Shown piece after piece: positions 1 to 64,000 of a stretch of 64,000 nt of DNA. The position numbers were made by a program, and so were the translations under genes. The DNA lies in the NCBI GenBank assembly GCA_903825105.1, contig CAIJZI010000007.1:23178-87177 (forward strand), in the 5' to 3' direction. Position 1 is the first letter of the stretch; every line of letters starts with the position of its first letter. This DNA is from an uncultured bacterium (GTDB lineage Bacteria; Patescibacteriota; Minisyncoccia; Phycocordibacterales; Phycocordibacteraceae). The notes beneath the pieces were generated by a model. It did not search any database. It saw only the letters and a program-made list of their open reading frames with translations, and was not told where the DNA came from.

Positions 1-1444
1 TCCCTCGCTCGAGCTCGTAGCCCTGGCCTTCAAACTTGGCGACGGGGTGATCGGTATCGCTCGCGATACTCGAGAAATAATTGGCCGAGGGGAGGAGGTG
101 ATAGGCGGTTGGAGAATTCTTGGCGAGGCTCTGCATCGTCGAGTTCGAGACGATAGTGAAGATGGATTTATAAATGCCAGCGTTGTAGCCCTCGAGAAGT
201 ACGCCGAGGTCTTCGGGCGCGCCGCTCTGCGGCGCGCCAACCAAAATAACTTTATCCACCAACTTAGGTGTCTCGCCGCTAAGTTGATTCAAGAGTGCCT
301 TGGCGAGGAGGCCGCCATTACTGTGCGCGACGATCGTCACCTTCCCGCTTTTTGAACTCGAGGCCAGCCCTCTAAGGGTCTGCTCGATATAAGGAGTACT
401 CGTGGATTCTTCATAAAATATTTTACCGTCGCGCTCCGCGCCTTTATTTAACAAATCATCGAGCGAGAGCCGCCAGTCATAGGCGACTGACTTCCAATCG
501 TTTATCTCTCCACTCGCTTTTAATCCATTCATCTCATTTATAAATGAAGCGTAGATATTACTGCCGCCAGCCGAGTCGATAATGTCATTTTCTTTTACAT
601 ACACGCTGTCACAGAGGCTCTCGCCACTCGCATCGAGAAATAATTTTTTTACTTTTGTATTCCCGGCGCCAAATAAAACGCCGATGATCGAGCTGTATGG
701 CTCCCATAATTTTTCTTCTGCTCCTGACGCCGTACAGCCGCTCCCTTCATAGAGTCGACTGCCCTCGATGCCGGGTAGAAATAAGACATTTGAGGGTTTT
801 GGGGATGATGGCGGAGCTGTATCATAAAATTGAAAATATGGCTGATCGAGCCCGCTTTGACCCCACACATATCTATCATCAGCGGCTGGGCGATAACCAA
901 AAAGACTGAGTGGTGTGTCCGGAGAGAATGGCTTGCCGCTGAATGAGACCCATCCGGAACTCCCATACATACCGCTCGTAGACATGAAAAAGATATAATG
1001 ATACCCCGTTGATAGTAGGATTGGCGTATCATTATCGTGCTGATCTATCGTCGTATAGTCACAATTTCCACTAGCATCTGGTGTTGTAGAAACAGAAACG
1101 AGACTTGCTATGAACGGGGCGCCACTCCAATTCGTTGGTGGTGTTGAGGTGGCGGTATATCGCATAACAGCCCCAGCTGGACAAATATACTCTCCTCCAC
1201 CGCTTGTGTTCACACGAAAACGAACACCGTAGACATTTATATTTTGTGTGGGCACATATCCCATTGATACATCATTACCCATTGTTACGCGCACTGACCC
1301 GAACCAAAGATATCCATCGGGCGGTTTGGTCGCTTGTGCACTGTCATCCAATTGAGAATCGAGAACCGCTGCACGAACGAGAAAAGGTCTCACAAATATG
1401 AGCGCGATGAGTATAAAAAATAACGCGGGTATTCTTCCACGCAT
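1..1444 (-). CDS. secreted alpha/beta-hydrolase (lipase/esterase-like), 3' end truncated by window edge
   Basis: Continuous minus-strand frame from ATG at 1442-1444 (MRGRIPALFFILIALIFV.. signal-peptide-like) to the window edge; C-terminal region has nucleophile elbow ..TIVAHSNGGLLAK.. (GxSxG-type) typical of lipase/LCAT/PGAP1-like hydrolases; not in ORF track because there is no in-window stop. Confidence 0.55.
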   Translation of the reverse strand, partial: MRGRIPALFFILIALIFVRPFLVRAAVLDSQLDDSAQATKPPDGYLWFGSVRVTMGNDVSMGYVPTQNINVYGVRFRVNTSGGGEYICPAGAVMRYTATSTPPTNWSGAPFIASLVSVSTTPDASGNCDYTTIDQHDNDTPILLSTGYHYIFFMSTSGMYGSSGWVSFSGKPFSPDTPLSLFGYRPAADDRYVWGQSGLDQPYFQFYDTAPPSSPKPSNVLFLPGIEGSRLYEGSGCTASGAEEKLWEPYSSIIGVLFGAGNTKVKKLFLDASGESLCDSVYVKENDIIDSAGGSNIYASFINEMNGLKASGEINDWKSVAYDWRLSLDDLLNKGAERDGKIFYEESTSTPYIEQTLRGLASSSKSGKVTIVAHSNGGLLAKALLNQLSGETPKLVDKVILVGAPQSGAPEDLGVLLEGYNAGIYKSIFTIVSNSTMQSLAKNSPTAYHLLPSANYFSSIASDTDHPVAKFEGQGYELERG

Positions 1445-1462
1445 TACTTCAAGAATAATGCT

Positions 1463-1483
1463 CCCGCGCGCTTCGCGCGCGGG
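1463..1483. other. perfect GC hairpin CCCGCGCGC-TTC-GCGCGCGGG in divergent intergenic region
   Basis: seen directly; 9-bp stem, 3-nt loop. Confidence 0.6.
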
Positions 1484-1494
1484 TTATGCACACG

Positions 1495-1530
1495 CATAGG
1501 AAACTCCTATGTACATAGGAGTTTCCTATG
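1495..1530. promoter_or_regulatory. two adjacent inverted copies of 17-bp palindromic motif CATAGGAAACTCCTATG (operator-like or TIR-like)
   Basis: copies at 1495-1511 and 1514-1530; each is itself ATAGGA-NNN-TCCTAT palindromic; third copy at 2115-2131. Confidence 0.5.
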
Positions 1531-1606
1531 CAATAATTCGACAAATGTTTCTTCTGTGATAAACTATTTTTGGATAGTTTTTTCAATTCTTAATTCGGGG
1601 AGAGAA

Positions 1607-2053
1607 ATGTACACAATAAATGGATATCGCGATTTGCTCGCGAGAAATGGCTTCGAGGAGGTATCTCAGCCGATACCCTTCACGAGCCATGGCACAACCG
1701 AACATCGTCATCTGTACTTCCATCGCGAGCATGCGGTTCTCGTGGTGTTCGAGACGGAGACGGAGAAAAGGCCCGACCGGACATCAATCAGCGGGAAGAT
1801 GTTTTTCAACTTTAAACCTGAAAACACGGACGAAATGTCGCATATTGCCCCGCTTGGTAAACCTGCCGATAAACATCCAGCGATCTGCGTGTGTGGATCC
1901 GGCCGCTTCGCCAATGTCGCCGACGAAATTTCACGGCTTTTAAAAAAAGGAAGCTTCGTGCAACCGTGGGTCGAGAAGCCGGTAGAATTGGCTGGATATG
2001 AAATCATCCACCGCCTGCCTCTCGATGTCCGCACTGCGATCGGCGCAGAATAA
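1607..2053 (+). CDS. hypothetical protein (149 aa), no recognisable family
   Basis: ORF with GGGGAGAG SD 5-6 nt upstream of ATG 1607; followed by strong terminator; flanked by 17-bp palindromic motif copies. Confidence 0.45.
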   Translation: MYTINGYRDLLARNGFEEVSQPIPFTSHGTTEHRHLYFHREHAVLVVFETETEKRPDRTSISGKMFFNFKPENTDEMSHIAPLGKPADKHPAICVCGSGRFANVADEISRLLKKGSFVQPWVEKPVELAGYEIIHRLPLDVRTAIGAE

Positions 2054-2071
2054 TTCCCAAACCATAAACCA

Positions 2072-2108
2072 CCGGCAGGCGCTCCGCGCCTGCCGGTTTT
2101 TGTTTTTT
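2072..2108 (+). terminator. rho-independent terminator
   Basis: CCGGCAGGCGC-TCC-GCGCCTGCCGG followed by TTTTTGTTTTTT. Confidence 0.7.
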
Positions 2109-2114
2109 CAACAG

Positions 2115-2131
2115 CACAGGAAACTCCTATG
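2115..2131. promoter_or_regulatory. third copy of 17-bp palindromic motif (CACAGGAAACTCCTATG)
   Basis: 16/17 match to the reverse complement of copy 2 at 1514-1530. Confidence 0.5.
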
Positions 2132-2136
2132 CAAGA

Positions 2137-3171
2137 TCACTTCGGATACTTCTGTGCGACCGCGGCATACGCCGCGCGCGACATATTTGAAATAATCGTG
2201 TCTGCCGTTTTTACATCCTTCGCGCTCGTCATCACACAGAGGAGATACGGGTGCGATGGATAATAAATAATGCCGCAGTCAGAGAGCTCGACGCCCGTGG
2301 CGACATTATTTTGAGATAGAACATGCTCGCCATATTTGTGCGCGACGACCGTTCCCTCTGGCACACCTGCGACGAGACCATCAGCGAAGGTCGCCTGCGA
2401 CAAGAGTTTCATCGCCTGCTCTGAACTCTCGGGCGAGAGATAGGTCGCATTATAGAGGACACGGAAGAAGAGCCCGAAGGTGCGCGCAGAAATTTGATAA
2501 TTTTGAGAATCGTCTCCCGGATTTTGGATCCCGAGCGCGACATACACCTGATTCAAAAATTCTGAATTAAGATTCGCGAGGAGCGAGAATGTCGCACCAT
2601 TATCTGAATCGACAACCATCTTATTGATGAGATCTTGTACCGAATAACTATGCCCCGCGACGAGTTCAGACGGCGCCACGAACGGCTCTTTCGGTAAAAC
2701 ACTCGGGTTGTAGTCAATTGTTTTTAAAAAGAGTGACGGATCTTGTTCCATCTGTTTGTAATACGCGATCAAGGTCGGCACCTTGAGAAGACTCGCCGGA
2801 TAATAGGTGTCATTCTGATTTATGCCGATCCACCTGCCCGCGTCCAGATCGCGGAAGTAGACTGCCGCGCGCGTCGCGTCACCACTTTTCACCACAGCAT
2901 CAATAATCGTTTGGAAAGAATTATTTAATGGAATGTAATCACCGAGGAGTGTCGCTTCTGGGGTGTGATAGGCGAGGAGTGGGTGCACAAGCGTGTATGG
3001 TGTTCCCTTTTCTTCAATCGGCGCGAATGATTGTTTGATTGAATCCGAAACAGAGTCACCTGCCAATTTGCCAAAAAAATATCCAGCGATACCTCCGACG
3101 ATTAATCCACCCGCGACGAGAGCCGCGAAGGTTAAAAACTTTTTAGATTTCCATTTTGCCAATATATTCAT
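2137..3171 (-). CDS. membrane-anchored class A beta-lactamase-like serine hydrolase (penicillin-binding fold)
   Basis: SxxK (YPASLLKV), SDN (VVDSDNGAT) and KxG (HKYGEH) motifs; N-terminal TM anchor (FLTFAALVAGGLIVGGIAGYFF); likely start MNILAKW. Confidence 0.55.
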   Translation of the reverse strand: MNILAKWKSKKFLTFAALVAGGLIVGGIAGYFFGKLAGDSVSDSIKQSFAPIEEKGTPYTLVHPLLAYHTPEATLLGDYIPLNNSFQTIIDAVVKSGDATRAAVYFRDLDAGRWIGINQNDTYYPASLLKVPTLIAYYKQMEQDPSLFLKTIDYNPSVLPKEPFVAPSELVAGHSYSVQDLINKMVVDSDNGATFSLLANLNSEFLNQVYVALGIQNPGDDSQNYQISARTFGLFFRVLYNATYLSPESSEQAMKLLSQATFADGLVAGVPEGTVVAHKYGEHVLSQNNVATGVELSDCGIIYYPSHPYLLCVMTSAKDVKTADTIISNMSRAAYAAVAQKYPK

Positions 3172-3272
3172 ACTCCAATAATAACCCGACGGAACCGCCC
3201 TAAACAAAGTGTTACACACCGCGTAGTAAGGGTTGGGAGAGCCATATTATTACTTTATCCTCATTATTACGC

Positions 3273-5024
3273 ATGTCTTTTTCTAAAATTTTAAATACCC
3301 TCAAAAACGCGTGGCATTCTGTCTGGTTGTATGCGATGAGTCATAAAATAATCGCGACGATCGCGGTCATTATTATTTTAGTCGGCGGATATTATGGCTA
3401 CAAGACACTCACTTCTTCGACAACGACGAGTTATATAACTTCTTCTGTCGCTTCGAGCACGATCGTCTCAACCTTGACCGAGACAGGCCAAGTGAGCGCC
3501 TCACAACAGATTTCCCTCTCGCCAAAATCTTCGGGCGAAGTGATTGGCGTGTATGTGAAGCCTGGCGACGCGGTGTATGCCGGCCAGCTCGTCGCACAAC
3601 TTGATGCCACCGATGCGCGGCAATCACTTCAAAATGCCGAGCTCGCGCTTAAGAATGCAGAAATCACTTATGCTCAAACCACAGCGACCTCGACGCTCTC
3701 GCTCAATCTGCTTCAAGCTCAAAACGCTGTCACAAATGCAAACATCTCTCTTCAAAAGACACACGACAGCATCTATTCCTCTCTCGCGAGCACCTATAAC
3801 GATTTTTCAACCATCGTAACGGGGATCGACGGCGTGCTCCACAATTCTGATTCTGCCGGTCGCTCGAATCAAGAAAATGTTGATGCGTATTCTGACATTG
3901 TTTCTTCACACGACGACAATATTCTGATGTATAAAAATTCTGCAGAGACTTCGTATACTGCCGCGCTCGCGGCGTACAACAGCGGACTCGCCACCTATAA
4001 AGCAGTCAGCGGTACCACCGCTTCAAACGACGATCTCGTCGCCCTCGCGAAGACGACTTATGCCACTGCACAAATAATCGCCGAAGCAGTAAAAAATTCT
4101 CACGACTTTTATGACCGCGTGAATACTGATTATTCTCTTTATAAAAATCTCGGTTCTTCTTCGACAGTTTCTAACCTCCTTTCTTCGATCAATTCATACA
4201 CCTCGCTCGTTTCAACAAACTTGAACAATGCACTGACCGTCCAGACCGACATTGTCTCGGCAGAACAGTCGCTAGCCCAAGCTAAGAACGCGCTCGAGTC
4301 GAGCGCGCAGGGTTCGAATGCGCTCACCGTTCAATCTGCCACTCTTTCACTTCAAGAAGCGAAGGATGCGGTGACCACCGCACAAGAAAATCTCGCGAAC
4401 TATTCTGTCGTCGCACCATTCGCGGGAACAATCGCTTCTGTCGGCGTGCAGAAATATGATCAGGCTAGCAACAATACATCGGTCGCGACGCTCGTGAGCT
4501 ACAACAAGATCGCGACACTCTCTGTTTCTGAAGCAGACGAGGTGAATATTAAACAAGGACAGAAAGCGATGCTCACCTTCGACGCTCTTCCTGATGTGAC
4601 CATCGCCGGCACCGTCGCATCTATTTCTAGCGCGGGGAGCGTTTCTTCTGGAGTCGTCTCCTACAGCGTCGATGTTTCGCTCGACACCGCAAATAGCGAT
4701 ATTAAGCCGGGGATGTCTGTCGATGCCGACATTATTACCGCGACAGCAGACGGCATCGCTGTGCCAAATAGTGCGATTAAGACTTCGGGCAATATAAATT
4801 ATGTTCTCGTTATGTCAGCGGCAACGCCGACAAAAGTCCCGGTCACTATTGGCATCACTGACGGCACGAACACCATCGTCACGAGCGGGTTAACTGGTAG
4901 CGAGCAGGTTGTGACGAAGACGGTCACGAGTTCTTCTTCATCAACTTCATCATCTGCAACAAAAACTACATCATCAAGCACAAATAGGAGCGGCCCTCCA
5001 GGAGGAATAATGATGGGATTATAA
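3273..5024 (+). CDS. efflux membrane-fusion (periplasmic adaptor) protein, HlyD/MacA family, with Ser/Thr-rich C-terminal tail
   Basis: N-terminal TM, coiled-coil and beta-barrel adaptor architecture (..VIGVYVKPGDAVYAGQLVAQLD..); directly upstream of MacB-like ATPase and permease. Confidence 0.65.
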   Translation: MSFSKILNTLKNAWHSVWLYAMSHKIIATIAVIIILVGGYYGYKTLTSSTTTSYITSSVASSTIVSTLTETGQVSASQQISLSPKSSGEVIGVYVKPGDAVYAGQLVAQLDATDARQSLQNAELALKNAEITYAQTTATSTLSLNLLQAQNAVTNANISLQKTHDSIYSSLASTYNDFSTIVTGIDGVLHNSDSAGRSNQENVDAYSDIVSSHDDNILMYKNSAETSYTAALAAYNSGLATYKAVSGTTASNDDLVALAKTTYATAQIIAEAVKNSHDFYDRVNTDYSLYKNLGSSSTVSNLLSSINSYTSLVSTNLNNALTVQTDIVSAEQSLAQAKNALESSAQGSNALTVQSATLSLQEAKDAVTTAQENLANYSVVAPFAGTIASVGVQKYDQASNNTSVATLVSYNKIATLSVSEADEVNIKQGQKAMLTFDALPDVTIAGTVASISSAGSVSSGVVSYSVDVSLDTANSDIKPGMSVDADIITATADGIAVPNSAIKTSGNINYVLVMSAATPTKVPVTIGITDGTNTIVTSGLTGSEQVVTKTVTSSSSSTSSSATKTTSSSTNRSGPPGGIMMGL

Positions 5025-5031
5025 AAATAAA

Positions 5032-5754
5032 ATGATTGAGATTAAAAACATTCACAAAGTGTATGGTTCGGGAGCAGAAGCCTTTACCGCACTCAACAAT
5101 ATCTCGTTCTCGATTGACGAAGGCGAATTCGTCGCGATTATGGGCCCTTCGGGGAGTGGTAAGTCAACCTTGATGCACATTCTCGGCTGTCTCGATACGC
5201 CAACCTCTGGCACCTATAAGCTCGACAACAAAGATGTCTCGACGATGACCGATGACGAGCTCGCTGATATTCGAAAGGATAAAATTGGTTTCGTCTTCCA
5301 AGCATTCAACCTGCTCCCGCGCACCACAGTGCTGCGCAATGTCGTCCTACCGCTCGTCTACGCCGGAGTGCCGCGCGAAGAGCGCGAGAAGCGCGCGATC
5401 GAATCGCTCGTCGCCGCAGGATTAACAAAAGAACATTTCACTCACCTTTCGAATCAAATATCCGGCGGACAGATCCAGCGCGTCGCGATCGCACGAGCGC
5501 TGGTCAACGATCCGTCGCTTATTCTCGCCGACGAACCAACAGGCAACCTCGACAGCCGCACGAGTCTTATCGTTCTCGAGACACTTCAAGAATTAAATAG
5601 AAAGCACGGGAGAACGATTGTCCTCATCACGCACGAGCCAGACATCGCCGAACATGCTGATCGCATTATTAAACTCCGCGACGGCGACATCGTCTCTGAT
5701 GAAAAAAATCATTCAGTGCGTAACGCAGAAAAAGAAGGAAAACTTTATGAATAA
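5032..5754 (+). CDS. ABC transporter ATP-binding protein (MacB/LolD-like)
   Basis: Walker [10 protein letters not shown], signature LSGGQ, Walker [12 protein letters not shown]. Confidence 0.85.
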
Positions 5755-6979
5755 AAATGACATTTTAGAAGAGACATACGCTGCCCTTCGCGCGAACAAG
5801 GCCCGCTCGGGGCTCACGATGCTCGGCATCGTTATCGGTATCGCTTCAGTGATCGCTCTTATGGCCGTTGGCACAGGCGCGACAAGCTCGATTACTTCGT
5901 CGATCTCTTCGATCGGTTCGAACCTTCTGATCGTGACGCCCGGGGCGACAAAAAACTTCGGCTTCGGCGCCGCCTCGGCGCGAGGATCGGCGCAGACACT
6001 CACCGTCGAAGATGCTACGGCGATTTCTAACAGCATTTCAAATATCAGCGGGATGTCAGTTGTCGTTTCGAGTCGCACACAAGTGACCACGAAAAATTCG
6101 AACACGAACACTTCGATTACCGGCACCGATCCATCCTATCCGGGTGTGCGCAATGTGACGCTCTCGACGGGCAATTTTATTTCAGATGAAAATGTCGCGA
6201 GCATCGCGAAGGTCGCGGTAATTGGCCCGACCGTTCTCACCGACCTCTTCGGCACAGACGCCGTCGACACCGACTCGATTGGGCAAAAAGTTAGGATTAG
6301 CGGATCACAGTACACCGTCATCGGCGTGACGAAGACGAAAGGCAGCTCGGGCTCGAGTAACGCCGATGACATTATTTATATTCCTTACACCACCGCGCAA
6401 CGCTACCTTTCTGGGAATAAATATCTATCACAAATAAATGTTTCGGCAGCGAGTTCTGACTCAATGACGCAGGTTCAAACAGATATAAACGACCTTCTGC
6501 TCACGCGACACAAGATTACCGATTCTACAAAAACTGATTTCTCGATTACTAATCAGGCTGACCTCGTCTCGACATTATCATCCGTCACCTCGACACTCAC
6601 CTATCTTCTCGGCGCGATCGGCGCGATATCGCTCCTCGTCGGCGGCATCGGCATTATGAATATGATGCTCACCAATGTGACCGAGCGCATGCACGAGATC
6701 GGGCTCCGGAAAGCGGTCGGCGCGAAGAAAAAAGATATCAGCATTCAGTTTCTCGCAGAGTCGGTCGCGCTCACTGTCGTCGGCGGCATCATCGGCATTA
6801 TTCTGGGATGCGCAATCGCGTATGTGGTGAATTGGAGTGGTGTGACGAAAACGAGCGTCACCTTATCATCTGTCCTGCTCGCTTTTGGCGTATCAGCAGT
6901 AATCGGTATCGTCTTCGGCTGGTATCCGGCGAAGCGCGCATCAAACTTAAATCCGATTGATGCACTCAGATATGAGTAG
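5747..6979 (+). CDS. ABC transporter permease, FtsX/MacB family
   Basis: N-terminal TM, large periplasmic domain, C-terminal 3-TM FtsX-like region; start MNKNDIL overlaps the ATPase stop. Confidence 0.75.
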   Translation: MNKNDILEETYAALRANKARSGLTMLGIVIGIASVIALMAVGTGATSSITSSISSIGSNLLIVTPGATKNFGFGAASARGSAQTLTVEDATAISNSISNISGMSVVVSSRTQVTTKNSNTNTSITGTDPSYPGVRNVTLSTGNFISDENVASIAKVAVIGPTVLTDLFGTDAVDTDSIGQKVRISGSQYTVIGVTKTKGSSGSSNADDIIYIPYTTAQRYLSGNKYLSQINVSAASSDSMTQVQTDINDLLLTRHKITDSTKTDFSITNQADLVSTLSSVTSTLTYLLGAIGAISLLVGGIGIMNMMLTNVTERMHEIGLRKAVGAKKKDISIQFLAESVALTVVGGIIGIILGCAIAYVVNWSGVTKTSVTLSSVLLAFGVSAVIGIVFGWYPAKRASNLNPIDALRYE

Positions 6980-6988
6980 AGCGCGAGA

Positions 6989-7053
6989 AATTCAAAAAAT
7001 TGATAGCAAGACTTGGCCACTCGAACCGGAGCGCGATCCGTTTTTTGAATTGA
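6989..7053. repeat. palindromic element, family B (AATTCAAAAAA..AAGACTTGGCC..CCGGAGCGC..TTTTTTGAATT)
   Basis: 11-bp perfect terminal inverted arms; core modules shared with in-frame copy in prmC (9275-9332) and dnaE. Confidence 0.6.
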
Positions 7054-7098
7054 TGGGAGGCGCCGCGCGTATTAAAAAATAATCACTAATTAAAAAAT

Positions 7099-7506
7099 AT
7101 GAAAAATAAAAATATAATGATCACGGGAGTTGTAGCTCTTATTATCGGCGTTAGTCTCGGCTACTTCGGCGGGAACGCTCTTCACCCAGCGGCAGCGACA
7201 CCAACACGCGGGAACTTTTCTGGCATGATGGGCGGTGCGGGACGAGCCGGTGGCAATGGGCTTCTCTCAGGCACGGTCGCGGCAAAGGATTCTGACAGCA
7301 TCACTATCGACACGAAGGACGGTAGCTCGCACATTGTTCTCCTCACGCCAAACACGACATTTCAAAAGAGCGTGAGCGGCACAGAGAGCGATGTGGCTAC
7401 CGGCTCGACGATTATTGTCTCGGGCACGACCAATAGCGATGGCTCGGTCTCTGCCACTTCGATCCAATTGCGCCCCGCGATGCCTCCTGCTACAGTACAA
7501 AAATGA
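7099..7506 (+). CDS. hypothetical secreted/membrane-anchored protein (Gly/Ser/Thr-rich)
   Basis: N-terminal TM/signal (ITGVVALIIGVSLGYF); no family recognised. Confidence 0.4.
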   Translation: MKNKNIMITGVVALIIGVSLGYFGGNALHPAAATPTRGNFSGMMGGAGRAGGNGLLSGTVAAKDSDSITIDTKDGSSHIVLLTPNTTFQKSVSGTESDVATGSTIIVSGTTNSDGSVSATSIQLRPAMPPATVQK

Positions 7507-7590
7507 AACGCGCATTTACCATATTTATCGTTCTTATTCTCGCCTTCGGCATGATCGTAATGTTCTTCCCTGCTCTCTTCGCGGGACATT
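7504..7590 (+). CDS. possible 28-aa single-TM peptide (MKRAFTIFIVLILAFGMIVMFFPALFAGH)
   Basis: ATGA overlap with upstream stop; hydrophobic; followed by terminator. Confidence 0.2.
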
Positions 7591-7616
7591 AGAGGTTCTG
7601 TTTAAAGTTTAAAAAA

Positions 7617-7646
7617 TGAGCAAGGGTAACCCTTGCTCATTTTTTG
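7617..7646 (+). terminator. rho-independent terminator with GGTAACC-core hairpin
   Basis: TGAGCAAGGG-TAA-CCCTTGCTCA followed by TTTTTT. Confidence 0.7.
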
Positions 7647-7703
7647 TCTCCAATTAATATCGCATAGTATAAAAAGAAACCGAGCCCATGGGGCTCGGTG
7701 AGA

Positions 7704-7768
7704 GAAACAAATCATCAGGAAGGAGGTGGGGAGGAAAAAGAATGAATGAAAACGGGATGATTTGTTTC
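7704..7768 (+). promoter_or_regulatory. 13-bp perfect-stem hairpin enclosing SD and start codon of small peptide ORF
   Basis: GAAACAAATCATC (7704-7716) pairs with GATGATTTGTTTC (7756-7768); loop carries AGGAAGGAGGTGGGGAGG SD and ATG 7742. Confidence 0.5.
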
Positions 7769-7837
7769 TGGAAAGAGCTGTCGGTTCTGCGACCGACTCC
7801 TGTAGATGAGAGCCATTGCTGTCACCTACACTTATAG
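7742..7837 (+). CDS. 31-aa Cys/His-rich small peptide ORF (MNENGMICFWKELSVLRPTPVDESHCCHLHL)
   Basis: very strong SD GGAGGTGGGGAGG 8-10 nt upstream; immediately upstream of CPBP protease gene. Confidence 0.35.
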   Translation: MNENGMICFWKELSVLRPTPVDESHCCHLHL

Positions 7838-7920
7838 TTTATTCTTTTCTGTCCCTGTGTCAAGAATTGACTTTTGTAATTAATACTGCTAGATTCAATT
7901 CGGATGTTTGGGGGTTCGCA

Positions 7921-8466
7921 ATGAACAAAATGATTGCGTGGCTCCGAGAAGGTGCCACTTTCTGGGAGCTTTTTAAGTACCTCCCCGGGCTGATCCTCCT
8001 ACAAATGTTCTTGATTGTTGTAGGAGTCAAATTCGCGGGTCTGTTCTTTTCAGAAGCGTCGATCAACTCTAATGACGCTGTGATCGACACTGTGATCGCG
8101 CATTCCAACTTGGCAAAACAGTTCTTCATATTTACGGTGAAAGATCCCTTTTATGAAGAGGTGTTTTACCGGTTTACTCCATTCTGCGCGCTTTTGGTGT
8201 TGATGTGGCTAAAAAAGACCAAAGATGAAAAGGGTGCGGCGTGGGATGTTGCCGTGTACATTGTGGTTACCTCTGCATTCTTTGGATATGTGCATGGTCC
8301 TGGAGGTATTTTCATTCAAGGCCTGTCGGGCATTGTGCTCGCGATCGTATTCCTAAAATGGAGCGCGCTCGGTGCGAAACTGTTTAAAGGCCTGCTCGCC
8401 AGCACGATAGTGCATGGCGCGTACAATGGCGCCCTGCTGATCATACTGTTAAGTCTCCATCGCTAA
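7921..8466 (+). CDS. CPBP-family (CAAX protease/Abi) intramembrane metalloprotease
   Basis: motifs EEVFYRF (EExxxR), FGYVH (FxxxH), HGAYN (HxxxN); multi-TM. Confidence 0.7.
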   Translation: MNKMIAWLREGATFWELFKYLPGLILLQMFLIVVGVKFAGLFFSEASINSNDAVIDTVIAHSNLAKQFFIFTVKDPFYEEVFYRFTPFCALLVLMWLKKTKDEKGAAWDVAVYIVVTSAFFGYVHGPGGIFIQGLSGIVLAIVFLKWSALGAKLFKGLLASTIVHGAYNGALLIILLSLHR

Positions 8467-8481
8467 TCCTGTTCTAACTCG

Positions 8482-8513
8482 AGGCCCTGCCGCTTACACG
8501 GCAGGGCTTTTTC
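8482..8513 (+). terminator. rho-independent terminator
   Basis: GGCCCTGCCG-CTTACAC-GGCAGGGC then TTTTTCTATTT. Confidence 0.65.
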
Positions 8514-8674
8514 TATTTAAAACAGACTTATCCACACCCCTTGCTTTTTTTTACAATTTCTGACATACTATTTCTAACTCGCAGAGTATTCGAGCTTCGC
8601 TCGGTTCGTTCGCCAATCTGGTGAATGACCGCAAGTGTTCAGTTTCGGCGAGGTTACTAAGTTAAATCCAATAC

Positions 8675-9043
8675 ATGGACAATCCGCAATCAGTTCAGGG
8701 GAACAAGCTCTATGTGGGCGGTATCCCTTATCGCTCAACAGAAGATGATATGAAGAAGGCCTTTAGCGAGGCTGGTTCAGTCGTTTCTGCGAGCATTATC
8801 AGTGACCGTATGACGGGCCGCTCACGCGGTTTCGGCTTCGTCGAAATGGCGTCTGAAGCAGAGGCTCAGGCGGCTATCGACCGATGGGACGGGAAGGAAA
8901 TGGATGGCCGAACGCTCTCCGTTTCTTTCGCACGCCCACAGGGTGATCGACCTCCTCGCCGCGATGGCGGTTTCGGAGGTGGTGACCGAGGTGGATACGG
9001 AGGCGGCAATAGCCAAGGTGGCTATGGCCGAGGTGGATACTAA
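8675..9043 (+). CDS. RRM-type glycine-rich RNA-binding protein
   Basis: RNP-2 LYVGGI and RNP-1 RGFGFVEM; C-terminal GGYGGG repeats; ~160-nt 5' UTR. Confidence 0.8.
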   Translation: MDNPQSVQGNKLYVGGIPYRSTEDDMKKAFSEAGSVVSASIISDRMTGRSRGFGFVEMASEAEAQAAIDRWDGKEMDGRTLSVSFARPQGDRPPRRDGGFGGGDRGGYGGGNSQGGYGRGGY

Positions 9044-9079
9044 TCCCCTGTCTGCATAATTTGCAGACTTCGCGAAAAC

Positions 9080-9116
9080 AAAAGCGCTCGCCAAATGGCG
9101 AGCGCTTTTGTTTTCT
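9080..9116 (+). terminator. rho-independent terminator
   Basis: AAAAGCGCTCGCC-AAAT-GGCGAGCGCTTTT then GTTTTCT. Confidence 0.75.
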
Positions 9117-9132
9117 GTGGTAACTTTATTTT

Positions 9133-9846
9133 ATGAATAAAGCTGAGGAGCCCGAGGCGTATACAATCGGCTGGCAACCATTTCTCGGATTAAAAATTTA
9201 TTTGGATTCAAAGCCTTTAATCCCCCGCCCAGAAACGGAGTGGTGGAGCGAATGTTTAATAAGCGAGGCGGCGGAAAAATTTTCGGTAGTAAGACTTGGC
9301 CGAGCGGCCCGGAGCGCTACCGAAAATTCTTTCGCCAACGAGCGACCCAGATTCCTCGATCTCTGCGCAGGATCAGGCGCGATTGGCTGTGCAGCACTCA
9401 AAACACTTCCATATATGGAAGTATTTTTTGGCGAGATCGACCCCGCACATGAAAAAACTATTTTAAAAAATATTGCAGAAAATAATTTAGATACTTCGCG
9501 CTCGCATATTTGCATCGGCGACCTATTCCAGCCATTTGAAAATATAAAGTTTGATGTTATCGCCGCCAACCCTCCCTACATCCCCGAAGACCGCGAGCTT
9601 CCTTCAAGCGTCGCCGACTACGAGCCTGCGCTCGCTCTTCGCGCAGGCAGCGACGGCCTCGCTCTTATTCGCCGCATCGCCACTTCCTTAAGGTTTCACC
9701 TTACTCCAAATGGCGTCGCGTGGATCGAGTGCGACTCTGCACATACAGAAGCCGCCCGTGCATTATTTATCGCTGAAGGCTTTGCTGCAGAGATTAAAAA
9801 TGATCACTATGGCGTTCCGCGCATCATTGTAGCTCGCCACGCTTAG
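9133..9846 (+). CDS. prmC: release factor glutamine N5-methyltransferase PrmC/HemK, carrying an in-frame palindromic-element insertion
   Basis: LIPRPETE and NPPY (IAANPPYIP) motifs, SAM-binding LDLCAGSGAIG; ~20-aa insertion KFSVVRLGRAARSATENSFA relative to E. coli HemK. Confidence 0.75.
   Translation: MNKAEEPEAYTIGWQPFLGLKIYLDSKPLIPRPETEWWSECLISEAAEKFSVVRLGRAARSATENSFANERPRFLDLCAGSGAIGCAALKTLPYMEVFFGEIDPAHEKTILKNIAENNLDTSRSHICIGDLFQPFENIKFDVIAANPPYIPEDRELPSSVADYEPALALRAGSDGLALIRRIATSLRFHLTPNGVAWIECDSAHTEAARALFIAEGFAAEIKNDHYGVPRIIVARHA
9275..9332. repeat. palindromic element family B inserted in-frame inside prmC
   Basis: AAAATTTTCGGTAG..TAAGACTTGGCCGAGCGGCCCGGAGCG..CTACCGAAAATT; 14-bp inverted arms; core shared with 6989-7053. 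Confidence 0.6.
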
Positions 9847-9864
9847 GCACGGTATAATGAGCAG

Positions 9865-11091
9865 ATGACTGAGCCACTTTCGACCGACCCGTATAAAGGC
9901 GTCCGCGACTTTTATCCTAGCGATTATGCACGAATGAACGCGATGTTCGCGCGCATCCGCGAGACATTATTTAAGTGGGGTTATGAAGAATACAACGCAT
10001 CGCCCTTGGAACGCGCCGAGATCTACGAAGCGAAGACTTCAGAAGAAATCGTGAATGAGCAGACCTATACTTTCACCGACCGCGGAGAACGCCGCGTGAC
10101 GCTGCGCCCCGAGATGACACCAACCCTCGCGAGAATGGTCTCGGCGAAGCGCCGCGAGCTCGCCTTCCCGCTCCGCTGGTTCTCTATCGGCAATCGCTTC
10201 CGCTATGAGCGTCCACAAAAAGGCAGGCTGCGAGAGTTTTACCAAACCGACATCGACCTTATCGGCCTCCCTGAAGGCGAAGCAGATCTTGAGATTATTA
10301 AAATCGCTTCAGAAATTTTGAAATCTTTTGGTGCTAAAGAAAGTGACTTTATCATTCGCATCAATTCGCGTTCTCTCTTAAACGAAGCGTGTCGCGAGGC
10401 CGGGCTCACGAGTGACGGTGTGCGCCAGTACCTCCGTCTCCTCGATAAAAAAGCGAAAATAACGGTGGAAGAATTTAAAGAAGCACTCGCCGCGATTACT
10501 ACCAAAGATCCGCTCTCTCTTATTCAGACGGAAAAGATGGACGCATTTCTCGCGACTCTCAAAGAACGCGGCGTTATGAATGCGACCTTTGACGCTGGTA
10601 TCACGCGCGGGTTTGATTATTACACCGGGATGGTTTTTGAAATATATGATACAAACCCGACGAATCCGCGCGCACTCTTCGGCGGCGGTCGCTACGACGG
10701 GCTTGTCGCCCTCTTCGGCGGCGACCCGATCCCTGCAGTTGGGTTCGCGCTCGGTGATGTGACGCTTGCCGACTTCCTCGAGACGCACAATCTTGTACCG
10801 AAGTCAGACTTCGGTAAACCGAAACTCTATATCGGTACCCCGTCGGTAGATACGATTCCTGCGGCACAAACATTCGCTAACACACTCCGCGAACAGGGCG
10901 TGTGCGTCTTCGTTAATCTCACGAGCCGCGGGCTCGGCGACCAGATTAAAGATGCGGTGAAGCGCGACATTCCCTTCTTCCTCGCGTACGGCGCTGATGA
11001 AGAAAAAAATAAAACGGTAAAGATGAAAGTGCTCGCGACGGGTGAAGAAAAAAATATCCCTGTTTCTGAAATCATAAGCGTTATCAAATAA
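9865..11091 (+). CDS. hisS: histidyl-tRNA synthetase
   Basis: class II motifs; LRPEMTP, GGRYDGL; length 408 aa. Confidence 0.9.
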   Translation: MTEPLSTDPYKGVRDFYPSDYARMNAMFARIRETLFKWGYEEYNASPLERAEIYEAKTSEEIVNEQTYTFTDRGERRVTLRPEMTPTLARMVSAKRRELAFPLRWFSIGNRFRYERPQKGRLREFYQTDIDLIGLPEGEADLEIIKIASEILKSFGAKESDFIIRINSRSLLNEACREAGLTSDGVRQYLRLLDKKAKITVEEFKEALAAITTKDPLSLIQTEKMDAFLATLKERGVMNATFDAGITRGFDYYTGMVFEIYDTNPTNPRALFGGGRYDGLVALFGGDPIPAVGFALGDVTLADFLETHNLVPKSDFGKPKLYIGTPSVDTIPAAQTFANTLREQGVCVFVNLTSRGLGDQIKDAVKRDIPFFLAYGADEEKNKTVKMKVLATGEEKNIPVSEIISVIK

Positions 11092-11092
11092 T

Positions 11093-11677
11093 ATGCGCGT
11101 CATTACCTTCGATATTGAATCTATTTCTGACTCGGTGGTGCGCGGGCATATCGATGTACGCGAACAAGAACTCACCGTCGTCGCGATTCACGATTCTGAA
11201 ACAGGAGAATATTCTGCCTATTTTAAAGATGAGCTACCTCAGCTCTGGCCGATTATCGAGCGCGCCGATATGCTCGTCGGATTCAATTCTGACTCATTCG
11301 ATATTCCGCTTCTGAATCGCTATTATCCCGGAGACTTGTCGAGTATTCGTTCACTCGACCTCTTAAGCGAAGTACAAAAAGCGCTCGGTCGCCGTATCCG
11401 CCTCCAGTCAATCGCCGAGGGCACTTTGGGTAAAAGTAAGTCAGGCGACGGGCTCACCGCAGGAGAATGGTGGAAGAGTGGCGACCGAGAAAAGGTGCGA
11501 GAATATTGTATCGACGATGTGCGCATCACGAGAGCAATTTATGAATACGCGCTCAAAAATGGCGTATTAAAATATAAAGACCTGCGCGATATCCGCGATA
11601 TTAAAATAGACACCTCGAGCTGGAGCGCCGAGCCAGAACAAAAACCGGCGGTTATGACACACGCACTTCAATTATGA
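11093..11677 (+). CDS. DEDD-family 3'-5' exonuclease
   Basis: Exo I FDIES, Exo II FNSDSFDIPLL, Exo III YCIDDVRITRAIYEY. Confidence 0.6.
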   Translation: MRVITFDIESISDSVVRGHIDVREQELTVVAIHDSETGEYSAYFKDELPQLWPIIERADMLVGFNSDSFDIPLLNRYYPGDLSSIRSLDLLSEVQKALGRRIRLQSIAEGTLGKSKSGDGLTAGEWWKSGDREKVREYCIDDVRITRAIYEYALKNGVLKYKDLRDIRDIKIDTSSWSAEPEQKPAVMTHALQL

Positions 11678-12363
11678 AAACTTCATTCACTGTCCCTATC
11701 GCTATTATTATCGGAGGCATTGTTGTCGCTGGATCAGTTTATTTTTCAATAAAAAAATCGGTCTTCCCGATTTCAAATAATGGGAACCCTGCACTTGTGC
11801 GCCCAGTGAGCGCAAATGATCATCTCCTCGGCAACCCAGCAGCGCCCGTCGTCGTGGTTGAGTATGCAGACTTTGACTGTGAATTTTGTAAAAACTTCAG
11901 CGACACGATGAACCAGATAATCGCGAATGAAGGAGCGAACGGACGAGTCGCTTGGGTCTATCGCGAATTCCCTCTTATCGAGATCCATCCAAACGCCTTC
12001 TCGAGCGCAGAAGCCGCAGAGTGCGCTGCGAAGACTGCGGGGAATGACGCGTTCTGGAAATTTGCTGATGCCCTATTCGCCAGCCAACCAGCCGACCCTT
12101 CGCAGTATGGAACGCTCGCTGCTTCAGCAGGAATCAGGGGCAACGATTTCGCCACCTGTTTTGAAAACGCATCAACAACAGTCGCCACACGCATCAACGC
12201 TGATCGACAAAACGCCCTCGCTTCTGGCGCCGTCGGCACGCCATATTCACTCATTCTCGTAAACGGCCAAACACCTGTCGTAATGACCGGTGCGTATTCT
12301 TATGATGCAGTGAAGCAACTTATTGATCAGGCGCTCGCGACGGTAAACGAAAACGGTAAGTAA
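11674..12363 (+). CDS. DsbA-family thiol:disulfide oxidoreductase, membrane-anchored
   Basis: N-terminal TM, thioredoxin CxxC active site (DCEFCK). Confidence 0.7.
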   Translation: MKTSFTVPIAIIIGGIVVAGSVYFSIKKSVFPISNNGNPALVRPVSANDHLLGNPAAPVVVVEYADFDCEFCKNFSDTMNQIIANEGANGRVAWVYREFPLIEIHPNAFSSAEAAECAAKTAGNDAFWKFADALFASQPADPSQYGTLAASAGIRGNDFATCFENASTTVATRINADRQNALASGAVGTPYSLILVNGQTPVVMTGAYSYDAVKQLIDQALATVNENGK

Positions 12364-12448
12364 TTTTCGGGACTCCACGGCGCGAGGACTGAACAATTTT
12401 TCAGCAGAAAAATTGTGTGCCCGAAAATTACTTACCGCTTTCGTCATC
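12345..12448. repeat. long palindromic element (family B-related) spanning the convergent 3' ends of two genes and supplying both stop codons
   Basis: ACGAAA[AG]CGGTAAGTAATTTTCGGG on both strands (24/25 nt) encodes ..NGK* for dsbA-like and ..SGK* for the nuclease; centre ACGGCGCGAGG..AATTTTTCAGCAGAAAAATT shared with dnaE insertion. Confidence 0.6.
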
Positions 12449-13291
12449 GATTAATCCGAGTCGATAAATATCAAAAGAGTTTTCGCCTTCGAACATATCG
12501 GAGGGATTGGGCAGGAAAATGCGCTGGCGAGAGATCTCTGCTGTCGCATCGTTAATCAAACGCTCGAAGACTTTAAAATCTTCGGCACATTTTTTAAAAT
12601 CAATTTCATATTTTCGAAGCTGTTTCTTCCCATCGCTATTCTTCGTCTTTTTACATTCGTAGACAATAAACTTCCGCACCGGCTTCTCGAAGAGTGCGCT
12701 CACGGTGTAATAATTAAACACCGCCTGCATAATAAAAAGCGTTTTTGTCGCACCGCCCTTACTAAAAGCGGCGACAAATTTATGATCGACAATATCGACT
12801 GCGCCCTTCTCGCTTCGCGACTCGACGACAAGATCTGAAATCGCTTTAATCGGCAGGTCGAGCCCTCGAACGGCGACCGTGCCTTTTACTTCAACACCAA
12901 GCACCTTATGCCGCGGGGGCTTGGCGAGATAAAATGAAATCACTTGAAGATAGTCCTTTTCCATCGAAGCTCTTTTTTCTTTTTTTGCTGCGCGCGTTTT
13001 GGCTCGGCCAAAATCGATATCAGAATCAGAAATCGCGCGGATATAGTCGAGCCCTTTATTAATTGAACCTTCTTTTTTTTCTTTGTACTTCGCAGCGTTA
13101 GCTGCATATGAATTTCTGTAAAAGTTTTCAAGTGCCAAATGCCCCGCGCTGCCGACAATCGACGCTGGCGTTCTAGGTGTGTCATAAATCTTCTCGACAT
13201 AGCGCTTATGCCACGCAAGCGGATTGCGTAAAAATGCCATTAAACTCGAATGGCTCCAGTACTTTATTGGTGGTTTCCTTTTCCCTGTCAT
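12428..13291 (-). CDS. PD-(D/E)XK (RecB/Cas4-like fold) nuclease-family protein, no Fe-S cysteines
   Basis: ..DLVVESRSEKGAVDIVDHKF.. fits D..(D/E)xK core; family assignment tentative. Confidence 0.4.
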   Translation of the reverse strand: MTGKRKPPIKYWSHSSLMAFLRNPLAWHKRYVEKIYDTPRTPASIVGSAGHLALENFYRNSYAANAAKYKEKKEGSINKGLDYIRAISDSDIDFGRAKTRAAKKEKRASMEKDYLQVISFYLAKPPRHKVLGVEVKGTVAVRGLDLPIKAISDLVVESRSEKGAVDIVDHKFVAAFSKGGATKTLFIMQAVFNYYTVSALFEKPVRKFIVYECKKTKNSDGKKQLRKYEIDFKKCAEDFKVFERLINDATAEISRQRIFLPNPSDMFEGENSFDIYRLGLIDDESGK

Positions 13292-13314
13292 CCGTACAGT
13301 ATAGCAACGCAAAA

Positions 13315-13365
13315 GTAGCAAGGGTAACCCTTACTACTTTTCACTTGGAAGTCGGACTTCCAAGT
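13315..13365 (-). terminator. twin hairpins downstream of rpoD: CTTGGAAG..CTTCCAAG hairpin plus GGTAACC-loop hairpin
   Basis: ACTTGGAAGTCGGACTTCCAAGT (13343-13365, abuts rpoD stop) and GTAGCAAGGGTAACCCTTACTAC (13315-13337). Confidence 0.55.
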
Positions 13366-14619
<1,254 letters not shown>

Positions 14620-14638
14620 TTTTAAATGTATGAAATTA

Positions 14639-16324
14639 TTACATTAGTGAAAAAGATGCGAGACGCGCAGAAATTTTCGCGCACTCGGCTTGTGCATTTT
14701 TAATCGCTTCAGAGTCTCCAAGAGCTTCAATTCGGCGTAAGTGTAGAACAGCCTCTTGATACCTCTCGCGAATGACTGTTTCTTCAAAAGCATGAAGAAG
14801 CTCGTCCGCCACATCTTCGTTCGGTTTTTCTCCGAACATTTGTTCAGCGTTAAAGAGCGCTGGCTCTGGAGGTATCCCAGCCGGAAATGACTGGTCCCCA
14901 ATAATTCGACAATACTCCGTTTTGACACGATTGGCAAGTGGTGTCCCCGGGTAAGCATACACCACCGAGAGTAGCTGTTCTGCACGAATATCTCGAGGCA
15001 TCCTTTTATCAGACTTCTCCGCACTATGTGTAGTACGGCTGGCAGGGTCAGGCTGTTTCGCGACCCTTTTCAACGATTCTTTAATCGTCTCATTCGAGAG
15101 GCCGAGCGAGCGCGCGGTAATTTGGGTAAAATGCTCGCGCTCCATCGGGCTCTGCATCGCGGCGATAAGCGGCAGGACGATTCTCTCTGCAGCCGAAACG
15201 AGGCGGTGAGGATCGCGCTCCCTCTCGCTAAGCGAGGCGAGGAAAAAATCGACAATGGGCTTCGCGGCGACAACACATTTTGAAAATTCCTTCGGATCTT
15301 CGGTAATTAAATCAGCCGGGTCCTTCCCGCTAGTGAGTCGCGCAGCCTTTACCTTAAGCCCAGCAGACAAAGCGAGCATCGCGGAGCGCGCGGTCGCGGT
15401 GAGCCCCGCAGTGTCGGAGTCGAGCACGAGCATAAGATTATCGCTGTAGCGCTTGATAAGCGTGATGTGCCTTTCAGAAAGTGCCGTACCGGACAAGGCA
15501 ATAGTGTTTTCAAATCCTGTTTGGTGCGCGAGGAGCGCGTCCATTTGACCTTCAACGAGGAGTGCGAATTTACGCACGCGCATCGCGTCCTTCGCGCGGT
15601 CGATACCAAAAAGAATTTCTGACTTGTGGTAGAGATCAGTCTCGGGGCTGTTGAGATATTTTGCTTCGTCATCGGGAGAAAGGGCGCGGCCGGTAAAGGC
15701 TACGACCTTTCCAGAGCTGTCGCATATCGGGAACATGAGGCGATTACGAAATCGATCATAAAAAGTCCCTTGCTTCCCGTCTGCTTCTTTGATGAGCCCT
15801 GCGGCGAGCAATTCTTGAGTCGTGAAGCCGAGCATCGCCATCGCCTCGAGAAGCGAGCGCCACGCGTCAGGCGCGAAGCCGAGCCGCCATGAAGAAATCG
15901 ACTCTTCACTTAATCCGCGACTCTTCGCATAGTCGAATGCAGGACTATTTTTAATCTTTTCTGCATACCACTCGCTCGCTTTATTCATCAATTCGCGTAA
16001 GCGCTCTTTCCTCGACTGCGCTTCAGTATCGACACTCCCCGAATATTCTATTTTAACGCCCGCTTTTTCTGCGAGAATTTTTAACGCACCCTTGAAGTCG
16101 ACACCTTCGATCTTTTCTATAAAAGAGAATCCGTCGCCGCCGACTCCACAGCCGAAGCAGTGCCAAGTCCCGCGCTCGGGGCTGACATGAAATGATGGCG
16201 TCTTCTCTTTGTGGAATGGACACAATCCGCGAAGCGACCTTCCGGCTTTTGTAAGCTTCACATAGCCGCCAACGATGTCCTGAATCTCGAGGCGGTCTTT
16301 AATCTGTTGTACCGTGTCTGACAT
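14639..16324 (-). CDS. dnaG: DNA primase
   Basis: CHC2 zinc finger ([20 protein letters not shown]), TOPRIM domain; upstream of rpoD (MMS operon order). Confidence 0.9.
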
Positions 16325-16467
16325 CTTTCAATTCTACCTCGCTTTTCGCGAGCTTGACAAATAAGGTGGAGTATGCTAACCTATCAAAGGTGAATTCACA
16401 ACAACACACACAACACCTCCAAGGAGGTCGAGTGCCGAGGTGGCGATACTTCGCCAGGAGAATTTTC

Positions 16468-16629
16468 ATGAAAAAGTCAACGAAGCTTTTCCTTGTAAGT
16501 GCGGTTCTTTTCTTGATCGGCGCGGTGATGCTCGCGAAAGATCACACTGTAGGGTTAGGATCCCTTCTCGGGCTCATAGGGATTCTGAATCTGGTAGTCG
16601 GAATCATAGAACTCCGGCAGCACAACTAA
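16468..16629 (+). CDS. small 2-TM membrane protein (53 aa)
   Basis: AGGAG SD 7 nt upstream of ATG; hydrophobic helices; followed by terminator. Confidence 0.35.
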   Translation: MKKSTKLFLVSAVLFLIGAVMLAKDHTVGLGSLLGLIGILNLVVGIIELRQHN

Positions 16630-16631
16630 CA

Positions 16632-16676
16632 CAAACCCGGCGCGAGCTCTAGCAGCTCGCGCCGATTCTTTTTTAT
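16632..16676 (+). terminator. rho-independent terminator
   Basis: GGCGCGAGCT-CTAGC-AGCTCGCGCC then GATTCTTTTTTAT. Confidence 0.7.
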
Positions 16677-16771
16677 GTTGGACATCGGAAGTCCAACACA
16701 TTTAGGCGTGCGGTTGACAGTGGCGAATATTTATACTAATCTCAATTTGGATAGATTTTTGCGAGGTGCTT

Positions 16772-16945
16772 ATGTTCTCAAAAATAGGGATGGTTGTCTC
16801 CATTTTGACGCTTCTGTGGGGACTCTGGCGCACATGGATGGGCATGGAATTCAGTGAAATTCATGTCATTGTCCTAGTCGTCGCTGGTTTTTTGTTCATC
16901 ATTTCACTCTTCGCGCGGCTCAAGGCGAGCACAGACGAAGAGTAA
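16772..16945 (+). CDS. possible small 2-TM membrane protein (57 aa)
   Basis: TTGACA -35-like box at 16716; hydrophobic; followed by bidirectional terminators. Confidence 0.25.
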   Translation: MFSKIGMVVSILTLLWGLWRTWMGMEFSEIHVIVLVVAGFLFIISLFARLKASTDEE

Positions 16946-16951
16946 AACCAA

Positions 16952-17022
16952 AACGGCGCGAGGTAACCCTCGCGCCGTTTCTCTTTTGACTTGGAGGTCC
17001 GACCTCCAAGTTTTTTGTTTTT
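16952..17022. terminator. bidirectional twin terminator hairpins (GGTAACC-loop and CTTGGAGG..CCTCCAAG) between small ORF and rpoC
   Basis: AACGGCGCGAGG-TAA-CCCTCGCGCCGTT and CTTGGAGGTCCGACCTCCAAG followed by TTTTTTGTTTTT. Confidence 0.65.
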
Positions 17023-20000
17023 ATAATGAACGCGGTGTGCGCGTGTTGTAGTTCTGTCGCGCAGACGATTCTATCACCGGCTGTTCTGCTTGAAGTTTCG
17101 CGATCATCGCATGCTTCTTGCTCCCCGCGAAGCCTGTTCCTGAAGGGATCAATCGCCCGAGAATAATATTCTCTTTAAGCCCGCGCAGACGATCCACACT
17201 GCCGCGAAGTGCCGCGTTGATGAGAATCTTCGTTGTCTGTTCGAATGACGCAGCCGAGAGGAACGAACGGCGCGAGAGCGCACTCTCTTTAATACCGAGG
17301 ACGATATCGTGTGCCGAGGGCGCGATCTTATTCGCTGCTTCCATCTCTGCTACCGCCTTTCCAAATTCCCAATCTTCGACAACATCGCCGACTGAATATT
17401 CGGTGTCGCCCGGATCAGTGATCTTCATACGCGAGAACATCTGCTTCACGATAACTTCGAAGTGCTTTCTAGACACATGAGCGCCCTGGAGTTCATAAAT
17501 CTTCGAGCCTTCGCCGATGATATATTCCTGAACCGCTTCGCGCGTTGCATATTCGAAGAGTTCATCGAGATCTGCTGAACCGTCGGTAAGAATCTGACCC
17601 TTCGAGACGAGGTCACCCTCCTTCACCAGCGCGACGCGTGGATACGGCGCGAGATATTCGTACGAAGAACCATCCTTCTTGCCCTGCCCTTCTTTCGGAG
17701 CGACAACGATAACCTTCTCGCGACCTGACTCTTTTATTTCAGACACAATGCCATCTGACTTCGAGACAACAGCCGGATTCTTCGGTGAACGCTTTTCGAA
17801 GACTTCTTCAACGCGCGGGAGTCCGCCCGTGATGTCTCCACCAACAGAGGCGACGCCTCCGGTGTGGAAGGTGCGGAGCGTGAGCTGTGTGCCCGGTTCA
17901 CCGATCGCTTGTGCAGCGACGGTACCAACGGCTTCACCGAGATCAACCATCTCTTGTGTGGTGAGGTCGACACCGTAGCAGGTCTGACAGATGCCGTAGC
18001 GTGTTTCGCAGGACATCGGCGAGCGCGCGACAATCGACATTACTGGTGAAGCGGCAATGGTATCTGCATCAAGTGCAGAAATATAATGCCCCTTCTTAAA
18101 GAGAACGACCCCGTCCGTATCTGCTACATCTTCGGCGAGAACGCGACCACGAATCGCTTCTGCATAATCGATTTTAATTCCTGATGCGCTGATGCGATTA
18201 ATCTTCACCCCGCGCTTCGTCTTACAATCTTTTTCAGTAATAATTGAGTCCTGCGCAACATCGAAGAGTCGGCGAGTGAGGTAACCCGCCTTCGCTGTGC
18301 CGAGCGCAGTGTCAGCGAGACCCTTTCTCGAGCCGTGCGTTGACATGAAGTATTCAATCGAATTAAGTCCTTCGACAAGCGAAGAAAGAATTGGGACTTC
18401 GATCGTTTCTCCAACGGTGTTCTGCATGAGGCCCTTCATACCTGCCATCTGATTAATCTGCCCGAGAGAACCGCGAGCGCCCGAGGTGATCATGTCAGCT
18501 ACTGAACCCATAGGATTAAGTCCTTCGACAACGAGCTGCTGGATTTCTTGGTTCACACCCTGCCAGATTTCTATCGCCATTCGACGCTTCTCTTCTACCG
18601 AGAGCAATCCTTCTTGGTAATCACTTTCAATCTTAGCTATTTTTTCTGCTGCCACTTCTATAACCTTCGCCTTTTTCTCTGGCACAAGCATGTCGTCGAT
18701 TGCCCACGAGACGCCTGACTTCGTCGCATATTCGAAACCGAAACGCTTCACTTTATTTACAATTGCTGGTACCGAGTCAAGCCCGTAGAGCACGATACAT
18801 TCATCAACGACTCGAGCGAGAACCTTCTTCGTAATCGTTTCGTTAATAAATGGATAATCTTTCGGCAAGACGGTGTTGAAGAGGAGACGACCGACAGTTG
18901 TCTCAAATGGACGGCCATCAAATTTCTCATATTTCTTTTTACCTGCGATAGGCAAGACTTTAATCTTCGCGCGCATATCGATAGCGCCATATTCGGAGGT
19001 GAGAATCGCGGCATTTGGCGAGGCGAAATATTCTCCTTCTCCCTTTGTCTTTTCAGCAACCTTGGTGAGCCAATACACGCCGAGAATAATATCGAGCGGC
19101 TTTCCGGTGAGCACGATCGTGTCGCCCGAGCCCGGCTTCAAGATGTTCTTATTCGCACTCATAATGTTCGCGGCTTCCCACTGTGCTTCTTCAGAGAGCG
19201 GTACATGAACTGCCATTTGGTCACCGTCGAAGTCTGCGTTGAAAGCGTTACAAACGAGCGGGTGCAACTGAATCGCATCTCCTTCAATAAGACGCGGATG
19301 GAATGCTTGAATACCCTGGCGGTGAAGCGTTGGTGCGCGGTTGAGGAGCACATGTTTATCCGCGATAACTTCTTCGAGAATTTCCCAGACTTCTGGCACA
19401 CCGTCGTCAATGAGGCGACCGGCGCCACGGATGTTGAAGGCGAGTTCGCGCTTCAAGAGTCCAGCGATAACGAATGGGCGGAAGAGTTCGAGCGCCATAT
19501 GCTTCGGCAGACCACATTCATTGAGCTCGAGATTCGGGCCGATAACAATAACCGAGCGGCCTGAATAATCGACGCGCTTACCGAGAAGGTTCTGGCGGAA
19601 ATACCCCTGCTTACCCTTAAGATAATCAGCGAGCGACTTGAGCGGTCGGCGCTGGGCGAGCGTTATCGCGCCAGCAGAAGCGCCACTCTTCCTAATTGAA
19701 TTGTCGAGAAGCGCATCAACGGCTTCTTGGAGAATTCTTTTTTCATTTCGAAGAATAACTTCAGGTGCGTGGATGTCGATGAGTTTCTTCAAACGATTAT
19801 TACGATTGATGACACGGCGATAAAGGTCGTTCACATCTGAGGTCGCGTGGCGGCCACCTTCGAGCGCGACCATTGGGCGGAGCGCTGGTGGGATAACCGG
19901 AATGCGCGTGAGGAAGAGCCACTCTGGACGGATGTTTGCCGCGATGAGCCCGGCAATAAGCGAGAGACGCTTCGCGATTTTTTCTTTTTCTGCCGTTCCT

Positions 20001-20752
20001 GCCTTCTCATAACGAGCGAGAAGCGTCTTTTCAAGATCCTTCAGATTAAGAGCGCGAAAAATATCATAAATAGCCTCTGCACCAATGCGTGCTTCGAAGA
20101 GGCCGCCATATTTTACCGAGAAGCGGTGATACTCGAGCTCGTCGAGCACTTTACCCACAACAATGCCTTCGATTTCATTCTTCGCGAAGGTCATCTTCTC
20201 TTTGAGTGCATCGCGTTCAGAATCTTTTTCAAGAGATTTAAACTTCGATTTATATTCGCTCTCGAGTTCTGCGATAAGTCGCTTCTTTTCTTCTTCAGCA
20301 ACCTTCGTGATGATGTGTCCGGCAAAATAAATAACCTTTTCAACATCAGCCGCTGGCGCGCCGAGAATAAGTGCCATGCGCGAAGGAACACTGCGCAAGA
20401 ACCAGATGTGTGCGACCGGAGTACAGAGCTCGATGTGGCCCATTCGCTCTCGTCGAACGATAGAACGCGTAATTTCTACGCCACACTTATCGCAGACAAT
20501 TCCTTTATAACGAATGCCTTTGTACTTCCCGCAGTAACATTCGTAATCCTTTTCAGGGCCGAAGATCTTTTCGTCGAAGAGGCCGTGCTTCTCTGATCGC
20601 TGGGTACGATAATTGATTGTCTCAGGTTTTGTCACTTCGCCTTTACTCCATTCAAGAATCTTTTCTGGAGAAGCGAGTGCGAGGCGGAGACCATTCCATG
20701 TGTCAATCCTGCCCGGAAGAAGAGTGCGTCGTGTTCGTGGTGTAAGTGCCAT
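17021..20752 (-). CDS. rpoC: DNA-directed RNA polymerase subunit beta'
   Basis: 1243 aa; NADFDGD catalytic motif, zinc-binding CxxC clusters. Confidence 0.95.
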   Translation of the reverse strand: MALTPRTRRTLLPGRIDTWNGLRLALASPEKILEWSKGEVTKPETINYRTQRSEKHGLFDEKIFGPEKDYECYCGKYKGIRYKGIVCDKCGVEITRSIVRRERMGHIELCTPVAHIWFLRSVPSRMALILGAPAADVEKVIYFAGHIITKVAEEEKKRLIAELESEYKSKFKSLEKDSERDALKEKMTFAKNEIEGIVVGKVLDELEYHRFSVKYGGLFEARIGAEAIYDIFRALNLKDLEKTLLARYEKAGTAEKEKIAKRLSLIAGLIAANIRPEWLFLTRIPVIPPALRPMVALEGGRHATSDVNDLYRRVINRNNRLKKLIDIHAPEVILRNEKRILQEAVDALLDNSIRKSGASAGAITLAQRRPLKSLADYLKGKQGYFRQNLLGKRVDYSGRSVIVIGPNLELNECGLPKHMALELFRPFVIAGLLKRELAFNIRGAGRLIDDGVPEVWEILEEVIADKHVLLNRAPTLHRQGIQAFHPRLIEGDAIQLHPLVCNAFNADFDGDQMAVHVPLSEEAQWEAANIMSANKNILKPGSGDTIVLTGKPLDIILGVYWLTKVAEKTKGEGEYFASPNAAILTSEYGAIDMRAKIKVLPIAGKKKYEKFDGRPFETTVGRLLFNTVLPKDYPFINETITKKVLARVVDECIVLYGLDSVPAIVNKVKRFGFEYATKSGVSWAIDDMLVPEKKAKVIEVAAEKIAKIESDYQEGLLSVEEKRRMAIEIWQGVNQEIQQLVVEGLNPMGSVADMITSGARGSLGQINQMAGMKGLMQNTVGETIEVPILSSLVEGLNSIEYFMSTHGSRKGLADTALGTAKAGYLTRRLFDVAQDSIITEKDCKTKRGVKINRISASGIKIDYAEAIRGRVLAEDVADTDGVVLFKKGHYISALDADTIAASPVMSIVARSPMSCETRYGICQTCYGVDLTTQEMVDLGEAVGTVAAQAIGEPGTQLTLRTFHTGGVASVGGDITGGLPRVEEVFEKRSPKNPAVVSKSDGIVSEIKESGREKVIVVAPKEGQGKKDGSSYEYLAPYPRVALVKEGDLVSKGQILTDGSADLDELFEYATREAVQEYIIGEGSKIYELQGAHVSRKHFEVIVKQMFSRMKITDPGDTEYSVGDVVEDWEFGKAVAEMEAANKIAPSAHDIVLGIKESALSRRSFLSAASFEQTTKILINAALRGSVDRLRGLKENIILGRLIPSGTGFAGSKKHAMIAKLQAEQPVIESSARQNYNTRTPRSL

Positions 20753-20776
20753 AAGTAAAAATTTAAATATTTAACA

Positions 20777-23700
20777 TTATTCTTCCGGTTCCGGAGGCAG
20801 ATTAAGTGATTCGACATCAAGTCCGAGACCGCGGATCTGATTGGTAAGCACCGAGAACGATGCTGGCGTGTTGGTGTGACTTATCGGCTCGCCCTTCACG
20901 ATAGCGTCGAATGCCGCTGAACGACCTTGAATATCGTCAGACTTAATCGTGAGCATTTCGCGAAGTGTATACGCCGCTCCATAGCCGAGAAGAGCCCAGA
21001 CTTCCATTTCTCCAAATCGTTGCCCGCCGTTTTGCGCCTTTCCGCCAAGCGGCTGTTGGGTAATAAGTGAGTATGGACCAATCGAGCGCATGTGGATCTT
21101 GTCTTCAACCATGTGGTGGAGCTTCAAGATGTACATATAACCAACCGCGATTGTCTGTGCGAACGCTTCGCCAGTGCGACCGTTGAAGAGCTGCATCTTC
21201 CCGCTCTTGTCGAATCCTGCTTTGACCAATTCTTCTCGAATCTCATCAGGCGTCGCGCCCGCAAATGGTGGGATAATCGCCTGATAGCCGAGCGTGTTCG
21301 CGGCGAGTCCGAGGTGCATCTCGAGAATTTGCCCGAGGTTCATACGAGAAGGAACGCCGAGCGGTGTGAGAATGATGTCAACCGGATTGCCGTCTTTGTC
21401 GTATGGCATATCCTCGACGGGCAACACACAACTGATGATACCTTTGTTACCGTGTCGTCCAGCGAGTTTGTCGCCGACAGAAACATTTCTCACCTGTGCG
21501 ACCGTAACCACAATTTTCTTTATAATACCGGTCTCGAGTTGGTCACCACGCTCGCGTGAGAAGATGCGCACACCAATCACGCGCCCACTCTTCCCGCCTT
21601 CCATACGAAGCGAGGTGTCCTTCACATCCTTTGCCTTATCACCAAAGATGCTGCGGAGGAGGCGCTCTTCTGGCGTGAGTTGTGTCTCGCCCTTCGGAGT
21701 CACCTTCCCGACGAGAATATCGCCCGAGCGCACTTCTGCGCCGATGCGGATAATTCCCTCTTCATCAAGATTTTTCAAACGGAGTTCGCCGACATTCGGG
21801 ATGTCGTGCGTCGTCGTCTCGGGGCCGAGCTTGGTATCGCGCACCACACAATCAAAGTCTTCGATGTGCACCGTCGTGAATTTAGAATTCTCAACAAGTC
21901 GTTCAGAAATAATAATCGCGTCTTCATAGTTGGCACCGTACCAACTCATAAAGGCGACGCGTACATTCTGTCCGAGCGAGAGCTGCCCCTTATCCGTCGA
22001 GGAGTTGTCAGCGAGGACATCACCCTTCTTCACAACGGTTCCGACAGAGACCGATGGTCGGTGCATAAATGCAGAGTTTTGGTTTGTTCGCGTGAGCCCT
22101 TGGAGACGATACTCCTTCACCTTTCCTTCTTTATTTTTAACGAGAATCTTTCGCGCTTCGACATGCGTCACTTCGCCTGCTTCTGCTGCGACGATAAGAC
22201 GATTTGTGCTGCGCGCAGCGTGCTCCTCCATACCCGTCGCCACGAGTGGCGCTTCAGGAATAAGAAGGGGAGTCGCTTGCTTCTGCATAGCAGAACCCAT
22301 GAGTGCGCGGTTCGCGTCGTCGTGGTTTACGAACGGAATCATCGAGGTCGAAATCGACAACATCTGGTAGGTCGAAACATCCATAAGCGTAATCAGATCT
22401 CTCTTGACGATAATCGGCTCGCCCATATGTCGTGCTTCGACGAGATCAGAAATAATCTTGCCATCGTCGTTAATCTTCGTTGCCCCGTGTGCAATATATT
22501 CAACTTCTTCATCAAGAGCGCTCATATAGACGATATCGCGCGTTGTCTTCCCTTTTTCTACTTTCAAATACGGCGTTTCGATAACACCGAAATCGTTGGT
22601 GCGCGAGTGCGTCGCCATATGCAGAATAAGACCGATGTTCTGACCTTCAGGTGTGTGAATTGGACAGAGTCTTCCGTAGTGCGAAGGGTGCACATCGCGT
22701 ACCTCGAAGCCGGCGCGTTCACGCGTGAGCCCGCCTGGGCCGAGTGCTGAGAAGAGGCGCATGTGTTCGAGTTCAGCGAGAATGTTCTGCTGATCCATAA
22801 ACTGCGAGAGTTGGTTCGCGGTGAAGAATTCGTGGATCGATGCGTGGAATGGACGCGGGTTGATGAGCTCGGTTGGGAGCGTCGTCTCGCTGCCAGTCGT
22901 CGACATACGATCTTGGATATTGCGCTTCATACGGCTCATACCAACACGCATACGCGACTGGAGGAGTTCGCCAACGAATCGAACGCGGCGGAATCCGAGA
23001 TGATCGATGTCATCAACTTGAGCGGCAGGATCTGCATTTAACTTGGCGATTTCAGAGACGATATTGACGAAATCAGAGAGTGAGAGTGTGTGATTCTCAA
23101 GCGCCTTTGGCGTGGTCGGGAGACCGAAACGCGTGTTGAATCGGTGTCGGCCAACATTGCCGATGTCATAGCGTTCAGGAGAAAAGAGTGATTGGACAAA
23201 GTTTTTCGCATTATCTGGAGTCGCGAGATCGCCATCGCGCATACGACGATGGATCTCGATATACGCGTCTTCGACAGTCTTTGCTTCGTCACGCGCGAGC
23301 GTTGCCTTAATCATCGCGAGCGCGAGTGGATTATTCGCGAAGTGTTTCGCGACTGATTCGCCAATGCCTCCCCCAAAAATCGCGAGGAGTTCGGTAACCG
23401 GGAACTTACGCTTTCGATCAATCTTCACAAACAGTGCACCATCTGCATCAGATTCAAATTCGATCCAGACACCGCGGAGCGGAATAATCTTCGCGCCGAA
23501 GCACGGCTTCCCGCGCAAAAGTTCAGAAACGAAGAATGCACCGAAGCTTCGCGCGAGCTGCGGGACGATAACTCTCTCAACACCAGAAACAATAAAGGAC
23601 CCGTGCGGGGTCATCAGCGGAATGTCCGCGAGGAAAATCTCTTGGCTCTTTTCAGAACCGAAGGTCTTATTAATGAGCTTCACCGTCGCCTTGACCGGCG

Positions 23701-23998
23701 CTTCGTAGGTGCGGAGATTGTCGCGCGCGAAATCCTCATCATATTTCGGTTCGCCAATTTCAAAACTCTCAAATTTTAGTTCAAACTTCTTTCCCGAATA
23801 ATCGGTGACTGGCGAGAACTCTTTGAAGAGTTCCTTTAAACCATCTTTCAAAAGCCAGTCGAACGATCCGTGCTGATGCTTCACCAAATCAGGAAACGGC
23901 ACGACGGGAGCTCGATACGCACCGAATGTTTTCTGAATGAGATTTTTACGCATGTGATGGTGATGAAGTAATAAAAGAAAACCCTCATTTAAATGCAC
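20777..23998 (-). CDS. rpoB: DNA-directed RNA polymerase subunit beta
   Basis: 1073 aa; conserved rifampicin-cluster region and C-terminal motifs; immediately upstream of rpoC. Confidence 0.95.
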   Translation of the reverse strand: MHLNEGFLLLLHHHHMRKNLIQKTFGAYRAPVVPFPDLVKHQHGSFDWLLKDGLKELFKEFSPVTDYSGKKFELKFESFEIGEPKYDEDFARDNLRTYEAPVKATVKLINKTFGSEKSQEIFLADIPLMTPHGSFIVSGVERVIVPQLARSFGAFFVSELLRGKPCFGAKIIPLRGVWIEFESDADGALFVKIDRKRKFPVTELLAIFGGGIGESVAKHFANNPLALAMIKATLARDEAKTVEDAYIEIHRRMRDGDLATPDNAKNFVQSLFSPERYDIGNVGRHRFNTRFGLPTTPKALENHTLSLSDFVNIVSEIAKLNADPAAQVDDIDHLGFRRVRFVGELLQSRMRVGMSRMKRNIQDRMSTTGSETTLPTELINPRPFHASIHEFFTANQLSQFMDQQNILAELEHMRLFSALGPGGLTRERAGFEVRDVHPSHYGRLCPIHTPEGQNIGLILHMATHSRTNDFGVIETPYLKVEKGKTTRDIVYMSALDEEVEYIAHGATKINDDGKIISDLVEARHMGEPIIVKRDLITLMDVSTYQMLSISTSMIPFVNHDDANRALMGSAMQKQATPLLIPEAPLVATGMEEHAARSTNRLIVAAEAGEVTHVEARKILVKNKEGKVKEYRLQGLTRTNQNSAFMHRPSVSVGTVVKKGDVLADNSSTDKGQLSLGQNVRVAFMSWYGANYEDAIIISERLVENSKFTTVHIEDFDCVVRDTKLGPETTTHDIPNVGELRLKNLDEEGIIRIGAEVRSGDILVGKVTPKGETQLTPEERLLRSIFGDKAKDVKDTSLRMEGGKSGRVIGVRIFSRERGDQLETGIIKKIVVTVAQVRNVSVGDKLAGRHGNKGIISCVLPVEDMPYDKDGNPVDIILTPLGVPSRMNLGQILEMHLGLAANTLGYQAIIPPFAGATPDEIREELVKAGFDKSGKMQLFNGRTGEAFAQTIAVGYMYILKLHHMVEDKIHMRSIGPYSLITQQPLGGKAQNGGQRFGEMEVWALLGYGAAYTLREMLTIKSDDIQGRSAAFDAIVKGEPISHTNTPASFSVLTNQIRGLGLDVESLNLPPEPEE

Positions 23999-24151
23999 AA
24001 CAAAAGCGCAAAGATTCGCCTCGCTTTTGCGTTTTTTCTAGTTCCCGTATGTTTGTACCCCGCATTACTCACTCGTATCTATGCACCTATAATGTACCAA
24101 ACCCCCGATTTTTCTGCAACCCCATGTGGGGATAACGAAATTTGGCACTTT

Positions 24152-24193
24152 GGGAAGGTCAGACCTTCCCACTTGGAAGTTGAACTTCCAAGT
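24152..24193 (-). terminator. twin hairpins downstream of ppa (GGGAAGGTC-AGA-CCTTCCC and CTTGGAAGTTGAACTTCCAAG)
   Basis: seen directly; second hairpin abuts ppa stop codon. Confidence 0.5.
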
Positions 24194-24633
24194 TATGAAA
24201 CCGTGCACTCAGCGAGATATTCTAATGCTTCCTCGATATTTTGAACCGTGATTTTATGATGGTAGCCAAAATAATCTATTATTAATTTGCGCTCATCTAC
24301 TAGCACTTCTGAAAACCTTTTATACGAAACTGAATCATCGACTGCGATTATCTTATGATCTTCATCTTCGCGCTCTAATAAGCCGATAACTTCGACATCT
24401 GTTTCATCTCCTGTTTTGAATTGTTTATTTGAAAAAATAATGACATCGACATTATCTTTTTCTTTTTTGTTAATCGCATTTTCTATATATCCGTAAGCTA
24501 TAGGAATAATTCCATCGTTCACTGGGATTTTTTCTTTTATTGGACCAAAATCTTCAAAGCCGCTACCGTCATATTTAAAATGAATCCTTCTGTCGCACCC
24601 TTTTGGAATCTCAATAACGGCTTTGTATTTCAT
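24193..24633 (-). CDS. ppa: family I inorganic pyrophosphatase-like protein (divergent metal-binding residues)
   Basis: AVIEIPKGCDRRIHFKY and IPIAYGYIE..KDNVDVIIF align with PPase motifs; first Asp of DGDPLD is Glu here. Confidence 0.55.
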   Translation of the reverse strand: MKYKAVIEIPKGCDRRIHFKYDGSGFEDFGPIKEKIPVNDGIIPIAYGYIENAINKKEKDNVDVIIFSNKQFKTGDETDVEVIGLLEREDEDHKIIAVDDSVSYKRFSEVLVDERKLIIDYFGYHHKITVQNIEEALEYLAECTVS

Positions 24634-24667
24634 ATTTTGAATTATCCCTTGGAAGTCTCCCGAGTTG

Positions 24668-25204
24668 CTACTTCTGATTATATTTTAACCAGAGCTGCGT
24701 ATCGTAGCCAGTGAGAACTCTGTCTTCTTCGTTTATTCCCAGTTCTTTTAGAAAATCAAAAAGCTCGTTCTGAACTTTTTCTCCATCTTCGTCTGATATT
24801 TTTTCGACTTCGATAAATGAGCCAAGGTCGCGCACTTCGTCGAGACAAATCTCATATCCGCGACAATTCCCTTTTCGTCTCTTTTTATGAACTTCGACCG
24901 TCTGTTCGAATCCAAGTAATTCGATAATATCTTTTAAGATATTTCGATCGCTGACATCGATTTCTTTTTCTATACAATCGAGCTCGCCACCGCGATTCTG
25001 TTTCAAGGTAAAAATAATTCGGTCTCCCTGCTCACGAATCCGCAGAACGGGCGAGTCATGGTGTTTTAAATCTATGCCTTTTTGATTAAAAATATAATCG
25101 TCCTGAATAATTGGTTCGGACAAAGCGCACCCGATTTCAGTTAGTTTCGAACTAATTGCATCAAAATCTTTTACTTTAGCTTTTACTTCTATTTCGTATG
25201 CCAT
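24668..25204 (-). CDS. CYTH-domain protein (class IV adenylate cyclase / triphosphate tunnel metalloenzyme family)
   Basis: N-terminal YEIEVKAKV (ExExK) signature and overall ~180-aa CYTH layout. Confidence 0.6.
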   Translation of the reverse strand: MAYEIEVKAKVKDFDAISSKLTEIGCALSEPIIQDDYIFNQKGIDLKHHDSPVLRIREQGDRIIFTLKQNRGGELDCIEKEIDVSDRNILKDIIELLGFEQTVEVHKKRRKGNCRGYEICLDEVRDLGSFIEVEKISDEDGEKVQNELFDFLKELGINEEDRVLTGYDTQLWLKYNQK

Positions 25205-25231
25205 AAGTAGATTTTAGCATATAACTTCATC

Positions 25232-25255
25232 CAGTTGGAAGTTTCGCTTCCAAGT
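25232..25255 (-). terminator. CTTGGAAG-family hairpin
   Basis: CAGTTGGAAGTTTCGCTTCCAAGT. Confidence 0.45.
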
Positions 25256-25261
25256 TATTTA

Positions 25262-25431
25262 TAAAAAATACAAAGCCCCATGCAGTCTCTTTCAGGAGAA
25301 ACTACACGGGGCTGATTTGTCCGGCGACTGATACCGGAGGGGCCTATTCAAGGCATTGCTCTTGGACAATAAACTTGGCCTTCGTCTACCGATCAGCTGC
25401 TCCTCTGTGACGAGTGGCGCTAAAAGAGAGG
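25262..25431 (-). ncRNA. candidate structured RNA / highly structured 3' UTR downstream of trmD (unassigned family)
   Basis: ~170 nt with no ORF and at least five stem-loops (e.g. CCGGTATCAGTCGCCGG, AGCCCCG..TGGGGCT followed by U-tract); no family recognised by eye. Confidence 0.2.
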
Positions 25432-26154
25432 TTACTTCTCCATCCTCCATTTGTCAATATTCGCATGATGGCCGGTTTGGAGGACTTTTGGCACGCGATA
25501 ATTTTTACCTTTAAATAGAATAGTTTCGGGTCGCGTGTAGACCGCGCTCGAGGCGATGCGGAGCTCTTCAACCGATGTATCTTTGCCGAGAACCCCTGGC
25601 AGGCGGCGCGTAACAGCGTCGATGATCGCGAGCGCCGGCACTTCTCCGCCAGTATAAGTCGCCTCGCCAACAGCAAATTCTTTGACTGTTGCGAGTGTTT
25701 TCAAAATTTTCTTCGCGCGTTCGTCGATGCCTTCATAACGACCGCAGACGAGAATCACATTCTCGTATTCCGCGAGCGCGTCAGCATCTTTATTGGTGAA
25801 TTGTTTGGCGCTGGGCGAGAACCATACGACCAATGCCTTTCGTCCATGTTTGGACTTACGAAATCCCTCATCAGATGATGGATTTCGTAAGTCCCTCATA
25901 CGGCCCAATGCTTTCTGGACAGCCTTAATCACAGGCTCAGCCTGCATCACCATCCCTGGACCACCGCCATAGGGCTTGTCATCTACTTTTTTATAACTTC
26001 CTTCTGGCCCTTTAATAAAATCACGTGGATTCTGATATTTTATTGAAATCTTTTTTTCTTTTTGCGCACGACCAATGATTGATGTGTTCAGGTACGCATC
26101 GCAGGCTTCTGGAAACAATGTAATGAGATTAAATTTCATCGACCACCTGATCAA
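25432..26154 (-). CDS. trmD: tRNA (guanine37-N1)-methyltransferase TrmD with in-frame palindromic-element insertion
   Basis: MKFNLITLFPE N-terminus, SPOUT knot motifs; 15-aa insert DLRNPSSDEGFRKSK encoded by palindrome 25852-25894. Confidence 0.85.
   Translation of the reverse strand: MIRWSMKFNLITLFPEACDAYLNTSIIGRAQKEKKISIKYQNPRDFIKGPEGSYKKVDDKPYGGGPGMVMQAEPVIKAVQKALGRMRDLRNPSSDEGFRKSKHGRKALVVWFSPSAKQFTNKDADALAEYENVILVCGRYEGIDERAKKILKTLATVKEFAVGEATYTGGEVPALAIIDAVTRRLPGVLGKDTSVEELRIASSAVYTRPETILFKGKNYRVPKVLQTGHHANIDKWRMEK
25852..25894. repeat. palindromic element family A inside trmD coding sequence
   Basis: GGACTTACGAAATCC-CTCATCAGATGAT-GGATTTCGTAAGTCC; arms perfectly complementary; preceded by CATGTTTGG as in other copies. 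Confidence 0.8.
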
Positions 26155-26422
26155 CGGTCTTTATATCCCTTTTACCGCCGACGGGTTCATTTATTTTCAA
26201 ATTCACGCGCGCATTCCCTTTCATCCCGATCACGCGAAGAAGAATACGGAGAGCTTCAGCGGTCTTTCCGCTCTTGCCGATAATTTTCCCCATATCGTCT
26301 GGATGGACGGTGAGTGTGAGTAAAACTCCCATCTGGTCGATGGTTCGAGTGGTCTCAACCGACTCTGGATGTTCGGCGAGGGCTTTAACAGCGTATTCGA
26401 GAAATGCCTGATCTGCTTCCAT
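26129..26422 (-). CDS. KH-domain RNA-binding protein (KhpA/YlqC-like)
   Basis: GKIIGKSGKTAEALR (GxxG KH motif); between rpsP and trmD as in many bacteria. Confidence 0.6.
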   Translation of the reverse strand: MEADQAFLEYAVKALAEHPESVETTRTIDQMGVLLTLTVHPDDMGKIIGKSGKTAEALRILLRVIGMKGNARVNLKINEPVGGKRDIKTVDQVVDEI

Positions 26423-26445
26423 ATTTGGTAGGCTCTTTCGAGCGG

Positions 26446-26868
26446 TTATTCTGCTGGGGTTTCTTCTGGAGCTGGTTCTGCTTCTGCGGCTACCTCTTCT
26501 TCAGTTGGTGCCACGACTTCTTCTACCACAGGCGCTGGGGCTGCTGCTGCCGCGGCGGCTGCAGCTTCGGCAGCTACTTTTTTCTCATCGACGATCGGCG
26601 ATTTCTTCGGCAAGACATTTACCTTCTTCCCTTCGATAATCTTCTTCGAGATAAGGAGATTCCTGATCGAGTCAGTTGGCTGTGCGCCCATCGAGATCCA
26701 GTATTTTACACGGTCCTCTTTTATAGTGAGCGCCTTGCTTCTCGGATTATAGGTGCCGAGCTGCTCGTTCACATTACCAGCTTTAGCCGCGCGCTCCTTT
26801 TCTAATAAGACAATGCGGAACGCCGGATCATTGGTCCGGCCGATGCGCTGAAATCGAATCATCAACAT
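26446..26868 (-). CDS. rpsP: 30S ribosomal protein S16 with Ala/Glu-rich C-terminal extension
   Basis: MLMIRFQRIGRTNDPAFRIVL..YNPRS conserved S16 N-terminus. Confidence 0.85.
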   Translation of the reverse strand: MLMIRFQRIGRTNDPAFRIVLLEKERAAKAGNVNEQLGTYNPRSKALTIKEDRVKYWISMGAQPTDSIRNLLISKKIIEGKKVNVLPKKSPIVDEKKVAAEAAAAAAAAAPAPVVEEVVAPTEEEVAAEAEPAPEETPAE

Positions 26869-26917
26869 ATGTGCGAACTATAGCAGAAGACCATTAATAT
26901 TGCTAGAGTAGCTGTAC

Positions 26918-28861
26918 ATGGACACAAATACACTTCTCGAGGGCCCTATAACAATGACGCGTAAAGGCATTGGGTTCTTTAAGGTCGAAGGGGCTGATGA
27001 GGATCTTCTCATTCCCTCCGAGTGGACCAATCACGCGCTCTCGGGCGACATCGTGAAGGTCGCGCCAATGGGTAAATATAACGACCCTGCAGGGAGAATG
27101 CCGCCAAGAGATTCTGGAAAGGTTGTTGAAATAGTTTCGCGCGCGCGCGAGACATTTGTCGGCACGCTTATCGAAGAAAATGGCGTCACATTTCTCCAAC
27201 CTGATTATAAAAAGATGTATGTGCCACTCGTCATTCTTGATAAAGGGAAAGCAGAACTTGGTGACAAGGTGTTGGCGCGTCTCGGTGTCTGGGATACTGA
27301 TAAAGAATACCCGCTCGGCACGATAGAAGAAATAATTGGTCGAGCGGGCATGCACGAGACCGAGATGCGCGCGCTCGCGCTCGGTCAAGGATTCTCGCCA
27401 ACCTTTCCGCCCGGAGTCCTCGCTGAAGCGAAGAATCTTGAAGAAAACGGCGCAGCGATGCTTCTCGAAGAAACGAAAAATCCTGTGCGCAGAGATTTCA
27501 GAAAAATCAGCACTTGCACTATCGACCCAGTTGATGCAAAAGACTTTGACGACGCTCTTTCTGTTCAGAAACTTGAAAATGGCAATATTGAAGTCGGCGT
27601 GCACATCGCCGATGTTTCTTTCTTCGTGAAGCCCGGAAACGAACTCGACAAAGAAGCTCGCGAGCGAGCGACGAGTGTTTACCTTGTTGATCGCACGATC
27701 CCGATGCTCCCCGAGATCCTCTCGACTGATCTATGCTCGCTGATCCCCAATCAAGATCGTTTGGCTGTCTCTGCGGTCTTCACCCTCGACAAAGAGGCGA
27801 ACATTCTCGACTCGTGGTTTGGCGAAACGGTGATTCATTCTGACAAGCGCTTCACCTATGAAAATGCTCAAGAAGTTTTAGATAATGGAAGCGGGACTTT
27901 GCACGAAGAGCTCTCCACCCTTCTCGAACTCTCTAAAAAAATTCGTGCGAAGCGCCAAGCGAAGGGCGCGATTGAGTTCGACACGGCAGAAGTGAAGGTT
28001 GAATTAAATGCTGAAGGCGCTCCAATCGCGATTCATTTAAAAGAACGAAAGGCGACGAATCTTCTGATCGAAGATTTCATGCTGCTCGCCAACGAAGCGG
28101 TCGCGAAGCATCTTTCTAAATTAACCAGCGACGGCGGAGCCTCATTTGAATCGCTCTACCGAATTCACGATGCACCTGATGCTGACCGCATCGAGAATCT
28201 CGCGAACCTGCTCCGCGTGATGGGCTATAACTTAAAGACTGCGAGCGGGCGAGTCACGGGCGCAGAATTAAACAGGATGCTCGAATCGGTAAAAGGAAAG
28301 CCAGAAGAATATTTAGTAAAGACGGCGACCCTGCGCTCGATGAGTAAAGCGATTTATACGACACGCAATATCGGTCACTTCGGTCTCGCCTTCGACTACT
28401 ACACACACTTCACCTCGCCGATTCGCCGCTATCCAGACCTCATTATCCATCGCCTCGTGAAGTCGCACAGTGGCGGTGATCCGATTTCAAAACAAGAAAT
28501 GAGCGAATTCGATGCGCTCGCGCGCCACGCTTCAGAACGCGAAGTCGCCGCGGCTGATGCTGAACGCGATTCGATAAAAATGAAGCAAGTCGAATTCTTA
28601 ATCGGCAAAATCGGTGAAGAATTCGATGCAGTGATTTCTGGTGTGACCGATCGCGGGCTCTATGTTGAAGAACAATCAACGCATGCTGACGGAATGATAA
28701 ACATTCGCGCCGTGGGCGATGATTATTTTGAATATGACGAAAAGCATTATCGACTCGTCGGTCGCCGCACCCATAAAGCGTTTCAACTCGGCGACCCCAT
28801 CCGCGTGAAGCTCGCCGCCGCCCGCATCGCAGAAAAGGAATTGGATTTTGTACCGGTGTAA
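26918..28861 (+). CDS. rnr: ribonuclease R (RNB family 3'-5' exoribonuclease)
   Basis: cold-shock/OB N-terminus, RNB catalytic domain (..CTIDPVDAKDFDDALSV..), C-terminal S1 domain. Confidence 0.85.
   Translation: MDTNTLLEGPITMTRKGIGFFKVEGADEDLLIPSEWTNHALSGDIVKVAPMGKYNDPAGRMPPRDSGKVVEIVSRARETFVGTLIEENGVTFLQPDYKKMYVPLVILDKGKAELGDKVLARLGVWDTDKEYPLGTIEEIIGRAGMHETEMRALALGQGFSPTFPPGVLAEAKNLEENGAAMLLEETKNPVRRDFRKISTCTIDPVDAKDFDDALSVQKLENGNIEVGVHIADVSFFVKPGNELDKEARERATSVYLVDRTIPMLPEILSTDLCSLIPNQDRLAVSAVFTLDKEANILDSWFGETVIHSDKRFTYENAQEVLDNGSGTLHEELSTLLELSKKIRAKRQAKGAIEFDTAEVKVELNAEGAPIAIHLKERKATNLLIEDFMLLANEAVAKHLSKLTSDGGASFESLYRIHDAPDADRIENLANLLRVMGYNLKTASGRVTGAELNRMLESVKGKPEEYLVKTATLRSMSKAIYTTRNIGHFGLAFDYYTHFTSPIRRYPDLIIHRLVKSHSGGDPISKQEMSEFDALARHASEREVAAADAERDSIKMKQVEFLIGKIGEEFDAVISGVTDRGLYVEEQSTHADGMINIRAVGDDYFEYDEKHYRLVGRRTHKAFQLGDPIRVKLAAARIAEKELDFVPV
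28812..28861 (+). repeat. copy 1 (native) of rnr 3'-terminal repeat
   Basis: ..CGCATCGCAGAAAAGGAATTGGATTTTGTACCGGTGTAA; reiterated at 29391-29440 and 29783-29818. Confidence 0.8.
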
Positions 28862-28899
28862 AAGTAGTTTCTTTAAACTATTTCCGTGTGAAAATATAG

Positions 28900-29286
28900 T
28901 TGATGGATAAAAATTTTGACGAATGGAACGAGTGTAAAAAGAACCGTGACAAAAATGATATTGATATTTATTTTTACGAGCGTGAGATTTGGTGGTGCGC
29001 CATTGGTGTAAATGTAGGATTTGAACAAGATGGGAAAGGTGAGAGATTCGCCCGACCAGTGCTTATAATAAGAAAATTCAGCAAAAATGTATTTCTCGGC
29101 GTTCCACTTACAACAACAAAAAGAGAAAGTAAATATCATCATTCGTTTCCTTTTCTTGAAGCAGAGAGTACTGCGCTTCTTTCGCAAGTACGACTTTTTG
29201 ATTCAAAGAGATTACTTGTAAAAATGGGTAAAGTTTCAGAAAAAATACTTGAGGATGTGCGAGAAAGAGTACGAAAGATCGTCTAG
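28900..29286 (+). CDS. MazF/PemK-family toxin-like endoribonuclease, no adjacent MazE-like gene
   Basis: ..GFEQDGKGERFARPVLIIRKFSKNVFLGVPLTTTKRE.. aligns with MazF core (GSEQ..RPAVVLS....VPCTT). Confidence 0.5.
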   Translation: MMDKNFDEWNECKKNRDKNDIDIYFYEREIWWCAIGVNVGFEQDGKGERFARPVLIIRKFSKNVFLGVPLTTTKRESKYHHSFPFLEAESTALLSQVRLFDSKRLLVKMGKVSEKILEDVRERVRKIV

Positions 29287-29390
29287 AAATTGTTTGAGCC
29301 GCTCTTGCGAGCGGCTCGAGCCCGAAGGCCATTTGTTCAGTTAGTATATACGCCACGCATTGAAAGTCAAATGATGTGTGTGGACAGTCA

Positions 29391-29440
29391 CTGCCGCCGC
29401 GCGCATCGCAGAAAAGGAATTTGATTTTGTTCCTGTGTAA
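29391..29440 (+). repeat. copy 2 of rnr 3'-terminal repeat (47/50 identical to copy 1, keeps stop codon)
   Basis: CTGCCGCCGCGCGCATCGCAGAAAAGGAATTTGATTTTGTTCCTGTGTAA. Confidence 0.8.
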
Positions 29441-29530
29441 TTTATTTTTTATTTGGCAGAGAAATACCTAAATCTTTACAAATCTTGCGCGCCATAAAAG
29501 AATCTATTTCAGAGTGCCGCGGAACAGTGC

Positions 29531-29758
29531 TTATACAATCATTTTTTGGATTCCAAAATATCGTTCACGAACAAGTGAATTACTGCGAGAATTTGTGCGC
29601 TTTGTGAGCGCGCGTCGTGCGAGTAGAAATTCAGAAAGCGCATCTGATAAATTTTCTTTTGCTTCTTTCTTCGAAGAACCCTGCGTATTTACGCCAGGAA
29701 TTTCTTCAAGCCATGCGATATATCCCGTGCGGACTTTTTTATAAATGGCTGTATACAT
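29531..29758 (-). CDS. HicB-family antitoxin-like protein (UPF0150/RNase H-like fold)
   Basis: MYTAIYKKVRTGYIAWLEEIPGVNTQGSSKKEAKENLSDALSEFL matches HicB N-domain consensus (Y.A....dGgY.a..Pe.PG..tqG.T.eEA..n..eA). Confidence 0.45.
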   Translation of the reverse strand: MYTAIYKKVRTGYIAWLEEIPGVNTQGSSKKEAKENLSDALSEFLLARRALTKRTNSRSNSLVRERYFGIQKMIV

Positions 29759-29782
29759 ATCTGAAAGTATACCACACCACAA

Positions 29783-29818
29783 ATTGCCGAAAAAGAATTG
29801 GATTTTGTTCCGGTATAG
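29783..29818 (+). repeat. copy 3 of rnr 3'-terminal repeat (short; encodes IAEKELDFVPV*)
   Basis: ATTGCCGAAAAAGAATTGGATTTTGTTCCGGTATAG. Confidence 0.7.
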
Positions 29819-29820
29819 CC

Positions 29821-29843
29821 AGTGAGAGACTAAAGCTCTCACT
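29821..29843. repeat. hairpin motif AGTGAGAG-NCTAAAG-CTCTCAC, copy 1 of 3
   Basis: AGTGAGAGACTAAAGCTCTCACT; other copies at 32547-32568 and 33072-33093. Confidence 0.6.
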
Positions 29844-29860
29844 ACAAAATTATAAAAGCA

Positions 29861-32122
29861 CTATTTCGCCACGGCGACGGCTTCGTCGAACTTAATCGAC
29901 AGGAGTTTGGAAACGCCATCGCCGCCCATCGTGACGCCGTAGAGAATGTTGGTGCGGCTCATCGTCTCGCGGTTGTGTGTGATGACAATCAGCTGTGATT
30001 TCTTCGCGAGATTTTCTATCATATCGCCATAGCGACGACTGTTCGCTTCGTCGAGCGCCGCGTCGGTCTCGTCGAGAATGAGGAATGGTGGCGGGTTCAC
30101 CTGATTCATCGCGAAGATAAGCGCGATCGAAGTGAGTGCGCGTTCACCGCCCGAGAGCTGCATCAACGAGCGTATTTTCTTTTTCGGCAGACTGATCGTA
30201 ACTTCGATGCCAGCGCGCTGTTTCTCTTTTACTTCGTCAGCTGATTCCTCAGCATCTTCGGACTCATCTAATGAGTCCTCGACTTCCGGCTCCGGTTCTT
30301 CAAGAATGAGTCGCGCGGAGCCTCCGCCAAACATAAGAGCGAAATATTCACTGAAGGAGGCGTTCACGCGTGCGAGTCCATCACTAAAATATTTCGCGAG
30401 TTCGGTATCCAAATCGTGAATGAGCGCGCGAAGCCCCGCCGCCGACTTCGCGAGATCGTCGAGCTCGACTGCGAGGAATGTCTCTCTCTGCGAGACTTCT
30501 TTATGTTCCTGCCGAATATCCTCGCCGCTCCCGCCCGCTTCTTCGAGACGAATTTTATTTCGTTCCAATTTATGCTTGCGTTCCTCCTGCTCACGGCGTT
30601 CTTTCAATTCTTGATCTGAAAGGGTAATCGGTTCATACACCACTGCTTCTGTCCCAGCGACAGCGATTACCTCCCTCTTATTTCTTTCGAGATCTTCTGC
30701 AAAAACGGTCAATTCATATTCACGCGCTTCTGCCTTCGCGACCTCGCCTTCTTGATGTGCCTTTTCTTGTGCAACATCTAGAATGCGGCGGCGGATCTCG
30801 CGCCCCGTTTCTTCAAGCACGACCATCGCCTCGCGCGCTTTCGCGCGTGCTACTTCTGCCTTACCGAGCGCGTCAGACGCTTCTTCATATTTCTTCGCGA
30901 GCTCTGCGCGCTCTGCTTCAAGTTTAAAGGCTGCATTTTCTTCTTCAGAGAAATAATCGTCGCGTGGCGCGCCGTGTCGGGTGAAAAAGAATTTTATCGC
31001 CGAGCGAATCGCAGTCAGCGCGGCGCGCAATGCCTCGGGAGTAACCTCGGCACCTCCGGCGCCCAAAGCGCCTTCGGCTTGTTCGATTTGCTTCTCGATT
31101 TCTTGATGAAGAGACTCGATTTCTTCCCGTGGCACTTTCGCGTACGGCTCGTTCGCGACCCGCGTCGCGCGACGCTTTACCTCCGCGAGAGCACCTTCGA
31201 CGCGGCCGATCTCCCTAGAGAGCGCCGCGCGTGCCGCTGCGAGTTCTGACACTTCTTTTTCTGCATTTCGCAGCGTTTCAGTTCTCTTCATCGTCTCGCT
31301 ATCAGCCGACTGCGAATCGGTAATATGATCAAGCTCTTTATTCGCGGTAGCGAGATTCTCGGCCGCACGCATTTTTTCTTCAGCGACTTTTATTTTTTCG
31401 TGTGCGAGATACGCGTCTTCAATCGAGAAGTAAGTTTGCGCCGCGCTGATTAATTCTTTTCGCAGGTTTTCTGCTTTATCTAATTTTTCAACCTGCTTTT
31501 CTAGAAATTTTAGATGCGGCGCGAGCTCGCGACGCAGAGAATTGACTTGTGCGATATTTTCTTCAGTCTTTATGAGTTTTTTCTCAGCTTCTTGTTTTTT
31601 AAATTCGTAGAGTTTTAATCCGAGAGCATCCTCGAGCATCTCTCTGCGTTCGCGAGGGCTCGCGATAAGGATTCGATCTGCTTCGCCCTGCGAAATGATG
31701 TGGTGACCGGTCTCGCCGATGTTCGCGCCCGCGAGCAATTCTTCGATATCACGCAGGCGCACCCTTGACCCATTAATCGAATATTCACTCGTCCCGTCAC
31801 GGAAGACGGCGCGCTCGATCGTCACTTCATCAAAATCAATTTTGAACGCTCGACGCGAATTGTCGAAAATAACTGCCACCGCCGCGCGCGACGCGCGCGG
31901 CACCGAATGCGAACCGTTCCAAATTAAGTCTTCAGCGCGCTTGCCGCGCATACTCTTCATCGACTGTTCGCCCAGCGCGAAGCGAAAAGCTTCGGCGACA
32001 TTACTCTTCCCTGAGCCGTTGGGCCCCACGATCGCGGTCGCCGCGCTCGGGAAATCTAAAATCGTCTTCTTGGCGAATGACTTAAATCCGACGATCTCGA
32101 GTCGCTTTAACATTACCCTCAT
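29861..32122 (-). CDS. smc: SMC chromosome-segregation ATPase, short hingeless form (753 aa)
   Basis: canonical SMC N-terminal head (LKRLEIVGFKSFAKKT..IVGPNGSGKSNVAEAFRFALGEQSMKSMRG), long coiled coil, C-terminal LSGGERALTSIALIFA..ILDETDAALD; no hinge-like G-rich segment; rnc nearby as in rnc-smc operons. Confidence 0.7.
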   Translation of the reverse strand: MRVMLKRLEIVGFKSFAKKTILDFPSAATAIVGPNGSGKSNVAEAFRFALGEQSMKSMRGKRAEDLIWNGSHSVPRASRAAVAVIFDNSRRAFKIDFDEVTIERAVFRDGTSEYSINGSRVRLRDIEELLAGANIGETGHHIISQGEADRILIASPRERREMLEDALGLKLYEFKKQEAEKKLIKTEENIAQVNSLRRELAPHLKFLEKQVEKLDKAENLRKELISAAQTYFSIEDAYLAHEKIKVAEEKMRAAENLATANKELDHITDSQSADSETMKRTETLRNAEKEVSELAAARAALSREIGRVEGALAEVKRRATRVANEPYAKVPREEIESLHQEIEKQIEQAEGALGAGGAEVTPEALRAALTAIRSAIKFFFTRHGAPRDDYFSEEENAAFKLEAERAELAKKYEEASDALGKAEVARAKAREAMVVLEETGREIRRRILDVAQEKAHQEGEVAKAEAREYELTVFAEDLERNKREVIAVAGTEAVVYEPITLSDQELKERREQEERKHKLERNKIRLEEAGGSGEDIRQEHKEVSQRETFLAVELDDLAKSAAGLRALIHDLDTELAKYFSDGLARVNASFSEYFALMFGGGSARLILEEPEPEVEDSLDESEDAEESADEVKEKQRAGIEVTISLPKKKIRSLMQLSGGERALTSIALIFAMNQVNPPPFLILDETDAALDEANSRRYGDMIENLAKKSQLIVITHNRETMSRTNILYGVTMGGDGVSKLLSIKFDEAVAVAK

Positions 32123-32150
32123 TGTACCAAATAAAATGATGTGCTATTCT
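32122..32150 (+). promoter_or_regulatory. putative sigma70-like promoter for 32190 ORF (TTGTAC-17-TATTCT)
   Basis: spacing 17 nt; ~40 nt upstream of the start codon. Confidence 0.3.
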
Positions 32151-32189
32151 CCCAATCGGAAAAGACTGTTTAGAAAACTGGAGGAACAC

Positions 32190-32468
32190 ATGCCAATTAA
32201 CATCAGTGACCACGCAAAAGCAGAGGCAGAGGCAACGAGAATGGCTGTTGATAGACTCAGTCTTGAGCTCTTGGCATATGTGCGTGTGGATCGGCGCACA
32301 TTTACCTCTTATCTGAGGAAGTACGCGGAAAAGATCGACGATCAAACGGATGAGGATTTTGCGACTGGCTACAGCAATTCGGCACGGAGACTTCGCAGGG
32401 CGAGCTTCGCTCAAGGAGACCTTCCGCCCAGCGTCCGAGCCCCCGAACGGATGGATCCACGCGATTAA
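32190..32468 (+). CDS. hypothetical protein (92 aa), orphan
   Basis: GGAGG SD 6 nt upstream of ATG; followed by strong terminator; no family recognised. Confidence 0.35.
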   Translation: MPINISDHAKAEAEATRMAVDRLSLELLAYVRVDRRTFTSYLRKYAEKIDDQTDEDFATGYSNSARRLRRASFAQGDLPPSVRAPERMDPRD

Positions 32469-32483
32469 ACCACGCAACACCAC

Positions 32484-32522
32484 GGGCCGCCTGAAATCAG
32501 GCGGCCCGATTCTTTTTATTTT
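32484..32522 (+). terminator. rho-independent terminator (module duplicated at 33007-33046)
   Basis: GGGCCGCCTGAAATCAGGCGGCCC then GATTCTTTTTATTTT. Confidence 0.75.
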
Positions 32523-32523
32523 A

Positions 32524-32568
32524 CTTAGGTGTCTCGCCGCTAAGTTAGTGAGAGCCTAAAGCTCTCGC
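32524..32568. repeat. 24-bp sequence identical to lipase CDS (262-285) followed by AGTGAGAG..CTCTCGC hairpin (copy 2)
   Basis: ACTTAGGTGTCTCGCCGCTAAGTT exact at both loci. Confidence 0.7.
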
Positions 32569-32645
32569 TTGGGGGCCGGACACCCAAGCTGCCAACTCGC
32601 TTGTGTAGCAAGGTTAAACCTCGCTAAAACGACCCCTCGAAAAAC

Positions 32646-32674
32646 TTGACTGATAACATTAGATGTGATATTGT
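32646..32674 (+). promoter_or_regulatory. putative sigma70-like promoter (TTGACT-17-TATTGT)
   Basis: seen directly, ~27 nt upstream of ATG 32701. Confidence 0.4.
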
Positions 32675-32700
32675 ATTCCCCAGAAAGGAAAGGGTGGCAA

Positions 32701-32991
32701 ATGCCAAACATTGTTATTGTTGGATTCAAACCTGGGGAGCTTCCAATTGTGAGAGGCCGGATTTCAATCATTGTCACAGGACTTGGAATTGCCGGGGCTG
32801 ATGGTGTTATCACTTGTTTCCAAAACGCATCAGCCGTAGATATAACAAAAGAACACAACGACGCCCCGTACGTCATCGTCCGCGACACAGAAGAAAATCG
32901 TGCAATGTTGATCGCGAGGGAGATCAACCTCAAACTGAATGTCGATGTCGAACTGGAAGTTCTCCACGCATTCTTGCCGAAGAGACATTGA
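32701..32991 (+). CDS. hypothetical protein (96 aa), orphan
   Basis: SD AAAGGAAAGGGTGG; followed by terminator near-identical to 32484-32522. Confidence 0.35.
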   Translation: MPNIVIVGFKPGELPIVRGRISIIVTGLGIAGADGVITCFQNASAVDITKEHNDAPYVIVRDTEENRAMLIAREINLKLNVDVELEVLHAFLPKRH

Positions 32992-33006
32992 GCATGTCCG
33001 CACCAC

Positions 33007-33046
33007 GAGCCGCCTGAACAAGGCGGCTCGATTCTTTTTACTTTTT
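33007..33046 (+). terminator. rho-independent terminator (duplicate of 32484 module)
   Basis: GAGCCGCCTGAACAAGGCGGCTC then GATTCTTTTTACTTTTTT. Confidence 0.75.
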
Positions 33047-33047
33047 T

Positions 33048-33093
33048 ACCGAAGTTTAACTTCGGTATTTTAGTGAGAGTCTAAAGCTCTCAC
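33048..33093. repeat. hairpin ACCGAAGTT-TAA-CTTCGGT plus AGTGAGAG-TCTAAAG-CTCTCAC hairpin (copy 3) overlapping rnc stop codon
   Basis: seen directly. Confidence 0.6.
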
Positions 33094-33779
33094 CAATTCA
33101 TTTTTTTAAGACCTGCTTCGGCGGCGAGCTGTTCGGCTTCTTGCTTACTCTGCCCTTCGCCCCGAGCGATTTCTTTTTCACCAATAAAAACACCGACGGT
33201 AAAGGTGCGTGCATGGTCCGGCCCCACTTCTGAAAGGGTTTCGTAGCGCGGCGTGATGCTCTTCTTTTCTTGTGACAATTCTTGGAATCGACTCTTCGCG
33301 TCCTGGTGTGCACCTTTTGAAATTATTTCGTCAATTTTTATATATACATTTTTTGCAATAAAAGCTTCTGCTTTTTCATATCCAGAATCCAAATAAATCG
33401 CGCCGATAATCGCTTCAAATGCGTCAGCGAGAATCACATCGCGCGCGCGGCCCGTGTCCTTCGACTCGCCTTTTGAAAGCAACATATAATCATTCACGCC
33501 AAGCGCCTTCGCGCTCTCGGCGAGCGACACCGTGTTTACCAAGGCCGCGCGATAGCTCGTGAGCTCGCCTTCTGATTTCGCGGGGAATTTTTTAAAAAGA
33601 AAATCCGTCACGACCAGTTCAAGCACAGCGTCACCGAGGAATTCTAATCGCTCATTATGACTGCCCACATAGTCGCGGTGTTCGTTTAGGTACGAACGAT
33701 GCGTCAAAGCCTCGATGAGAAGGTTTTGATTATTAAATTTGATATTGAGTTCGTTAGAAAATTGAAGAAAATCAGGCAT
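33090..33779 (-). CDS. rnc: ribonuclease III
   Basis: RNase III signature ERLEFLGDAVLELVV, C-terminal dsRBD. Confidence 0.9.
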   Translation of the reverse strand: MPDFLQFSNELNIKFNNQNLLIEALTHRSYLNEHRDYVGSHNERLEFLGDAVLELVVTDFLFKKFPAKSEGELTSYRAALVNTVSLAESAKALGVNDYMLLSKGESKDTGRARDVILADAFEAIIGAIYLDSGYEKAEAFIAKNVYIKIDEIISKGAHQDAKSRFQELSQEKKSITPRYETLSEVGPDHARTFTVGVFIGEKEIARGEGQSKQEAEQLAAEAGLKKMNW

Positions 33780-34719
33780 GTGCGCGTGGGAGCGTAGTCG
33801 TTACATTCGCGTGGTCGAGCAGCTTCTGTACCGCCTCCGTCACGATTGGGAGCATATCATCATAGAAGTTAAGGTCAATGATGTCCTTCAGCCGAAACCA
33901 CTTCGCGTCGTCGAGCCCGCCTTTACCCTGCTGGAGATGGAGCTGCTCGAATTCGGCACGCGCGAGGAAGTAGGTCACATGCTTTCGATACTTCCCCTTC
34001 TCCGGATGCGAAGCGACATACTCGTTTTCGCCGATCTTTCCTTCGAGTTTTATATCGATGCCGATTTCTTCTTTTACTTCGCGAATCGTGCCCTCTTCTG
34101 TAGTCTCGTGCGCGATAGTAGGATTGTCGCCAATCTTACCTTTTGAAAGAGTCCAGTGACCGAAAACATCGTGAACGAGAGCGAGATAATACTGCCCATC
34201 GTGTTTACAATAAACGACCGCGCCGCCGAGTCGCTGTATCGGAATGTCTTCATACTTCACTTTGGTACTCTTCTTTTCTGCCTGCTCATTCTTCCCTGGT
34301 TCGCCGAGCTCTTTGTAGACGGCACCCAAAACGCCGTTGACGAATCTGCCACTCGATTCTCCGCCAAAAGTCTTCGCGAGTTCGATCGCTTCATTAATCG
34401 CCACCTTCGCGGGCACTTGTGTTCGATCGGCGAAAAGGAGCTCGTAGAGCCCGATGCGCAGAATATTTCTATCCACAGGAGCGATGCGCTCCATCGACCA
34501 TTCAGGCGCAGCTTTTTCAATAACTAAATCGATGTCTTCTTTTTTTGATAACACGCCGAGCAGAAGCTTCTCCATAAACGGCCGGTCTGCATCATCACCA
34601 CAAAACTCTTTTACATTTCTTTCGAGAATAATGGCTGAATCTTTTTCTTGTGCATTTGTTGTGTCCCACTCAAAAAGTGTTTGGAGAACAACTGATCGGG
34701 CTAGGTGTCGGTTCGCCAT
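33772..34719 (-). CDS. nusB: NusB antitermination factor fused to C-terminal Nudix hydrolase domain
   Basis: NusB region (..VDRNILRIGLYELLF..AINEAIELAKTFGGESSGRFVNGVLG); Nudix box GKIGDNPTIAHETTEEGTIREVKEEIGI (Gx5Ex7REVxEExGI). Confidence 0.6.
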   Translation of the reverse strand: MANRHLARSVVLQTLFEWDTTNAQEKDSAIILERNVKEFCGDDADRPFMEKLLLGVLSKKEDIDLVIEKAAPEWSMERIAPVDRNILRIGLYELLFADRTQVPAKVAINEAIELAKTFGGESSGRFVNGVLGAVYKELGEPGKNEQAEKKSTKVKYEDIPIQRLGGAVVYCKHDGQYYLALVHDVFGHWTLSKGKIGDNPTIAHETTEEGTIREVKEEIGIDIKLEGKIGENEYVASHPEKGKYRKHVTYFLARAEFEQLHLQQGKGGLDDAKWFRLKDIIDLNFYDDMLPIVTEAVQKLLDHANVTTTLPRAHA

Positions 34720-34839
34720 GTAAAGATCTTATAAATTGAGTATAGCAGATATATACAAGTGGTAAGGGACAAGGTGTTAGTAACAAAAAAATCCCTTGCG
34801 GGATTTTCTTAAACCTTAAACCTTTTAGCTTAAACCTAA

Positions 34840-35190
34840 TTAGGCGCCGCCACCAAAACCACTGCGCGCTTTTGGACGACTCGTTGAAGAAACTTTTTTA
34901 GAAACTTTTGTTGCTTTTACATCTGCGTTCGCGTGCTCTTCTTTCGCATGATCGTGCGCGTGCTTCGCTACTGGCTCTGTGTTTGGGCCCTTCACTTTTA
35001 CCTCTTTCTGCGCTTTTGCCTTTGGAGTAAAGATCTGCTTCCCGCGGTACATACCGGTCTTTTCATCGAGACGGTGAGGCAAGCGGAGATTGCCGCTTTC
35101 TTTATCCTTAACGATAACCATATTCTTGAGCGCGTGATGCGACCGGCGATTACCGGTGTGCCCGCTCGTGTGACGCATTCGAATTGACAT
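34840..35190 (-). CDS. rpmF: 50S ribosomal protein L32 with ~60-aa Lys-rich C-terminal extension
   Basis: N-terminus ..GNRRSHHAL..DKESGNLRLPHRL..YRGKQIF parallels E. coli L32 (RRSHDAL..DKTSGEKHLRHHI..YRGRKV). Confidence 0.6.
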   Translation of the reverse strand: MSIRMRHTSGHTGNRRSHHALKNMVIVKDKESGNLRLPHRLDEKTGMYRGKQIFTPKAKAQKEVKVKGPNTEPVAKHAHDHAKEEHANADVKATKVSKKVSSTSRPKARSGFGGGA

Positions 35191-35279
35191 ACGGCTACCT
35201 TATCACACGCTGTGAAAAAAGAAAAGGACTCTCCTCTGCCGCGCAATTTCTGCGAAGCATTAGAGAGTCCTCAACATAT

Positions 35280-35465
35280 CTAGCTCAGATACACATGACC
35301 CGAGCAGCTTACCTTCACCACTCCGGCGTTGCTGACTTTCATGACTTCGAGTTCGTGGCATGCGACGCAACAATCAGTGTCCGGGACGAAGTCTCTGACT
35401 TCTTTCAATTCGTGACAACGATAACATTCTTTCTCTTCCGGCTCTGTAGATGTGTTGGTGGGCAT
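35280..35465 (-). CDS. small Cys-rich zinc-ribbon-like protein (61 aa)
   Basis: CYRC..CCVAC clusters; directly upstream of rpmF where yceD/DUF177 usually sits. Confidence 0.3.
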   Translation of the reverse strand: MPTNTSTEPEEKECYRCHELKEVRDFVPDTDCCVACHELEVMKVSNAGVVKVSCSGHVYLS

Positions 35466-35523
35466 AAGCTCCTCCTGTTCATGTTAAAACAACAATCCAT
35501 TTGGATAATACACCGAATATTAT

Positions 35524-36111
35524 TTAAATCAAATGTAAAAACGACTTGCGATGAATCGCGCAGGGGCCGTATTTTTTAAGCATTTCATAATGCAGTTTGG
35601 TGCCATAACCTTTGTGCTTCTCGAAGCCGTATTCAGGATATTTGATCGCGAGCTCGAGCATTAAACGATCGCGCAGAACCTTCGCCACGATAGAGGCGAG
35701 CGAGATAATCGGCACGAGGTCATCGCCGTTGATTATGGTCTCCTGTGAATATTCTTTTGGCGCATGTAACCCGCCATCGAGTAAAATGATGGATTTCGTA
35801 AACCCATCATTCGGCGCGAGTTTGTTCACACCGCGCGCGAGCGCTTTATTTATCGCCGGGACAATTCCCTCTTTATCAATCATTTCTGCACTCTCGAATT
35901 CAACAGCGAAACGCGCGTCGCCAAGGGCGACGCGTGCTTCCAGCATTTCAAAAATCTCCTCTCTTTTCTTCTCTGATAGCTTTTTAGAATCCGCGACACC
36001 CTTGAATTCTTTCATTACATCAAATCCCTCTGCCACTACCGCTACCCCAACAGCCACCGGCCCCGCGAGTGGTCCTCGCCCTGCCTCGTCAACTCCAATT
36101 AGAAACTTCAT
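35524..36111 (-). CDS. rnhB: ribonuclease HII
   Basis: GVDEAGRGPLAGPV active-site motif. Confidence 0.85.
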   Translation of the reverse strand: MKFLIGVDEAGRGPLAGPVAVGVAVVAEGFDVMKEFKGVADSKKLSEKKREEIFEMLEARVALGDARFAVEFESAEMIDKEGIVPAINKALARGVNKLAPNDGFTKSIILLDGGLHAPKEYSQETIINGDDLVPIISLASIVAKVLRDRLMLELAIKYPEYGFEKHKGYGTKLHYEMLKKYGPCAIHRKSFLHLI

Positions 36112-36133
36112 CTAGAAAGTATATACTGAATGT

Positions 36134-39100
36134 ATGGCTTCACGATTTATCCATCTCCACGCCCACAGCCACTACTCCTTCCTCCAGGCATTGCCGAAGA
36201 TTGATGAATTGGTAGAAAAAGCGAAGAAAGAAGGAATGGAGGCGATCGCGCTCACCGACGCCGGCAATATGCACGGCGCGATCGAATTCTACAAAGCCGC
36301 GATGAAGGCAGAGATTAAACCGATTCTCGGCGTCGACGCCTATCTCGCCCACCATTCGCGACACGACAAAGACGGCGACAGCTCGAAGCGTTCGCGCATC
36401 GTCCTCCTCGCAGAAAATAATGCGGGATATAAAAACTTACTCGAGCTTGTGACCAAGTCCTGGACTGAAGGCTTCTCTGATAAGCCGCGAATGGATAAAG
36501 AATTATTGCGCGAATATAGCGGCGGCATCATAGCGATTATTCCCTCGTTTGCTGGCGACATCGCACAAATGCTTCGCGCTGGTGACGAGAACGGCGCAGC
36601 TGCTGCGCTCGCAGAATTTAAAAATATTTTTGGAGAAAATAATGTGTTTCTAGAAATCACCCATCACCCCAAAGTGGCTGGCCACGAAGAATTACAGAAA
36701 AAAATAATCGCCCTCGCCCACTCGAGCGACACACCACTTGTCGCCCAGCACGATGTCTATTATCTGAGCCCTAATGATCGTGAAGCGACCGAGACGATGC
36801 GCCGTATCCAACAGGGCTCCCGCGGTAGAAATGAAGATGAGGACTTCTCTTTTATAAATGAATCAACGGCTAAAAAACTTTTTAAAGAAACTCCAGAGGC
36901 GATAGATAATTCAAAACTTATCGCAGACCGATGCTCGGTCGAACTCACGCTGGGAAAATTTGTCTTCCCACAATTCCCTCTTCCTCCGGGAAAAACGGCT
37001 GACGAGGTACTCCGCGAATTAAGCTTAAAAGGATTACAAAAACGCGGGCTCGCCGGAAGAGCCGATGTTATGGAACGCTTTGAATATGAGCTCGGCGTTA
37101 TTAAGATGAAGGGTTACGCCGCCTATTTCCTCGTCGTCGAAGACCTCGTGCGCTTCGCGCGCGAAAATAATATTTACACCAACATTCGAGGCTCGGTCGC
37201 CGGATCTTTGATTACTTATGTATTACAAATCACCAAAGTCGATCCCCTCGAATATAAAATCCCGTTCGAACGATTCCTTAACCCAGAACGCCCCTCAGCT
37301 CCCGATATTGATATGGACTTTGCCGACAATCGTCGCGACGAAGTAATCGAATACGCACGCAGTAAATATGGCAAGGATCATGTCGCGCAGATCGGTACCT
37401 TCGGCACAATGATGGCGCGAGCAGCAGTGCGCGATGTCGCACGCGCGCTCGGCCACTCCTATAGCACTGGAGATCGCATCGCCAAACTTATCCCGATGGG
37501 GTCACAAGGATTCCCGATGACGATCGACAAAGCGCTCAAGCTCGAACCAGAGTTAAAAACGCTCTACCAAGAAGACGACACTTCGCACGAAGTAATCGAT
37601 CTTGCGAAAAGTATCGAGGGCTGTGTGCGACATGTCGGTGTGCACGCCGCGGGCGTTGTGATCGCGCCAACGCCAGTGGTCGAGTGGACGCCGATTCAGC
37701 CCGATCCAAAAGGCACCGGGAAAATTATCACTCAATATGATATGTACTCCGTCGGTGAAGATGGCGTAGGGCTTACCAAATTCGATTTCCTCGGTATTAA
37801 AAATCTCTCGATTCTCGCTGATGTCGTCTCGCGCGTAGAAAAAAGTCGCAATATAAAATTCGACATCGAGGCGATTCCTCTCGATGATAAAAAGACCTTT
37901 GAGATGCTCGCGCGCGGCGAGACTGAAGGAACCTTCCAGCTCAACGGTTCGGGTATGACGCGCTGGCTCAAAGAGCTACGACCAACCACGATTCACGACA
38001 TCAACGCGATGGTCGCCTTATATCGCCCGGGCCCTATGGAAACGATTCCCCAATATATCGAACGAAAAAATAATCCAAAAATGATTCGCTATGTCGACGA
38101 GCGAATGAAAGAGTATCTCGATTTTTCTTACGGGCTGATTGTGTACCAAGACGATGTCCTCCTCACAGCGATTAAACTCGCCGGCTATTCGTGGCTTCAA
38201 GCAGACGCACTGCGTAAAGCGATGGGTAAAAAAATTCCAGCAGTTATGCAGAAGGAAAAAGAAAAACTGCTCACTGGCTTTGCTGAATACGGAAAACTGA
38301 AGAAAGAAACGGCGGACAAACTCTGGTCACTCATCGAGCCCTTCGCGGCGTACGGATTCGGCAAGGCACACGCCGCCTCCTACGGTCGTGTGTCGTATCA
38401 AACAGCGTATATGAAAGCAAATTATCCGGTCGAATACCTCGCCGCACTTCTCACCGCTGACTCGGGCGACACAGAACAAATTTCTATTTTCGTCGCCGAA
38501 GCGAAAAGAATGGGCATCACGATTCTCCCGCCCGATGTCAACGAAAGTGGCACAGACTTCACGGTGATTAAAAACGACGAGAGTGAACTTTTTGAGGAAG
38601 CTCCGGAGCGCGACGGCGCGAGGCCGAGCAAATTTTCAGCAGAAAATTATGCGTCTTCCGAAAAAAGCTCACCGAGTCGTGGCTTTATCCGATTCGGCCT
38701 CTCTTCAATTAAAAACTTCGGCGACGGCATCTCTGAAGCAATTATCGCTGAACGAGAAAAGAATGGCGCTTTCACTTCTCTTTCTGACTTTTTATCTCGC
38801 ATTGGTTCAAAGAACCTAAATCGCAAATCACTCGAATCACTTATTAAGTGTGGAGCACTCGATTCATTAAGCAATCAGATAGGCGGTAGAGGTACCCTCC
38901 TCGAAAATATCGAGAAGCTTCTCACTTTTCATCGCGAGTCAACCGCATCAGCACCACAAGATTCTCTCTTCGCCACCTTCGCGCCACCGTCACTCGTCCT
39001 GCCTGAAGGAAAGCAGATATCCCTTTTTGAAAAATTAATGTGGGAAAAAGAGCTGCTCGGCATTTATGTCTCTGGACACCCACTCGACGCTCACGAAAAG

Positions 39101-39400
39101 TTTGTAGAAAAAACGAAATTCCCTATTTCAAAAATAAAAGAGAATCCAAAAAATGGCATGCCGATTATTCTACCCGTTTTAATTATTTCTCTTCGCGCCT
39201 TTCTCACCAAGAGCGGCGAGAAAATGGCATTTATAAAACTCGAGGACAAAACAGATTCGATCGAAGCGGTCATATTCCCAAAGTTGTTCAAAGAACATTC
39301 GCTCATCCTCGCGCCGGGGAACTGTATTTTGGTAAAAGGAAAAGTCTCGATTAGAAATGGCGAGACAACGCTCGCGATCGACGAACTCAAACCGATTTAA
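36134..39400 (+). CDS. dnaE: DNA polymerase III alpha subunit with a low-complexity in-frame insertion carrying family-B repeat modules
   Basis: PHP domain (HLHAHSHYS), polymerase core, OB fold; ~35-aa insert ..ELFEEAPERDGARPSKFSAENYASSEKSSPSRGF.. between DFTV and IRFGL. Confidence 0.9.
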   Translation: MASRFIHLHAHSHYSFLQALPKIDELVEKAKKEGMEAIALTDAGNMHGAIEFYKAAMKAEIKPILGVDAYLAHHSRHDKDGDSSKRSRIVLLAENNAGYKNLLELVTKSWTEGFSDKPRMDKELLREYSGGIIAIIPSFAGDIAQMLRAGDENGAAAALAEFKNIFGENNVFLEITHHPKVAGHEELQKKIIALAHSSDTPLVAQHDVYYLSPNDREATETMRRIQQGSRGRNEDEDFSFINESTAKKLFKETPEAIDNSKLIADRCSVELTLGKFVFPQFPLPPGKTADEVLRELSLKGLQKRGLAGRADVMERFEYELGVIKMKGYAAYFLVVEDLVRFARENNIYTNIRGSVAGSLITYVLQITKVDPLEYKIPFERFLNPERPSAPDIDMDFADNRRDEVIEYARSKYGKDHVAQIGTFGTMMARAAVRDVARALGHSYSTGDRIAKLIPMGSQGFPMTIDKALKLEPELKTLYQEDDTSHEVIDLAKSIEGCVRHVGVHAAGVVIAPTPVVEWTPIQPDPKGTGKIITQYDMYSVGEDGVGLTKFDFLGIKNLSILADVVSRVEKSRNIKFDIEAIPLDDKKTFEMLARGETEGTFQLNGSGMTRWLKELRPTTIHDINAMVALYRPGPMETIPQYIERKNNPKMIRYVDERMKEYLDFSYGLIVYQDDVLLTAIKLAGYSWLQADALRKAMGKKIPAVMQKEKEKLLTGFAEYGKLKKETADKLWSLIEPFAAYGFGKAHAASYGRVSYQTAYMKANYPVEYLAALLTADSGDTEQISIFVAEAKRMGITILPPDVNESGTDFTVIKNDESELFEEAPERDGARPSKFSAENYASSEKSSPSRGFIRFGLSSIKNFGDGISEAIIAEREKNGAFTSLSDFLSRIGSKNLNRKSLESLIKCGALDSLSNQIGGRGTLLENIEKLLTFHRESTASAPQDSLFATFAPPSLVLPEGKQISLFEKLMWEKELLGIYVSGHPLDAHEKFVEKTKFPISKIKENPKNGMPIILPVLIISLRAFLTKSGEKMAFIKLEDKTDSIEAVIFPKLFKEHSLILAPGNCILVKGKVSIRNGETTLAIDELKPI
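38590..38690. repeat. family-B-related repeat modules inside dnaE
   Basis: CCGGAGCGCGACGGCGCGAGGCCGAGCAAATTTTCAGCAGAAAATTATG shares ~40 nt pattern with intergenic 12385-12418. Confidence 0.5.
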
Positions 39401-39403
39401 ATT

Positions 39404-41197
39404 GTGTTATATTCTGAATATATGGCAAAAATCACACCAGAAAACGATCTCGAAATAAGGCGGAAGCATAGTGGCAGCCACATCATGACCGCTGCGGTTC
39501 AGAAGATCTACGGCGATTCAGTCGGCCTCGGCGTAGGCCCGTGGACGGACGAGGGATTCTATCAAGACTTCGACTTCGGCGCGACGACCCTCGCCGAAAA
39601 TGATTTGGCAAAAATAGAAAAAGAAATGGGTGAAATAGTGAAGAAGAATTTGCCGATTATAAAAGTCGAGATGAATGCTGACGAAGCACGCAAGATCTGT
39701 AAAGGTGACCCGTATAAAACGGAGCTGGTTGAAGAGATTATCGCGCGCGGCGATTTAATTAGTTTTTATTATATCGGCGAGTCACTCGACAAAGCGATCA
39801 GCGTGAACCTCTGCGCAGGGCCACACTTAGAAAAAACGGGCGAGCTCGGCGCATTTAAATTGATGCGTATCGCGGGCGCCTACTGGCGCGGAGATGAAAA
39901 AAATAAAATGCTCACGCGCATATACGGCATCGCTTTCCCGACTCAAGAAGAACTTGATGCTTATTTAAAACAGCGCGAAGAAGCAGAAAAAAGAGATCAT
40001 AAAAAAATCGGCAAAGAGATGGGACTCTTCACCGTCTCTGACCTAGTCGGCAAAGGCCTCCCGATGTATCTGCCCAAAGGCAATATTATCCGCACCGAGC
40101 TCGAGAATTTCATTCGCCATGAGAAAGAAGCGCTCGGCTATTCATTCGTCACGATTCCCCACATTGCAAAAAAGGAATTGTATATTCGCTCCGGACATCT
40201 CGGGAAATATGACGCGATGATGCCGATAATGAAAGATGAAAATGGCGAGGAATTTGTCCTCAAAGCAATGAATTGTCCTCACCATTTCGAACTCTATAAT
40301 GCGCAGCCGCATAGCTATAAAGACTTGCCCTTTCGCATCGCAGAAAATACGGTTGTATACAGAAATGAAAAAAGTGGCGAGCTCTCGGGGCTTCTGCGCG
40401 TCAAAGGTCTCTGTCAAGACGACACGCACCATGTCATTCGATTGGACCAAATCGAATCAGAAATAAAAATGATTCATGGGCTGATGCAGAAGGTGTACAG
40501 CATCTTCGGCTTCGATGATTATAAAGTTGAAATATCGATTCGCGATCCAAAAAATAAAGAGAAATATTTCGGCAGTGATGAAGTCTGGCAAAACGCGGAA
40601 AATATTTTGATTGAGCAGGTGAAGACTTGGGGAGTGCCGTTTTCAATCGAAGAAGGTGAAGCGGCATTTTATGGGCCAAAAATTGATATCCGCGTGAAGG
40701 ACTGTATCGGTCGCGAATGGCAGCTCACCACCATTCAGCTCGACTTCAATCAGCCAGAAAACTTCGATATGGATTATACCGGCGAAGACGGCAAGAAGCA
40801 TCGCGTCGTCGTCCTCCATGTCGCCATCTTTGGCTCCTTCGAGAGATTCTTCGGCATTTTAATCGAACACTACGCGGGTGCATTCCCACTCTGGCTCTCG
40901 CCTACCCAAGTAAAAGTCTTGAGCGTTTCTGAAAAGCACGCGGAGTATGCAAAAGAAGTCGTCGGTGAGTTAAAAGCTGCGGGCATTCGCGCCGAGACCG
41001 ATGATTCAAACGAATCACTGGGGAAAAAGATCCGTGCAGGCAAGATGGAAAAAGTTCCCTACCTCCTCGTCGTCGGCGATAAAGAGGTTGAAGCAAAAAC
41101 CGTTTCTGTCGAAAGCCGCGATGCGGGCAAACTCGACATCAATAAATTGGACGACTTCATCGTGCGCGCAAGTGAGGAAATTAAGAATAAGAAATAG
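39404..41197 (+). CDS. thrS: threonyl-tRNA synthetase
   Basis: class II core with zinc site (..CPHHFELY.., ..CQDDTHHV..), C-terminal anticodon-binding domain. Confidence 0.9.
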   Translation: MLYSEYMAKITPENDLEIRRKHSGSHIMTAAVQKIYGDSVGLGVGPWTDEGFYQDFDFGATTLAENDLAKIEKEMGEIVKKNLPIIKVEMNADEARKICKGDPYKTELVEEIIARGDLISFYYIGESLDKAISVNLCAGPHLEKTGELGAFKLMRIAGAYWRGDEKNKMLTRIYGIAFPTQEELDAYLKQREEAEKRDHKKIGKEMGLFTVSDLVGKGLPMYLPKGNIIRTELENFIRHEKEALGYSFVTIPHIAKKELYIRSGHLGKYDAMMPIMKDENGEEFVLKAMNCPHHFELYNAQPHSYKDLPFRIAENTVVYRNEKSGELSGLLRVKGLCQDDTHHVIRLDQIESEIKMIHGLMQKVYSIFGFDDYKVEISIRDPKNKEKYFGSDEVWQNAENILIEQVKTWGVPFSIEEGEAAFYGPKIDIRVKDCIGREWQLTTIQLDFNQPENFDMDYTGEDGKKHRVVVLHVAIFGSFERFFGILIEHYAGAFPLWLSPTQVKVLSVSEKHAEYAKEVVGELKAAGIRAETDDSNESLGKKIRAGKMEKVPYLLVVGDKEVEAKTVSVESRDAGKLDINKLDDFIVRASEEIKNKK

Positions 41198-41217
41198 TGA
41201 ATTGTGTAAAAGAAAAA

Positions 41218-41250
41218 GTAGCAAAGGTAACCCTTGCTACTTTTTCTTTT
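41218..41250. terminator. GGTAACC-loop terminator hairpin between thrS and gyrB
   Basis: GTAGCAAAGG-TAA-CCCTTGCTAC then TTTTTCTTTT. Confidence 0.7.
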
Positions 41251-41263
41251 TGAAATTTTTATT

Positions 41264-43372
41264 TTACAAATCCACGGTCGCGAGTTTGGCGTTACTTTGA
41301 ATGAAGGATTTGCGCGCGGCGACATCGGTGCCCATAAGAATATCGAAGATGCGGTCTGCCGCTTCGGCGTCGTCAATGCTCACTTGTTTTAGAATTCGTC
41401 GTGCAGGATTCATCGTCGTCTCCCAGAGCTCGCTCGGATTCATTTCGCCCAAACCTTTGTAGCGTTGGACATTTACCTTTGCTGGCTTGGCCGGCTTTGC
41501 GGACTTGCCAGCGTCCTCCGTAGCCTCGGCGGAGGAGGATTCGTTCGTTAATTCATTCAAATCATCCCCTTCACTAACCACCGCGACTTCGTCTGGTGCG
41601 ACGCCAAACTCTTTTAACACTGCATCTTTTTCATTATCAGAATAGGCATACGCCATCGACTTGCCCTTCGTGATTTTATACAGCGGTGGTTGAGCGATAT
41701 AAATAAATCCGCCGTCGATAATCGGTTTAAAATGTCGATAGAGAAGCGTGAGAAGAAGCGTGCGAATGTGCGCGCCATCGACATCGGCGTCAGTCGCGAT
41801 AATAATCTTGTGATAGCGAAGTTTTGAGAGATCGAAGACATCGCCAATCGCGGTGCCCATCGCGACGATGAGGGCGCGGATTTCTATCGAGGCAAGCATC
41901 TTGTCGAGGCGTGCGCGTTCGACATTTAAGATTTTTCCTTTGAGCGGAAGCACCGCCTGCGTGCGGCGGTCTCTGCCCTGTTTCGTCGAGCCACCGGCTG
42001 ACTCTCCTTCTACAATAAAGAGTTCTGCTTCTTCAGCGCTCTTGGTCTGACAGTCAGCGAGCTTGCCAGGCAAGGTCATTCCCTCCAAAGCGCCTTTACG
42101 CAAAACTGAATCCTTCGCGGCTTTTGCCGCCTTACGCGCTTTAAGCGCGAGTAATACTTTATTAATAATCGCGCGCGCATCATCAGGATTTTCTTCGAGG
42201 AAGGTGCCAAGTGCTTCGCCAAAGACGGTCGAGACCGCGCTCTGGGCTTCAACGCTCCCGAGTTTCGCCTTCGTCTGCCCTTCAAATTGAATTTCTGGGA
42301 GCTTTACTGAAATGACTGCTGTGATGCCTTCGAGCACATCGTCACCGGTAAAGTTCTCATCTTTTTCTTTCAAAATGTTTGCATTGCGACCATAAGTATT
42401 AAGCGAGCGTGTGAGTGCTGTTTTAAATCCGGTGACATGCGTGCCGCCTTCGGCATTGTAGGTATTGTTGGCGAAGGCGGTGATGCGTGCTGTGATGTCG
42501 TCGACATATTGAAAGGCGACTTCAACCGCAACATTGTCGATCTCGCGATCGACATAAAAGATATTTTTATGTGCGGGAGTCTGATGACGATTATAGAAAG
42601 CGACGAGCGATTTGAGCCCGCCTTCGAAGTAGAAAGTCATCGACGGACACCCGAGATTTTTCTCACGCAAGAAGACGGTCTCTGTTTCAAATGCTTTTTT
42701 GTCAGAAGTGCGCGCGTCGATTACAGAAATGCGCACACCTTTTACCAAATACGCTTGCTGACGAAGGTGAGAGACGATGCGCTCCAAGTTAAATTCAATT
42801 CCTTCTTTAAAGATTTCTGCATCCGGCTTGAAGAGAACGATGGTGCCATGCTCTTGAGTCGTGCCAATCTTTTTTACGCGTGCAAGTGGCTTGCCGATTT
42901 CATAATCCTGTACATGCATCCCGCCGTCTTGGTGCACCACCACCTTCGTTTCTTTTGAAAGCGCGTTCACCACCGACGCACCGACACCGTGGAGCCCGCC
43001 AGAAACTTTGTACGCATCGTGATCGAACTTACCTCCGGCGTGGAGTGTCGTCATAATCGTCTCGAGCGCAGAGACTTTTGTCTTCGGGTGAATGCCAACG
43101 GGGATACCGTTGCCGTTGTCCGCAACGCGCACGAAGTTGTCTGGGAGAAGAGCGACTTCTATATCGTTACAACGCCCTGCCATCGCTTCATCGCGCGCAT
43201 TGTCGAAGATCTCCCACACGAGGTGGTGGAGACCGTCAGGACCCGTTGTACCGATGTACATCCCGGGGCGTTTACGCACCGGTTCAAGCCCTTCAAGGAC
43301 GGTAATAGAAGAGGCGTCATACGCCTTGGTTTTGGGGTCTTTACCCTGGGGTTTTTGGGCCATTTTAGCCAT
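41264..43372 (-). CDS. gyrB: DNA gyrase subunit B (type IIA topoisomerase ATPase; ParE not excluded)
   Basis: GHKL ATPase (..LHHLVWEIFDNARDEAMAG..), TOPRIM (..EGESAGGS..), C-terminal ..KGLGEMN.. Confidence 0.8.
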   Translation of the reverse strand: MAKMAQKPQGKDPKTKAYDASSITVLEGLEPVRKRPGMYIGTTGPDGLHHLVWEIFDNARDEAMAGRCNDIEVALLPDNFVRVADNGNGIPVGIHPKTKVSALETIMTTLHAGGKFDHDAYKVSGGLHGVGASVVNALSKETKVVVHQDGGMHVQDYEIGKPLARVKKIGTTQEHGTIVLFKPDAEIFKEGIEFNLERIVSHLRQQAYLVKGVRISVIDARTSDKKAFETETVFLREKNLGCPSMTFYFEGGLKSLVAFYNRHQTPAHKNIFYVDREIDNVAVEVAFQYVDDITARITAFANNTYNAEGGTHVTGFKTALTRSLNTYGRNANILKEKDENFTGDDVLEGITAVISVKLPEIQFEGQTKAKLGSVEAQSAVSTVFGEALGTFLEENPDDARAIINKVLLALKARKAAKAAKDSVLRKGALEGMTLPGKLADCQTKSAEEAELFIVEGESAGGSTKQGRDRRTQAVLPLKGKILNVERARLDKMLASIEIRALIVAMGTAIGDVFDLSKLRYHKIIIATDADVDGAHIRTLLLTLLYRHFKPIIDGGFIYIAQPPLYKITKGKSMAYAYSDNEKDAVLKEFGVAPDEVAVVSEGDDLNELTNESSSAEATEDAGKSAKPAKPAKVNVQRYKGLGEMNPSELWETTMNPARRILKQVSIDDAEAADRIFDILMGTDVAARKSFIQSNAKLATVDL

Positions 43373-43421
43373 ATTATTTATACCTCCATTGTATCATAAA
43401 ATGTGATATTCTGAAACAATT

Positions 43422-44564
43422 ATGGAGATAAAAATACCGCGAAATGAGGAGAGAGAGCTCCGCGCCAAGCTCGACGCCAGAACCGACGCAGATGCCGCCA
43501 GAATGAAGCGTTATTTGGCGATGCCCGACCTCTCGAGAACGGTCGGCAACCCGCTGTATGAGCTTGTACAGCGCATTGTAGCGATACCGGATTTTAAAAA
43601 GTACGATGTGATAGAAGTGCCAGAAATAATGGACACAAGCATCGTATTCGACCTCTTCGACTTCCCTAAAGATCACCCTGCTCGCTCGACCTCTGATTCG
43701 TATTTCGTTGATGAAAAAAATGTGCTCCGCACCCACACGACCGTGATGTGGTACTACTGGCTTAAACAGGAACAGGTTCGAAAACAGATTGAAGCAGGAG
43801 AAGCAGTCGGCGCACTATCATTTGGAAAAGTGTATAGAAAAGATGAAATCGACCGAAAGCATATGAATGTCTTCCATCAGATTGATGGCTGGTACCTCGC
43901 GCGCAAAGAAGAAAAAATAATTACGATTGAGGATTTGAAAAAAGTGCTCTCTGACATCGCGAAGGCAGCCTTCGGTCCTGAAGTAAAATATCGATTTAAT
44001 GTCGACACATTCCCCTACACTGATCCCTCGCTCGAAATGGAAATCGACAAAGACGGGAACGACACTTGGGTTGAAGTCTTGGGCGCCGGCGTCGTGAAAG
44101 GAAAAGTGCTCGACAATCTTGGCGTTGATTCTTCAGTTTGGAATGGCTGGGCATTCGGCTTCGGGCTCGAGCGACTCGCGATTATCTCGATGGAGCTACC
44201 CGACATCCGCCTTCTCTGGTCAGATGATGAGCGCGTAAAAAAACAACTCGTCTTGGGCCAACATTTTAAAGAAGTGAGTAAGTACCCGCCGGTGGTGCGT
44301 GACATTTCATTTATCGTGAACAACGATTTCGTGCCCAATAACTATTTTGACCTCGTGCGCGATGTCATCGGCGATATGGCTGAGGAGATGGCACTGCTCG
44401 ATAAATATGAAAATGAAGAAAAACTAGGGGCAGGGAAAGTAAGTTATGCCTATCGAATCACCTATCGCAGTGTTAACAAAACGCTCACGAACGAAGAGGT
44501 AAATACACTCCATAAAGAGCTCGAGGAGGCAACGAAGCGCGTTTTTGAGGCGACCATACGATAA
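43422..44564 (+). CDS. pheS: single-chain (mitochondrial-type) phenylalanyl-tRNA synthetase: PheS catalytic core fused to FDX-ACB anticodon-binding domain
   Basis: class II motif 2 ..FPYTDPS.. and motif 3 ..GWAFGFGLERLAII..; C-terminal ~95 aa ..YPPVVRDISFIV..KVSYAYRITYRSVNKTLTNEEVN.. resembles PheT B8/FDX-ACB domain. Confidence 0.6.
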   Translation: MEIKIPRNEERELRAKLDARTDADAARMKRYLAMPDLSRTVGNPLYELVQRIVAIPDFKKYDVIEVPEIMDTSIVFDLFDFPKDHPARSTSDSYFVDEKNVLRTHTTVMWYYWLKQEQVRKQIEAGEAVGALSFGKVYRKDEIDRKHMNVFHQIDGWYLARKEEKIITIEDLKKVLSDIAKAAFGPEVKYRFNVDTFPYTDPSLEMEIDKDGNDTWVEVLGAGVVKGKVLDNLGVDSSVWNGWAFGFGLERLAIISMELPDIRLLWSDDERVKKQLVLGQHFKEVSKYPPVVRDISFIVNNDFVPNNYFDLVRDVIGDMAEEMALLDKYENEEKLGAGKVSYAYRITYRSVNKTLTNEEVNTLHKELEEATKRVFEATIR

Positions 44565-44593
44565 CGAGATTTTGTGCTATACTATCGCGTGTT

Positions 44594-45829
44594 ATGAGCC
44601 CGCAAATGTTGGCGTACCCTTTCCTTTTCCTCGCGATTTTTTTTGAATCGTTTGTTCTTGTTACCCTCCTTTCGAAGCCTGCTCGGGCTGCCCTAAACCG
44701 CAAAAATAGCGCACTTAACCCGTCTGTCGCGGTTATTGTGCCTTGTTATAACGAATGCGAAACCGTGGCGAAAACCTGCGAATCTCTCCTCGCTCTCGAT
44801 TATCCAAAAGATAAGCTCGAGATCATTCTTGTCGATGATGGATCGACCGACAACACGCCTATAGAGATGGCGCATTTCGCCGATAATCCACAAGTAAAAA
44901 TTATTAGAAAAGAAAATGGCGGAAAGCATACCGCGCTCAATGCGGGAATCGCCGCAACACAAGCAGAAATTGTCGGCTGTCTCGATGCAGACTCATTTGT
45001 CGAACCAAGCGCACTCCTCGAAATCGTCCCCTGCTTTTCTGATCCAAAAACTGCCGCGGTTACCGCAGCGATGTCGATACACCAACCAGAAAGCCTCATC
45101 CAACATATGCAAAACGCTGAATACATTTTCGGCATAACGATGCGCCACACCCTCGCTTCAATAAATGGACTCTATGTGACGCCAGGGCCTTTTTCTTTTT
45201 ATAAACGAGCTATTGTCGAAGAGCTCGGCGGGTTCAGACACGGGCACCAAACCGAGGATATGGAAATGGCACTGTGCATTCAGCAAGCGGGTTATAGAAT
45301 AGAAAACGCCATTCTCGCGCGCGTGTATACCAAATCTCCAAAGACTGTTCTCGCCCTTATCAAACAGCGCACACGCTGGACAACAGGCTTTATGCGAAAT
45401 GTGCTCGGCGAATACCGCGGACTTATCGGCAATAAGCGCTACAGCGTTCTCGGTATGCTGGTGCTCCCCTGCGCTCTTATCGCGATAGTGAGTGGCATAC
45501 TCCTTTTCTTAATGACCGTCTTCACCTTCTTAAAAAATCTGGTCTCTGCCCTTGAGATCCGCGCCGGGATTCCGCTCTCTTACTCGCTCCTGCCACACAC
45601 CTCATTTAGCTGGTTCTACTTCCCCGTGAGCGCGTATATATTCCTCGGCTTCGCGACGCTTATCGCCTCACTCTTTCTTATTGCCGTCGGGAAATATATT
45701 TCTAAAACGCCGGGGAATTTAACTCTTGGACTTATTTCATATACATTTTTGTACGGGATTATCGCACCGCTCTGGCTTATCCGCGCCACCAGCGATGTGG
45801 TATTCGGCAGGCATCGTCGTTGGAAATAA
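44594..45829 (+). CDS. family 2 glycosyltransferase, membrane-integrated processive type (NodC/HasA/PgaC-like)
   Basis: VIVPCYNE, ILVDDGSTD, GCLDADS (DxD) and QRTRW (QxxRW) motifs; multiple TM helices. Confidence 0.7.
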   Translation: MSPQMLAYPFLFLAIFFESFVLVTLLSKPARAALNRKNSALNPSVAVIVPCYNECETVAKTCESLLALDYPKDKLEIILVDDGSTDNTPIEMAHFADNPQVKIIRKENGGKHTALNAGIAATQAEIVGCLDADSFVEPSALLEIVPCFSDPKTAAVTAAMSIHQPESLIQHMQNAEYIFGITMRHTLASINGLYVTPGPFSFYKRAIVEELGGFRHGHQTEDMEMALCIQQAGYRIENAILARVYTKSPKTVLALIKQRTRWTTGFMRNVLGEYRGLIGNKRYSVLGMLVLPCALIAIVSGILLFLMTVFTFLKNLVSALEIRAGIPLSYSLLPHTSFSWFYFPVSAYIFLGFATLIASLFLIAVGKYISKTPGNLTLGLISYTFLYGIIAPLWLIRATSDVVFGRHRRWK

Positions 45830-45844
45830 ATAATTAAAAAAAAT

Positions 45845-46510
45845 ATGTCACTCATCGCTCGTAATGTACTCATCGCTCTTGGTATCACCATCGTGCTTTC
45901 AGGCACCGTCGTCTATGCGGTTAATTATTTAAATCGCGAACGCGTCGCTGAACTTGGCGCGATAGAAAATCAAATCTCTATCGAGACGCTCTCTCTTGAT
46001 ACACAATTTTCTCTTCTCGCCGCCACGCCGTGCGACAGCATCGCTTCTTCTACGGCGCTCACGGGTGAGCTCGCCGATCTCGGCAATCGCCTTGCGTATG
46101 CAGAAGGTCAGCTCGGCACCGATAATGCTCAAGTGGTACAACTTAAGAAACAATACTCACTCCTCGAAATACGCGATTATCTCATCACGAAACAGCTCGC
46201 TGCCGCCTGTGGTACCAAGCCAGTGACGGTTCTTTATTTCTACAGCAATGCGGGCGACTGTAGCGACTGTGACAAAGCTGGCTACGCACTCTCCTACCTC
46301 CGCACCGCCTATCCAACGCTTCGTGTTTACTCCTTTGACTACAACTTGAACCTCGGCGCACTCAAGACATTTGAGGCGGTGACAAAAGTAAAAGATGATC
46401 TCCCTGCCTTCGTGGTAAATGGTAAGCATTCATACGGCTTCACCTCCCTCGCCGACTTCGAAAAGCAGTTTCCGAAGGGTGCGCTGGCGACAACGACTAG
46501 CAGTAACTAG
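45845..46510 (+). CDS. hypothetical membrane-anchored protein with CxxC (CSDC)
   Basis: N-terminal TM; no family recognised. Confidence 0.35.
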   Translation: MSLIARNVLIALGITIVLSGTVVYAVNYLNRERVAELGAIENQISIETLSLDTQFSLLAATPCDSIASSTALTGELADLGNRLAYAEGQLGTDNAQVVQLKKQYSLLEIRDYLITKQLAAACGTKPVTVLYFYSNAGDCSDCDKAGYALSYLRTAYPTLRVYSFDYNLNLGALKTFEAVTKVKDDLPAFVVNGKHSYGFTSLADFEKQFPKGALATTTSSN

Positions 46511-46521
46511 AAACCAAATTT

Positions 46522-46596
46522 GGAGCCGCCTCCCAGACTCGGACTGGGGACCTTCACTTTACAAAAGTGTTGCTCTACCAACTGAGCTAAGGCGGC
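46522..46596 (-). tRNA. tRNA-Thr (anticodon UGU)
   Basis: hand-folded: acceptor GCCGCCU/AGGCGGC, D-arm GCUC..GAGC, anticodon loop UUUGUAA, T-arm CCCAG-UCCGAGU-CUGGG, discriminator U + CCA encoded. Confidence 0.7.
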
Positions 46597-46611
46597 ACTA
46601 TTTATTCTTCC

Positions 46612-47022
46612 CTACTCTAACACATCGGGAACTTCGGGCACAGTCTCCTTCAACTGGTCTTTAAAATCAGAAAGGGTCTTCACAAACTCGCGGGCATTCT
46701 CCCGCGTGCTCGTATCGACGGTCCGCTCCATACGGATGCGCTTGACGAGTCGCGTGAGGAATCGCTCGGCAGAGCGTACGATGGTCAGAGAAATATGCGC
46801 GACTGTGTGCATCACTTTTTGATAGATGCGATGAAGTTCTTCGCGCGCAAACGATTTAAAATCAACATTAACCAAAACAAATTCGATCTGTTCAACCTGT
46901 GCATCGAGCACTCCGCGTTTTTCTCCGAATACCCGCACACCCCGGCGTTCCTCATAATTAGTGAGAACAAAGAATCCTGCGAGAAGCACAAGTGTTATTA
47001 CAACGAAAATAAGGTGCCCCAT
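46612..47022 (-). CDS. hypothetical membrane-anchored protein
   Basis: N-terminal TM; ORF only. Confidence 0.3.
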   Translation of the reverse strand: MGHLIFVVITLVLLAGFFVLTNYEERRGVRVFGEKRGVLDAQVEQIEFVLVNVDFKSFAREELHRIYQKVMHTVAHISLTIVRSAERFLTRLVKRIRMERTVDTSTRENAREFVKTLSDFKDQLKETVPEVPDVLE

Positions 47023-47028
47023 AATCTG

Positions 47029-47610
47029 CTAGCGCAGAGAGATGCGAGCGAACTGGCTTACTTCTACGCGTTCGCCGAACTTCTGTGTTGCTTCGTTCAC
47101 GAGATCGCGGACCTTCTTTGATTCATCTCGAATAAAAGGCTGATCGAGAAGCACCTGCTCTTGGAAGTAGCTCGCGAGTTTCCCTTCCATAATCTTTTCT
47201 CGCATCTCGACAGGCTTTCCTTCAACTTCTTTTTCAAAAACGGTAACGGCTGCCTGCTTCACTTCTCTTGGAATTTCATCGGCTGTTGTATATTTTGGGC
47301 TGGTCGCTGCGACCTGCATCGCGATCAAGCGCGCGAGTTCTCCGAACTCTGGGTTCTTCGAGACGAAGTCGGTCTCAGTCGAGAGAAGTACCATCGCGCC
47401 GATAACGCCTTCGTGTGTATAGACTCCTATCGTCCCCGCCTTAAGCGTTCTCTCTGCCTTCTTTTCAGCGGCTTCTGCTGAACGCTTCTTGAGAATGACT
47501 TCAGCCTGTGCGAGGTCGCCGTTTGCCTCTTCGAGAGCTTTTTTACACTGCATTACCGACACGCTCGTCTTCTCTCGGAGTTCTTTTATTTGTTCAGTAG
47601 TAATTTCCAT
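47029..47610 (-). CDS. tsf: elongation factor Ts
   Basis: UBA-like N-terminus ..EQIKELREKTSVSVMQCKKALEEANGDLAQA.. Confidence 0.9.
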   Translation of the reverse strand: MEITTEQIKELREKTSVSVMQCKKALEEANGDLAQAEVILKKRSAEAAEKKAERTLKAGTIGVYTHEGVIGAMVLLSTETDFVSKNPEFGELARLIAMQVAATSPKYTTADEIPREVKQAAVTVFEKEVEGKPVEMREKIMEGKLASYFQEQVLLDQPFIRDESKKVRDLVNEATQKFGERVEVSQFARISLR

Positions 47611-47638
47611 AGTAATTAAATTATAACACGCGGATGTT

Positions 47639-47683
47639 TGGATTTCGTCATCCCATCACTAATGATGGGTTTACGAAATCCAT
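47639..47683. repeat. palindromic element family A, intergenic copy (imperfect)
   Basis: GGATTTCGTCATCCC-ATCACTAATGAT-GGGTTTACGAAATCC preceded by ATGTTTGG as in the coding copies. Confidence 0.7.
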
Positions 47684-47690
47684 CACATTC

Positions 47691-48389
47691 CTACGATGTT
47701 TGGCCTTTTTTAAATGCTGAAGTAAGTTCAGCGAGAATAAGCTTCACTGTATCGCGAGATGCATCATTCGCGACAATCGGATACTGCGCATCGCGCACAT
47801 CGCAGTCAGAGCTCATAAGAGCGATGACTGGGATACCTGCGTCCTTCGCTTCCTTTACCGCGTATTTCTCGTGTTTCGAGTCAATAACGAGAAGAGCGTC
47901 AGGGCGCTTCGCGAGTGTCGTGATCCCATCGAGGCGCTGCTCGAGTCGTTTCTTCTCGCGATCGAGATACACGAGTTCAAGCTTTGTATGCTGTTTTGCT
48001 CGAATGCCTGCAGCAGACTTTTCAGAGAGTTCTGCGAGACGATCGATACGCTTCTTAATTTCTACCCAGTTCGAGATCGTCCCACCGAGCCAACGAGTCG
48101 CGACATAAGGAGCGGCGATTTCTTGAGCAGCCTTTTTAACCAGGTCGGCTATTTCGACTTTTCCACCAACAAAAAGCACTGTTTTCCCTTCTTTTGCGAG
48201 AGTAGACATTACTGCCTTCGCCGCGTCGAGCTGTTCGGCGGTTTGTACCAAATCGATGATTTCACTGCGGCCCTTGGTACCCATGACAAAAGGCTTCATC
48301 GACGGGTGTCGACGGCTTTTTACCTGCGCGAAATGAGCCCCTGCGCCAAAGAGGTTTTTTAATTCTGCCGAATCAGTTACTGATGTCAT
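47691..48389 (-). CDS. rpsB: 30S ribosomal protein S2
   Basis: conserved S2 N-terminal and central motifs; upstream of tsf. Confidence 0.9.
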
Positions 48390-49189
48390 TCCGATACTTT
48401 ACCTGAATCTTCGAGACTCTGCAACTGTATCTCTTCGATTATGTCGTCGATGCCCCCGGCTACGATCTTCGGCAGATTGTGCCACGACTTCTGTATCCGG
48501 TGATCAGTCACGCGATCTTGGAGGTAGTTATAGGTGCGAATTTTCTCTGACCGGTCTCCGGTGCCTATTTGTGCCTTCCGATTCGCCGCATGCTCCTTAG
48601 CCTCTTTTTCTTCCTGAAGCTGTTCGAGCTTCGCGGAGAGAATCTGCATCGCCTTCTCGCGGTTCGAGAGTTGACTCCGCTCGGAGGACGAGCGTACTTC
48701 GATGCCGGTAGGGATATGGACGAGCCGGACAGCCGTCTCAACCTTGTTCACATTCTGTCCGCCGGCGCCGCCGCTTCTCGAGAATTCCATCTTGAGATCT
48801 GCTGGATTTATTTCCATTTTTGACTTCGTACGAATCGGCAATACGGCAATCGAAGCAGTTGAGGTGTGGACTCTCCCCGATTTTTCGGTAAGGGGCACGC
48901 GTTGGACACGATGTACACCTGTCTCATAACGGAGTGCATCGTATGCGTCGGGGCTAGAAATTTCTATGGTTAAATCGTCGAGAACGCGCGTCTTCCAGCC
49001 GCGGTGTTCGGCATACTTCTGATACATTTCTTTTAAATCTCGTGCGAAGATAGCGGCCTCAGAGCCGCCCGCGCCGGCGCGCAGCTCCATCACCACAGAA
49101 CTCGGACGATCGTCCGATTGCTCTTCTGCTTTACCTTGTGCACCGTATTTTAAATATTCTGCGTAGTCCATATATTTATTAAAGCACAA
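48386..49189 (-). CDS. prfA: class I peptide chain release factor, RF1-like (PxT), short form lacking N-terminal domain 1
   Basis: GGQ ([11 protein letters not shown]), RVQRVPLTE (PxT-type), aligns to E. coli RF1 from ~residue 110; only 267 aa. Confidence 0.7.
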
Positions 49190-49195
49190 AATTCG

Positions 49196-49256
49196 AATAT
49201 CGAAATACGAAACAAATCCAAATTTATTTCGGATTTCGTGCTTCGTACTTCGAATT
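49196..49256. repeat. degenerate family-A-like imperfect palindrome in rpmE-prf intergenic region
   Basis: ACGAAACAAATCCAAAT..ATTTCGGATTTCGT. Confidence 0.35.
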
Positions 49257-49501
49257 TACTTCTTCTGTGCAGCACGCTTCTTGAAGCGTTCGACGCGACC
49301 GGTCTTGTCGAGCATACGGTCTTCACCAGTATAAAACGGGTGTGACTTACTCGAGATTTCTACCGTTACCTTTGGGTATTCTTTACCTTCAAACTTTGTC
49401 GTCTCATTGGTCACCATTGTTGAACCAATCAGAAACTGCCCGCCAGAGGCGAGATCTTCAAAAACGACGGGTCGATACCCTTCTGGGTGAATTTCCTTTT
49501 T
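49256..49501 (-). CDS. rpmE: 50S ribosomal protein L31 (type B, no zinc motif)
   Basis: [27 protein letters not shown]. Confidence 0.8.
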
Positions 49502-49570
49502 CATTCCACAGATACTACCATGCCACTTCGCCAAGTACAAATTCACTTGGCTTCGCGGCACGCAGCACTC

Positions 49571-51760
49571 TTAGAATTCTTGGAATGCAGGGATGATGTT
49601 TACGGTGACTGATTTTACGGCAGTCGTACCTGAATTAGTACTACAGTCAATAGTAAAGGTAGACTGACTATTTATCGTAGCTGTGTACCCACTACTCTTT
49701 GAGAAGTTGCCATTAAAATCAGCGGCCCCGCTCGCGAGTGTGTTACCAGACGAGTCTTTCACCTGACAAGAGCTCACATTAACTGCCTTCCACGAGATTA
49801 TTGATGTCCCGCCACTTTGAACACGCGCAGGATCTGCACTAATCGAAACACTTGGAGAAATAACCGTAACCGTAGCAAAGGCCGGAGTAGAAGTGGCTCC
49901 TTGTGCATTGGCACAAACCACTTGATAATTCTGCGGGCCGACGGTATTCAACTTACCTGTCGAGACATTCCCTGAAGCCGCGCCGCTCGTAGAAAATCCT
50001 GTGCCAGTACAACGCGTCGCACCAGTAGAACTCCAGCGTAGCGTTGTCGAGTAACCCTGATCAACGGTAGAAGAATCTGCAGAAAGCGTCGCGGTCGGGG
50101 CTGGATTGGTACTACAAGCCGGCGGATTCGTCGCTCCATTGTTACAAGTAATTGGCGGGGCACAAAGCGGGTTTGTTGGGCTCCCTCCACAGCCCGTACA
50201 TCCGGTGCCACCGCACGGCGAACAAGTGCCATTCACATATGCTTGATTATTCGGACACTGCGACACGGTAGTACAAGCACTCCCGTCCCAAGTCAGGCCA
50301 GAAGGACAGACGACAGGGCCAACATCCATAGCGACATTAAGCGGTGTACAGCGAGTAGAGAGCGGGCGAGGATCGACTTGTCCATAAATATCAGCGCAGA
50401 AGGCAATGAGGTTTGTCCCTGTAGGCAGACCTCCTGTCGATCCTGTTGGGCTGTATGCATTAATTCGTATTGTTGTGCCCGAATCTACTGTGCTATTAGC
50501 CGCTATTCCAGTAAAATCAGCCATAGCAGACACACCGGTAGAAGGTACTACCGAGTTTAAATCCCAGCTATTTATCCAAGCGTCGCTCGCAGGATCGCCC
50601 TTTTTTAAGACAGGGGGGTAACTAGTTATACCGTTATTTTTACCAACATCTACGAAATAGGCATTTGTGAACGAAGCCTTGGTTTCTACGCCTGAATTGG
50701 TTATTGGTGTTGATAGTTTAAGAGGCTCTCCTGCCGACGGGGCAGTCTGTGCGTATGTCTCTGGCGAGATAATTGATCGAACGAGGTTCATTCCTTTTTC
50801 AAAGAGCTCCGCATACCACGCGAGATGAGATGGCTTATCGAGAACAGCGACATTTTGAGCACTCATAGAACCAACAATAAGAATGGGATATAAAGGATCG
50901 AATTTAATATCGAATTCGGTTGTTGATCCCGCTAATAGAGTCTGTACCAAAGCCGGGTAAACATCAACTGCTAAAGCGGATGGGCCAAAAATATTTTTTA
51001 TAAATGCGAGAATAGGATCTTGTCTAACACTTCTTTCAGAAGGAACGATCTTTATTGAATTTATTGTATAACCTGAAGGGGCTATAATACTTTGTAAGGG
51101 TATGCTATATGGACCCGCTTGTTGATTCGTATAGGTCGTCGAGGTGCCCGTCCCTTGTAGATCGACCATAGTGGTCGTATTTGGTATTGTAGGACCAATA
51201 ATCTCCCATGTGGAACTGACTGGTGCTCCCGTCGCTGAATCTGTCGAGGTGACGACGACCGTACCCGTTGATGGAGTTGGCGTTTGAGCGCGACTTATAG
51301 TGAATGTCTGACTCGTAGAAGATTCGCCATCAGAAACAGTTATTGTATAGGTGCCATTTGACAGAGACGAAACATCTAGATTGAGAGAAAAATTATTTGA
51401 GAAAGGACTGCAGGAACCGCCTGTATTAAATCCATTGCAGTTCATATATTCATTACAACTTTCTCCTGTGCCATCTGTGTTCGTACTCCCCGACAAACTG
51501 CTCGAACCGGTGATATCCCAATCAACCGACATTATTTCTAATGAAAGTTCAGTATATCCTTGCCGTAAACATTTATTGAAATAGACTCCGCTTGTAGTGC
51601 TGCCAGTCGCTGTAAGTGTTGATTGTGTAGAATCTAGCGCGGGACTACTTAAGGTAATGCTCCCGGGCCTATTTTGAGGCAGGGATATTGCATGCGCCAC
51701 TACCGTCGGGATGAAACAAAAAACTGTGGTCAATACTATGATTCCAAAATATTTTTTCAT
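49571..51760 (-). CDS. large secreted Ser/Thr/Gly/Cys-rich surface protein with tandem Ig-like repeats
   Basis: signal peptide; C-terminal ~80-aa repeats (..ATLSADSSTVDQGYSTTLRWSSTG.. / ..VSISADPARVQSGGTSIISWKAVN..). Confidence 0.55.
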   Translation of the reverse strand: MKKYFGIIVLTTVFCFIPTVVAHAISLPQNRPGSITLSSPALDSTQSTLTATGSTTSGVYFNKCLRQGYTELSLEIMSVDWDITGSSSLSGSTNTDGTGESCNEYMNCNGFNTGGSCSPFSNNFSLNLDVSSLSNGTYTITVSDGESSTSQTFTISRAQTPTPSTGTVVVTSTDSATGAPVSSTWEIIGPTIPNTTTMVDLQGTGTSTTYTNQQAGPYSIPLQSIIAPSGYTINSIKIVPSERSVRQDPILAFIKNIFGPSALAVDVYPALVQTLLAGSTTEFDIKFDPLYPILIVGSMSAQNVAVLDKPSHLAWYAELFEKGMNLVRSIISPETYAQTAPSAGEPLKLSTPITNSGVETKASFTNAYFVDVGKNNGITSYPPVLKKGDPASDAWINSWDLNSVVPSTGVSAMADFTGIAANSTVDSGTTIRINAYSPTGSTGGLPTGTNLIAFCADIYGQVDPRPLSTRCTPLNVAMDVGPVVCPSGLTWDGSACTTVSQCPNNQAYVNGTCSPCGGTGCTGCGGSPTNPLCAPPITCNNGATNPPACSTNPAPTATLSADSSTVDQGYSTTLRWSSTGATRCTGTGFSTSGAASGNVSTGKLNTVGPQNYQVVCANAQGATSTPAFATVTVISPSVSISADPARVQSGGTSIISWKAVNVSSCQVKDSSGNTLASGAADFNGNFSKSSGYTATINSQSTFTIDCSTNSGTTAVKSVTVNIIPAFQEF

Positions 51761-51761
51761 A

Positions 51762-52217
51762 TTATTTAACTACGACGGTTATGATTATGTGCGAGCCTTT
51801 ATCTCTTGTACTCACAACCACTTGGAGCTGTTCCGTACCTTTTGTAGCATTTAAGGCATCGAACATCGGGCGTGTCGTGAGCGTGCTGGTAATCGTCCAG
51901 CCATTTTTTGAGAGATAAGACTGGTAGTCGGCGAAGAGCGCTTTAACCGTATTCGAAGAATCGTATTCGGCGGTGTATTGATTCAATGTTGGAGAATAAT
52001 TAATAGCGTAGCTATTATTCACTGCGACGGTCGTGTCGAGAATGAGCTCTTTGGGGAACTGCGGCGTGAGCTGGCCCTTCGGCGCATAGACTGGCTTCCC
52101 TACTTCAGAATTTTTTGGATAAAACTTCCAGACCAAAATTCCTGCAACTGCGATTATTATAATAATTATGACTAGCGCGAGAATAGGCCGCGCGACAGAG
52201 CGTTTATTTTTCTTCAT
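51762..52217 (-). CDS. hypothetical membrane-anchored protein
   Basis: N-terminal TM (ILALVIIIIIIAVAGILVW). Confidence 0.4.
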   Translation of the reverse strand: MKKNKRSVARPILALVIIIIIIAVAGILVWKFYPKNSEVGKPVYAPKGQLTPQFPKELILDTTVAVNNSYAINYSPTLNQYTAEYDSSNTVKALFADYQSYLSKNGWTITSTLTTRPMFDALNATKGTEQLQVVVSTRDKGSHIIITVVVK

Positions 52218-52358
52218 AGGTTAATGATAGCAGACGCGCGAGCGATAAAGAGTGTATAAAAATCTAAAAGTGGAAATCTGAATTTATGTATTTAGATTTT
52301 TCGAATAGAAAACGCCCCTCGATTGCTCGAGGGGCGTTGAAAGAACAACAATTAAAAA

Positions 52359-54149
52359 CTAGCCTTTGCCGCCGATGAGCGGAAAACATGCGGTTCCGTC
52401 AGACGGACAGGCCCAGAAGTCCATACTCCCGCCGTCTGCAGGTACTGCCGGTGCAATTGCGGGGAGGAACGGTATCCCCGGTGTTACCACATTGGCGCTG
52501 CTATCAGAGAGCTTCACTTCCGTGAAGTCCCCGCTATCGTTGCCAATTATGATAACTGTCCCTAAAGCGATCGCGCTGACCGGTTTTTCCCCGGGAGGCA
52601 GTGCGATTACCCCATGGTTGCCGTATGCCGCCACTGGTTTCAAATCGTTCTGACTCAAGACATTGGCGATGTTATCGCCATACGAGATGAGCACGAGGAC
52701 TCCCAAAGAGTCGACTGGGAGGATCTCTGTCCCCTTCGGTGCACCGGCTGTTATGCCGGTGACAGACTGCGACAGAACGAGATTGCAGTTGGTGTCCGAT
52801 TTGGTAAGTGTTAGCCCGCTCGCGTCGAAGACATAGCCGAAGGTATTGCCCCCGACAGTCCCGACACCAAGGGACTGGTTGTTTGTCCCGGCGTTGAGTG
52901 TGTATATCGGATTGGTTGAATTCGGCCCCCCAAGCCAAGAGGTACAGTTTACCGTGTTTTTAGTGATGTACAAAAGTTGGCCATTTCCGGCCTTCACCCC
53001 TACCTTTGTACCAGGATCTCCGCCGCCGCCCATACTAGGGGCGTTAAGAGGGCTCGTGCAGGTAGCGGGATCGATTGGGCTAGGCCCATTCGAAAACCAC
53101 CCCGTCGTACTGTCTGCGGCGATCGCCGCGACCGCGGGCCCAAGGAAGCAGTGCACGCCATTGGGCACTCCTGTTACGGGAGAAAATTCGTCAACATAGC
53201 CCGGCCTTGGTACACCATTGAGCATGTTCTGCCCGGGGATCCTTTCCGCCGAATTCAGCCGAAGCTTTATCCCGGATGGGACAACGACAGCTGGGTTCGG
53301 CCCGTAGAGACCAAACTTAACGGTTGCTGAACACCCGGTCAGATCGGCCGTAAGACAAATCTTGCAGTAACGATTGTCAAAGCCCATATGGCTTTGATCA
53401 AAAGCAAATGCTACCGTCACTTGCGTTGACGAATCCAGCGTAACAGCCATTATGTTGGTGTTTGTTGTACAGCTTAATGTCTGCGAGCCAGCAAATCCTG
53501 ACCCACTAAACACTGCATTCACGGACCCCTGGCCAATGAGCCAGAAAGGTCCGTTGATTGCGGTGAGTGTCGGCGTGACAAGAACCGTCACACTGACCGT
53601 AGCCGTCGTGTAGTTGGCGGTATCCGTCGGGGTGAAGGTCACGCTTTCAGAAACCGATGCTCCGGCGGCGGGGATGGTGCTTGGCGCGGCCCAGGCGAAT
53701 GTGCCCGGCACCGAAGCCACGCCGCCCGAGAGCGTTGACGAGGCGAGTGTTTGACCACTCGTGATCGCCGTCGCAGTCGGGGGCGTCGTAATTGTTGGTG
53801 TTGCTTTGTTTACTGTCAGCTGCACACTTCCACTAGCAGTGTTGTAGTTTGCAGTGTCCGCCGCCGAAGGAGTGAATACCACCGAGAGCGTCTGCGTTCC
53901 CGCCGCGAGCACGGTGCCCGAGGCCGGAGTGTAGACGAAGCTTCCGCCGGCGATGCTCGCTGTCGCGTTCAACTGCGTTGAGCTCAGCGCGATGCCATAG
54001 GTTATGGCGGCCGGCGTAGCCCAGGTGATGGTCGGGGTTGTTTTCGAGGGCGGGGTGTACCCGCCACTAGTCCCTTTACCGCCGCACCCGGAAAGGGTGG
54101 CGGCGAGGAGGACGACGAAGCAAAAAGCAAAAAACCGATTCTTTTTCAT
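52359..54149 (-). CDS. surface lipoprotein with Ig-like/MBG-like repeats
   Basis: lipobox LLAATLSGCGG; repeated ..TPTITWATPAAITYGIALSSTQLNAT..YTP..GTQTLSVVFTPSAADTANY.. units. Confidence 0.5.
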   Translation of the reverse strand: MKKNRFFAFCFVVLLAATLSGCGGKGTSGGYTPPSKTTPTITWATPAAITYGIALSSTQLNATASIAGGSFVYTPASGTVLAAGTQTLSVVFTPSAADTANYNTASGSVQLTVNKATPTITTPPTATAITSGQTLASSTLSGGVASVPGTFAWAAPSTIPAAGASVSESVTFTPTDTANYTTATVSVTVLVTPTLTAINGPFWLIGQGSVNAVFSGSGFAGSQTLSCTTNTNIMAVTLDSSTQVTVAFAFDQSHMGFDNRYCKICLTADLTGCSATVKFGLYGPNPAVVVPSGIKLRLNSAERIPGQNMLNGVPRPGYVDEFSPVTGVPNGVHCFLGPAVAAIAADSTTGWFSNGPSPIDPATCTSPLNAPSMGGGGDPGTKVGVKAGNGQLLYITKNTVNCTSWLGGPNSTNPIYTLNAGTNNQSLGVGTVGGNTFGYVFDASGLTLTKSDTNCNLVLSQSVTGITAGAPKGTEILPVDSLGVLVLISYGDNIANVLSQNDLKPVAAYGNHGVIALPPGEKPVSAIALGTVIIIGNDSGDFTEVKLSDSSANVVTPGIPFLPAIAPAVPADGGSMDFWACPSDGTACFPLIGGKG

Positions 54150-54254
54150 TTTAGTACCCTCTCCTGACACGGTGCTTTACTCGCCACCAATGTCAAAGAA
54201 CTGTTGATTCCCGTTTATTAATATACCCCTTAATACCTCTATTTGTCAAGGCTT

Positions 54255-55607
54255 TTATGACCCGCTTAAAATGTCAATTTCATCTTGGAAGTCGGCTGCG
54301 AAGCGCATCACGCTATCGCCGTAGGGCGCGAATGCGGGGTTGGTGTAGTAGCTACCGGCAAAATATTTCAAAGCTGCGTTTCTTTCTGCAGTCGCTGTTT
54401 GTTTCCCTGCTCCAATATCAGTCATATAGAGCGCGATGGCGGTAAAAGCATCGAGATTGTTCCAAGGATTTGCCTGAACGCCAGAATGCCCAGCTAGTTT
54501 TGCTATACGATTCTGATACATCACCCAAGTTGATGGGATAAATTGTGCTGGGCCCATCGCGCCACCATAGCCAGTCGATTGTGGACAAGAAACGGGCATC
54601 GAATACGGGTCGAGCCCGAGCGCACTCGTTATATCCATAAAAGGGTCGACATCGCGCGAAGGCTTCATCACACGACTAAAGGGCGTGCCGGTATTTTTCC
54701 CTTTTCCATTACCTTTACTTGGAGAATTAGTGAGAAGACACTGCCCCACATTCGCGCCGAGATTCGTCTCTTGTTTCAAAATGCCGAGAATGAATGCTGG
54801 GCGAACCCCTGTCGCCGCGCCAGCCTGCTTCGCGAGAAGGATCGCCGAAGGAAGCGAGATTTGCCCCGCGCCACCGGCGAGATTAAATAATTCTGCGCGA
54901 ATCTGCCCTGCTGTTTTCTGATTATTCGCGATGAGTTTCTGGAAATTCGCTTCGATACCTTTTGTATCGGCGAGGAGTTTTTTCTTATCGGCTTCTTGTG
55001 TCTTCACCGACTGTTCTGCGACTTGTGCCACTTGTCGCAGTTGCTCTTGTTCTGCGAGCCTCGTTTGAAGAGCCTCCTTTTCTGCCTCTGTCGAAGAGCT
55101 CGTCGTCTTTATTTGGCTAAAAGAATCTGCGAGCGAGCTCTTTATAGAAGCGAATGCGTCGAGATCACTAAAGAAGTCTGAGACGCCCTGTGAGCCGAGC
55201 GCGACCGACACGGCAGAATAATTATCGATTACTTCTGTCTGGCGCAGTATCTGTGCGAGAGATTCTTTTTCTGCAGAGAGTTGGCTCGAGAGCGATGAGA
55301 GCGTCTTGTTGTGCGTACTAATATCTCCACTTAATTGTGTTATAGCTATAGTAATCGCTTTTATCTGGAGCTCGGCTTTATTAATTTCTGCATTAAAAGC
55401 ATTGATCTGCGTTTGAAGTGTTTGGTGCTGATTTTGTGCCTGATCCAATAAACCTTGTTGAACTGCGATTTGGCTCTCGAGCTGATCGAGCTGGCTTTGG
55501 AGTTGTTGTTGCCGATTCGCTACCGATTGAGAAATATCCTGTGCATACGCCCCGAACGGCATCGCCGCAAAAATGAATAGAGATAAACAAAAAATAAACC
55601 GGCGCAT
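54255..55607 (-). CDS. secreted MltB-like lytic transglycosylase with N-terminal Gln-rich coiled coil
   Basis: signal peptide; coiled coil; ..ILGILKQETNLG.. (catalytic Glu) and ..GAMGPAQFIPSTW.. MltB-type motif. Confidence 0.55.
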   Translation of the reverse strand: MRRFIFCLSLFIFAAMPFGAYAQDISQSVANRQQQLQSQLDQLESQIAVQQGLLDQAQNQHQTLQTQINAFNAEINKAELQIKAITIAITQLSGDISTHNKTLSSLSSQLSAEKESLAQILRQTEVIDNYSAVSVALGSQGVSDFFSDLDAFASIKSSLADSFSQIKTTSSSTEAEKEALQTRLAEQEQLRQVAQVAEQSVKTQEADKKKLLADTKGIEANFQKLIANNQKTAGQIRAELFNLAGGAGQISLPSAILLAKQAGAATGVRPAFILGILKQETNLGANVGQCLLTNSPSKGNGKGKNTGTPFSRVMKPSRDVDPFMDITSALGLDPYSMPVSCPQSTGYGGAMGPAQFIPSTWVMYQNRIAKLAGHSGVQANPWNNLDAFTAIALYMTDIGAGKQTATAERNAALKYFAGSYYTNPAFAPYGDSVMRFAADFQDEIDILSGS

Positions 55608-55640
55608 TACCGGTTCATTTTATCACAGCTTTGATTATTT

Positions 55641-56288
55641 TTAATTCGCTTCTGCTTCAGCACCTTCGGCATCCTCCGTTTTACCCTTCTTCTCGACTTC
55701 AATCGCAGACAAGTCTGCTGGAGCAACTTCTTCCACCTTCTCTTCGACTACTTCTTGTACAAGAGCGACGATCTCATCCGGATCTGCGACAAGAGTAACA
55801 CCAGACGGGAGCACGAGATCTGCTGTGCGAATTTTATCGCCAACTTTTTCTAGTACTGAAAGATTCACCTCGATATCGTGCGGGAGATTCATCGGATCAG
55901 CCTCCACCTCGAGTTCGTGAAGCACCTTCACCAAGTTCGCGCCAGATTCGACAGCAGCTGATTCGCCAACGAAATTAAGCGGGATCGCGACTTCGACTTT
56001 TTCACCCTTCGTAACCGCATAGAAATCTGCGTGTTCAGGAATATTTGTCATTGGGTCATACACTACTTCGTGGATGAGGGTCGGGAGCGATGCACCGATT
56101 CCTTCAAGCGAGACAATCGTCGCTTCGCCAGCTTCGTGAAGAATCTTGCTGAATTCTTTTGCAGAAATAACAATCGGCGTCGCTTCGTGGTGCGCACCAT
56201 ACACAACAGCTGGGATAAAGCCGTCACGACGCAGCTGTGCTGCGGTTGCACCATCTTCTGCGCGCTTTTCAACTTTGAGTGTAAGCAT
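55641..56288 (-). CDS. rplY: 50S ribosomal protein L25/general stress protein Ctc
   Basis: N-terminal L25 domain plus acidic C-terminal tail. Confidence 0.85.
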   Translation of the reverse strand: MLTLKVEKRAEDGATAAQLRRDGFIPAVVYGAHHEATPIVISAKEFSKILHEAGEATIVSLEGIGASLPTLIHEVVYDPMTNIPEHADFYAVTKGEKVEVAIPLNFVGESAAVESGANLVKVLHELEVEADPMNLPHDIEVNLSVLEKVGDKIRTADLVLPSGVTLVADPDEIVALVQEVVEEKVEEVAPADLSAIEVEKKGKTEDAEGAEAEAN

Positions 56289-56291
56289 ATC

Positions 56292-57335
56292 TCACGAATA
56301 TACTGGAAATGTCGAAATTATGCAATTGTCAGCAAGCACTTTCGCTTTACAAGCAACCGAGACCTTCTCAAGACGCGAGAGGAATGCTTCACGCGCGGCG
56401 GAGACATTTTCTTCTTTTCCTTTCCAAATTGACAATGCCTCATCCTGCAACGCGCGTGCATACGAGAATGAAAGAGGCCACGGTGTGCCGACTTTCTTCG
56501 CCTGCTGAACAATCGCTGCGAGATTTTCTGTCGCCTGATCGGGCGTCTGCCCTCCCGACAAGAAAACAATTCCCGCGATCTGTTTTGGCACCACTTTTAG
56601 CAATGCAGAAATCGTATCTTCTGCCACTTCTTCAGGTGTATCCTTTTTCCCACTTTTTTCTCCCGAGAGCACCATTGATGTTTTTAAAATAACGCTCGCA
56701 CGGTCAACCGCATATTCATTCAGCATAGAGAAAAGTACTTCGAGCGATTCTTCTACCACCGCCTTCGTGCGCGCGCGACCGTGTTTCCCTTCATACAACA
56801 CTTCTGATTCAACAATTGGCACGAGCCCCGCCGCCTGAGACTCCTTCGCATAGCTCGCGAGACGCTTCGCGTTCTCGTGGAGCGCTGTATTCGAAGGCAG
56901 TCTGTCCCCTTCGATAGTCGCGACTGCGCGCCACTTTGTAAACTCTGCGCCCTGCTTTTTATATTCAACGAGTCGCTCGGGCAAATCGAGTAATCCTTGC
57001 GTGATTAACTCACGCGGGCTTTCTGGAAATGGCTCGGTACCGAGATCAACTTTAATCCCCGCTGCGATACCACGAGCGGCAAGAGATTTAGAAAACAGTT
57101 TTTTATCATTCCCTTTTTCAAGCAGCGTCTCGCTAAAAAGAATGATGCCAGAGAGATAGTCTTCGATGCCTTTTGTGCCAATAAACAAGTCGCGATACTG
57201 CCGGCGCATCTCGGCACTCGTCGAGATCCCATGCTCTGCGAGGCGTTCCGTCGCTGTGTGCACACTCTCGTCCGCAGCGAGAATCCCTTTGCCGTCGACA
57301 AAAAGTGAGCGCGCAATCGCGACAAGATCAGTCAT
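56292..57335 (-). CDS. fba: fructose-bisphosphate aldolase class I
   Basis: GILAADES, Schiff-base Lys region, LSGGQ. Confidence 0.8.
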   Translation of the reverse strand: MTDLVAIARSLFVDGKGILAADESVHTATERLAEHGISTSAEMRRQYRDLFIGTKGIEDYLSGIILFSETLLEKGNDKKLFSKSLAARGIAAGIKVDLGTEPFPESPRELITQGLLDLPERLVEYKKQGAEFTKWRAVATIEGDRLPSNTALHENAKRLASYAKESQAAGLVPIVESEVLYEGKHGRARTKAVVEESLEVLFSMLNEYAVDRASVILKTSMVLSGEKSGKKDTPEEVAEDTISALLKVVPKQIAGIVFLSGGQTPDQATENLAAIVQQAKKVGTPWPLSFSYARALQDEALSIWKGKEENVSAAREAFLSRLEKVSVACKAKVLADNCIISTFPVYS

Positions 57336-57378
57336 CCCTTTATGGTAGCACGGTAGTAGCATGATAGAATGTGGATAT

Positions 57379-58365
57379 ATGGACTTTATTGCAATTGGTG
57401 ACACGGTAGTTGATGAATTTATTCGGCTTGAAAAGGCGGAGGTACAGTGCGATGAAAAAAATGAGAATTGCACAGTGACTCTGCCATGGGGTGATAAGAT
57501 TCCCTACGACTTTTCGGTGATGGTGCCGGGCGTTGGGAACGCGGCGAACGCCGCGGTCGCCGCCGCGCGCCTCGGTTTATCCACTGCATTCGTTTCAAAT
57601 GTTGGCGACGATCATTACGGCGCAGAAACGCTCGCGATGTTTAAAAATGAAGGTGTCGATACAAAATATATTGCAGTGAATGAAGGGGTGCCAACGAATC
57701 ATCACTATGTCCTCTGGTATAACGCCGAGCGTACGATTCTTATCCGCCACGAAGTGTACCCATGCATTATCCCCGAAAATTTTGACGCGCCGAAGTGGCT
57801 CTATCTTTCTTCGATTGGTAAGCACGCCGGTGAAGATTTTTATAATCAGCTCGCCGCATGGCTTGGAGAACACACAGATACAAAACTCGCCTTCCAGCCC
57901 GGTACTTTTCAGATTGATCTCGGCATTGAAAAATTAAAAAATCTCTACGCACACACCGAACTCGTCGCTTGTAATAAAGAAGAGGCAGAAAAGATTCTCG
58001 GCACCGGTCCTATCGAAATAAAAAGTCTCTTAGAAAAAATGCATGCCATTGGTCCAAAAATTGTTTTGATAACTGACGGGCCGCAGGGTGCCTACGCGAG
58101 CGATGGCGAGAAGATGTATAAAGTGCCGATGTATCCTGACCAAAAAACTCCCTATGACCGCACCGGCGCAGGCGACGCGACCACTTCTACTATCGTAGCC
58201 GCACTCGCTCTTGGAAAATCACTCGACGAAGCACTGCTCTGGGGACCAATTAATGCGATGGCTGTTGTACAAGAAATCGGCGCACAAAAAGGGCTTCTTA
58301 AAAGCGAACAATTAGAAAAATATTTATCCGAAGCACCAGAAGATTATCGCGTTGAATTATTTTAA
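57379..58365 (+). CDS. PfkB-family carbohydrate/nucleoside kinase
   Basis: N-terminal GG motif (..IAIGDTVVDEF..), C-terminal DRTGAGD anion-hole motif. Confidence 0.7.
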   Translation: MDFIAIGDTVVDEFIRLEKAEVQCDEKNENCTVTLPWGDKIPYDFSVMVPGVGNAANAAVAAARLGLSTAFVSNVGDDHYGAETLAMFKNEGVDTKYIAVNEGVPTNHHYVLWYNAERTILIRHEVYPCIIPENFDAPKWLYLSSIGKHAGEDFYNQLAAWLGEHTDTKLAFQPGTFQIDLGIEKLKNLYAHTELVACNKEEAEKILGTGPIEIKSLLEKMHAIGPKIVLITDGPQGAYASDGEKMYKVPMYPDQKTPYDRTGAGDATTSTIVAALALGKSLDEALLWGPINAMAVVQEIGAQKGLLKSEQLEKYLSEAPEDYRVELF

Positions 58366-58527
58366 AATGGATTTCTGAAGTTCGTGATAGTGAGAACCTC
58401 CGCTGACGAAGGTAGTTGCGAGTGTGCTGTCATTTGCAACATGAATAATAAGTAGTGCTGCACACGCGCCGGCGATGGTGATAAGCAGCGTGGCGAAGTA
58501 GGCATTTACCGTATGAGTATAGGTCAT
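58357..58527 (-). CDS. possible small 1-TM protein (56 aa) translationally coupled to tktB (TAATG overlap)
   Basis: ORF only; hydrophobic core ATLLITIAGACAALLII. Confidence 0.2.
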   Translation of the reverse strand: MTYTHTVNAYFATLLITIAGACAALLIIHVANDSTLATTFVSGGSHYHELQKSILK

Positions 58528-59537
58528 TATCTGATTCTATCAGCAAGAAAATCTTTTATTGCATTTTCTATGTGGAGAGCGTCGAGTCCATAATGAGCAA
58601 GTAATTCATCCGGAGTTCCTGATTGCCCAAATTCGTCATTTATACCAAGTCGAAGAACTGGCACCGGATGTGCCGTTGATAAAAATTCTGAGATCGCGCT
58701 CCCGAAACCGCCAGCGATTTGATGTTCTTCAATCGTAACGACGCGACCGGCGAGCACTGCTGCGTCGAGTACCATTTTTTCATCAAGAGGCTTAATGGTG
58801 GGTATATGTAAAACGATAGATTCTACGCCATTTTTTAGCAAATTTTCTGCTACTAAAAGAGCGGTGTGACTGAGCGAGCCGGTTGATAAAATCGCGACTT
58901 TGGGTGCAGGGGATTCCCAAAGCGTGAGCGCCTTCCCAATAGAAAACGGCGTTTCTACTGTGGTGAAAACGGGCGTCGCTGCGCGTCCGAAGCGAATGTA
59001 TACCGGCCCGTTCGTTTTTGCCGCTTCTATAACCGCCTTTCGCGCCTCTTCGCTATCGCCAGGATTAATCACCGTCATATTCGGTAACACACGCATCATA
59101 CTGATATCTTCGAGCATCTGATGCGTCGCACCATCAGGCCCAACAGAGACGCCCGCGTGCATCCCGCAGATCTTCACCGGCATCTGGTTGAGCGCAATCG
59201 TGGTGCGAATTTGTTCATAATTTCTCCCCGGAGAAAACGCCGCATAGCTCGCGATAAAAGGGATTTCCCCTGCTGCTGCCATTCCTGCCGCGACTGTCGC
59301 CATATTTTGTTCAGCGACGCCCATTTCTATAAATCGTTCAGGAAATACTTTTTCAAATTCTTCTGCGCGTGTTGACTCTTTTACATCTGCGCACAAAACA
59401 ACAACGCGCGAGTCATTCTTCCCCGCTTCAACAATGCCTCTGCCAAAGCCGTCGCGCGTCGGTTCTTTTTTATTATTCTCTTCAAAAATATCACTTGCTA
59501 GATTCGCATCCGCAGACACCATATTACTTATATGCAC
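58527..59537 (-). CDS. tktB: transketolase, C-terminal subunit (split enzyme)
   Basis: pyrimidine-binding and C-terminal transketolase domains (..FIEMGVAEQNM..). Confidence 0.85.
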   Translation of the reverse strand: MHISNMVSADANLASDIFEENNKKEPTRDGFGRGIVEAGKNDSRVVVLCADVKESTRAEEFEKVFPERFIEMGVAEQNMATVAAGMAAAGEIPFIASYAAFSPGRNYEQIRTTIALNQMPVKICGMHAGVSVGPDGATHQMLEDISMMRVLPNMTVINPGDSEEARKAVIEAAKTNGPVYIRFGRAATPVFTTVETPFSIGKALTLWESPAPKVAILSTGSLSHTALLVAENLLKNGVESIVLHIPTIKPLDEKMVLDAAVLAGRVVTIEEHQIAGGFGSAISEFLSTAHPVPVLRLGINDEFGQSGTPDELLAHYGLDALHIENAIKDFLADRIR

Positions 59538-60016
59538 TGAGTTGCGCCGGCAACCATTGCTGCCGTTTCCTGCCGCGAATTACCACTATTGTCCACACAC
59601 CAATATTTCGTATTGTCTGAAACGAGTTGCACCTGAATCGCGTAGGCACTTGTTGAATTATTGCAGGTGACAGTTCCCGAGCCATTTGCAGAGTCTGCCG
59701 CAGCAACAGCCTTCGCGACTGTAGTGTCAACAACAAAGACAGAGCCGGCAACAGCACAAGAGTTGGTCGCTCCAGCGGTACCATAACTATTGTTCCCGCC
59801 GCTTGAATAAAAGATCTCTGCTTGTGTCTGCGCAGAATGCAGGTCTGACTTGATCGCCGCATCACTCCCTTTCGATCTTGCCGTATTAAGAGAAGCAAGC
59901 ACCACGGCGGAGAGAATGCCAATAATGGCGATAACGACGAGTAATTCAATAAGGGTAAACCCAGCACTAACAGTTAGTGCTCGGGTGAAGCCGTTTTTAT
60001 TTATATTATATTTCAT
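59528..60016 (-). CDS. type IV pilin / pseudopilin
   Basis: class III signal/N-methylation motif ..RALTVSAGFTLIELLVVIAIIGIL.. Confidence 0.75.
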   Translation of the reverse strand: MKYNINKNGFTRALTVSAGFTLIELLVVIAIIGILSAVVLASLNTARSKGSDAAIKSDLHSAQTQAEIFYSSGGNNSYGTAGATNSCAVAGSVFVVDTTVAKAVAAADSANGSGTVTCNNSTSAYAIQVQLVSDNTKYWCVDNSGNSRQETAAMVAGATQCI

Positions 60017-60028
60017 AATTATATTGTA

Positions 60029-60892
60029 TCAGATGTAAAGAGCTTTTATAAACTTTTCACCCTCTTCTTTTGCTGGAACTTTCCCGTGCCAACGGTAGTC
60101 ATTTTCTATTTCTGTAACGCCTTTACCAGGGATAGTGCGCGCGACAATAAGCGTGGGCTTATCTTGTACTGATTTTGCCTTTTCAACAGCATCGATAAAA
60201 ATCTGTATGTCATTCCCGTCTATTTCAATCACATGCCAATTAAATGCCCTATATTTATCTGCGAGCGATTCTAACGGCATCACTTTTTCTGTCGTTCCGT
60301 CAATTTGAATATTGTTACGATCTATAATCGCAGTGAGGTTTGATAATTTATTTTTCCCGATGAACATTACTGCCTCCCAGGTATTTCCTTCTTCCTGCTC
60401 GCCATCGCTCATCACGCAGTACACCCTCCGCCCATGTTTGGACTTCGTAAATCCATCATCAGATGATGGATTTACGAAGTCCCTCAATACAAGTGCCATT
60501 CCTGCTGCTTGTGAGAGACCTTCGCCCAAAGGGCCAGAGGTAGTTTCGAGACCTGGTAATCGAATGCGCTCTGGATGCCCTTGCAGCCTGCTGCCAAATT
60601 TTCTTAAAGTTAAACATTCTTCAACAGGAAAATAGCCTGCGTGTGCCATAGCCGCATAAAGAACAGGACAAATGTGCCCATTACTTAAAACAAGCCGATC
60701 GCGCTCCTCCCACTCTGGGTTTTTTGGATCATGTTTCAGAATGTGAAAATAAAGAGCGGTAAAAATATCTGCCATGCCAAGCGCGCCTGCAGTGTGCCCG
60801 CTCCCCGCTTCAACAAGCATTCTGATAATCGTCTCGCGAATCATGCGCGCCTTTTCTTTGAGCGCGGTGATTTCTTCTTCAGTACATTTCAT
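60029..60892 (-). CDS. tktA: transketolase, N-terminal subunit (split enzyme) with in-frame palindromic-element insertion
   Basis: TPP-binding ..GSGHTAGALG.., ..SDGEQEEG..; 17-aa insert RDFVNPSSDDGFTKSKH encoded by palindrome 60440-60482. Confidence 0.85.
   Translation of the reverse strand: MKCTEEEITALKEKARMIRETIIRMLVEAGSGHTAGALGMADIFTALYFHILKHDPKNPEWEERDRLVLSNGHICPVLYAAMAHAGYFPVEECLTLRKFGSRLQGHPERIRLPGLETTSGPLGEGLSQAAGMALVLRDFVNPSSDDGFTKSKHGRRVYCVMSDGEQEEGNTWEAVMFIGKNKLSNLTAIIDRNNIQIDGTTEKVMPLESLADKYRAFNWHVIEIDGNDIQIFIDAVEKAKSVQDKPTLIVARTIPGKGVTEIENDYRWHGKVPAKEEGEKFIKALYI
60440..60482. repeat. palindromic element family A inside tktA coding sequence (perfect 43-bp palindrome)
   Basis: GGACTTCGTAAATCC-ATCATCAGATGAT-GGATTTACGAAGTCC, preceded by CATGTTTGG. 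Confidence 0.85.
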
Positions 60893-60906
60893 CTTCTTAT
60901 TGTACC

Positions 60907-61644
60907 TTATACACCATACGGGCTCTCGAGATTTTCGAATACTGCGAATGCCTCAAGCGGGTCTGTCGCGCGTAAGATGCCTGATCCTATAACCAAATTT
61001 GATACGCCAAGCGCAACAAGTTTTTTAGCGGTATCAAAAGAAATCCCGCCATCAATCTGTAAAGGGATCTTTGGGTGCCGTTCGCGAAAAATGCGCACCT
61101 TTTCTAAAACGCGTGTATCAAATGGCTGTCCCTGTTTACCGATTTGTGCGATGCCCATAAACTGTACAAAATCTATTTCGCCTAGACACTGCTCGATGAG
61201 TGCGAGTTTACTTTCTATATTAAGAGCAAGCCCGAAAGAAATCATAGATGAAAATCCGTTCGCGCCAAACTTCTTCCGTGCCGAAGAAAGAAGCTTTGAC
61301 ACATCACTGACTGATTCGGCGTGAAATAAAATGCGTGTCGCTCCGGACTCTATCCAAGAGTGCGCGACCTGTTCTGGATCAAAACACATCAGATCAATTT
61401 CATATTCTATTCTATCAAGATTGGGTAACATTGCCCCATCTTGCATCATCATTTCAAGTTCTGTTTGACTGCCTTTCGCAGCTTCAGGAGATACGTTGTA
61501 GGGCCAAGTTGGTGGTAATGCAAATTTGCCGTCGACGACATCAATCTGCACACGATTAACTGAAGAGATCTGTGAGAAAAGCGCAAGCTCTTCCTCAAAT
61601 TCTTTTTTTGAGTAGGGAAGGACGGCCGGTATAACAAGGCCCAT
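60907..61644 (-). CDS. rpe: ribulose-phosphate 3-epimerase-like TIM-barrel protein
   Basis: ..IDVVDGKFA.. and ..IDGGIS.. parallel Rpe motifs; assignment by similarity pattern only. Confidence 0.6.
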   Translation of the reverse strand: MGLVIPAVLPYSKKEFEEELALFSQISSVNRVQIDVVDGKFALPPTWPYNVSPEAAKGSQTELEMMMQDGAMLPNLDRIEYEIDLMCFDPEQVAHSWIESGATRILFHAESVSDVSKLLSSARKKFGANGFSSMISFGLALNIESKLALIEQCLGEIDFVQFMGIAQIGKQGQPFDTRVLEKVRIFRERHPKIPLQIDGGISFDTAKKLVALGVSNLVIGSGILRATDPLEAFAVFENLESPYGV

Positions 61645-61686
61645 TCGTATAGTATAGAACGAAAAATCGTTAATAATATGCTTTTC

Positions 61687-62187
61687 CTACAAGCCCTGTG
61701 CGTTCGTAGTATATACCGCACAAGCAGAAGTCGATCGGTTAGGATCGCCAAGTCCACTACCCGCTTCGGTACTTCCATAACACGCTAGTGAAGACGGGCA
61801 GTTATAGAACATATATTTATAATCAGCTCCGCCAATAGGGCTGTCATAGGCATAGCAACAGAGAGAACCTCCATCTGTTTGAGAATCAAGAGGAAGTTGT
61901 TTAATGTAATTAGGGACAAGTCCTGGTATCGCACCATTTTGTGTCGTTTGTGTACCGAGAGTTGAGCAGGCGCTATACCAAACACCATTGGTACTTGGAT
62001 ATTTACCCCCATTATCATTCGCATACATCTCAATCGCCATTTGTACGGATCGAAGATTTGAAACACGCTGTGCGTCATACCCCTTCACGCGAGCAGAGTT
62101 AATCGAAACAATCACAACCGAAGACAATACGCTAATGATTGATATAACGACGAGCAACTCTATCATTGTGAAGCCACGATTTTTCAT
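61687..62187 (-). CDS. type IV pilin / pseudopilin
   Basis: ..KNRGFTMIELLVVISIISVL.. Confidence 0.7.
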   Translation of the reverse strand: MKNRGFTMIELLVVISIISVLSSVVIVSINSARVKGYDAQRVSNLRSVQMAIEMYANDNGGKYPSTNGVWYSACSTLGTQTTQNGAIPGLVPNYIKQLPLDSQTDGGSLCCYAYDSPIGGADYKYMFYNCPSSLACYGSTEAGSGLGDPNRSTSACAVYTTNAQGL

Positions 62188-62195
62188 AGTGTTAT

Positions 62196-62459
62196 TCATT
62201 GTGAAATTGCCCGCGGCCACGAAGCGCTCCAAGGCGTTTGGGGTGCGAGGCTTGAACTACCGAAAATAAACGGAAGAGCAACGGCAATAATAATGAAAAA
62301 AATGGCGACCACAAGCAACACATATTTTGCCTGTTCGTCTGTAGAAACAATTTTCGTAGAGAGCACGAGCCGTATGAAAAATGGCTTCAGCTCAGCCTCC
62401 CAAGAGGCAGTGGCACTTTTCTGCCCCTCATCCTCATCAAAGGTAATTTCTCCTTCCAT
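62196..62459 (-). CDS. hypothetical small membrane protein
   Basis: ORF with TM helix (VLLVVAIFFIIIAVALPFIF). Confidence 0.25.
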   Translation of the reverse strand: MEGEITFDEDEGQKSATASWEAELKPFFIRLVLSTKIVSTDEQAKYVLLVVAIFFIIIAVALPFIFGSSSLAPQTPWSASWPRAISQ

Positions 62460-62480
62460 AAGTATTCATATTATAACACT

Positions 62481-62942
62481 TTAAAATTTAGCCAAGCGAC
62501 GCGTGTGGCGCGCCACGTTTGAGAACGGCGTCTCGATAAACTCTTTCACAGCGATCCGTGCTTCCTCTTCAGAAAGAAAAGCTGCGCCGAGCGAGAGCAT
62601 ATTTGCGTTATTGTGCTCGCGCATAAGCTGTATGATCTCTTCATTCTGCCCTGTCGAAGATTTAATTGAGTTAGGAGTATAAAGCACTCCCGCGCGAATC
62701 CCCCTCACTCGATTCGCACACATCGCCTCGCCCTCGCCCGTTTTTCCGATAATAATTCCAAAAGAATTTTCTTGCGAGGCAACTTCTTGTGCACAAGGCG
62801 TCACGAAGTCTGGATAATCATCCTCCACATTAAACGAATACGGTCCGCAATCTTCGGTCGCATACCCGAGCTCCTGCAGATACACGATAAGTTTTTTCTT
62901 TAATTCAAATCCTTCATGATCAGAAGCGAGAAATATTTTCAT
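62481..62942 (-). CDS. rpiB: ribose-5-phosphate isomerase B (RpiB/LacAB family)
   Basis: MKIFLASDHEGFELKKKL.. and ..GIIIGKTGEGEAMCANRV.. Confidence 0.8.
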   Translation of the reverse strand: MKIFLASDHEGFELKKKLIVYLQELGYATEDCGPYSFNVEDDYPDFVTPCAQEVASQENSFGIIIGKTGEGEAMCANRVRGIRAGVLYTPNSIKSSTGQNEEIIQLMREHNNANMLSLGAAFLSEEEARIAVKEFIETPFSNVARHTRRLAKF

Positions 62943-62970
62943 TTGAAGATTAAGACTGCGCGGCTTTAAT

Positions 62971-64000
62971 TTACGCAGAATCCGCTGACGGATTCTGCGT
63001 GATCGCGCGAGACGCTGCAATCACATGTTGTATGAGTGATTCTGTGTACCCCATCTCATTGTCATACCACGCGAGGACCTTTACCAGATTCCCGTCGACC
63101 ACGCGCGTCATACCGAGATCCGCGATTGAGGCATACGGCTCGCCAACAATGTCACTCGACACGAGCTCTTCGTCCGTCGTTTTAAAAATGCTGGACCAGC
63201 GCGGCGCGGCTGCCGCGCCGCGCAATATCGTATTTATTTCTTCAACGGTCGTTGGGCGCTTCGCAATAAAAGTAATGTCAGCGATTGAACCAGCAGCGAC
63301 CGGCACACGAAGCGAGATACCATCAAATTTCCCTGCGAGCTTTTCATACGCCATTGTCACCGCTGTAGCAGCGCCCGTCGAGGTCGGCACAATATTCTGC
63401 GCCGCAGCTCTACCCTCTTTAAAATCTTTTTTCGAAGGACCGTCAACAATCGCCTGACTCGCAGTGTATGCGTGTGTTGTCGAGAGAATCGCTTTTTCTA
63501 TACCAATTGCTTCGTCGAGAATAGTGATAACCGGACTCGCGGCATTTGTCGTGCAAGACGCATTTGAAGAAATCTTACAGCTGGAGAGCTTTTCTTCGTT
63601 CAATCCCATCAGAACGGTAGCCCCGAGAGCGCTTCCAGAACTGCCGTGCGCAAACGGAGCAGTAATGACAACTCTTTTTGCACCTGCATTTATGTGCCCT
63701 TGCGCTTTTTCGAGGTCGGTAAAAAGCCCCGTTGATTCGACGACGACATCAATAACCAAATCCTTCCACGGCAATACGCTCGGATCTTTTTCTGAAAAGA
63801 ATTTCACTTCCTTCCCGTCTATTAAAAGCATCTTGCTTCCGTCTGCCTCCTGCGAACTACTTACGGCGAACTCAGTTTTTCCATATACCGTGTCATGCTT
63901 GAGGAGGTAGGCGAGATTTTCGACCGAAGCGAGGTCGTTTATCGCGACAATCTCTATTTCTCCAGAATGAGCATACGCCCGTCGTACAAAAGCTCGTCCA
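62971..64000 (-). CDS. gap: glyceraldehyde-3-phosphate dehydrogenase, 5' end beyond window
   Basis: catalytic ..SNASCTTN.., ..WYDNEMGY..; frame continues upstream of listed Met to window edge (..IEIVAINDL..ENLAYLLKHDTVYGK..). Confidence 0.85.
   Translation of the reverse strand, partial: GRAFVRRAYAHSGEIEIVAINDLASVENLAYLLKHDTVYGKTEFAVSSSQEADGSKMLLIDGKEVKFFSEKDPSVLPWKDLVIDVVVESTGLFTDLEKAQGHINAGAKRVVITAPFAHGSSGSALGATVLMGLNEEKLSSCKISSNASCTTNAASPVITILDEAIGIEKAILSTTHAYTASQAIVDGPSKKDFKEGRAAAQNIVPTSTGAATAVTMAYEKLAGKFDGISLRVPVAAGSIADITFIAKRPTTVEEINTILRGAAAAPRWSSIFKTTDEELVSSDIVGEPYASIADLGMTRVVDGNLVKVLAWYDNEMGYTESLIQHVIAASRAITQNPSADSA

What the first reader, a model, noticed from the sequence alone, without database searches (positions are those of the whole stretch)
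43422..44564. Single-chain mitochondrial-type PheRS in a bacterium
The 380-aa protein has PheS motifs 2 and 3 followed by a ~95-aa FDX-ACB-like anticodon-binding domain that is normally found at the C-terminus of PheT. This is the architecture of monomeric mitochondrial PheRS. No pheT follows in the window, whereas the canonical bacterial enzyme is an alpha2beta2 heterotetramer with a beta-subunit editing domain. If pheT is absent genome-wide, the organism would lack PheRS editing.
Basis: partly seen in the sequence, partly recalled or inferred. Interest (0 to 1): 0.55.

Follow-up and report, generated by a model that had tools for sequence, protein, structure and literature searches.

The report
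Mitochondrial-type one-chain PheRS in Patescibacteria
This gene encodes a complete phenylalanyl-tRNA synthetase in one 380-residue chain, built like the enzyme of human mitochondria and conserved across a large group of ultra-small bacteria, which probably load tRNA-Phe without the usual proofreading subunit.

Summary
ORF 43422..44564 (+) encodes 380 aa with a PheS class II core (res 43-275) and an FDX-ACB anticodon-binding domain (res 286-380). Human mitochondrial PheRS is the best match in sequence and predicted fold (TM 0.73 over both domains). All ATP, Phe-pocket and GAA-anticodon contact residues are present and at least 93% conserved (most invariant) in 192 orthologues; both domains are under strong purifying selection; composition is native.

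The gene is not a one-off. The scan found 134 GTDB species representatives of Patescibacteria, class Paceibacteria/Minisyncoccia, including a closed 721-kb genome, in a conserved dnaE-thrS-gyrB-PheRS-tsf-rpsB neighbourhood. Related one-chain enzymes occur on huge-phage and giant-virus contigs and in eukaryotic organelles. The NCBIfam family SrmL is a separate, degenerate, defence-island branch.

No pheT or second pheS lies in the window or within 10 kb of the gene in 80 species. My control shows those flanks are syntenic, so genome-wide absence of pheT is not demonstrated. One related genome with canonical pheS-pheT shows no one-chain gene in its published annotation table.

Best reading: the housekeeping, probably sole, editing-free PheRS of this lineage. 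New member of a known kind; I found no paper describing it.

The parts
43422..44564 (+). Single-chain PheRS gene (380 aa plus stop)
   Evidence: ORF; Pfam; PDB; 192 orthologues of 370-390 aa with the same start region
43422..43553 (+). N-terminal helical segment, res 1-44: two short helices. The long coiled-coil arm and Phe_tRNA-synt_N domain of canonical PheS are absent.
   Evidence: AlphaFold secondary structure, helices 8-19 and 23-33; no PF02912 hit, whereas canonical PheS P0269 has it; R27, L37, S38, R39 and P44 invariant within the Kaiserbacteria-level set
43548..44246 (+). Class II catalytic core (res 43-275). Contains motif 2 R139 and F151-H152-Q153-x-D155, the Phe pocket F197-P198-Y199-T200 and A244, and motif 3 R251.
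   Evidence: Pfam tRNA-synt_2d E 4.7e-56. Residue mapping against the T. thermophilus, E. coli and human residues given in PMC3275996. Invariant or near-invariant (at least 93%) in 192 orthologues.
44277..44561 (+). FDX-ACB (B8-type) anticodon-binding domain (res 286-380), with D294, D327, Y329 and C-terminal R380
   Evidence: Pfam FDX-ACB E 8.8e-22. Alignment to the E. coli PheT C-terminus. These are the equivalents of Tt beta-Asp696, Asp729, Tyr731 and Arg780, which contact G34-A36 (PMC8136816). At least 99% conserved in 192 orthologues.
39404..41197 (+). thrS, part of the conserved neighbourhood (context only)
   Evidence: Pfam tRNA_SAD + tRNA-synt_2b + HGTP_anticodon; a homologue lies within 10 kb of the PheRS gene in 35 of 80 species
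41264..43372 (-). gyrB, immediate neighbour (context only)
   Evidence: Translation; a homologue lies within 10 kb of the PheRS gene in 62 of 80 species

Best explanation
The gene encodes the housekeeping phenylalanyl-tRNA synthetase of this Kaiserbacteria-like Patescibacterium, in the one-chain form so far described for mitochondria. The catalytic core binds ATP and Phe and forms Phe-AMP. The fused C-terminal FDX-ACB domain reads the GAA anticodon of tRNA-Phe: Y329 stacks on G34, and D327 and R380 hydrogen-bond to it. As in the human mitochondrial enzyme, the anticodon domain probably swings from a closed to an open position when tRNA binds. Because the B3/B4 editing domain of the beta subunit is missing from the enzyme, Tyr-tRNA-Phe and m-Tyr-tRNA-Phe cannot be cleared in cis. 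Shown here: architecture, fold, presence and conservation of every functional residue, purifying selection, lineage-wide distribution, housekeeping synteny, native composition. Inferred: enzymatic activity, monomeric state, the closed-to-open movement, and that it is the only PheRS in the cell (I put that at about 0.8).
For: Two-domain architecture. Best sequence and fold matches are human mtPheRS over both domains, from a confident model (pLDDT 92.5, pTM 0.87); the model resembles the closed crystal form (TM 0.73) more than the tRNA-bound open form 3tup (TM 0.59). All catalytic, Phe-pocket and anticodon-contact residues are present and at least 93% conserved (most invariant) in 192 orthologues (residue roles from PMC3275996 and PMC8136816). 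pN is 0.07-0.26 against saturated pS of 0.78-0.92 in both domains. 134 GTDB species representatives of Patescibacteria were found using only query-specific peptide patterns, including closed genome CP174359.1. The neighbourhood is conserved and made of housekeeping genes. Codon usage is native. There is one pheS-like gene per locus and no pheT within 10 kb in 80 species. A Paceibacterales MAG with canonical pheT-pheS shows PF03147 and PF01409 only once each in its annotation table, so no extra one-chain gene appears there. Genomes of about 0.7 Mb rarely keep redundant synthetases (general knowledge).
Against: Genome-wide absence of pheT and canonical pheS was not shown. My control shows that the 80 flanks resample the same syntenic neighbourhood: rpoB, rpoC, dnaG and rpoD were found in 0 of 80. 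So the lack of pheT there says little about the rest of the genome. The protein scores below the curated cut-offs of all three NCBIfam PheRS-type models (pheS_mito 231 vs 258; pheS 168 vs 237; SrmL 241 vs 300), and NCBI annotates it as a hypothetical protein. Y199 replaces the second Phe of the FPF pair and D155 replaces the usual Glu; both changes are conservative but untested. No tRNA-Phe gene was available to check identity elements. No biochemistry exists.
Confidence: 0.8

Rival explanations
1. It is an accessory paralogue. The genome also has canonical pheS-pheT elsewhere, and this one-chain enzyme is a second, editing-free PheRS, for example for stress conditions, resistance to a PheRS inhibitor, or supplying Phe-tRNA to a non-ribosomal process.
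For: Genome-wide absence of pheT is untested, and the flanks are uninformative about it. Canonical pheS-pheT does exist within the same class, in Paceibacterales MAG PMX_810_sub. One-chain relatives also occur in an Oligoflexia MAG, in a non-translation context; I expect that group to have the canonical enzyme, but that was not tested here.
Against: Conservation is class-wide, with near-invariant functional residues and omega well below 0.15. The synteny is fixed and made of housekeeping genes. The genomes are very small. The one canonical-type genome examined shows no one-chain gene in its annotation table, which suggests replacement, not coexistence.
Confidence: 0.12
2. It is a member or functional analogue of the NCBIfam family 'PheS-related mystery ligase SrmL' (NF051887): a PheS-derived ligase with a substrate other than tRNA-Phe.
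For: SrmL is the top-scoring NCBIfam model (241 bits). SrmL proteins have the same core + FDX-ACB-like layout and group loosely with the bacterial one-chain clade in the NJ tree (54% bootstrap).
Against: The score is below the curated cut-off of 300, whereas a true member (P0205) scores 402. SrmL sequences form their own clade with 100% bootstrap. They have lost FHQ (IHH), the first pocket Phe (HPY) and the G34-stacking aromatic; two of the three lack the C-terminal Arg; and they carry an insertion in the FDX-ACB domain. The query keeps all of these residues. The one SrmL locus examined sits next to a reverse transcriptase, a PLD-type nuclease and two ~740-aa unknown proteins, not housekeeping genes.
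Confidence: 0.03
3. It still works as the alpha part of a multi-subunit enzyme, with a reduced, separately encoded beta-like partner.
For: In 15 of 80 species (the Doudnabacteria-labelled lineage) a 113-212-aa stand-alone PheT-B2-type tRNA-binding protein is encoded immediately upstream. In L078 its stop overlaps the PheRS start.
Against: No such gene lies in this 64-kb window or next to the gene in the other 65 species. The B2 family is narrow, with only 158 candidates in 5.8 billion clusters. Human mtPheRS works alone with the same two domains (PMC3275996).
Confidence: 0.05

Closest known systems
Mitochondrial/organellar monomeric PheRS (human FARS2, yeast Msf1; 'PheRS-M' in AARS Online; TIGR00469 pheS_mito; PDB 3CMQ, 3TUP)
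   Same: Same two-domain chain: alpha-type catalytic module plus a B8/FDX-ACB anticodon domain, with no editing domain. Best sequence and fold match. Same Thr at the pocket position where bacteria have Val (T200 = human Thr235). Same G34-contact residues. The nearest 50%-identity representative, P0121, passes the TIGR00469 cut-off.
   Different: Encoded in a bacterial chromosome, with no targeting peptide. It lacks the ~30-60-residue insertion after motif 2 that eukaryotic sequences carry. It has its own ~10-residue segment after the LRTHTT motif. Y199 replaces the second pocket Phe. It scores 231, below the model's cut-off of 258. It falls in a separate bacterial clade, not inside the eukaryotic one.
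Canonical bacterial (alpha-beta)2 PheRS (PheS/PheT; TIGR00468/TIGR00472; PDB 3PCO, 1PYS)
   Same: The catalytic core is homologous to PheS (33% identity to E. coli PheS over 234 residues). The C-terminal domain is homologous to PheT B8. Same Phe-pocket logic and same anticodon contacts.
   Different: One chain instead of two. No PheS N-terminal coiled-coil. None of PheT domains B1-B7, so no B3/B4 editing site.
One-chain PheRS on huge-phage and giant-virus contigs
   Same: Same architecture, 338-375 aa, covering the query to residue 380. Several pass the pheS_mito cut-off.
   Different: 33-41% identity. They group with the eukaryotic sequences and not with the bacterial clade (66% bootstrap). 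They lie on contigs of up to 1.47 Mb classed as viral by IMG/VR.
SrmL, 'PheS-related mystery ligase' (NCBIfam NF051887)
   Same: PheS-like core plus an FDX-ACB-like C-terminus in a single chain; it is the top NCBIfam hit.
   Different: See the membership test: cut-off not met, functional residues differ, context differs.

Membership tests
Monomeric (mitochondrial-type) PheRS, 'PheRS-M' | Single polypeptide with a PheS-type class II catalytic module followed by a C-terminal B8/FDX-ACB domain, and no beta-subunit domains | tested here: met
   Pfam tRNA-synt_2d 43-275 + FDX-ACB 286-380, nothing else
Monomeric (mitochondrial-type) PheRS, 'PheRS-M' | Three-dimensional arrangement like human mtPheRS | tested here: met
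   AlphaFold pLDDT 92.5; Foldseek top 7 hits are all human mtPheRS, TM 0.72-0.73 for the closed forms over ~390 columns. This is a predicted structure, not an experimental one.
Monomeric (mitochondrial-type) PheRS, 'PheRS-M' | Curated equivalog score (TIGR00469, cut-off 258.35 bits) | tested here: not met
   231.2 bits. Close relative P0121 scores 264.3 and passes. The model was built from eukaryotic sequences.
Monomeric (mitochondrial-type) PheRS, 'PheRS-M' | Phe-specific pocket, class II ATP motifs and GAA-anticodon contacts intact | tested here: met
   R139, FHQ151-153, F197/Y199/T200, A244, R251, D294, D327, Y329, R380
Monomeric (mitochondrial-type) PheRS, 'PheRS-M' | Active as a monomer and charges tRNA-Phe without a beta subunit | not testable with these tools
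   Needs biochemistry
Monomeric (mitochondrial-type) PheRS, 'PheRS-M' | It is the only PheRS of its translation compartment (no PheT present) | tested here: inconclusive
   No pheT in the 64-kb window or in +/-10 kb in 80 species, but the flanks are syntenic. The whole closed genome could not be read.
Canonical bacterial PheS (TIGR00468) | Equivalog score of at least 237.45 and an N-terminal Phe_tRNA-synt_N coiled-coil domain | tested here: not met
   168.2 bits; no PF02912 hit
SrmL (NF051887) | Equivalog score of at least 300 | tested here: not met
   241.2 bits, against 402.1 for true member P0205
SrmL (NF051887) | SrmL-type sequence signature (IHH for FHQ, HPY for FPF, loss of the G34-stacking aromatic, insertion in the C-terminal domain) and clade membership | tested here: not met
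   The query keeps the PheRS residues. SrmL forms a separate clade with 100% bootstrap. These signature features are my own observation from 3 sequences, not a published definition.

The most novel reading that the evidence does not exclude
A large part of the bacterial class Paceibacteria/Minisyncoccia has replaced the universal heterotetrameric PheRS with a one-chain enzyme as its only PheRS, and so decodes Phe with no cis-editing. The one-chain architecture is then not a mitochondrial invention but an older prokaryote/virus-borne form, from whose pool the mitochondrial enzyme was recruited.
Probability: 0.25. Interest if true: 0.8.

Novelty: new member of a known kind. Interest (0 to 1): 0.58.

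Why it matters
Monomeric PheRS is treated in the reviews I read as a mitochondrial speciality, and its origin (a chimera of bacterial alpha core and beta B8 domain) is unexplained. The enzyme turns out to be conserved across a whole class of bacteria, and also in huge phages and giant viruses. That makes the origin question testable by phylogeny and biochemistry. It would also provide a natural set of bacteria that probably live without PheRS editing against Tyr and m-Tyr, which bears on how much translational fidelity minimal cells need. On the practical side, NCBI currently labels these proteins 'hypothetical', and the pheS and pheT marker models (TIGR00468/TIGR00472) do not reach their cut-offs on them. 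Genome-completeness and phylogenomic pipelines that rely on those models would therefore score both genes as missing in this lineage.

Tried and rejected
1. Genome-wide test for pheT. I could not read whole genomes. I spent the single genome-contig scan on the PheRS itself before I knew a closed genome existed. Screening the flanks was negative, but my control showed it is uninformative.

2. Getting a CPR PheT seed sequence. P0269, the canonical PheS most similar to the query, came from a diderm bacterium with no adjacent pheT. A degenerate DNA pattern for the PheT B5 motif found only E. coli fragments in viral contigs. The search with the B2 protein returned only stand-alone B2 proteins.

3. 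Literature. Ten searches found no paper on a bacterial or phage monomeric PheRS or on SrmL. The AARS Online paper lists PheRS-M only with the human FARS2 gene and structure 3CMQ.

4. Supplementary tables. Those of five Patescibacteria papers held no pheS/pheT data for a genome carrying the one-chain gene. The two that did have such data covered a canonical-type genome.

5. Long N-terminal extensions on some representatives do not contain PheT domains; they are AlaRS core, TACO1 or methyltransferase fusions, or carry no recognised domain.

6. Promoter and terminator scans around the gene gave no more hits than shuffled sequence.

7. Recent horizontal acquisition was rejected: composition is native, synteny is conserved and the bacterial clade is separate.

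Full report
OBSERVATION. Pfam finds a PheRS-type class II core (tRNA-synt_2d, residues 43-275, E 4.7e-56) and a full-length FDX-ACB domain (residues 286-380, E 8.8e-22). The C-terminal part also aligns to positions 698-798 of the bacterial PheT model and to the C-termini of solved PheT chains. No pheT or second pheS lies in the 64-kb window. None of the ten ORFs I scanned (>=417 aa) has PheT domains. tblastn with E. coli PheT finds nothing, and E. coli PheS hits only this ORF.

WHAT THE PROTEIN LOOKS LIKE. The best solved relatives by sequence are the human mitochondrial PheRS entries (E 2e-57, both domains aligned). Canonical alpha subunits match only the core. An AlphaFold model built on 54 orthologues is confident (pLDDT 92.5, pTM 0.87). 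Its seven best Foldseek matches in the PDB are all human mitochondrial PheRS. TM is 0.72-0.73 over about 390 columns for the closed crystal forms and 0.59 for the tRNA-bound open form; canonical alpha subunits reach TMq of about 0.54.

I took residue roles from two structural papers and mapped them onto the query:
- From PMC3275996: the aromatic pair Phe258/Phe260, Val261 (Thr235 in the human mitochondrial enzyme) and Ala314 (E. coli Ala294).
- From PMC8136816: the B8 contacts to the anticodon, namely Tt beta-Asp696, Asp729, Tyr731 (stacks on G34) and Arg780.

The query has motif 2 R139 and F151-H152-Q153, the pocket F197-P198-Y199-T200 and A244, motif 3 R251, and the anticodon contacts D294, D327, Y329 and the C-terminal R380. 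In 192 orthologues these positions are invariant or nearly so; the least conserved, H105, is 93%. Against eight orthologues of 67-85% identity, synonymous sites are saturated (pS 0.78-0.92) while pN is 0.07-0.26, in both the core and the FDX-ACB domain. Base composition and codon usage are like those of neighbouring genes.

WHERE IT OCCURS. Names attached to close homologues point to Candidatus Kaiserbacteria, within Patescibacteria/CPR. The single scan of GTDB species representatives used only six octapeptides taken from the query, yet found 134 species. The best 80 (57-85% identity) carry NCBI labels Kaiser-, Nomura-, Zambryski-, Doudna-, Yanofsky- and Wildermuthbacteria, Paceibacterota and Minisyncoccia. 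They include a closed genome (CP174359.1, 'UBA2163', 721,362 bp) and a 914-kb contig.

The neighbourhood is conserved and made of housekeeping genes. gyrB lies within 10 kb in 62 of 80 species, thrS in 35, tsf and rpsB in 25 each, and dnaE in 19.

An exhaustive phmmer search of 1.84 billion cluster representatives found only 228 with E<=1e-30, and nearly all of the best 150 are one-chain proteins. They fall into four groups:
- The bacterial clade, which also includes a few non-Paceibacteria members such as an Oligoflexia MAG protein.
- Compact proteins of 338-375 aa. At least one lies on a 341-kb phage-like contig, and 34 IMG/VR contigs of up to 1.47 Mb, some labelled as giant-virus MAGs, encode the same architecture.
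- Longer eukaryotic organellar enzymes with an insertion after motif 2 (S. osmophilus Msf1, Branchiostoma, Salpingoeca, a fern).
- SrmL.

In a bootstrapped neighbour-joining tree of the core, Paceibacteria plus P0121 form a clade (99%) and other bacterial forms join it (83%). SrmL is its own clade (100%). Eukaryotic, viral and compact sequences form the other side (66%). The method is crude and the root rests on two canonical PheS sequences. It does argue against a recent transfer from eukaryotes into these bacteria.

THE SrmL RIVAL. The top NCBIfam model is 'PheS-related mystery ligase SrmL', but at 241 bits against a cut-off of 300. A true member scores 402. SrmL sequences have IHH for FHQ and HPY for FPF, have lost the G34-stacking aromatic, carry an insertion in the C-terminal domain, and two of the three lack the C-terminal Arg. 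The one SrmL locus I examined lies beside a reverse transcriptase, a PLD-type nuclease and two unknown proteins of about 740 aa. The window's protein is not an SrmL.

IS IT THE ONLY PheRS? This is the crux, and I could not settle it. tblastn with E. coli PheT and PheS against 1.26 Mb of flanks from 80 species found only the central gene and no B3/4, B5 or B6/7 region. My control undercuts that result: only window genes within about 12 kb of the PheRS gene recur in those flanks, and rpoB, rpoC, dnaG and rpoD never do. The flanks therefore resample one syntenic block and say little about the rest of each genome.

The indirect evidence favours replacement:
- Conservation is class-wide, with near-invariant functional residues.
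- The genomes are very small, about 0.7 Mb for the closed one.
- Published annotation tables for a Paceibacterales MAG (PMX_810_sub) list an adjacent canonical pheT (B3/4, CLM, B5, FDX-ACB) and pheS. In the held copy of that table, FDX-ACB and the PheS core each occur only once, so no one-chain gene appears in it (PMC9600506 and PMC10936435 supplements).

Both forms therefore exist within the class and look like alternatives. I estimate 0.8 that the one-chain enzyme is the sole PheRS in this organism.

MECHANISM. Shown: the enzyme has everything the human mitochondrial enzyme uses and nothing else. Inferred from that homologue (PMC3275996): it activates Phe, transfers it to tRNA-Phe selected through G34-A36 by the fused B8 domain, and needs a hinge movement of that domain on tRNA binding. 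Lacking B3/B4, it cannot hydrolyse Tyr-tRNA-Phe. The review states that the mitochondrial enzyme stably attaches Tyr to tRNA-Phe.

PRIOR KNOWLEDGE. I found no paper on a bacterial or phage monomeric PheRS (ten searches). AARS Online lists PheRS-M only with FARS2. Viral PheRS grouping with organellar ones has been reported (PMC11304981). Databases disagree on the name: NCBI says 'hypothetical protein', even in the closed genome; UniRef says 'phenylalanine--tRNA ligase'; JGI says 'alpha chain'; a 2015 submitter label says 'Phenylalanine-tRNA synthetase-like protein'.

VERDICT. This is a new member of a known kind (monomeric PheRS) in an unexpected host range. The key open point, absence of pheT genome-wide, can be settled by one HMM search of a closed genome.

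Noticed in passing
L078:9592-9999 (+), L094:9363-9794 (+), and 13 further loci (L059, L061, L070, L073, L080, L084, L085, L092, L099, L105, L111, L114, L122): In the Doudnabacteria-labelled lineage a stand-alone tRNA-binding OB-domain protein (135-143 aa in the two loci read) sits directly upstream of the one-chain PheRS gene. In L078 its stop overlaps the PheRS start. It scores best against the B2 region of the PheT model (94-106 bits, above YtpR). The family is small (158 candidates, 113-212 aa) and JGI labels it 'PheRS beta chain'. It may be a trans-acting 'mini-beta'. It is not present in the window.
   Followed up: yes
L005:605-9741: A true SrmL ('PheS-related mystery ligase', 402 bits) is followed by two ~740-aa proteins with no Pfam hit, an RVT_1 reverse transcriptase, a 564-aa unknown protein and a PLDc_2 nuclease-like protein. 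This layout looks like a defence island or retron, which may hint at what SrmL does.
   Followed up: partly
L007 (341-kb contig), L009-L042 (IMG/VR contigs up to 1.47 Mb): One-chain PheRS genes (core + FDX-ACB, 33-41% identical to the query) occur on 34 contigs classed as viral, many of 200-536 kb and some labelled as giant-virus MAGs. Several compact representatives pass the mitochondrial PheRS model's cut-off.
   Followed up: partly
L006:10001-11245 (Oligoflexia MAG JAIBBV010000034.1): A 414-aa one-chain PheRS-like protein lies outside Patescibacteria, in a non-translation neighbourhood. It keeps FPF, FHQ and the anticodon contacts. Whether it coexists with canonical pheS-pheT is unknown.
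   Followed up: partly
window 49571-51760 (-) and 52359-54170 (-): Two large ORFs (729 and 603 aa) have no Pfam hit, no homologue in the 80 related loci, and codon usage unlike the rest of the window (r 0.28 and 0.39; GC3 0.38 and 0.62). They may be lineage-specific surface proteins or acquired genes.
   Followed up: no
window 33772-34719 (-): A single 315-aa ORF combines a NusB domain (res 7-136) with a NUDIX hydrolase domain (res 174-284). Homologues lie near the PheRS gene in 9 of 80 related species.
   Followed up: no
window 48386-49189 (-), 47029-47610 (-), 39404-41197 (+): Several translation proteins are shortened. The release factor is 267 aa, with only the C-terminal part of the PCRF domain. 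EF-Ts is 193 aa. ThrRS is 597 aa, has a GTG start and shows no TGS domain hit.
   Followed up: no
window 24001-26000 and 60001-62000: Local dips in G+C (0.42-0.44 against about 0.49 for the window).
   Followed up: no

Follow-up and report, generated by a model that had tools for sequence, protein, structure and literature searches.

The REP/REPIN-RAYT systems, reportedly set out by Nunvar (2010), Bertels and Rainey (2011) and Ton-Hoang (2012), have to our knowledge been investigated almost exclusively in Proteobacteria, in which such repeats count as extragenic by definition. Rickettsia palindromic elements (RPEs), of which RPE-1 measures about 100-150 nt, are said by Ogata et al. (2000) to colonise open reading frames (ORFs) in frame, at positions tolerated by the protein fold, in reduced genomes, and we know of no transposase for them. 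REP/REPIN-RAYT systems include the E. coli REP/BIME with TnpA-REP/RayT and the Pseudomonas REPINs (PMC3116915, PMC5581495), and RAYTs have been described as single-copy genes associated with REPs and REPINs (PMC5581495). REP monomers and dimers lying in frame in proteins have been documented in Opitutus terrae, Thioalkalivibrio and Rickettsia conorii; the R. conorii elements RPE-4 and RPE-6 are equated there with CGTC-tagged REPs, and the dimers encode about 20-30 amino acids (Di Nocera et al. 2013, PMC3733652). Because these two RPEs have been equated with REPs, 'RPE' and 'REP' are not exclusive categories.

Here we analyze a 64-kb stretch of DNA from a member of the Patescibacteria, referred to as the window (the whole stretch, at its full length). 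A first-pass annotation had proposed that a perfect 43-bp palindrome is inserted in frame in a transketolase gene, that near-identical copies lie in trmD and in intergenic DNA, and that the element behaves as RPEs do.

Results

A perfect inverted doublet lies in frame in the transketolase gene

The palindrome is present as proposed. Element A (60440..60482, minus strand) has a 21+1+21 layout, GGACTTCGTAAATCCATCATC-A-GATGATGGATTTACGAAGTCC, in which the 21-nt arms are 100% complementary (21/21). By our own arithmetic, the probability of a perfect 21-nt inverted repeat in 64 kb is ~1e-8, and a chance origin is not expected. The element consists of two inverted hairpin units, GGACTT-CGT-AAATCC and GGATTT-ACG-AAGTCC, joined via ATCATC-N-GATGAT. 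Its host ORF (60029..60892, minus strand) encodes the N-terminal subunit of a split-type transketolase (Tkt; Transketolase_N, PF00456), and the proposed in-frame position is borne out, the region reading ..LRDFVNPSSDDGFTKSKHGRR.. / ...VLRDFVNPSSDDGFTKSKHGRRVYCVMSDG... and the element itself DFVNPSSDDGFTKS. On direct reading, the remaining two frames contain TAA and TGA, so that only one frame of element A is open, and since the element is palindromic, both strands encode the identical peptide.

The outer foot of element A (60432..60439, minus strand) reads AAACATGG on the coding strand, that is, K-H-G, corresponding to CCATGTTT in the plus-strand flank. This foot is common to element A and to the trmD copy, element B, and matches the nACATG foot of the single units found in relatives. 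A target-site duplication of the kind expected of a MITE was found beside neither A nor B: the flanks are CCATGTTT on one side and CTCA on the other, and, common to both copies, they are part of the unit or doublet rather than duplications. A search for an insertion motif or target-site rule found none. The region of element A folds very stably, both as RNA (-34.1 kcal/mol, z = -6.7) and as DNA (-23.5 kcal/mol, z = -8.4). An Rfam search of the window returned no family for element A, its sole match being a tRNA.

An assembly artefact is ruled out, as element A is also present in the independent assemblies L001, L002, L003 and L157, of which L003 and L157 contain the identical 43 nt. Excision at the RNA level, as an intron or intervening sequence, is ruled out as well: loss of 43 nt breaks the frame, the only open frame is the one in use, and no Rfam family matches.

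The window contains further doublets and single units

With up to three mismatches allowed, the arm motif occurs 11 times in the window against 1.8 expected, a count reached in 0 of 100 shuffles, and the overall tally is three doublets (A, B and C) and two single units. Both copies named by the first-pass annotation were recovered. Element B (25852..25894, minus strand), with its outer foot AAACATGG at 25844..25851 (minus strand), lies in frame in trmD (25432..26154, minus strand) and encodes DLRNPSSDEGFRKS; relative to A, both of its 3-nt loops are flipped, and it has one arm mismatch. Elements A and B are identical at 36/43 positions, rising to 42/43 once both loops (CGT/ACG) are flipped. 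Each 15-nt arm therefore forms a small hairpin of its own, GGACTT-loop-AAATCC, and a change in one arm goes with a change in the other. Element C (47639..47682, minus strand), a diverged doublet with arm cores GGATTTCGTCATCCC and GGGTTTACGAAATCC, occupies the intergenic space between the rpsB stop (47691) and the tsf start (47610), and the GATGTTTGG repeat around it is accounted for by the unit foot.

Two single units had been missed. Copy D (35787..35809, minus strand) reads TGATGGGTTT-ACG-AAATCCATCA on the coding strand of rnhB, reads in frame as NDGFTKSI and shares 25 identical nt with the right arm of C. The other, at 16675..16701 (unstranded), is intergenic and belongs to a different subfamily, ATGTT-GGACATCGGAAGTCC-AACACAT, with a core identical to the unit of relative L005. 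GC skew points to the minus strand as the leading one at all four copies, a number (n = 4) too small for a test of orientation bias. A search of the 64-kb window for a Y1_Tnp (PF01797) transposase gene found none.

Homologs carry inserts at the same loops

When the solved structure of a split transketolase, 6YAK, is aligned, 12 residues are missing from it at VNPSSDDGFTKS, the position at which element A adds ~12 residues. We compared 120 Tkt homologs, 71-82% identical, from Paceibacteria, Kaiserbacteria and other Patescibacteria. The shortest of these (275-276 aa) read FRMDNKKQRVYC at the insert position, so that the extra loop proposed earlier is confirmed by structure and by insert-free homologs alike. 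About half of the 120 have 8-25 additional residues at the identical loop. These inserts (for example DLGGPTSDVGPPRS, DVVRPTSDVGRTTS, DIGSPTSDVGLPMS and DTRCSSSDDEHLVS) differ in sequence but share the skeleton D-xxx-P[ST]-SD-[VDE]G-xxx-S and end in KHG, NMGG or YMG, and in some homologs the peptide MSGRTTSRH corresponds to exactly one 27-nt unit, in frame. The argument for surface exposure rests on the 6YAK alignment and not on the AlphaFold monomer model, a low-confidence prediction (pLDDT 68) that places the insert as coil between a helix and a strand. TrmD repeats this picture: insert-free homologs are 218 aa long (KALKG-KKGKKVIVWF), many others have differing doublets at one loop, and others again have single units that read in two frames, as MSGRSTSRH and HVGRRTSHM.

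In a neighbor-joining tree of Tkt built with the loop masked, insert-bearing and insert-free sequences are interleaved; the tree is star-like, shallow and unsupported, and because it is shallow we use it qualitatively only, not for counting events. Between the window and L003, the Tkt proteins are 82% identical and the tkt genes 70% identical at the nucleotide level, with 44% at third positions. The element itself is identical at 43/43 positions, against at most 38/43 for any other 43-nt stretch of tkt. The first-pass annotation had reasoned that the same peptide at this position in homologs from unrelated taxa would refute its proposal. This is partly the case, in an informative way: same-loop inserts do occur in dozens of Paceibacteria Tkt proteins, but each is made from the unit variant of its own genome. 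The Tkt loop is therefore a recurrent landing or retention site, not a one-off.

In relatives the units bracket Y1 transposase genes

The tkt loci of four relatives (L003-L006) were compared. The unit consensus CATGTn-GGAC-N7-GTCC-nACATG, which comprises a 12-bp stem and a 3-nt loop, takes a different form in each genome; units standing singly are intergenic, and two copies of the local form, inverted to one another, make up the Tkt insert. Units number 5-10 per 20 kb in each of L004, L005 and L006. A Y1_Tnp protein of ~220 aa is encoded less than 10 kb from tkt in 4/4 of these loci. In L004, L005 and L006, the unit found in the Tkt doublet also brackets this gene, as illustrated by L004, in which CCATGTAGGACCTCGGAGGTCCTACATGG stands on either side of the Y1 gene at 14639-15295; the hairpins bracketing the L003 gene and a second Y1 gene in L006 come from other families. 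Three syntenic loci in which the Tkt loop is empty (L249-L251, each 15-19 kb long) served as a control and were found to contain 0-1 GGAC-N7-GTCC units each, no repeated hairpin family and no Y1 gene. Repeated hairpins together with a Y1 gene are thus seen in 4/4 filled loci versus 0/3 empty ones, in a small sample of loci of ~20 kb.

Scanning 185,579 species genomes with the unit consensus gave at least 120 loci. Among the matches listed, ~90/120 are from Patescibacteria, often several per genome; Streptomyces, Actinoplanes and similar genomes have one match each, apparently due to chance. A Y1_Tnp homolog is present in 34/120 of the loci among the matches listed, and at least 28 of the 38 distinct Y1 ORFs have one unit 10-25 nt upstream of the start and another 0-10 nt past the stop. 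The two bracketing units are inverted in about half of the cases and direct in the other half, and because the loops flip readily, their orientation is no defining feature. Nearly every Y1 gene also contains a copy of the unit within its own ORF.

A metagenome scan used the pattern GGACTTNNNAAATCCNTCATC, which was too loose: ~115/120 of the loci listed are chance matches in unrelated conserved genes, and only L147, L157, L222 and L246 are informative. In L222 (extended as L247), a Y1 gene is bracketed by ATGAC-GGACTTCGTAAATCC-GTCAT, the 15-nt core of which reproduces the element A arm exactly, C.A mismatch included. The identical 43-nt doublet is found in L157, in frame in a different protein. 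L147 has a single unit within a Tgt-like ORF, and L246 has a doublet in another frame, the center of which has lost the TGA of that frame. In a further locus (L104), the Y1 gene is bracketed by GGATTTCGTAAACCC, the core shared by window copies C and D, and units likewise bracket the Y1 gene of L034.

The loops of Tkt, TrmD and apparently a class I synthetase (L025, L026, L056) hold different unit variants in different genomes. Wherever it could be compared (3/3), the variant in the loop is the one that brackets the local Y1 gene, and loop copies would therefore have been re-inserted or converted when the unit variant turned over; independent drift in place would not yield such a match. Either targeting of pre-existing units, or gene conversion, or a small number of permissive sites combined with a high insertion rate would account for it.

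Genomic behavior suggests that the Y1 proteins are RAYT-like

The Y1 proteins have an HUH motif (H.HLL) and a tyrosine motif (Y.HLNP) and score above threshold for Pfam Y1_Tnp. Their sole match in NCBIfam is REP_Tyr_transpos (NF047646, RAYT), at 30-46 bits, below the cutoff of 80. Searching the PDB with a single Y1 sequence returned nothing relevant, and a profile search gave two marginal matches, ISDra2 TnpA (E = 0.03) and E. coli TnpA-REP 4ER8 (E = 0.27). An AlphaFold (AF2) model of one of these proteins, P0241 (pLDDT 75, pTM 0.73), matched IS608 TnpA at E = 5e-4 and the REP-bound RAYT 4ER8 at E = 6e-4. The structure 4ER8 gave the longest alignment to the model and the top query-normalised TM, 0.44, and 4ER8 and 2A6M match the Y1 fold about equally. 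Judged by these searches and this predicted model, sequence and fold cannot separate the Y1 proteins from IS200/IS608 TnpA.

Genomic behavior, unlike fold, would set the family apart from IS200 as RAYT-like. In the three pairs of Y1 paralogs that share a genome, the proteins are 33-62% identical, each is accompanied by a different hairpin family, and near-identical copies within a genome were not seen. Divergent paralogs with hairpin families of their own and without near-identical copies would agree with the published description of RAYTs (PMC5581495). The family comprises at least 2,897 database proteins, whose names, where given, are only 'transposase', 'putative transposase' or 'hypothetical protein'.

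Units in genes favor one reading frame

Of the 158 units in the Patescibacteria loci, 59% fall within an open frame of 120 aa or more, compared with 89% of random positions; units are therefore depleted in genes yet mostly intragenic. Away from Y1 genes, 40/72 units fall within an open frame of 200 aa or more, and these 40 use the three frames in the ratio 32:6:2 (p = 2e-9). The favored frame is CAT GTn GGA C.. ... ..G TCC nAC ATG, which reads H-V-G-x-x-x-S-x-M. The hosts are genuine housekeeping genes, namely those for class I aminoacyl-tRNA synthetases, PheRS beta, GluRS, UvrB, UvrC, PurH, Lnt, an M24 peptidase and an aminotransferase. As far as sequence can tell, this frame bias and the loss of the stop codon in L246 are the outcome that selection on the translated product would produce.

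Discussion

On the evidence of its anatomy, its unit family, the Y1 genes with which that family is linked in relatives, the biased use of reading frames and the repeated occupation of particular loops, element A is probably a REPIN-like doublet of REP-type units, cognate to a RAYT-like Y1 transposase and carried as a tolerated passenger. Its building block is a REP-type unit of ~27 nt with the consensus given above, two inverted copies of which make element A, the window's GGACTT-CGT-AAATCC being a diverged form of the family. In Paceibacteria (Patescibacteria), such units bracket the gene of a RAYT-like Y1/HUH tyrosine transposase, to which they would be cognate. Judging from this architecture and by analogy with the chemistry of E. 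coli TnpA-REP and IS200/IS605, the enzyme probably recognizes the unit as a hairpin folded in single-stranded DNA, cleaving and rejoining the strand at the hairpin foot, and would in this way scatter units and doublets across the genome. Because these genomes have little intergenic space, many insertions would fall in genes, and survival would be limited to copies that leave the frame open and sit in a surface loop tolerant of insertions. On translation, a surviving copy would add a short hydrophilic loop, probably disordered, to the protein; in Tkt this loop is DFVNPSSDDGFTKS. Element A, presumably neutral to its host, is best seen as a tolerated selfish passenger rather than as a functional part of transketolase.

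The likeness to RPEs suggested by the first-pass annotation holds for behavior: as in RPEs, insertion into ORFs is in frame and at structurally permissive positions, seen here in Tkt and TrmD by comparison with solved structures and insert-free homologs. As an identification, the REPIN-like doublet with its RAYT-like Y1 transposase fits better. An orphan selfish palindrome of the RPE type, spread by some host process or by recombination and with no dedicated transposase, would agree with this in-frame, loop-located behavior and with a window that itself has no Y1 gene. It is quite unlikely in view of the Y1_Tnp genes of relatives, which are bracketed by the same unit family and in one case by the exact A-type core. 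Size and host clade also set the present elements apart from RPE-1, since a unit of 27 nt or a doublet of 43-55 nt, linked to a Y1 gene, is unlike an RPE-1 of ~100-150 nt. The equation of RPE-4 and RPE-6 with CGTC-tagged REPs (PMC3733652) further weakens the case for a separate RPE category. A derivation from IS200/IS605 is unlikely too: the hairpins could be ends or miniature deletion derivatives of an active multi-copy insertion sequence carrying the Y1 gene, given that the protein belongs to PF01797, that its fold matches the TnpA of IS608 and ISDra2 about as well as 4ER8, that a hairpin-recognising single-strand chemistry would be shared with IS200/IS605 TnpA, and that the gene is flanked by hairpins, as in IS200. 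However, Y1 genes of one genome are 33-62% identical and have their own hairpin families, with no multi-copy identical or near-identical genes seen; the same palindromic unit stands at both flanks in place of distinct left and right ends; the gene tables of the loci show no tnpB neighbor; and the short units far outnumber the Y1 genes.

A function for the element itself would also account for several observations. The hairpin is very stable, copy C lies between rpsB and tsf, where it might modulate read-through, the arms are conserved far above the gene background, and nearly every Y1 gene contains a unit copy, all of which would suit an RNA or DNA hairpin acting as a terminator, attenuator, RNase III site or protein-binding site, or a peptide serving as an adaptive surface loop. 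We consider such a module highly improbable, because one and the same unit recurs both in proteins unrelated to each other and between genes, orthologous loops differ or are empty between genomes with both forms interleaved in the tree, the models show the inserts as coil or at low confidence, and no Rfam family matches.

The REPIN-like reading is in keeping with several hallmarks of REP/REPIN-RAYT systems. As in those, the units are short imperfect palindromes with a sequence specific to each genome; inverted doublets form a long hairpin whose arm changes are compensated (21/21 in A, both loops flipped in B); a Y1/HUH transposase gene is bracketed by units, in relatives though not in the window; and, as far as three pairs can tell, one genome may hold divergent paralogs, each with its own repeat family. 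The differences are equally clear. Here most copies are genic and in frame, with a strong reading-frame bias, and the hosts are Patescibacteria with small, gene-dense genomes. The unpaired GTAG/CGTC tag is absent, and the conserved foot is a paired, self-complementary CATG followed by GGAC..GTCC; GT(A/G/T/C)G does occur in the units, but within the stem. At ~220 aa the Y1 proteins are longer, their scores do not reach the curated RAYT cutoff, and their own ORF contains a unit copy. DNA repair genes serve as hosts here (UvrB, UvrC) as they do for the REPs of Di Nocera et al. (uvrA, uvrB), whose sequence family and GTAG/CGTC tags are different. In the species of that study, intragenic copies are a minority in REP-rich genomes, whereas they are the majority here, and the reuse of orthologous loops by successive unit variants across many species is not reported there (PMC3733652).

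Our literature searches turned up no account of REPs, RAYTs or palindromic elements from Patescibacteria/CPR, which supports the novelty claimed by the first-pass annotation as regards the clade. It does not extend to the kind of element, since REPs lying in frame within genes are documented in other phyla (PMC3733652). What differs, apart from the clade, is the unit family with its paired CATG foot, the mostly intragenic location with frame bias, the reuse of loops and the unit within the transposase ORF.

A further reading is offered tentatively, and we hold it possible but rather doubtful: the Paceibacteria may possess a REP-RAYT lineage adapted to life in genes, whose loops are re-colonised or converted and whose internal unit is regulatory or a template. 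In such a lineage, either orientation of the unit would yield a harmless hydrophilic loop (HVGxxxSxM or MxD...PSSD.G...S), and the loops of Tkt, TrmD and class I aminoacyl-tRNA synthetases would be persistent landing sites. Re-colonisation or conversion at unit turnover would imply that the enzyme targets pre-existing units, a form of repeat 'homing' or replacement. The unit conserved in the transposase ORF could then provide autoregulation, or a template for the co-evolution of enzyme and repeat.

These observations would place a distinct unit family and distant RAYT-like enzymes in a large lineage of ultra-small, gene-dense genomes, with most repeats in essential genes. They offer a natural experiment on how selfish DNA may persist where there is no junk DNA and on the protein-loop variation that it generates, and, for in-frame palindromes such as the Rickettsia RPEs, they provide a model that is linked to a transposase. 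The pattern of one loop holding different variants makes repeat turnover directly testable in population metagenomes. In CPR phylogeny, marker proteins with such inserts look more divergent than they are and align with gaps, and perfect palindromes can affect assembly and gene calling. At the protein level, the predicted tryptic peptide of the Tkt insert is DFVNPSSDDGFTK.

Unit copies inside RAYT-like genes

In nearly every RAYT-like gene (most of the Y1 ORFs compared), that is, the ~220-aa PF01797 transposase gene bracketed by units in relatives, the ~27-nt hairpin unit of the respective genome occurs a third time, within the ORF. This internal unit lies in frame in a loop downstream of the conserved LYEFND motif, and is read as MTDFVNPSS in the Y1 ORF at 2961-3632 of locus L222 (10001-10663 of L247, the extended form of this locus), as HVGRTTSYI in that of L007 and as MWDFVSPT in that of L034, with further cases at L014 and L093. 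The internal unit co-varies with the flanking units, and the loop that contains it (residues 38-58) is the sole disordered segment of the RAYT-like protein in the AF2 model (P0241).

At L003, one of the transketolase loci of relatives, the Y1 gene is bracketed by a second hairpin family, AACTTGGAAGTyGGACTTCCAAGTT, which also occurs twice in frame within this gene, as KKLGSWTSKPV and HQLGSPTSKLV. Hairpins of this family are located at L003 5794-5826, 6940-6975, 7436-7476 and 7660-7690.

A typical unit-bracketed RAYT-like gene was also observed at 1477-2139 of L050 (DASVZE010000024.1), a contig of a MAG labelled Chloroflexota; its protein shares 58% identity with the best match among three Y1 query proteins. 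This gene reflects either mis-binning or an occurrence beyond Patescibacteria.

These hosts also harbour selfish elements of other kinds that lie in frame, as indicated by intein domains in DnaE and giant surface proteins of the genomes represented by L247 (4738-9180), L004 (1-6829) and L005 (5832-7148).

Other inserts at the transketolase loop

At the loop of the transketolase N-subunit where element A sits in frame, the insert NFQFPISNFQNQKP recurs in homologs P0024, P0041, P0069, P0082 and P0094, and IPSTSLGTGD in P0058, P0062, P0068 and P0076. Neither insert matches the GGAC..GTCC unit, and they may represent additional repeat families. Homologs P0005 and P0049 are tree neighbours on short branches, yet their loop peptides are quite different (MKDLGGHSSDEGPPRSKHGRR versus TSGERRAARESLDPRPSTLDPR); a single DNA sequence, translated in different frames between compensating frameshifts, may underlie both loops.

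The slot that separates the N-subunit gene of transketolase from the C-subunit gene is occupied differently from genome to genome: by a pilin-like N_methyl protein gene in the window (59528-60016, minus strand), a Gp49/HTH pair at L003 10837-11473, a gene for a 23S_rRNA_IVP/bAvd protein at L004 10908-11315, another small gene at L006 10875-11093 and no gene at L005. This slot looks like a variable cassette site within a split enzyme operon.

Unrelated palindromes and orientation of the copies

A perfect 38-nt palindrome, GCATAGGAAACTCCTATGT|ACATAGGAGTTTCCTATGC, was observed in the intergenic region 5' of the ORF at window 1556-2053. This palindrome (1494-1531) shows no sequence relationship to the element family and does not resemble a terminator. 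A separate multi-copy palindrome of rumen and gut Clostridia MAGs, CATGTAGGACAATAATAGTCCATACATG, matched the scan pattern at L010, L040, L060 and L080 (all Clostridia MAG RGIG2480), and at L085 and L116; this palindrome probably belongs to a repeat family with no relation to the units described here.

All four window copies (A-D), together with their host genes, lie on the minus strand in one polarity, with the AAACAT foot downstream. Plus-strand GC skew across window 1-64000 is negative in 14 of 16 4-kb bins; the remaining two bins have values close to zero or weakly positive. The orientation and skew fit co-orientation with replication, four copies being too few for a test.
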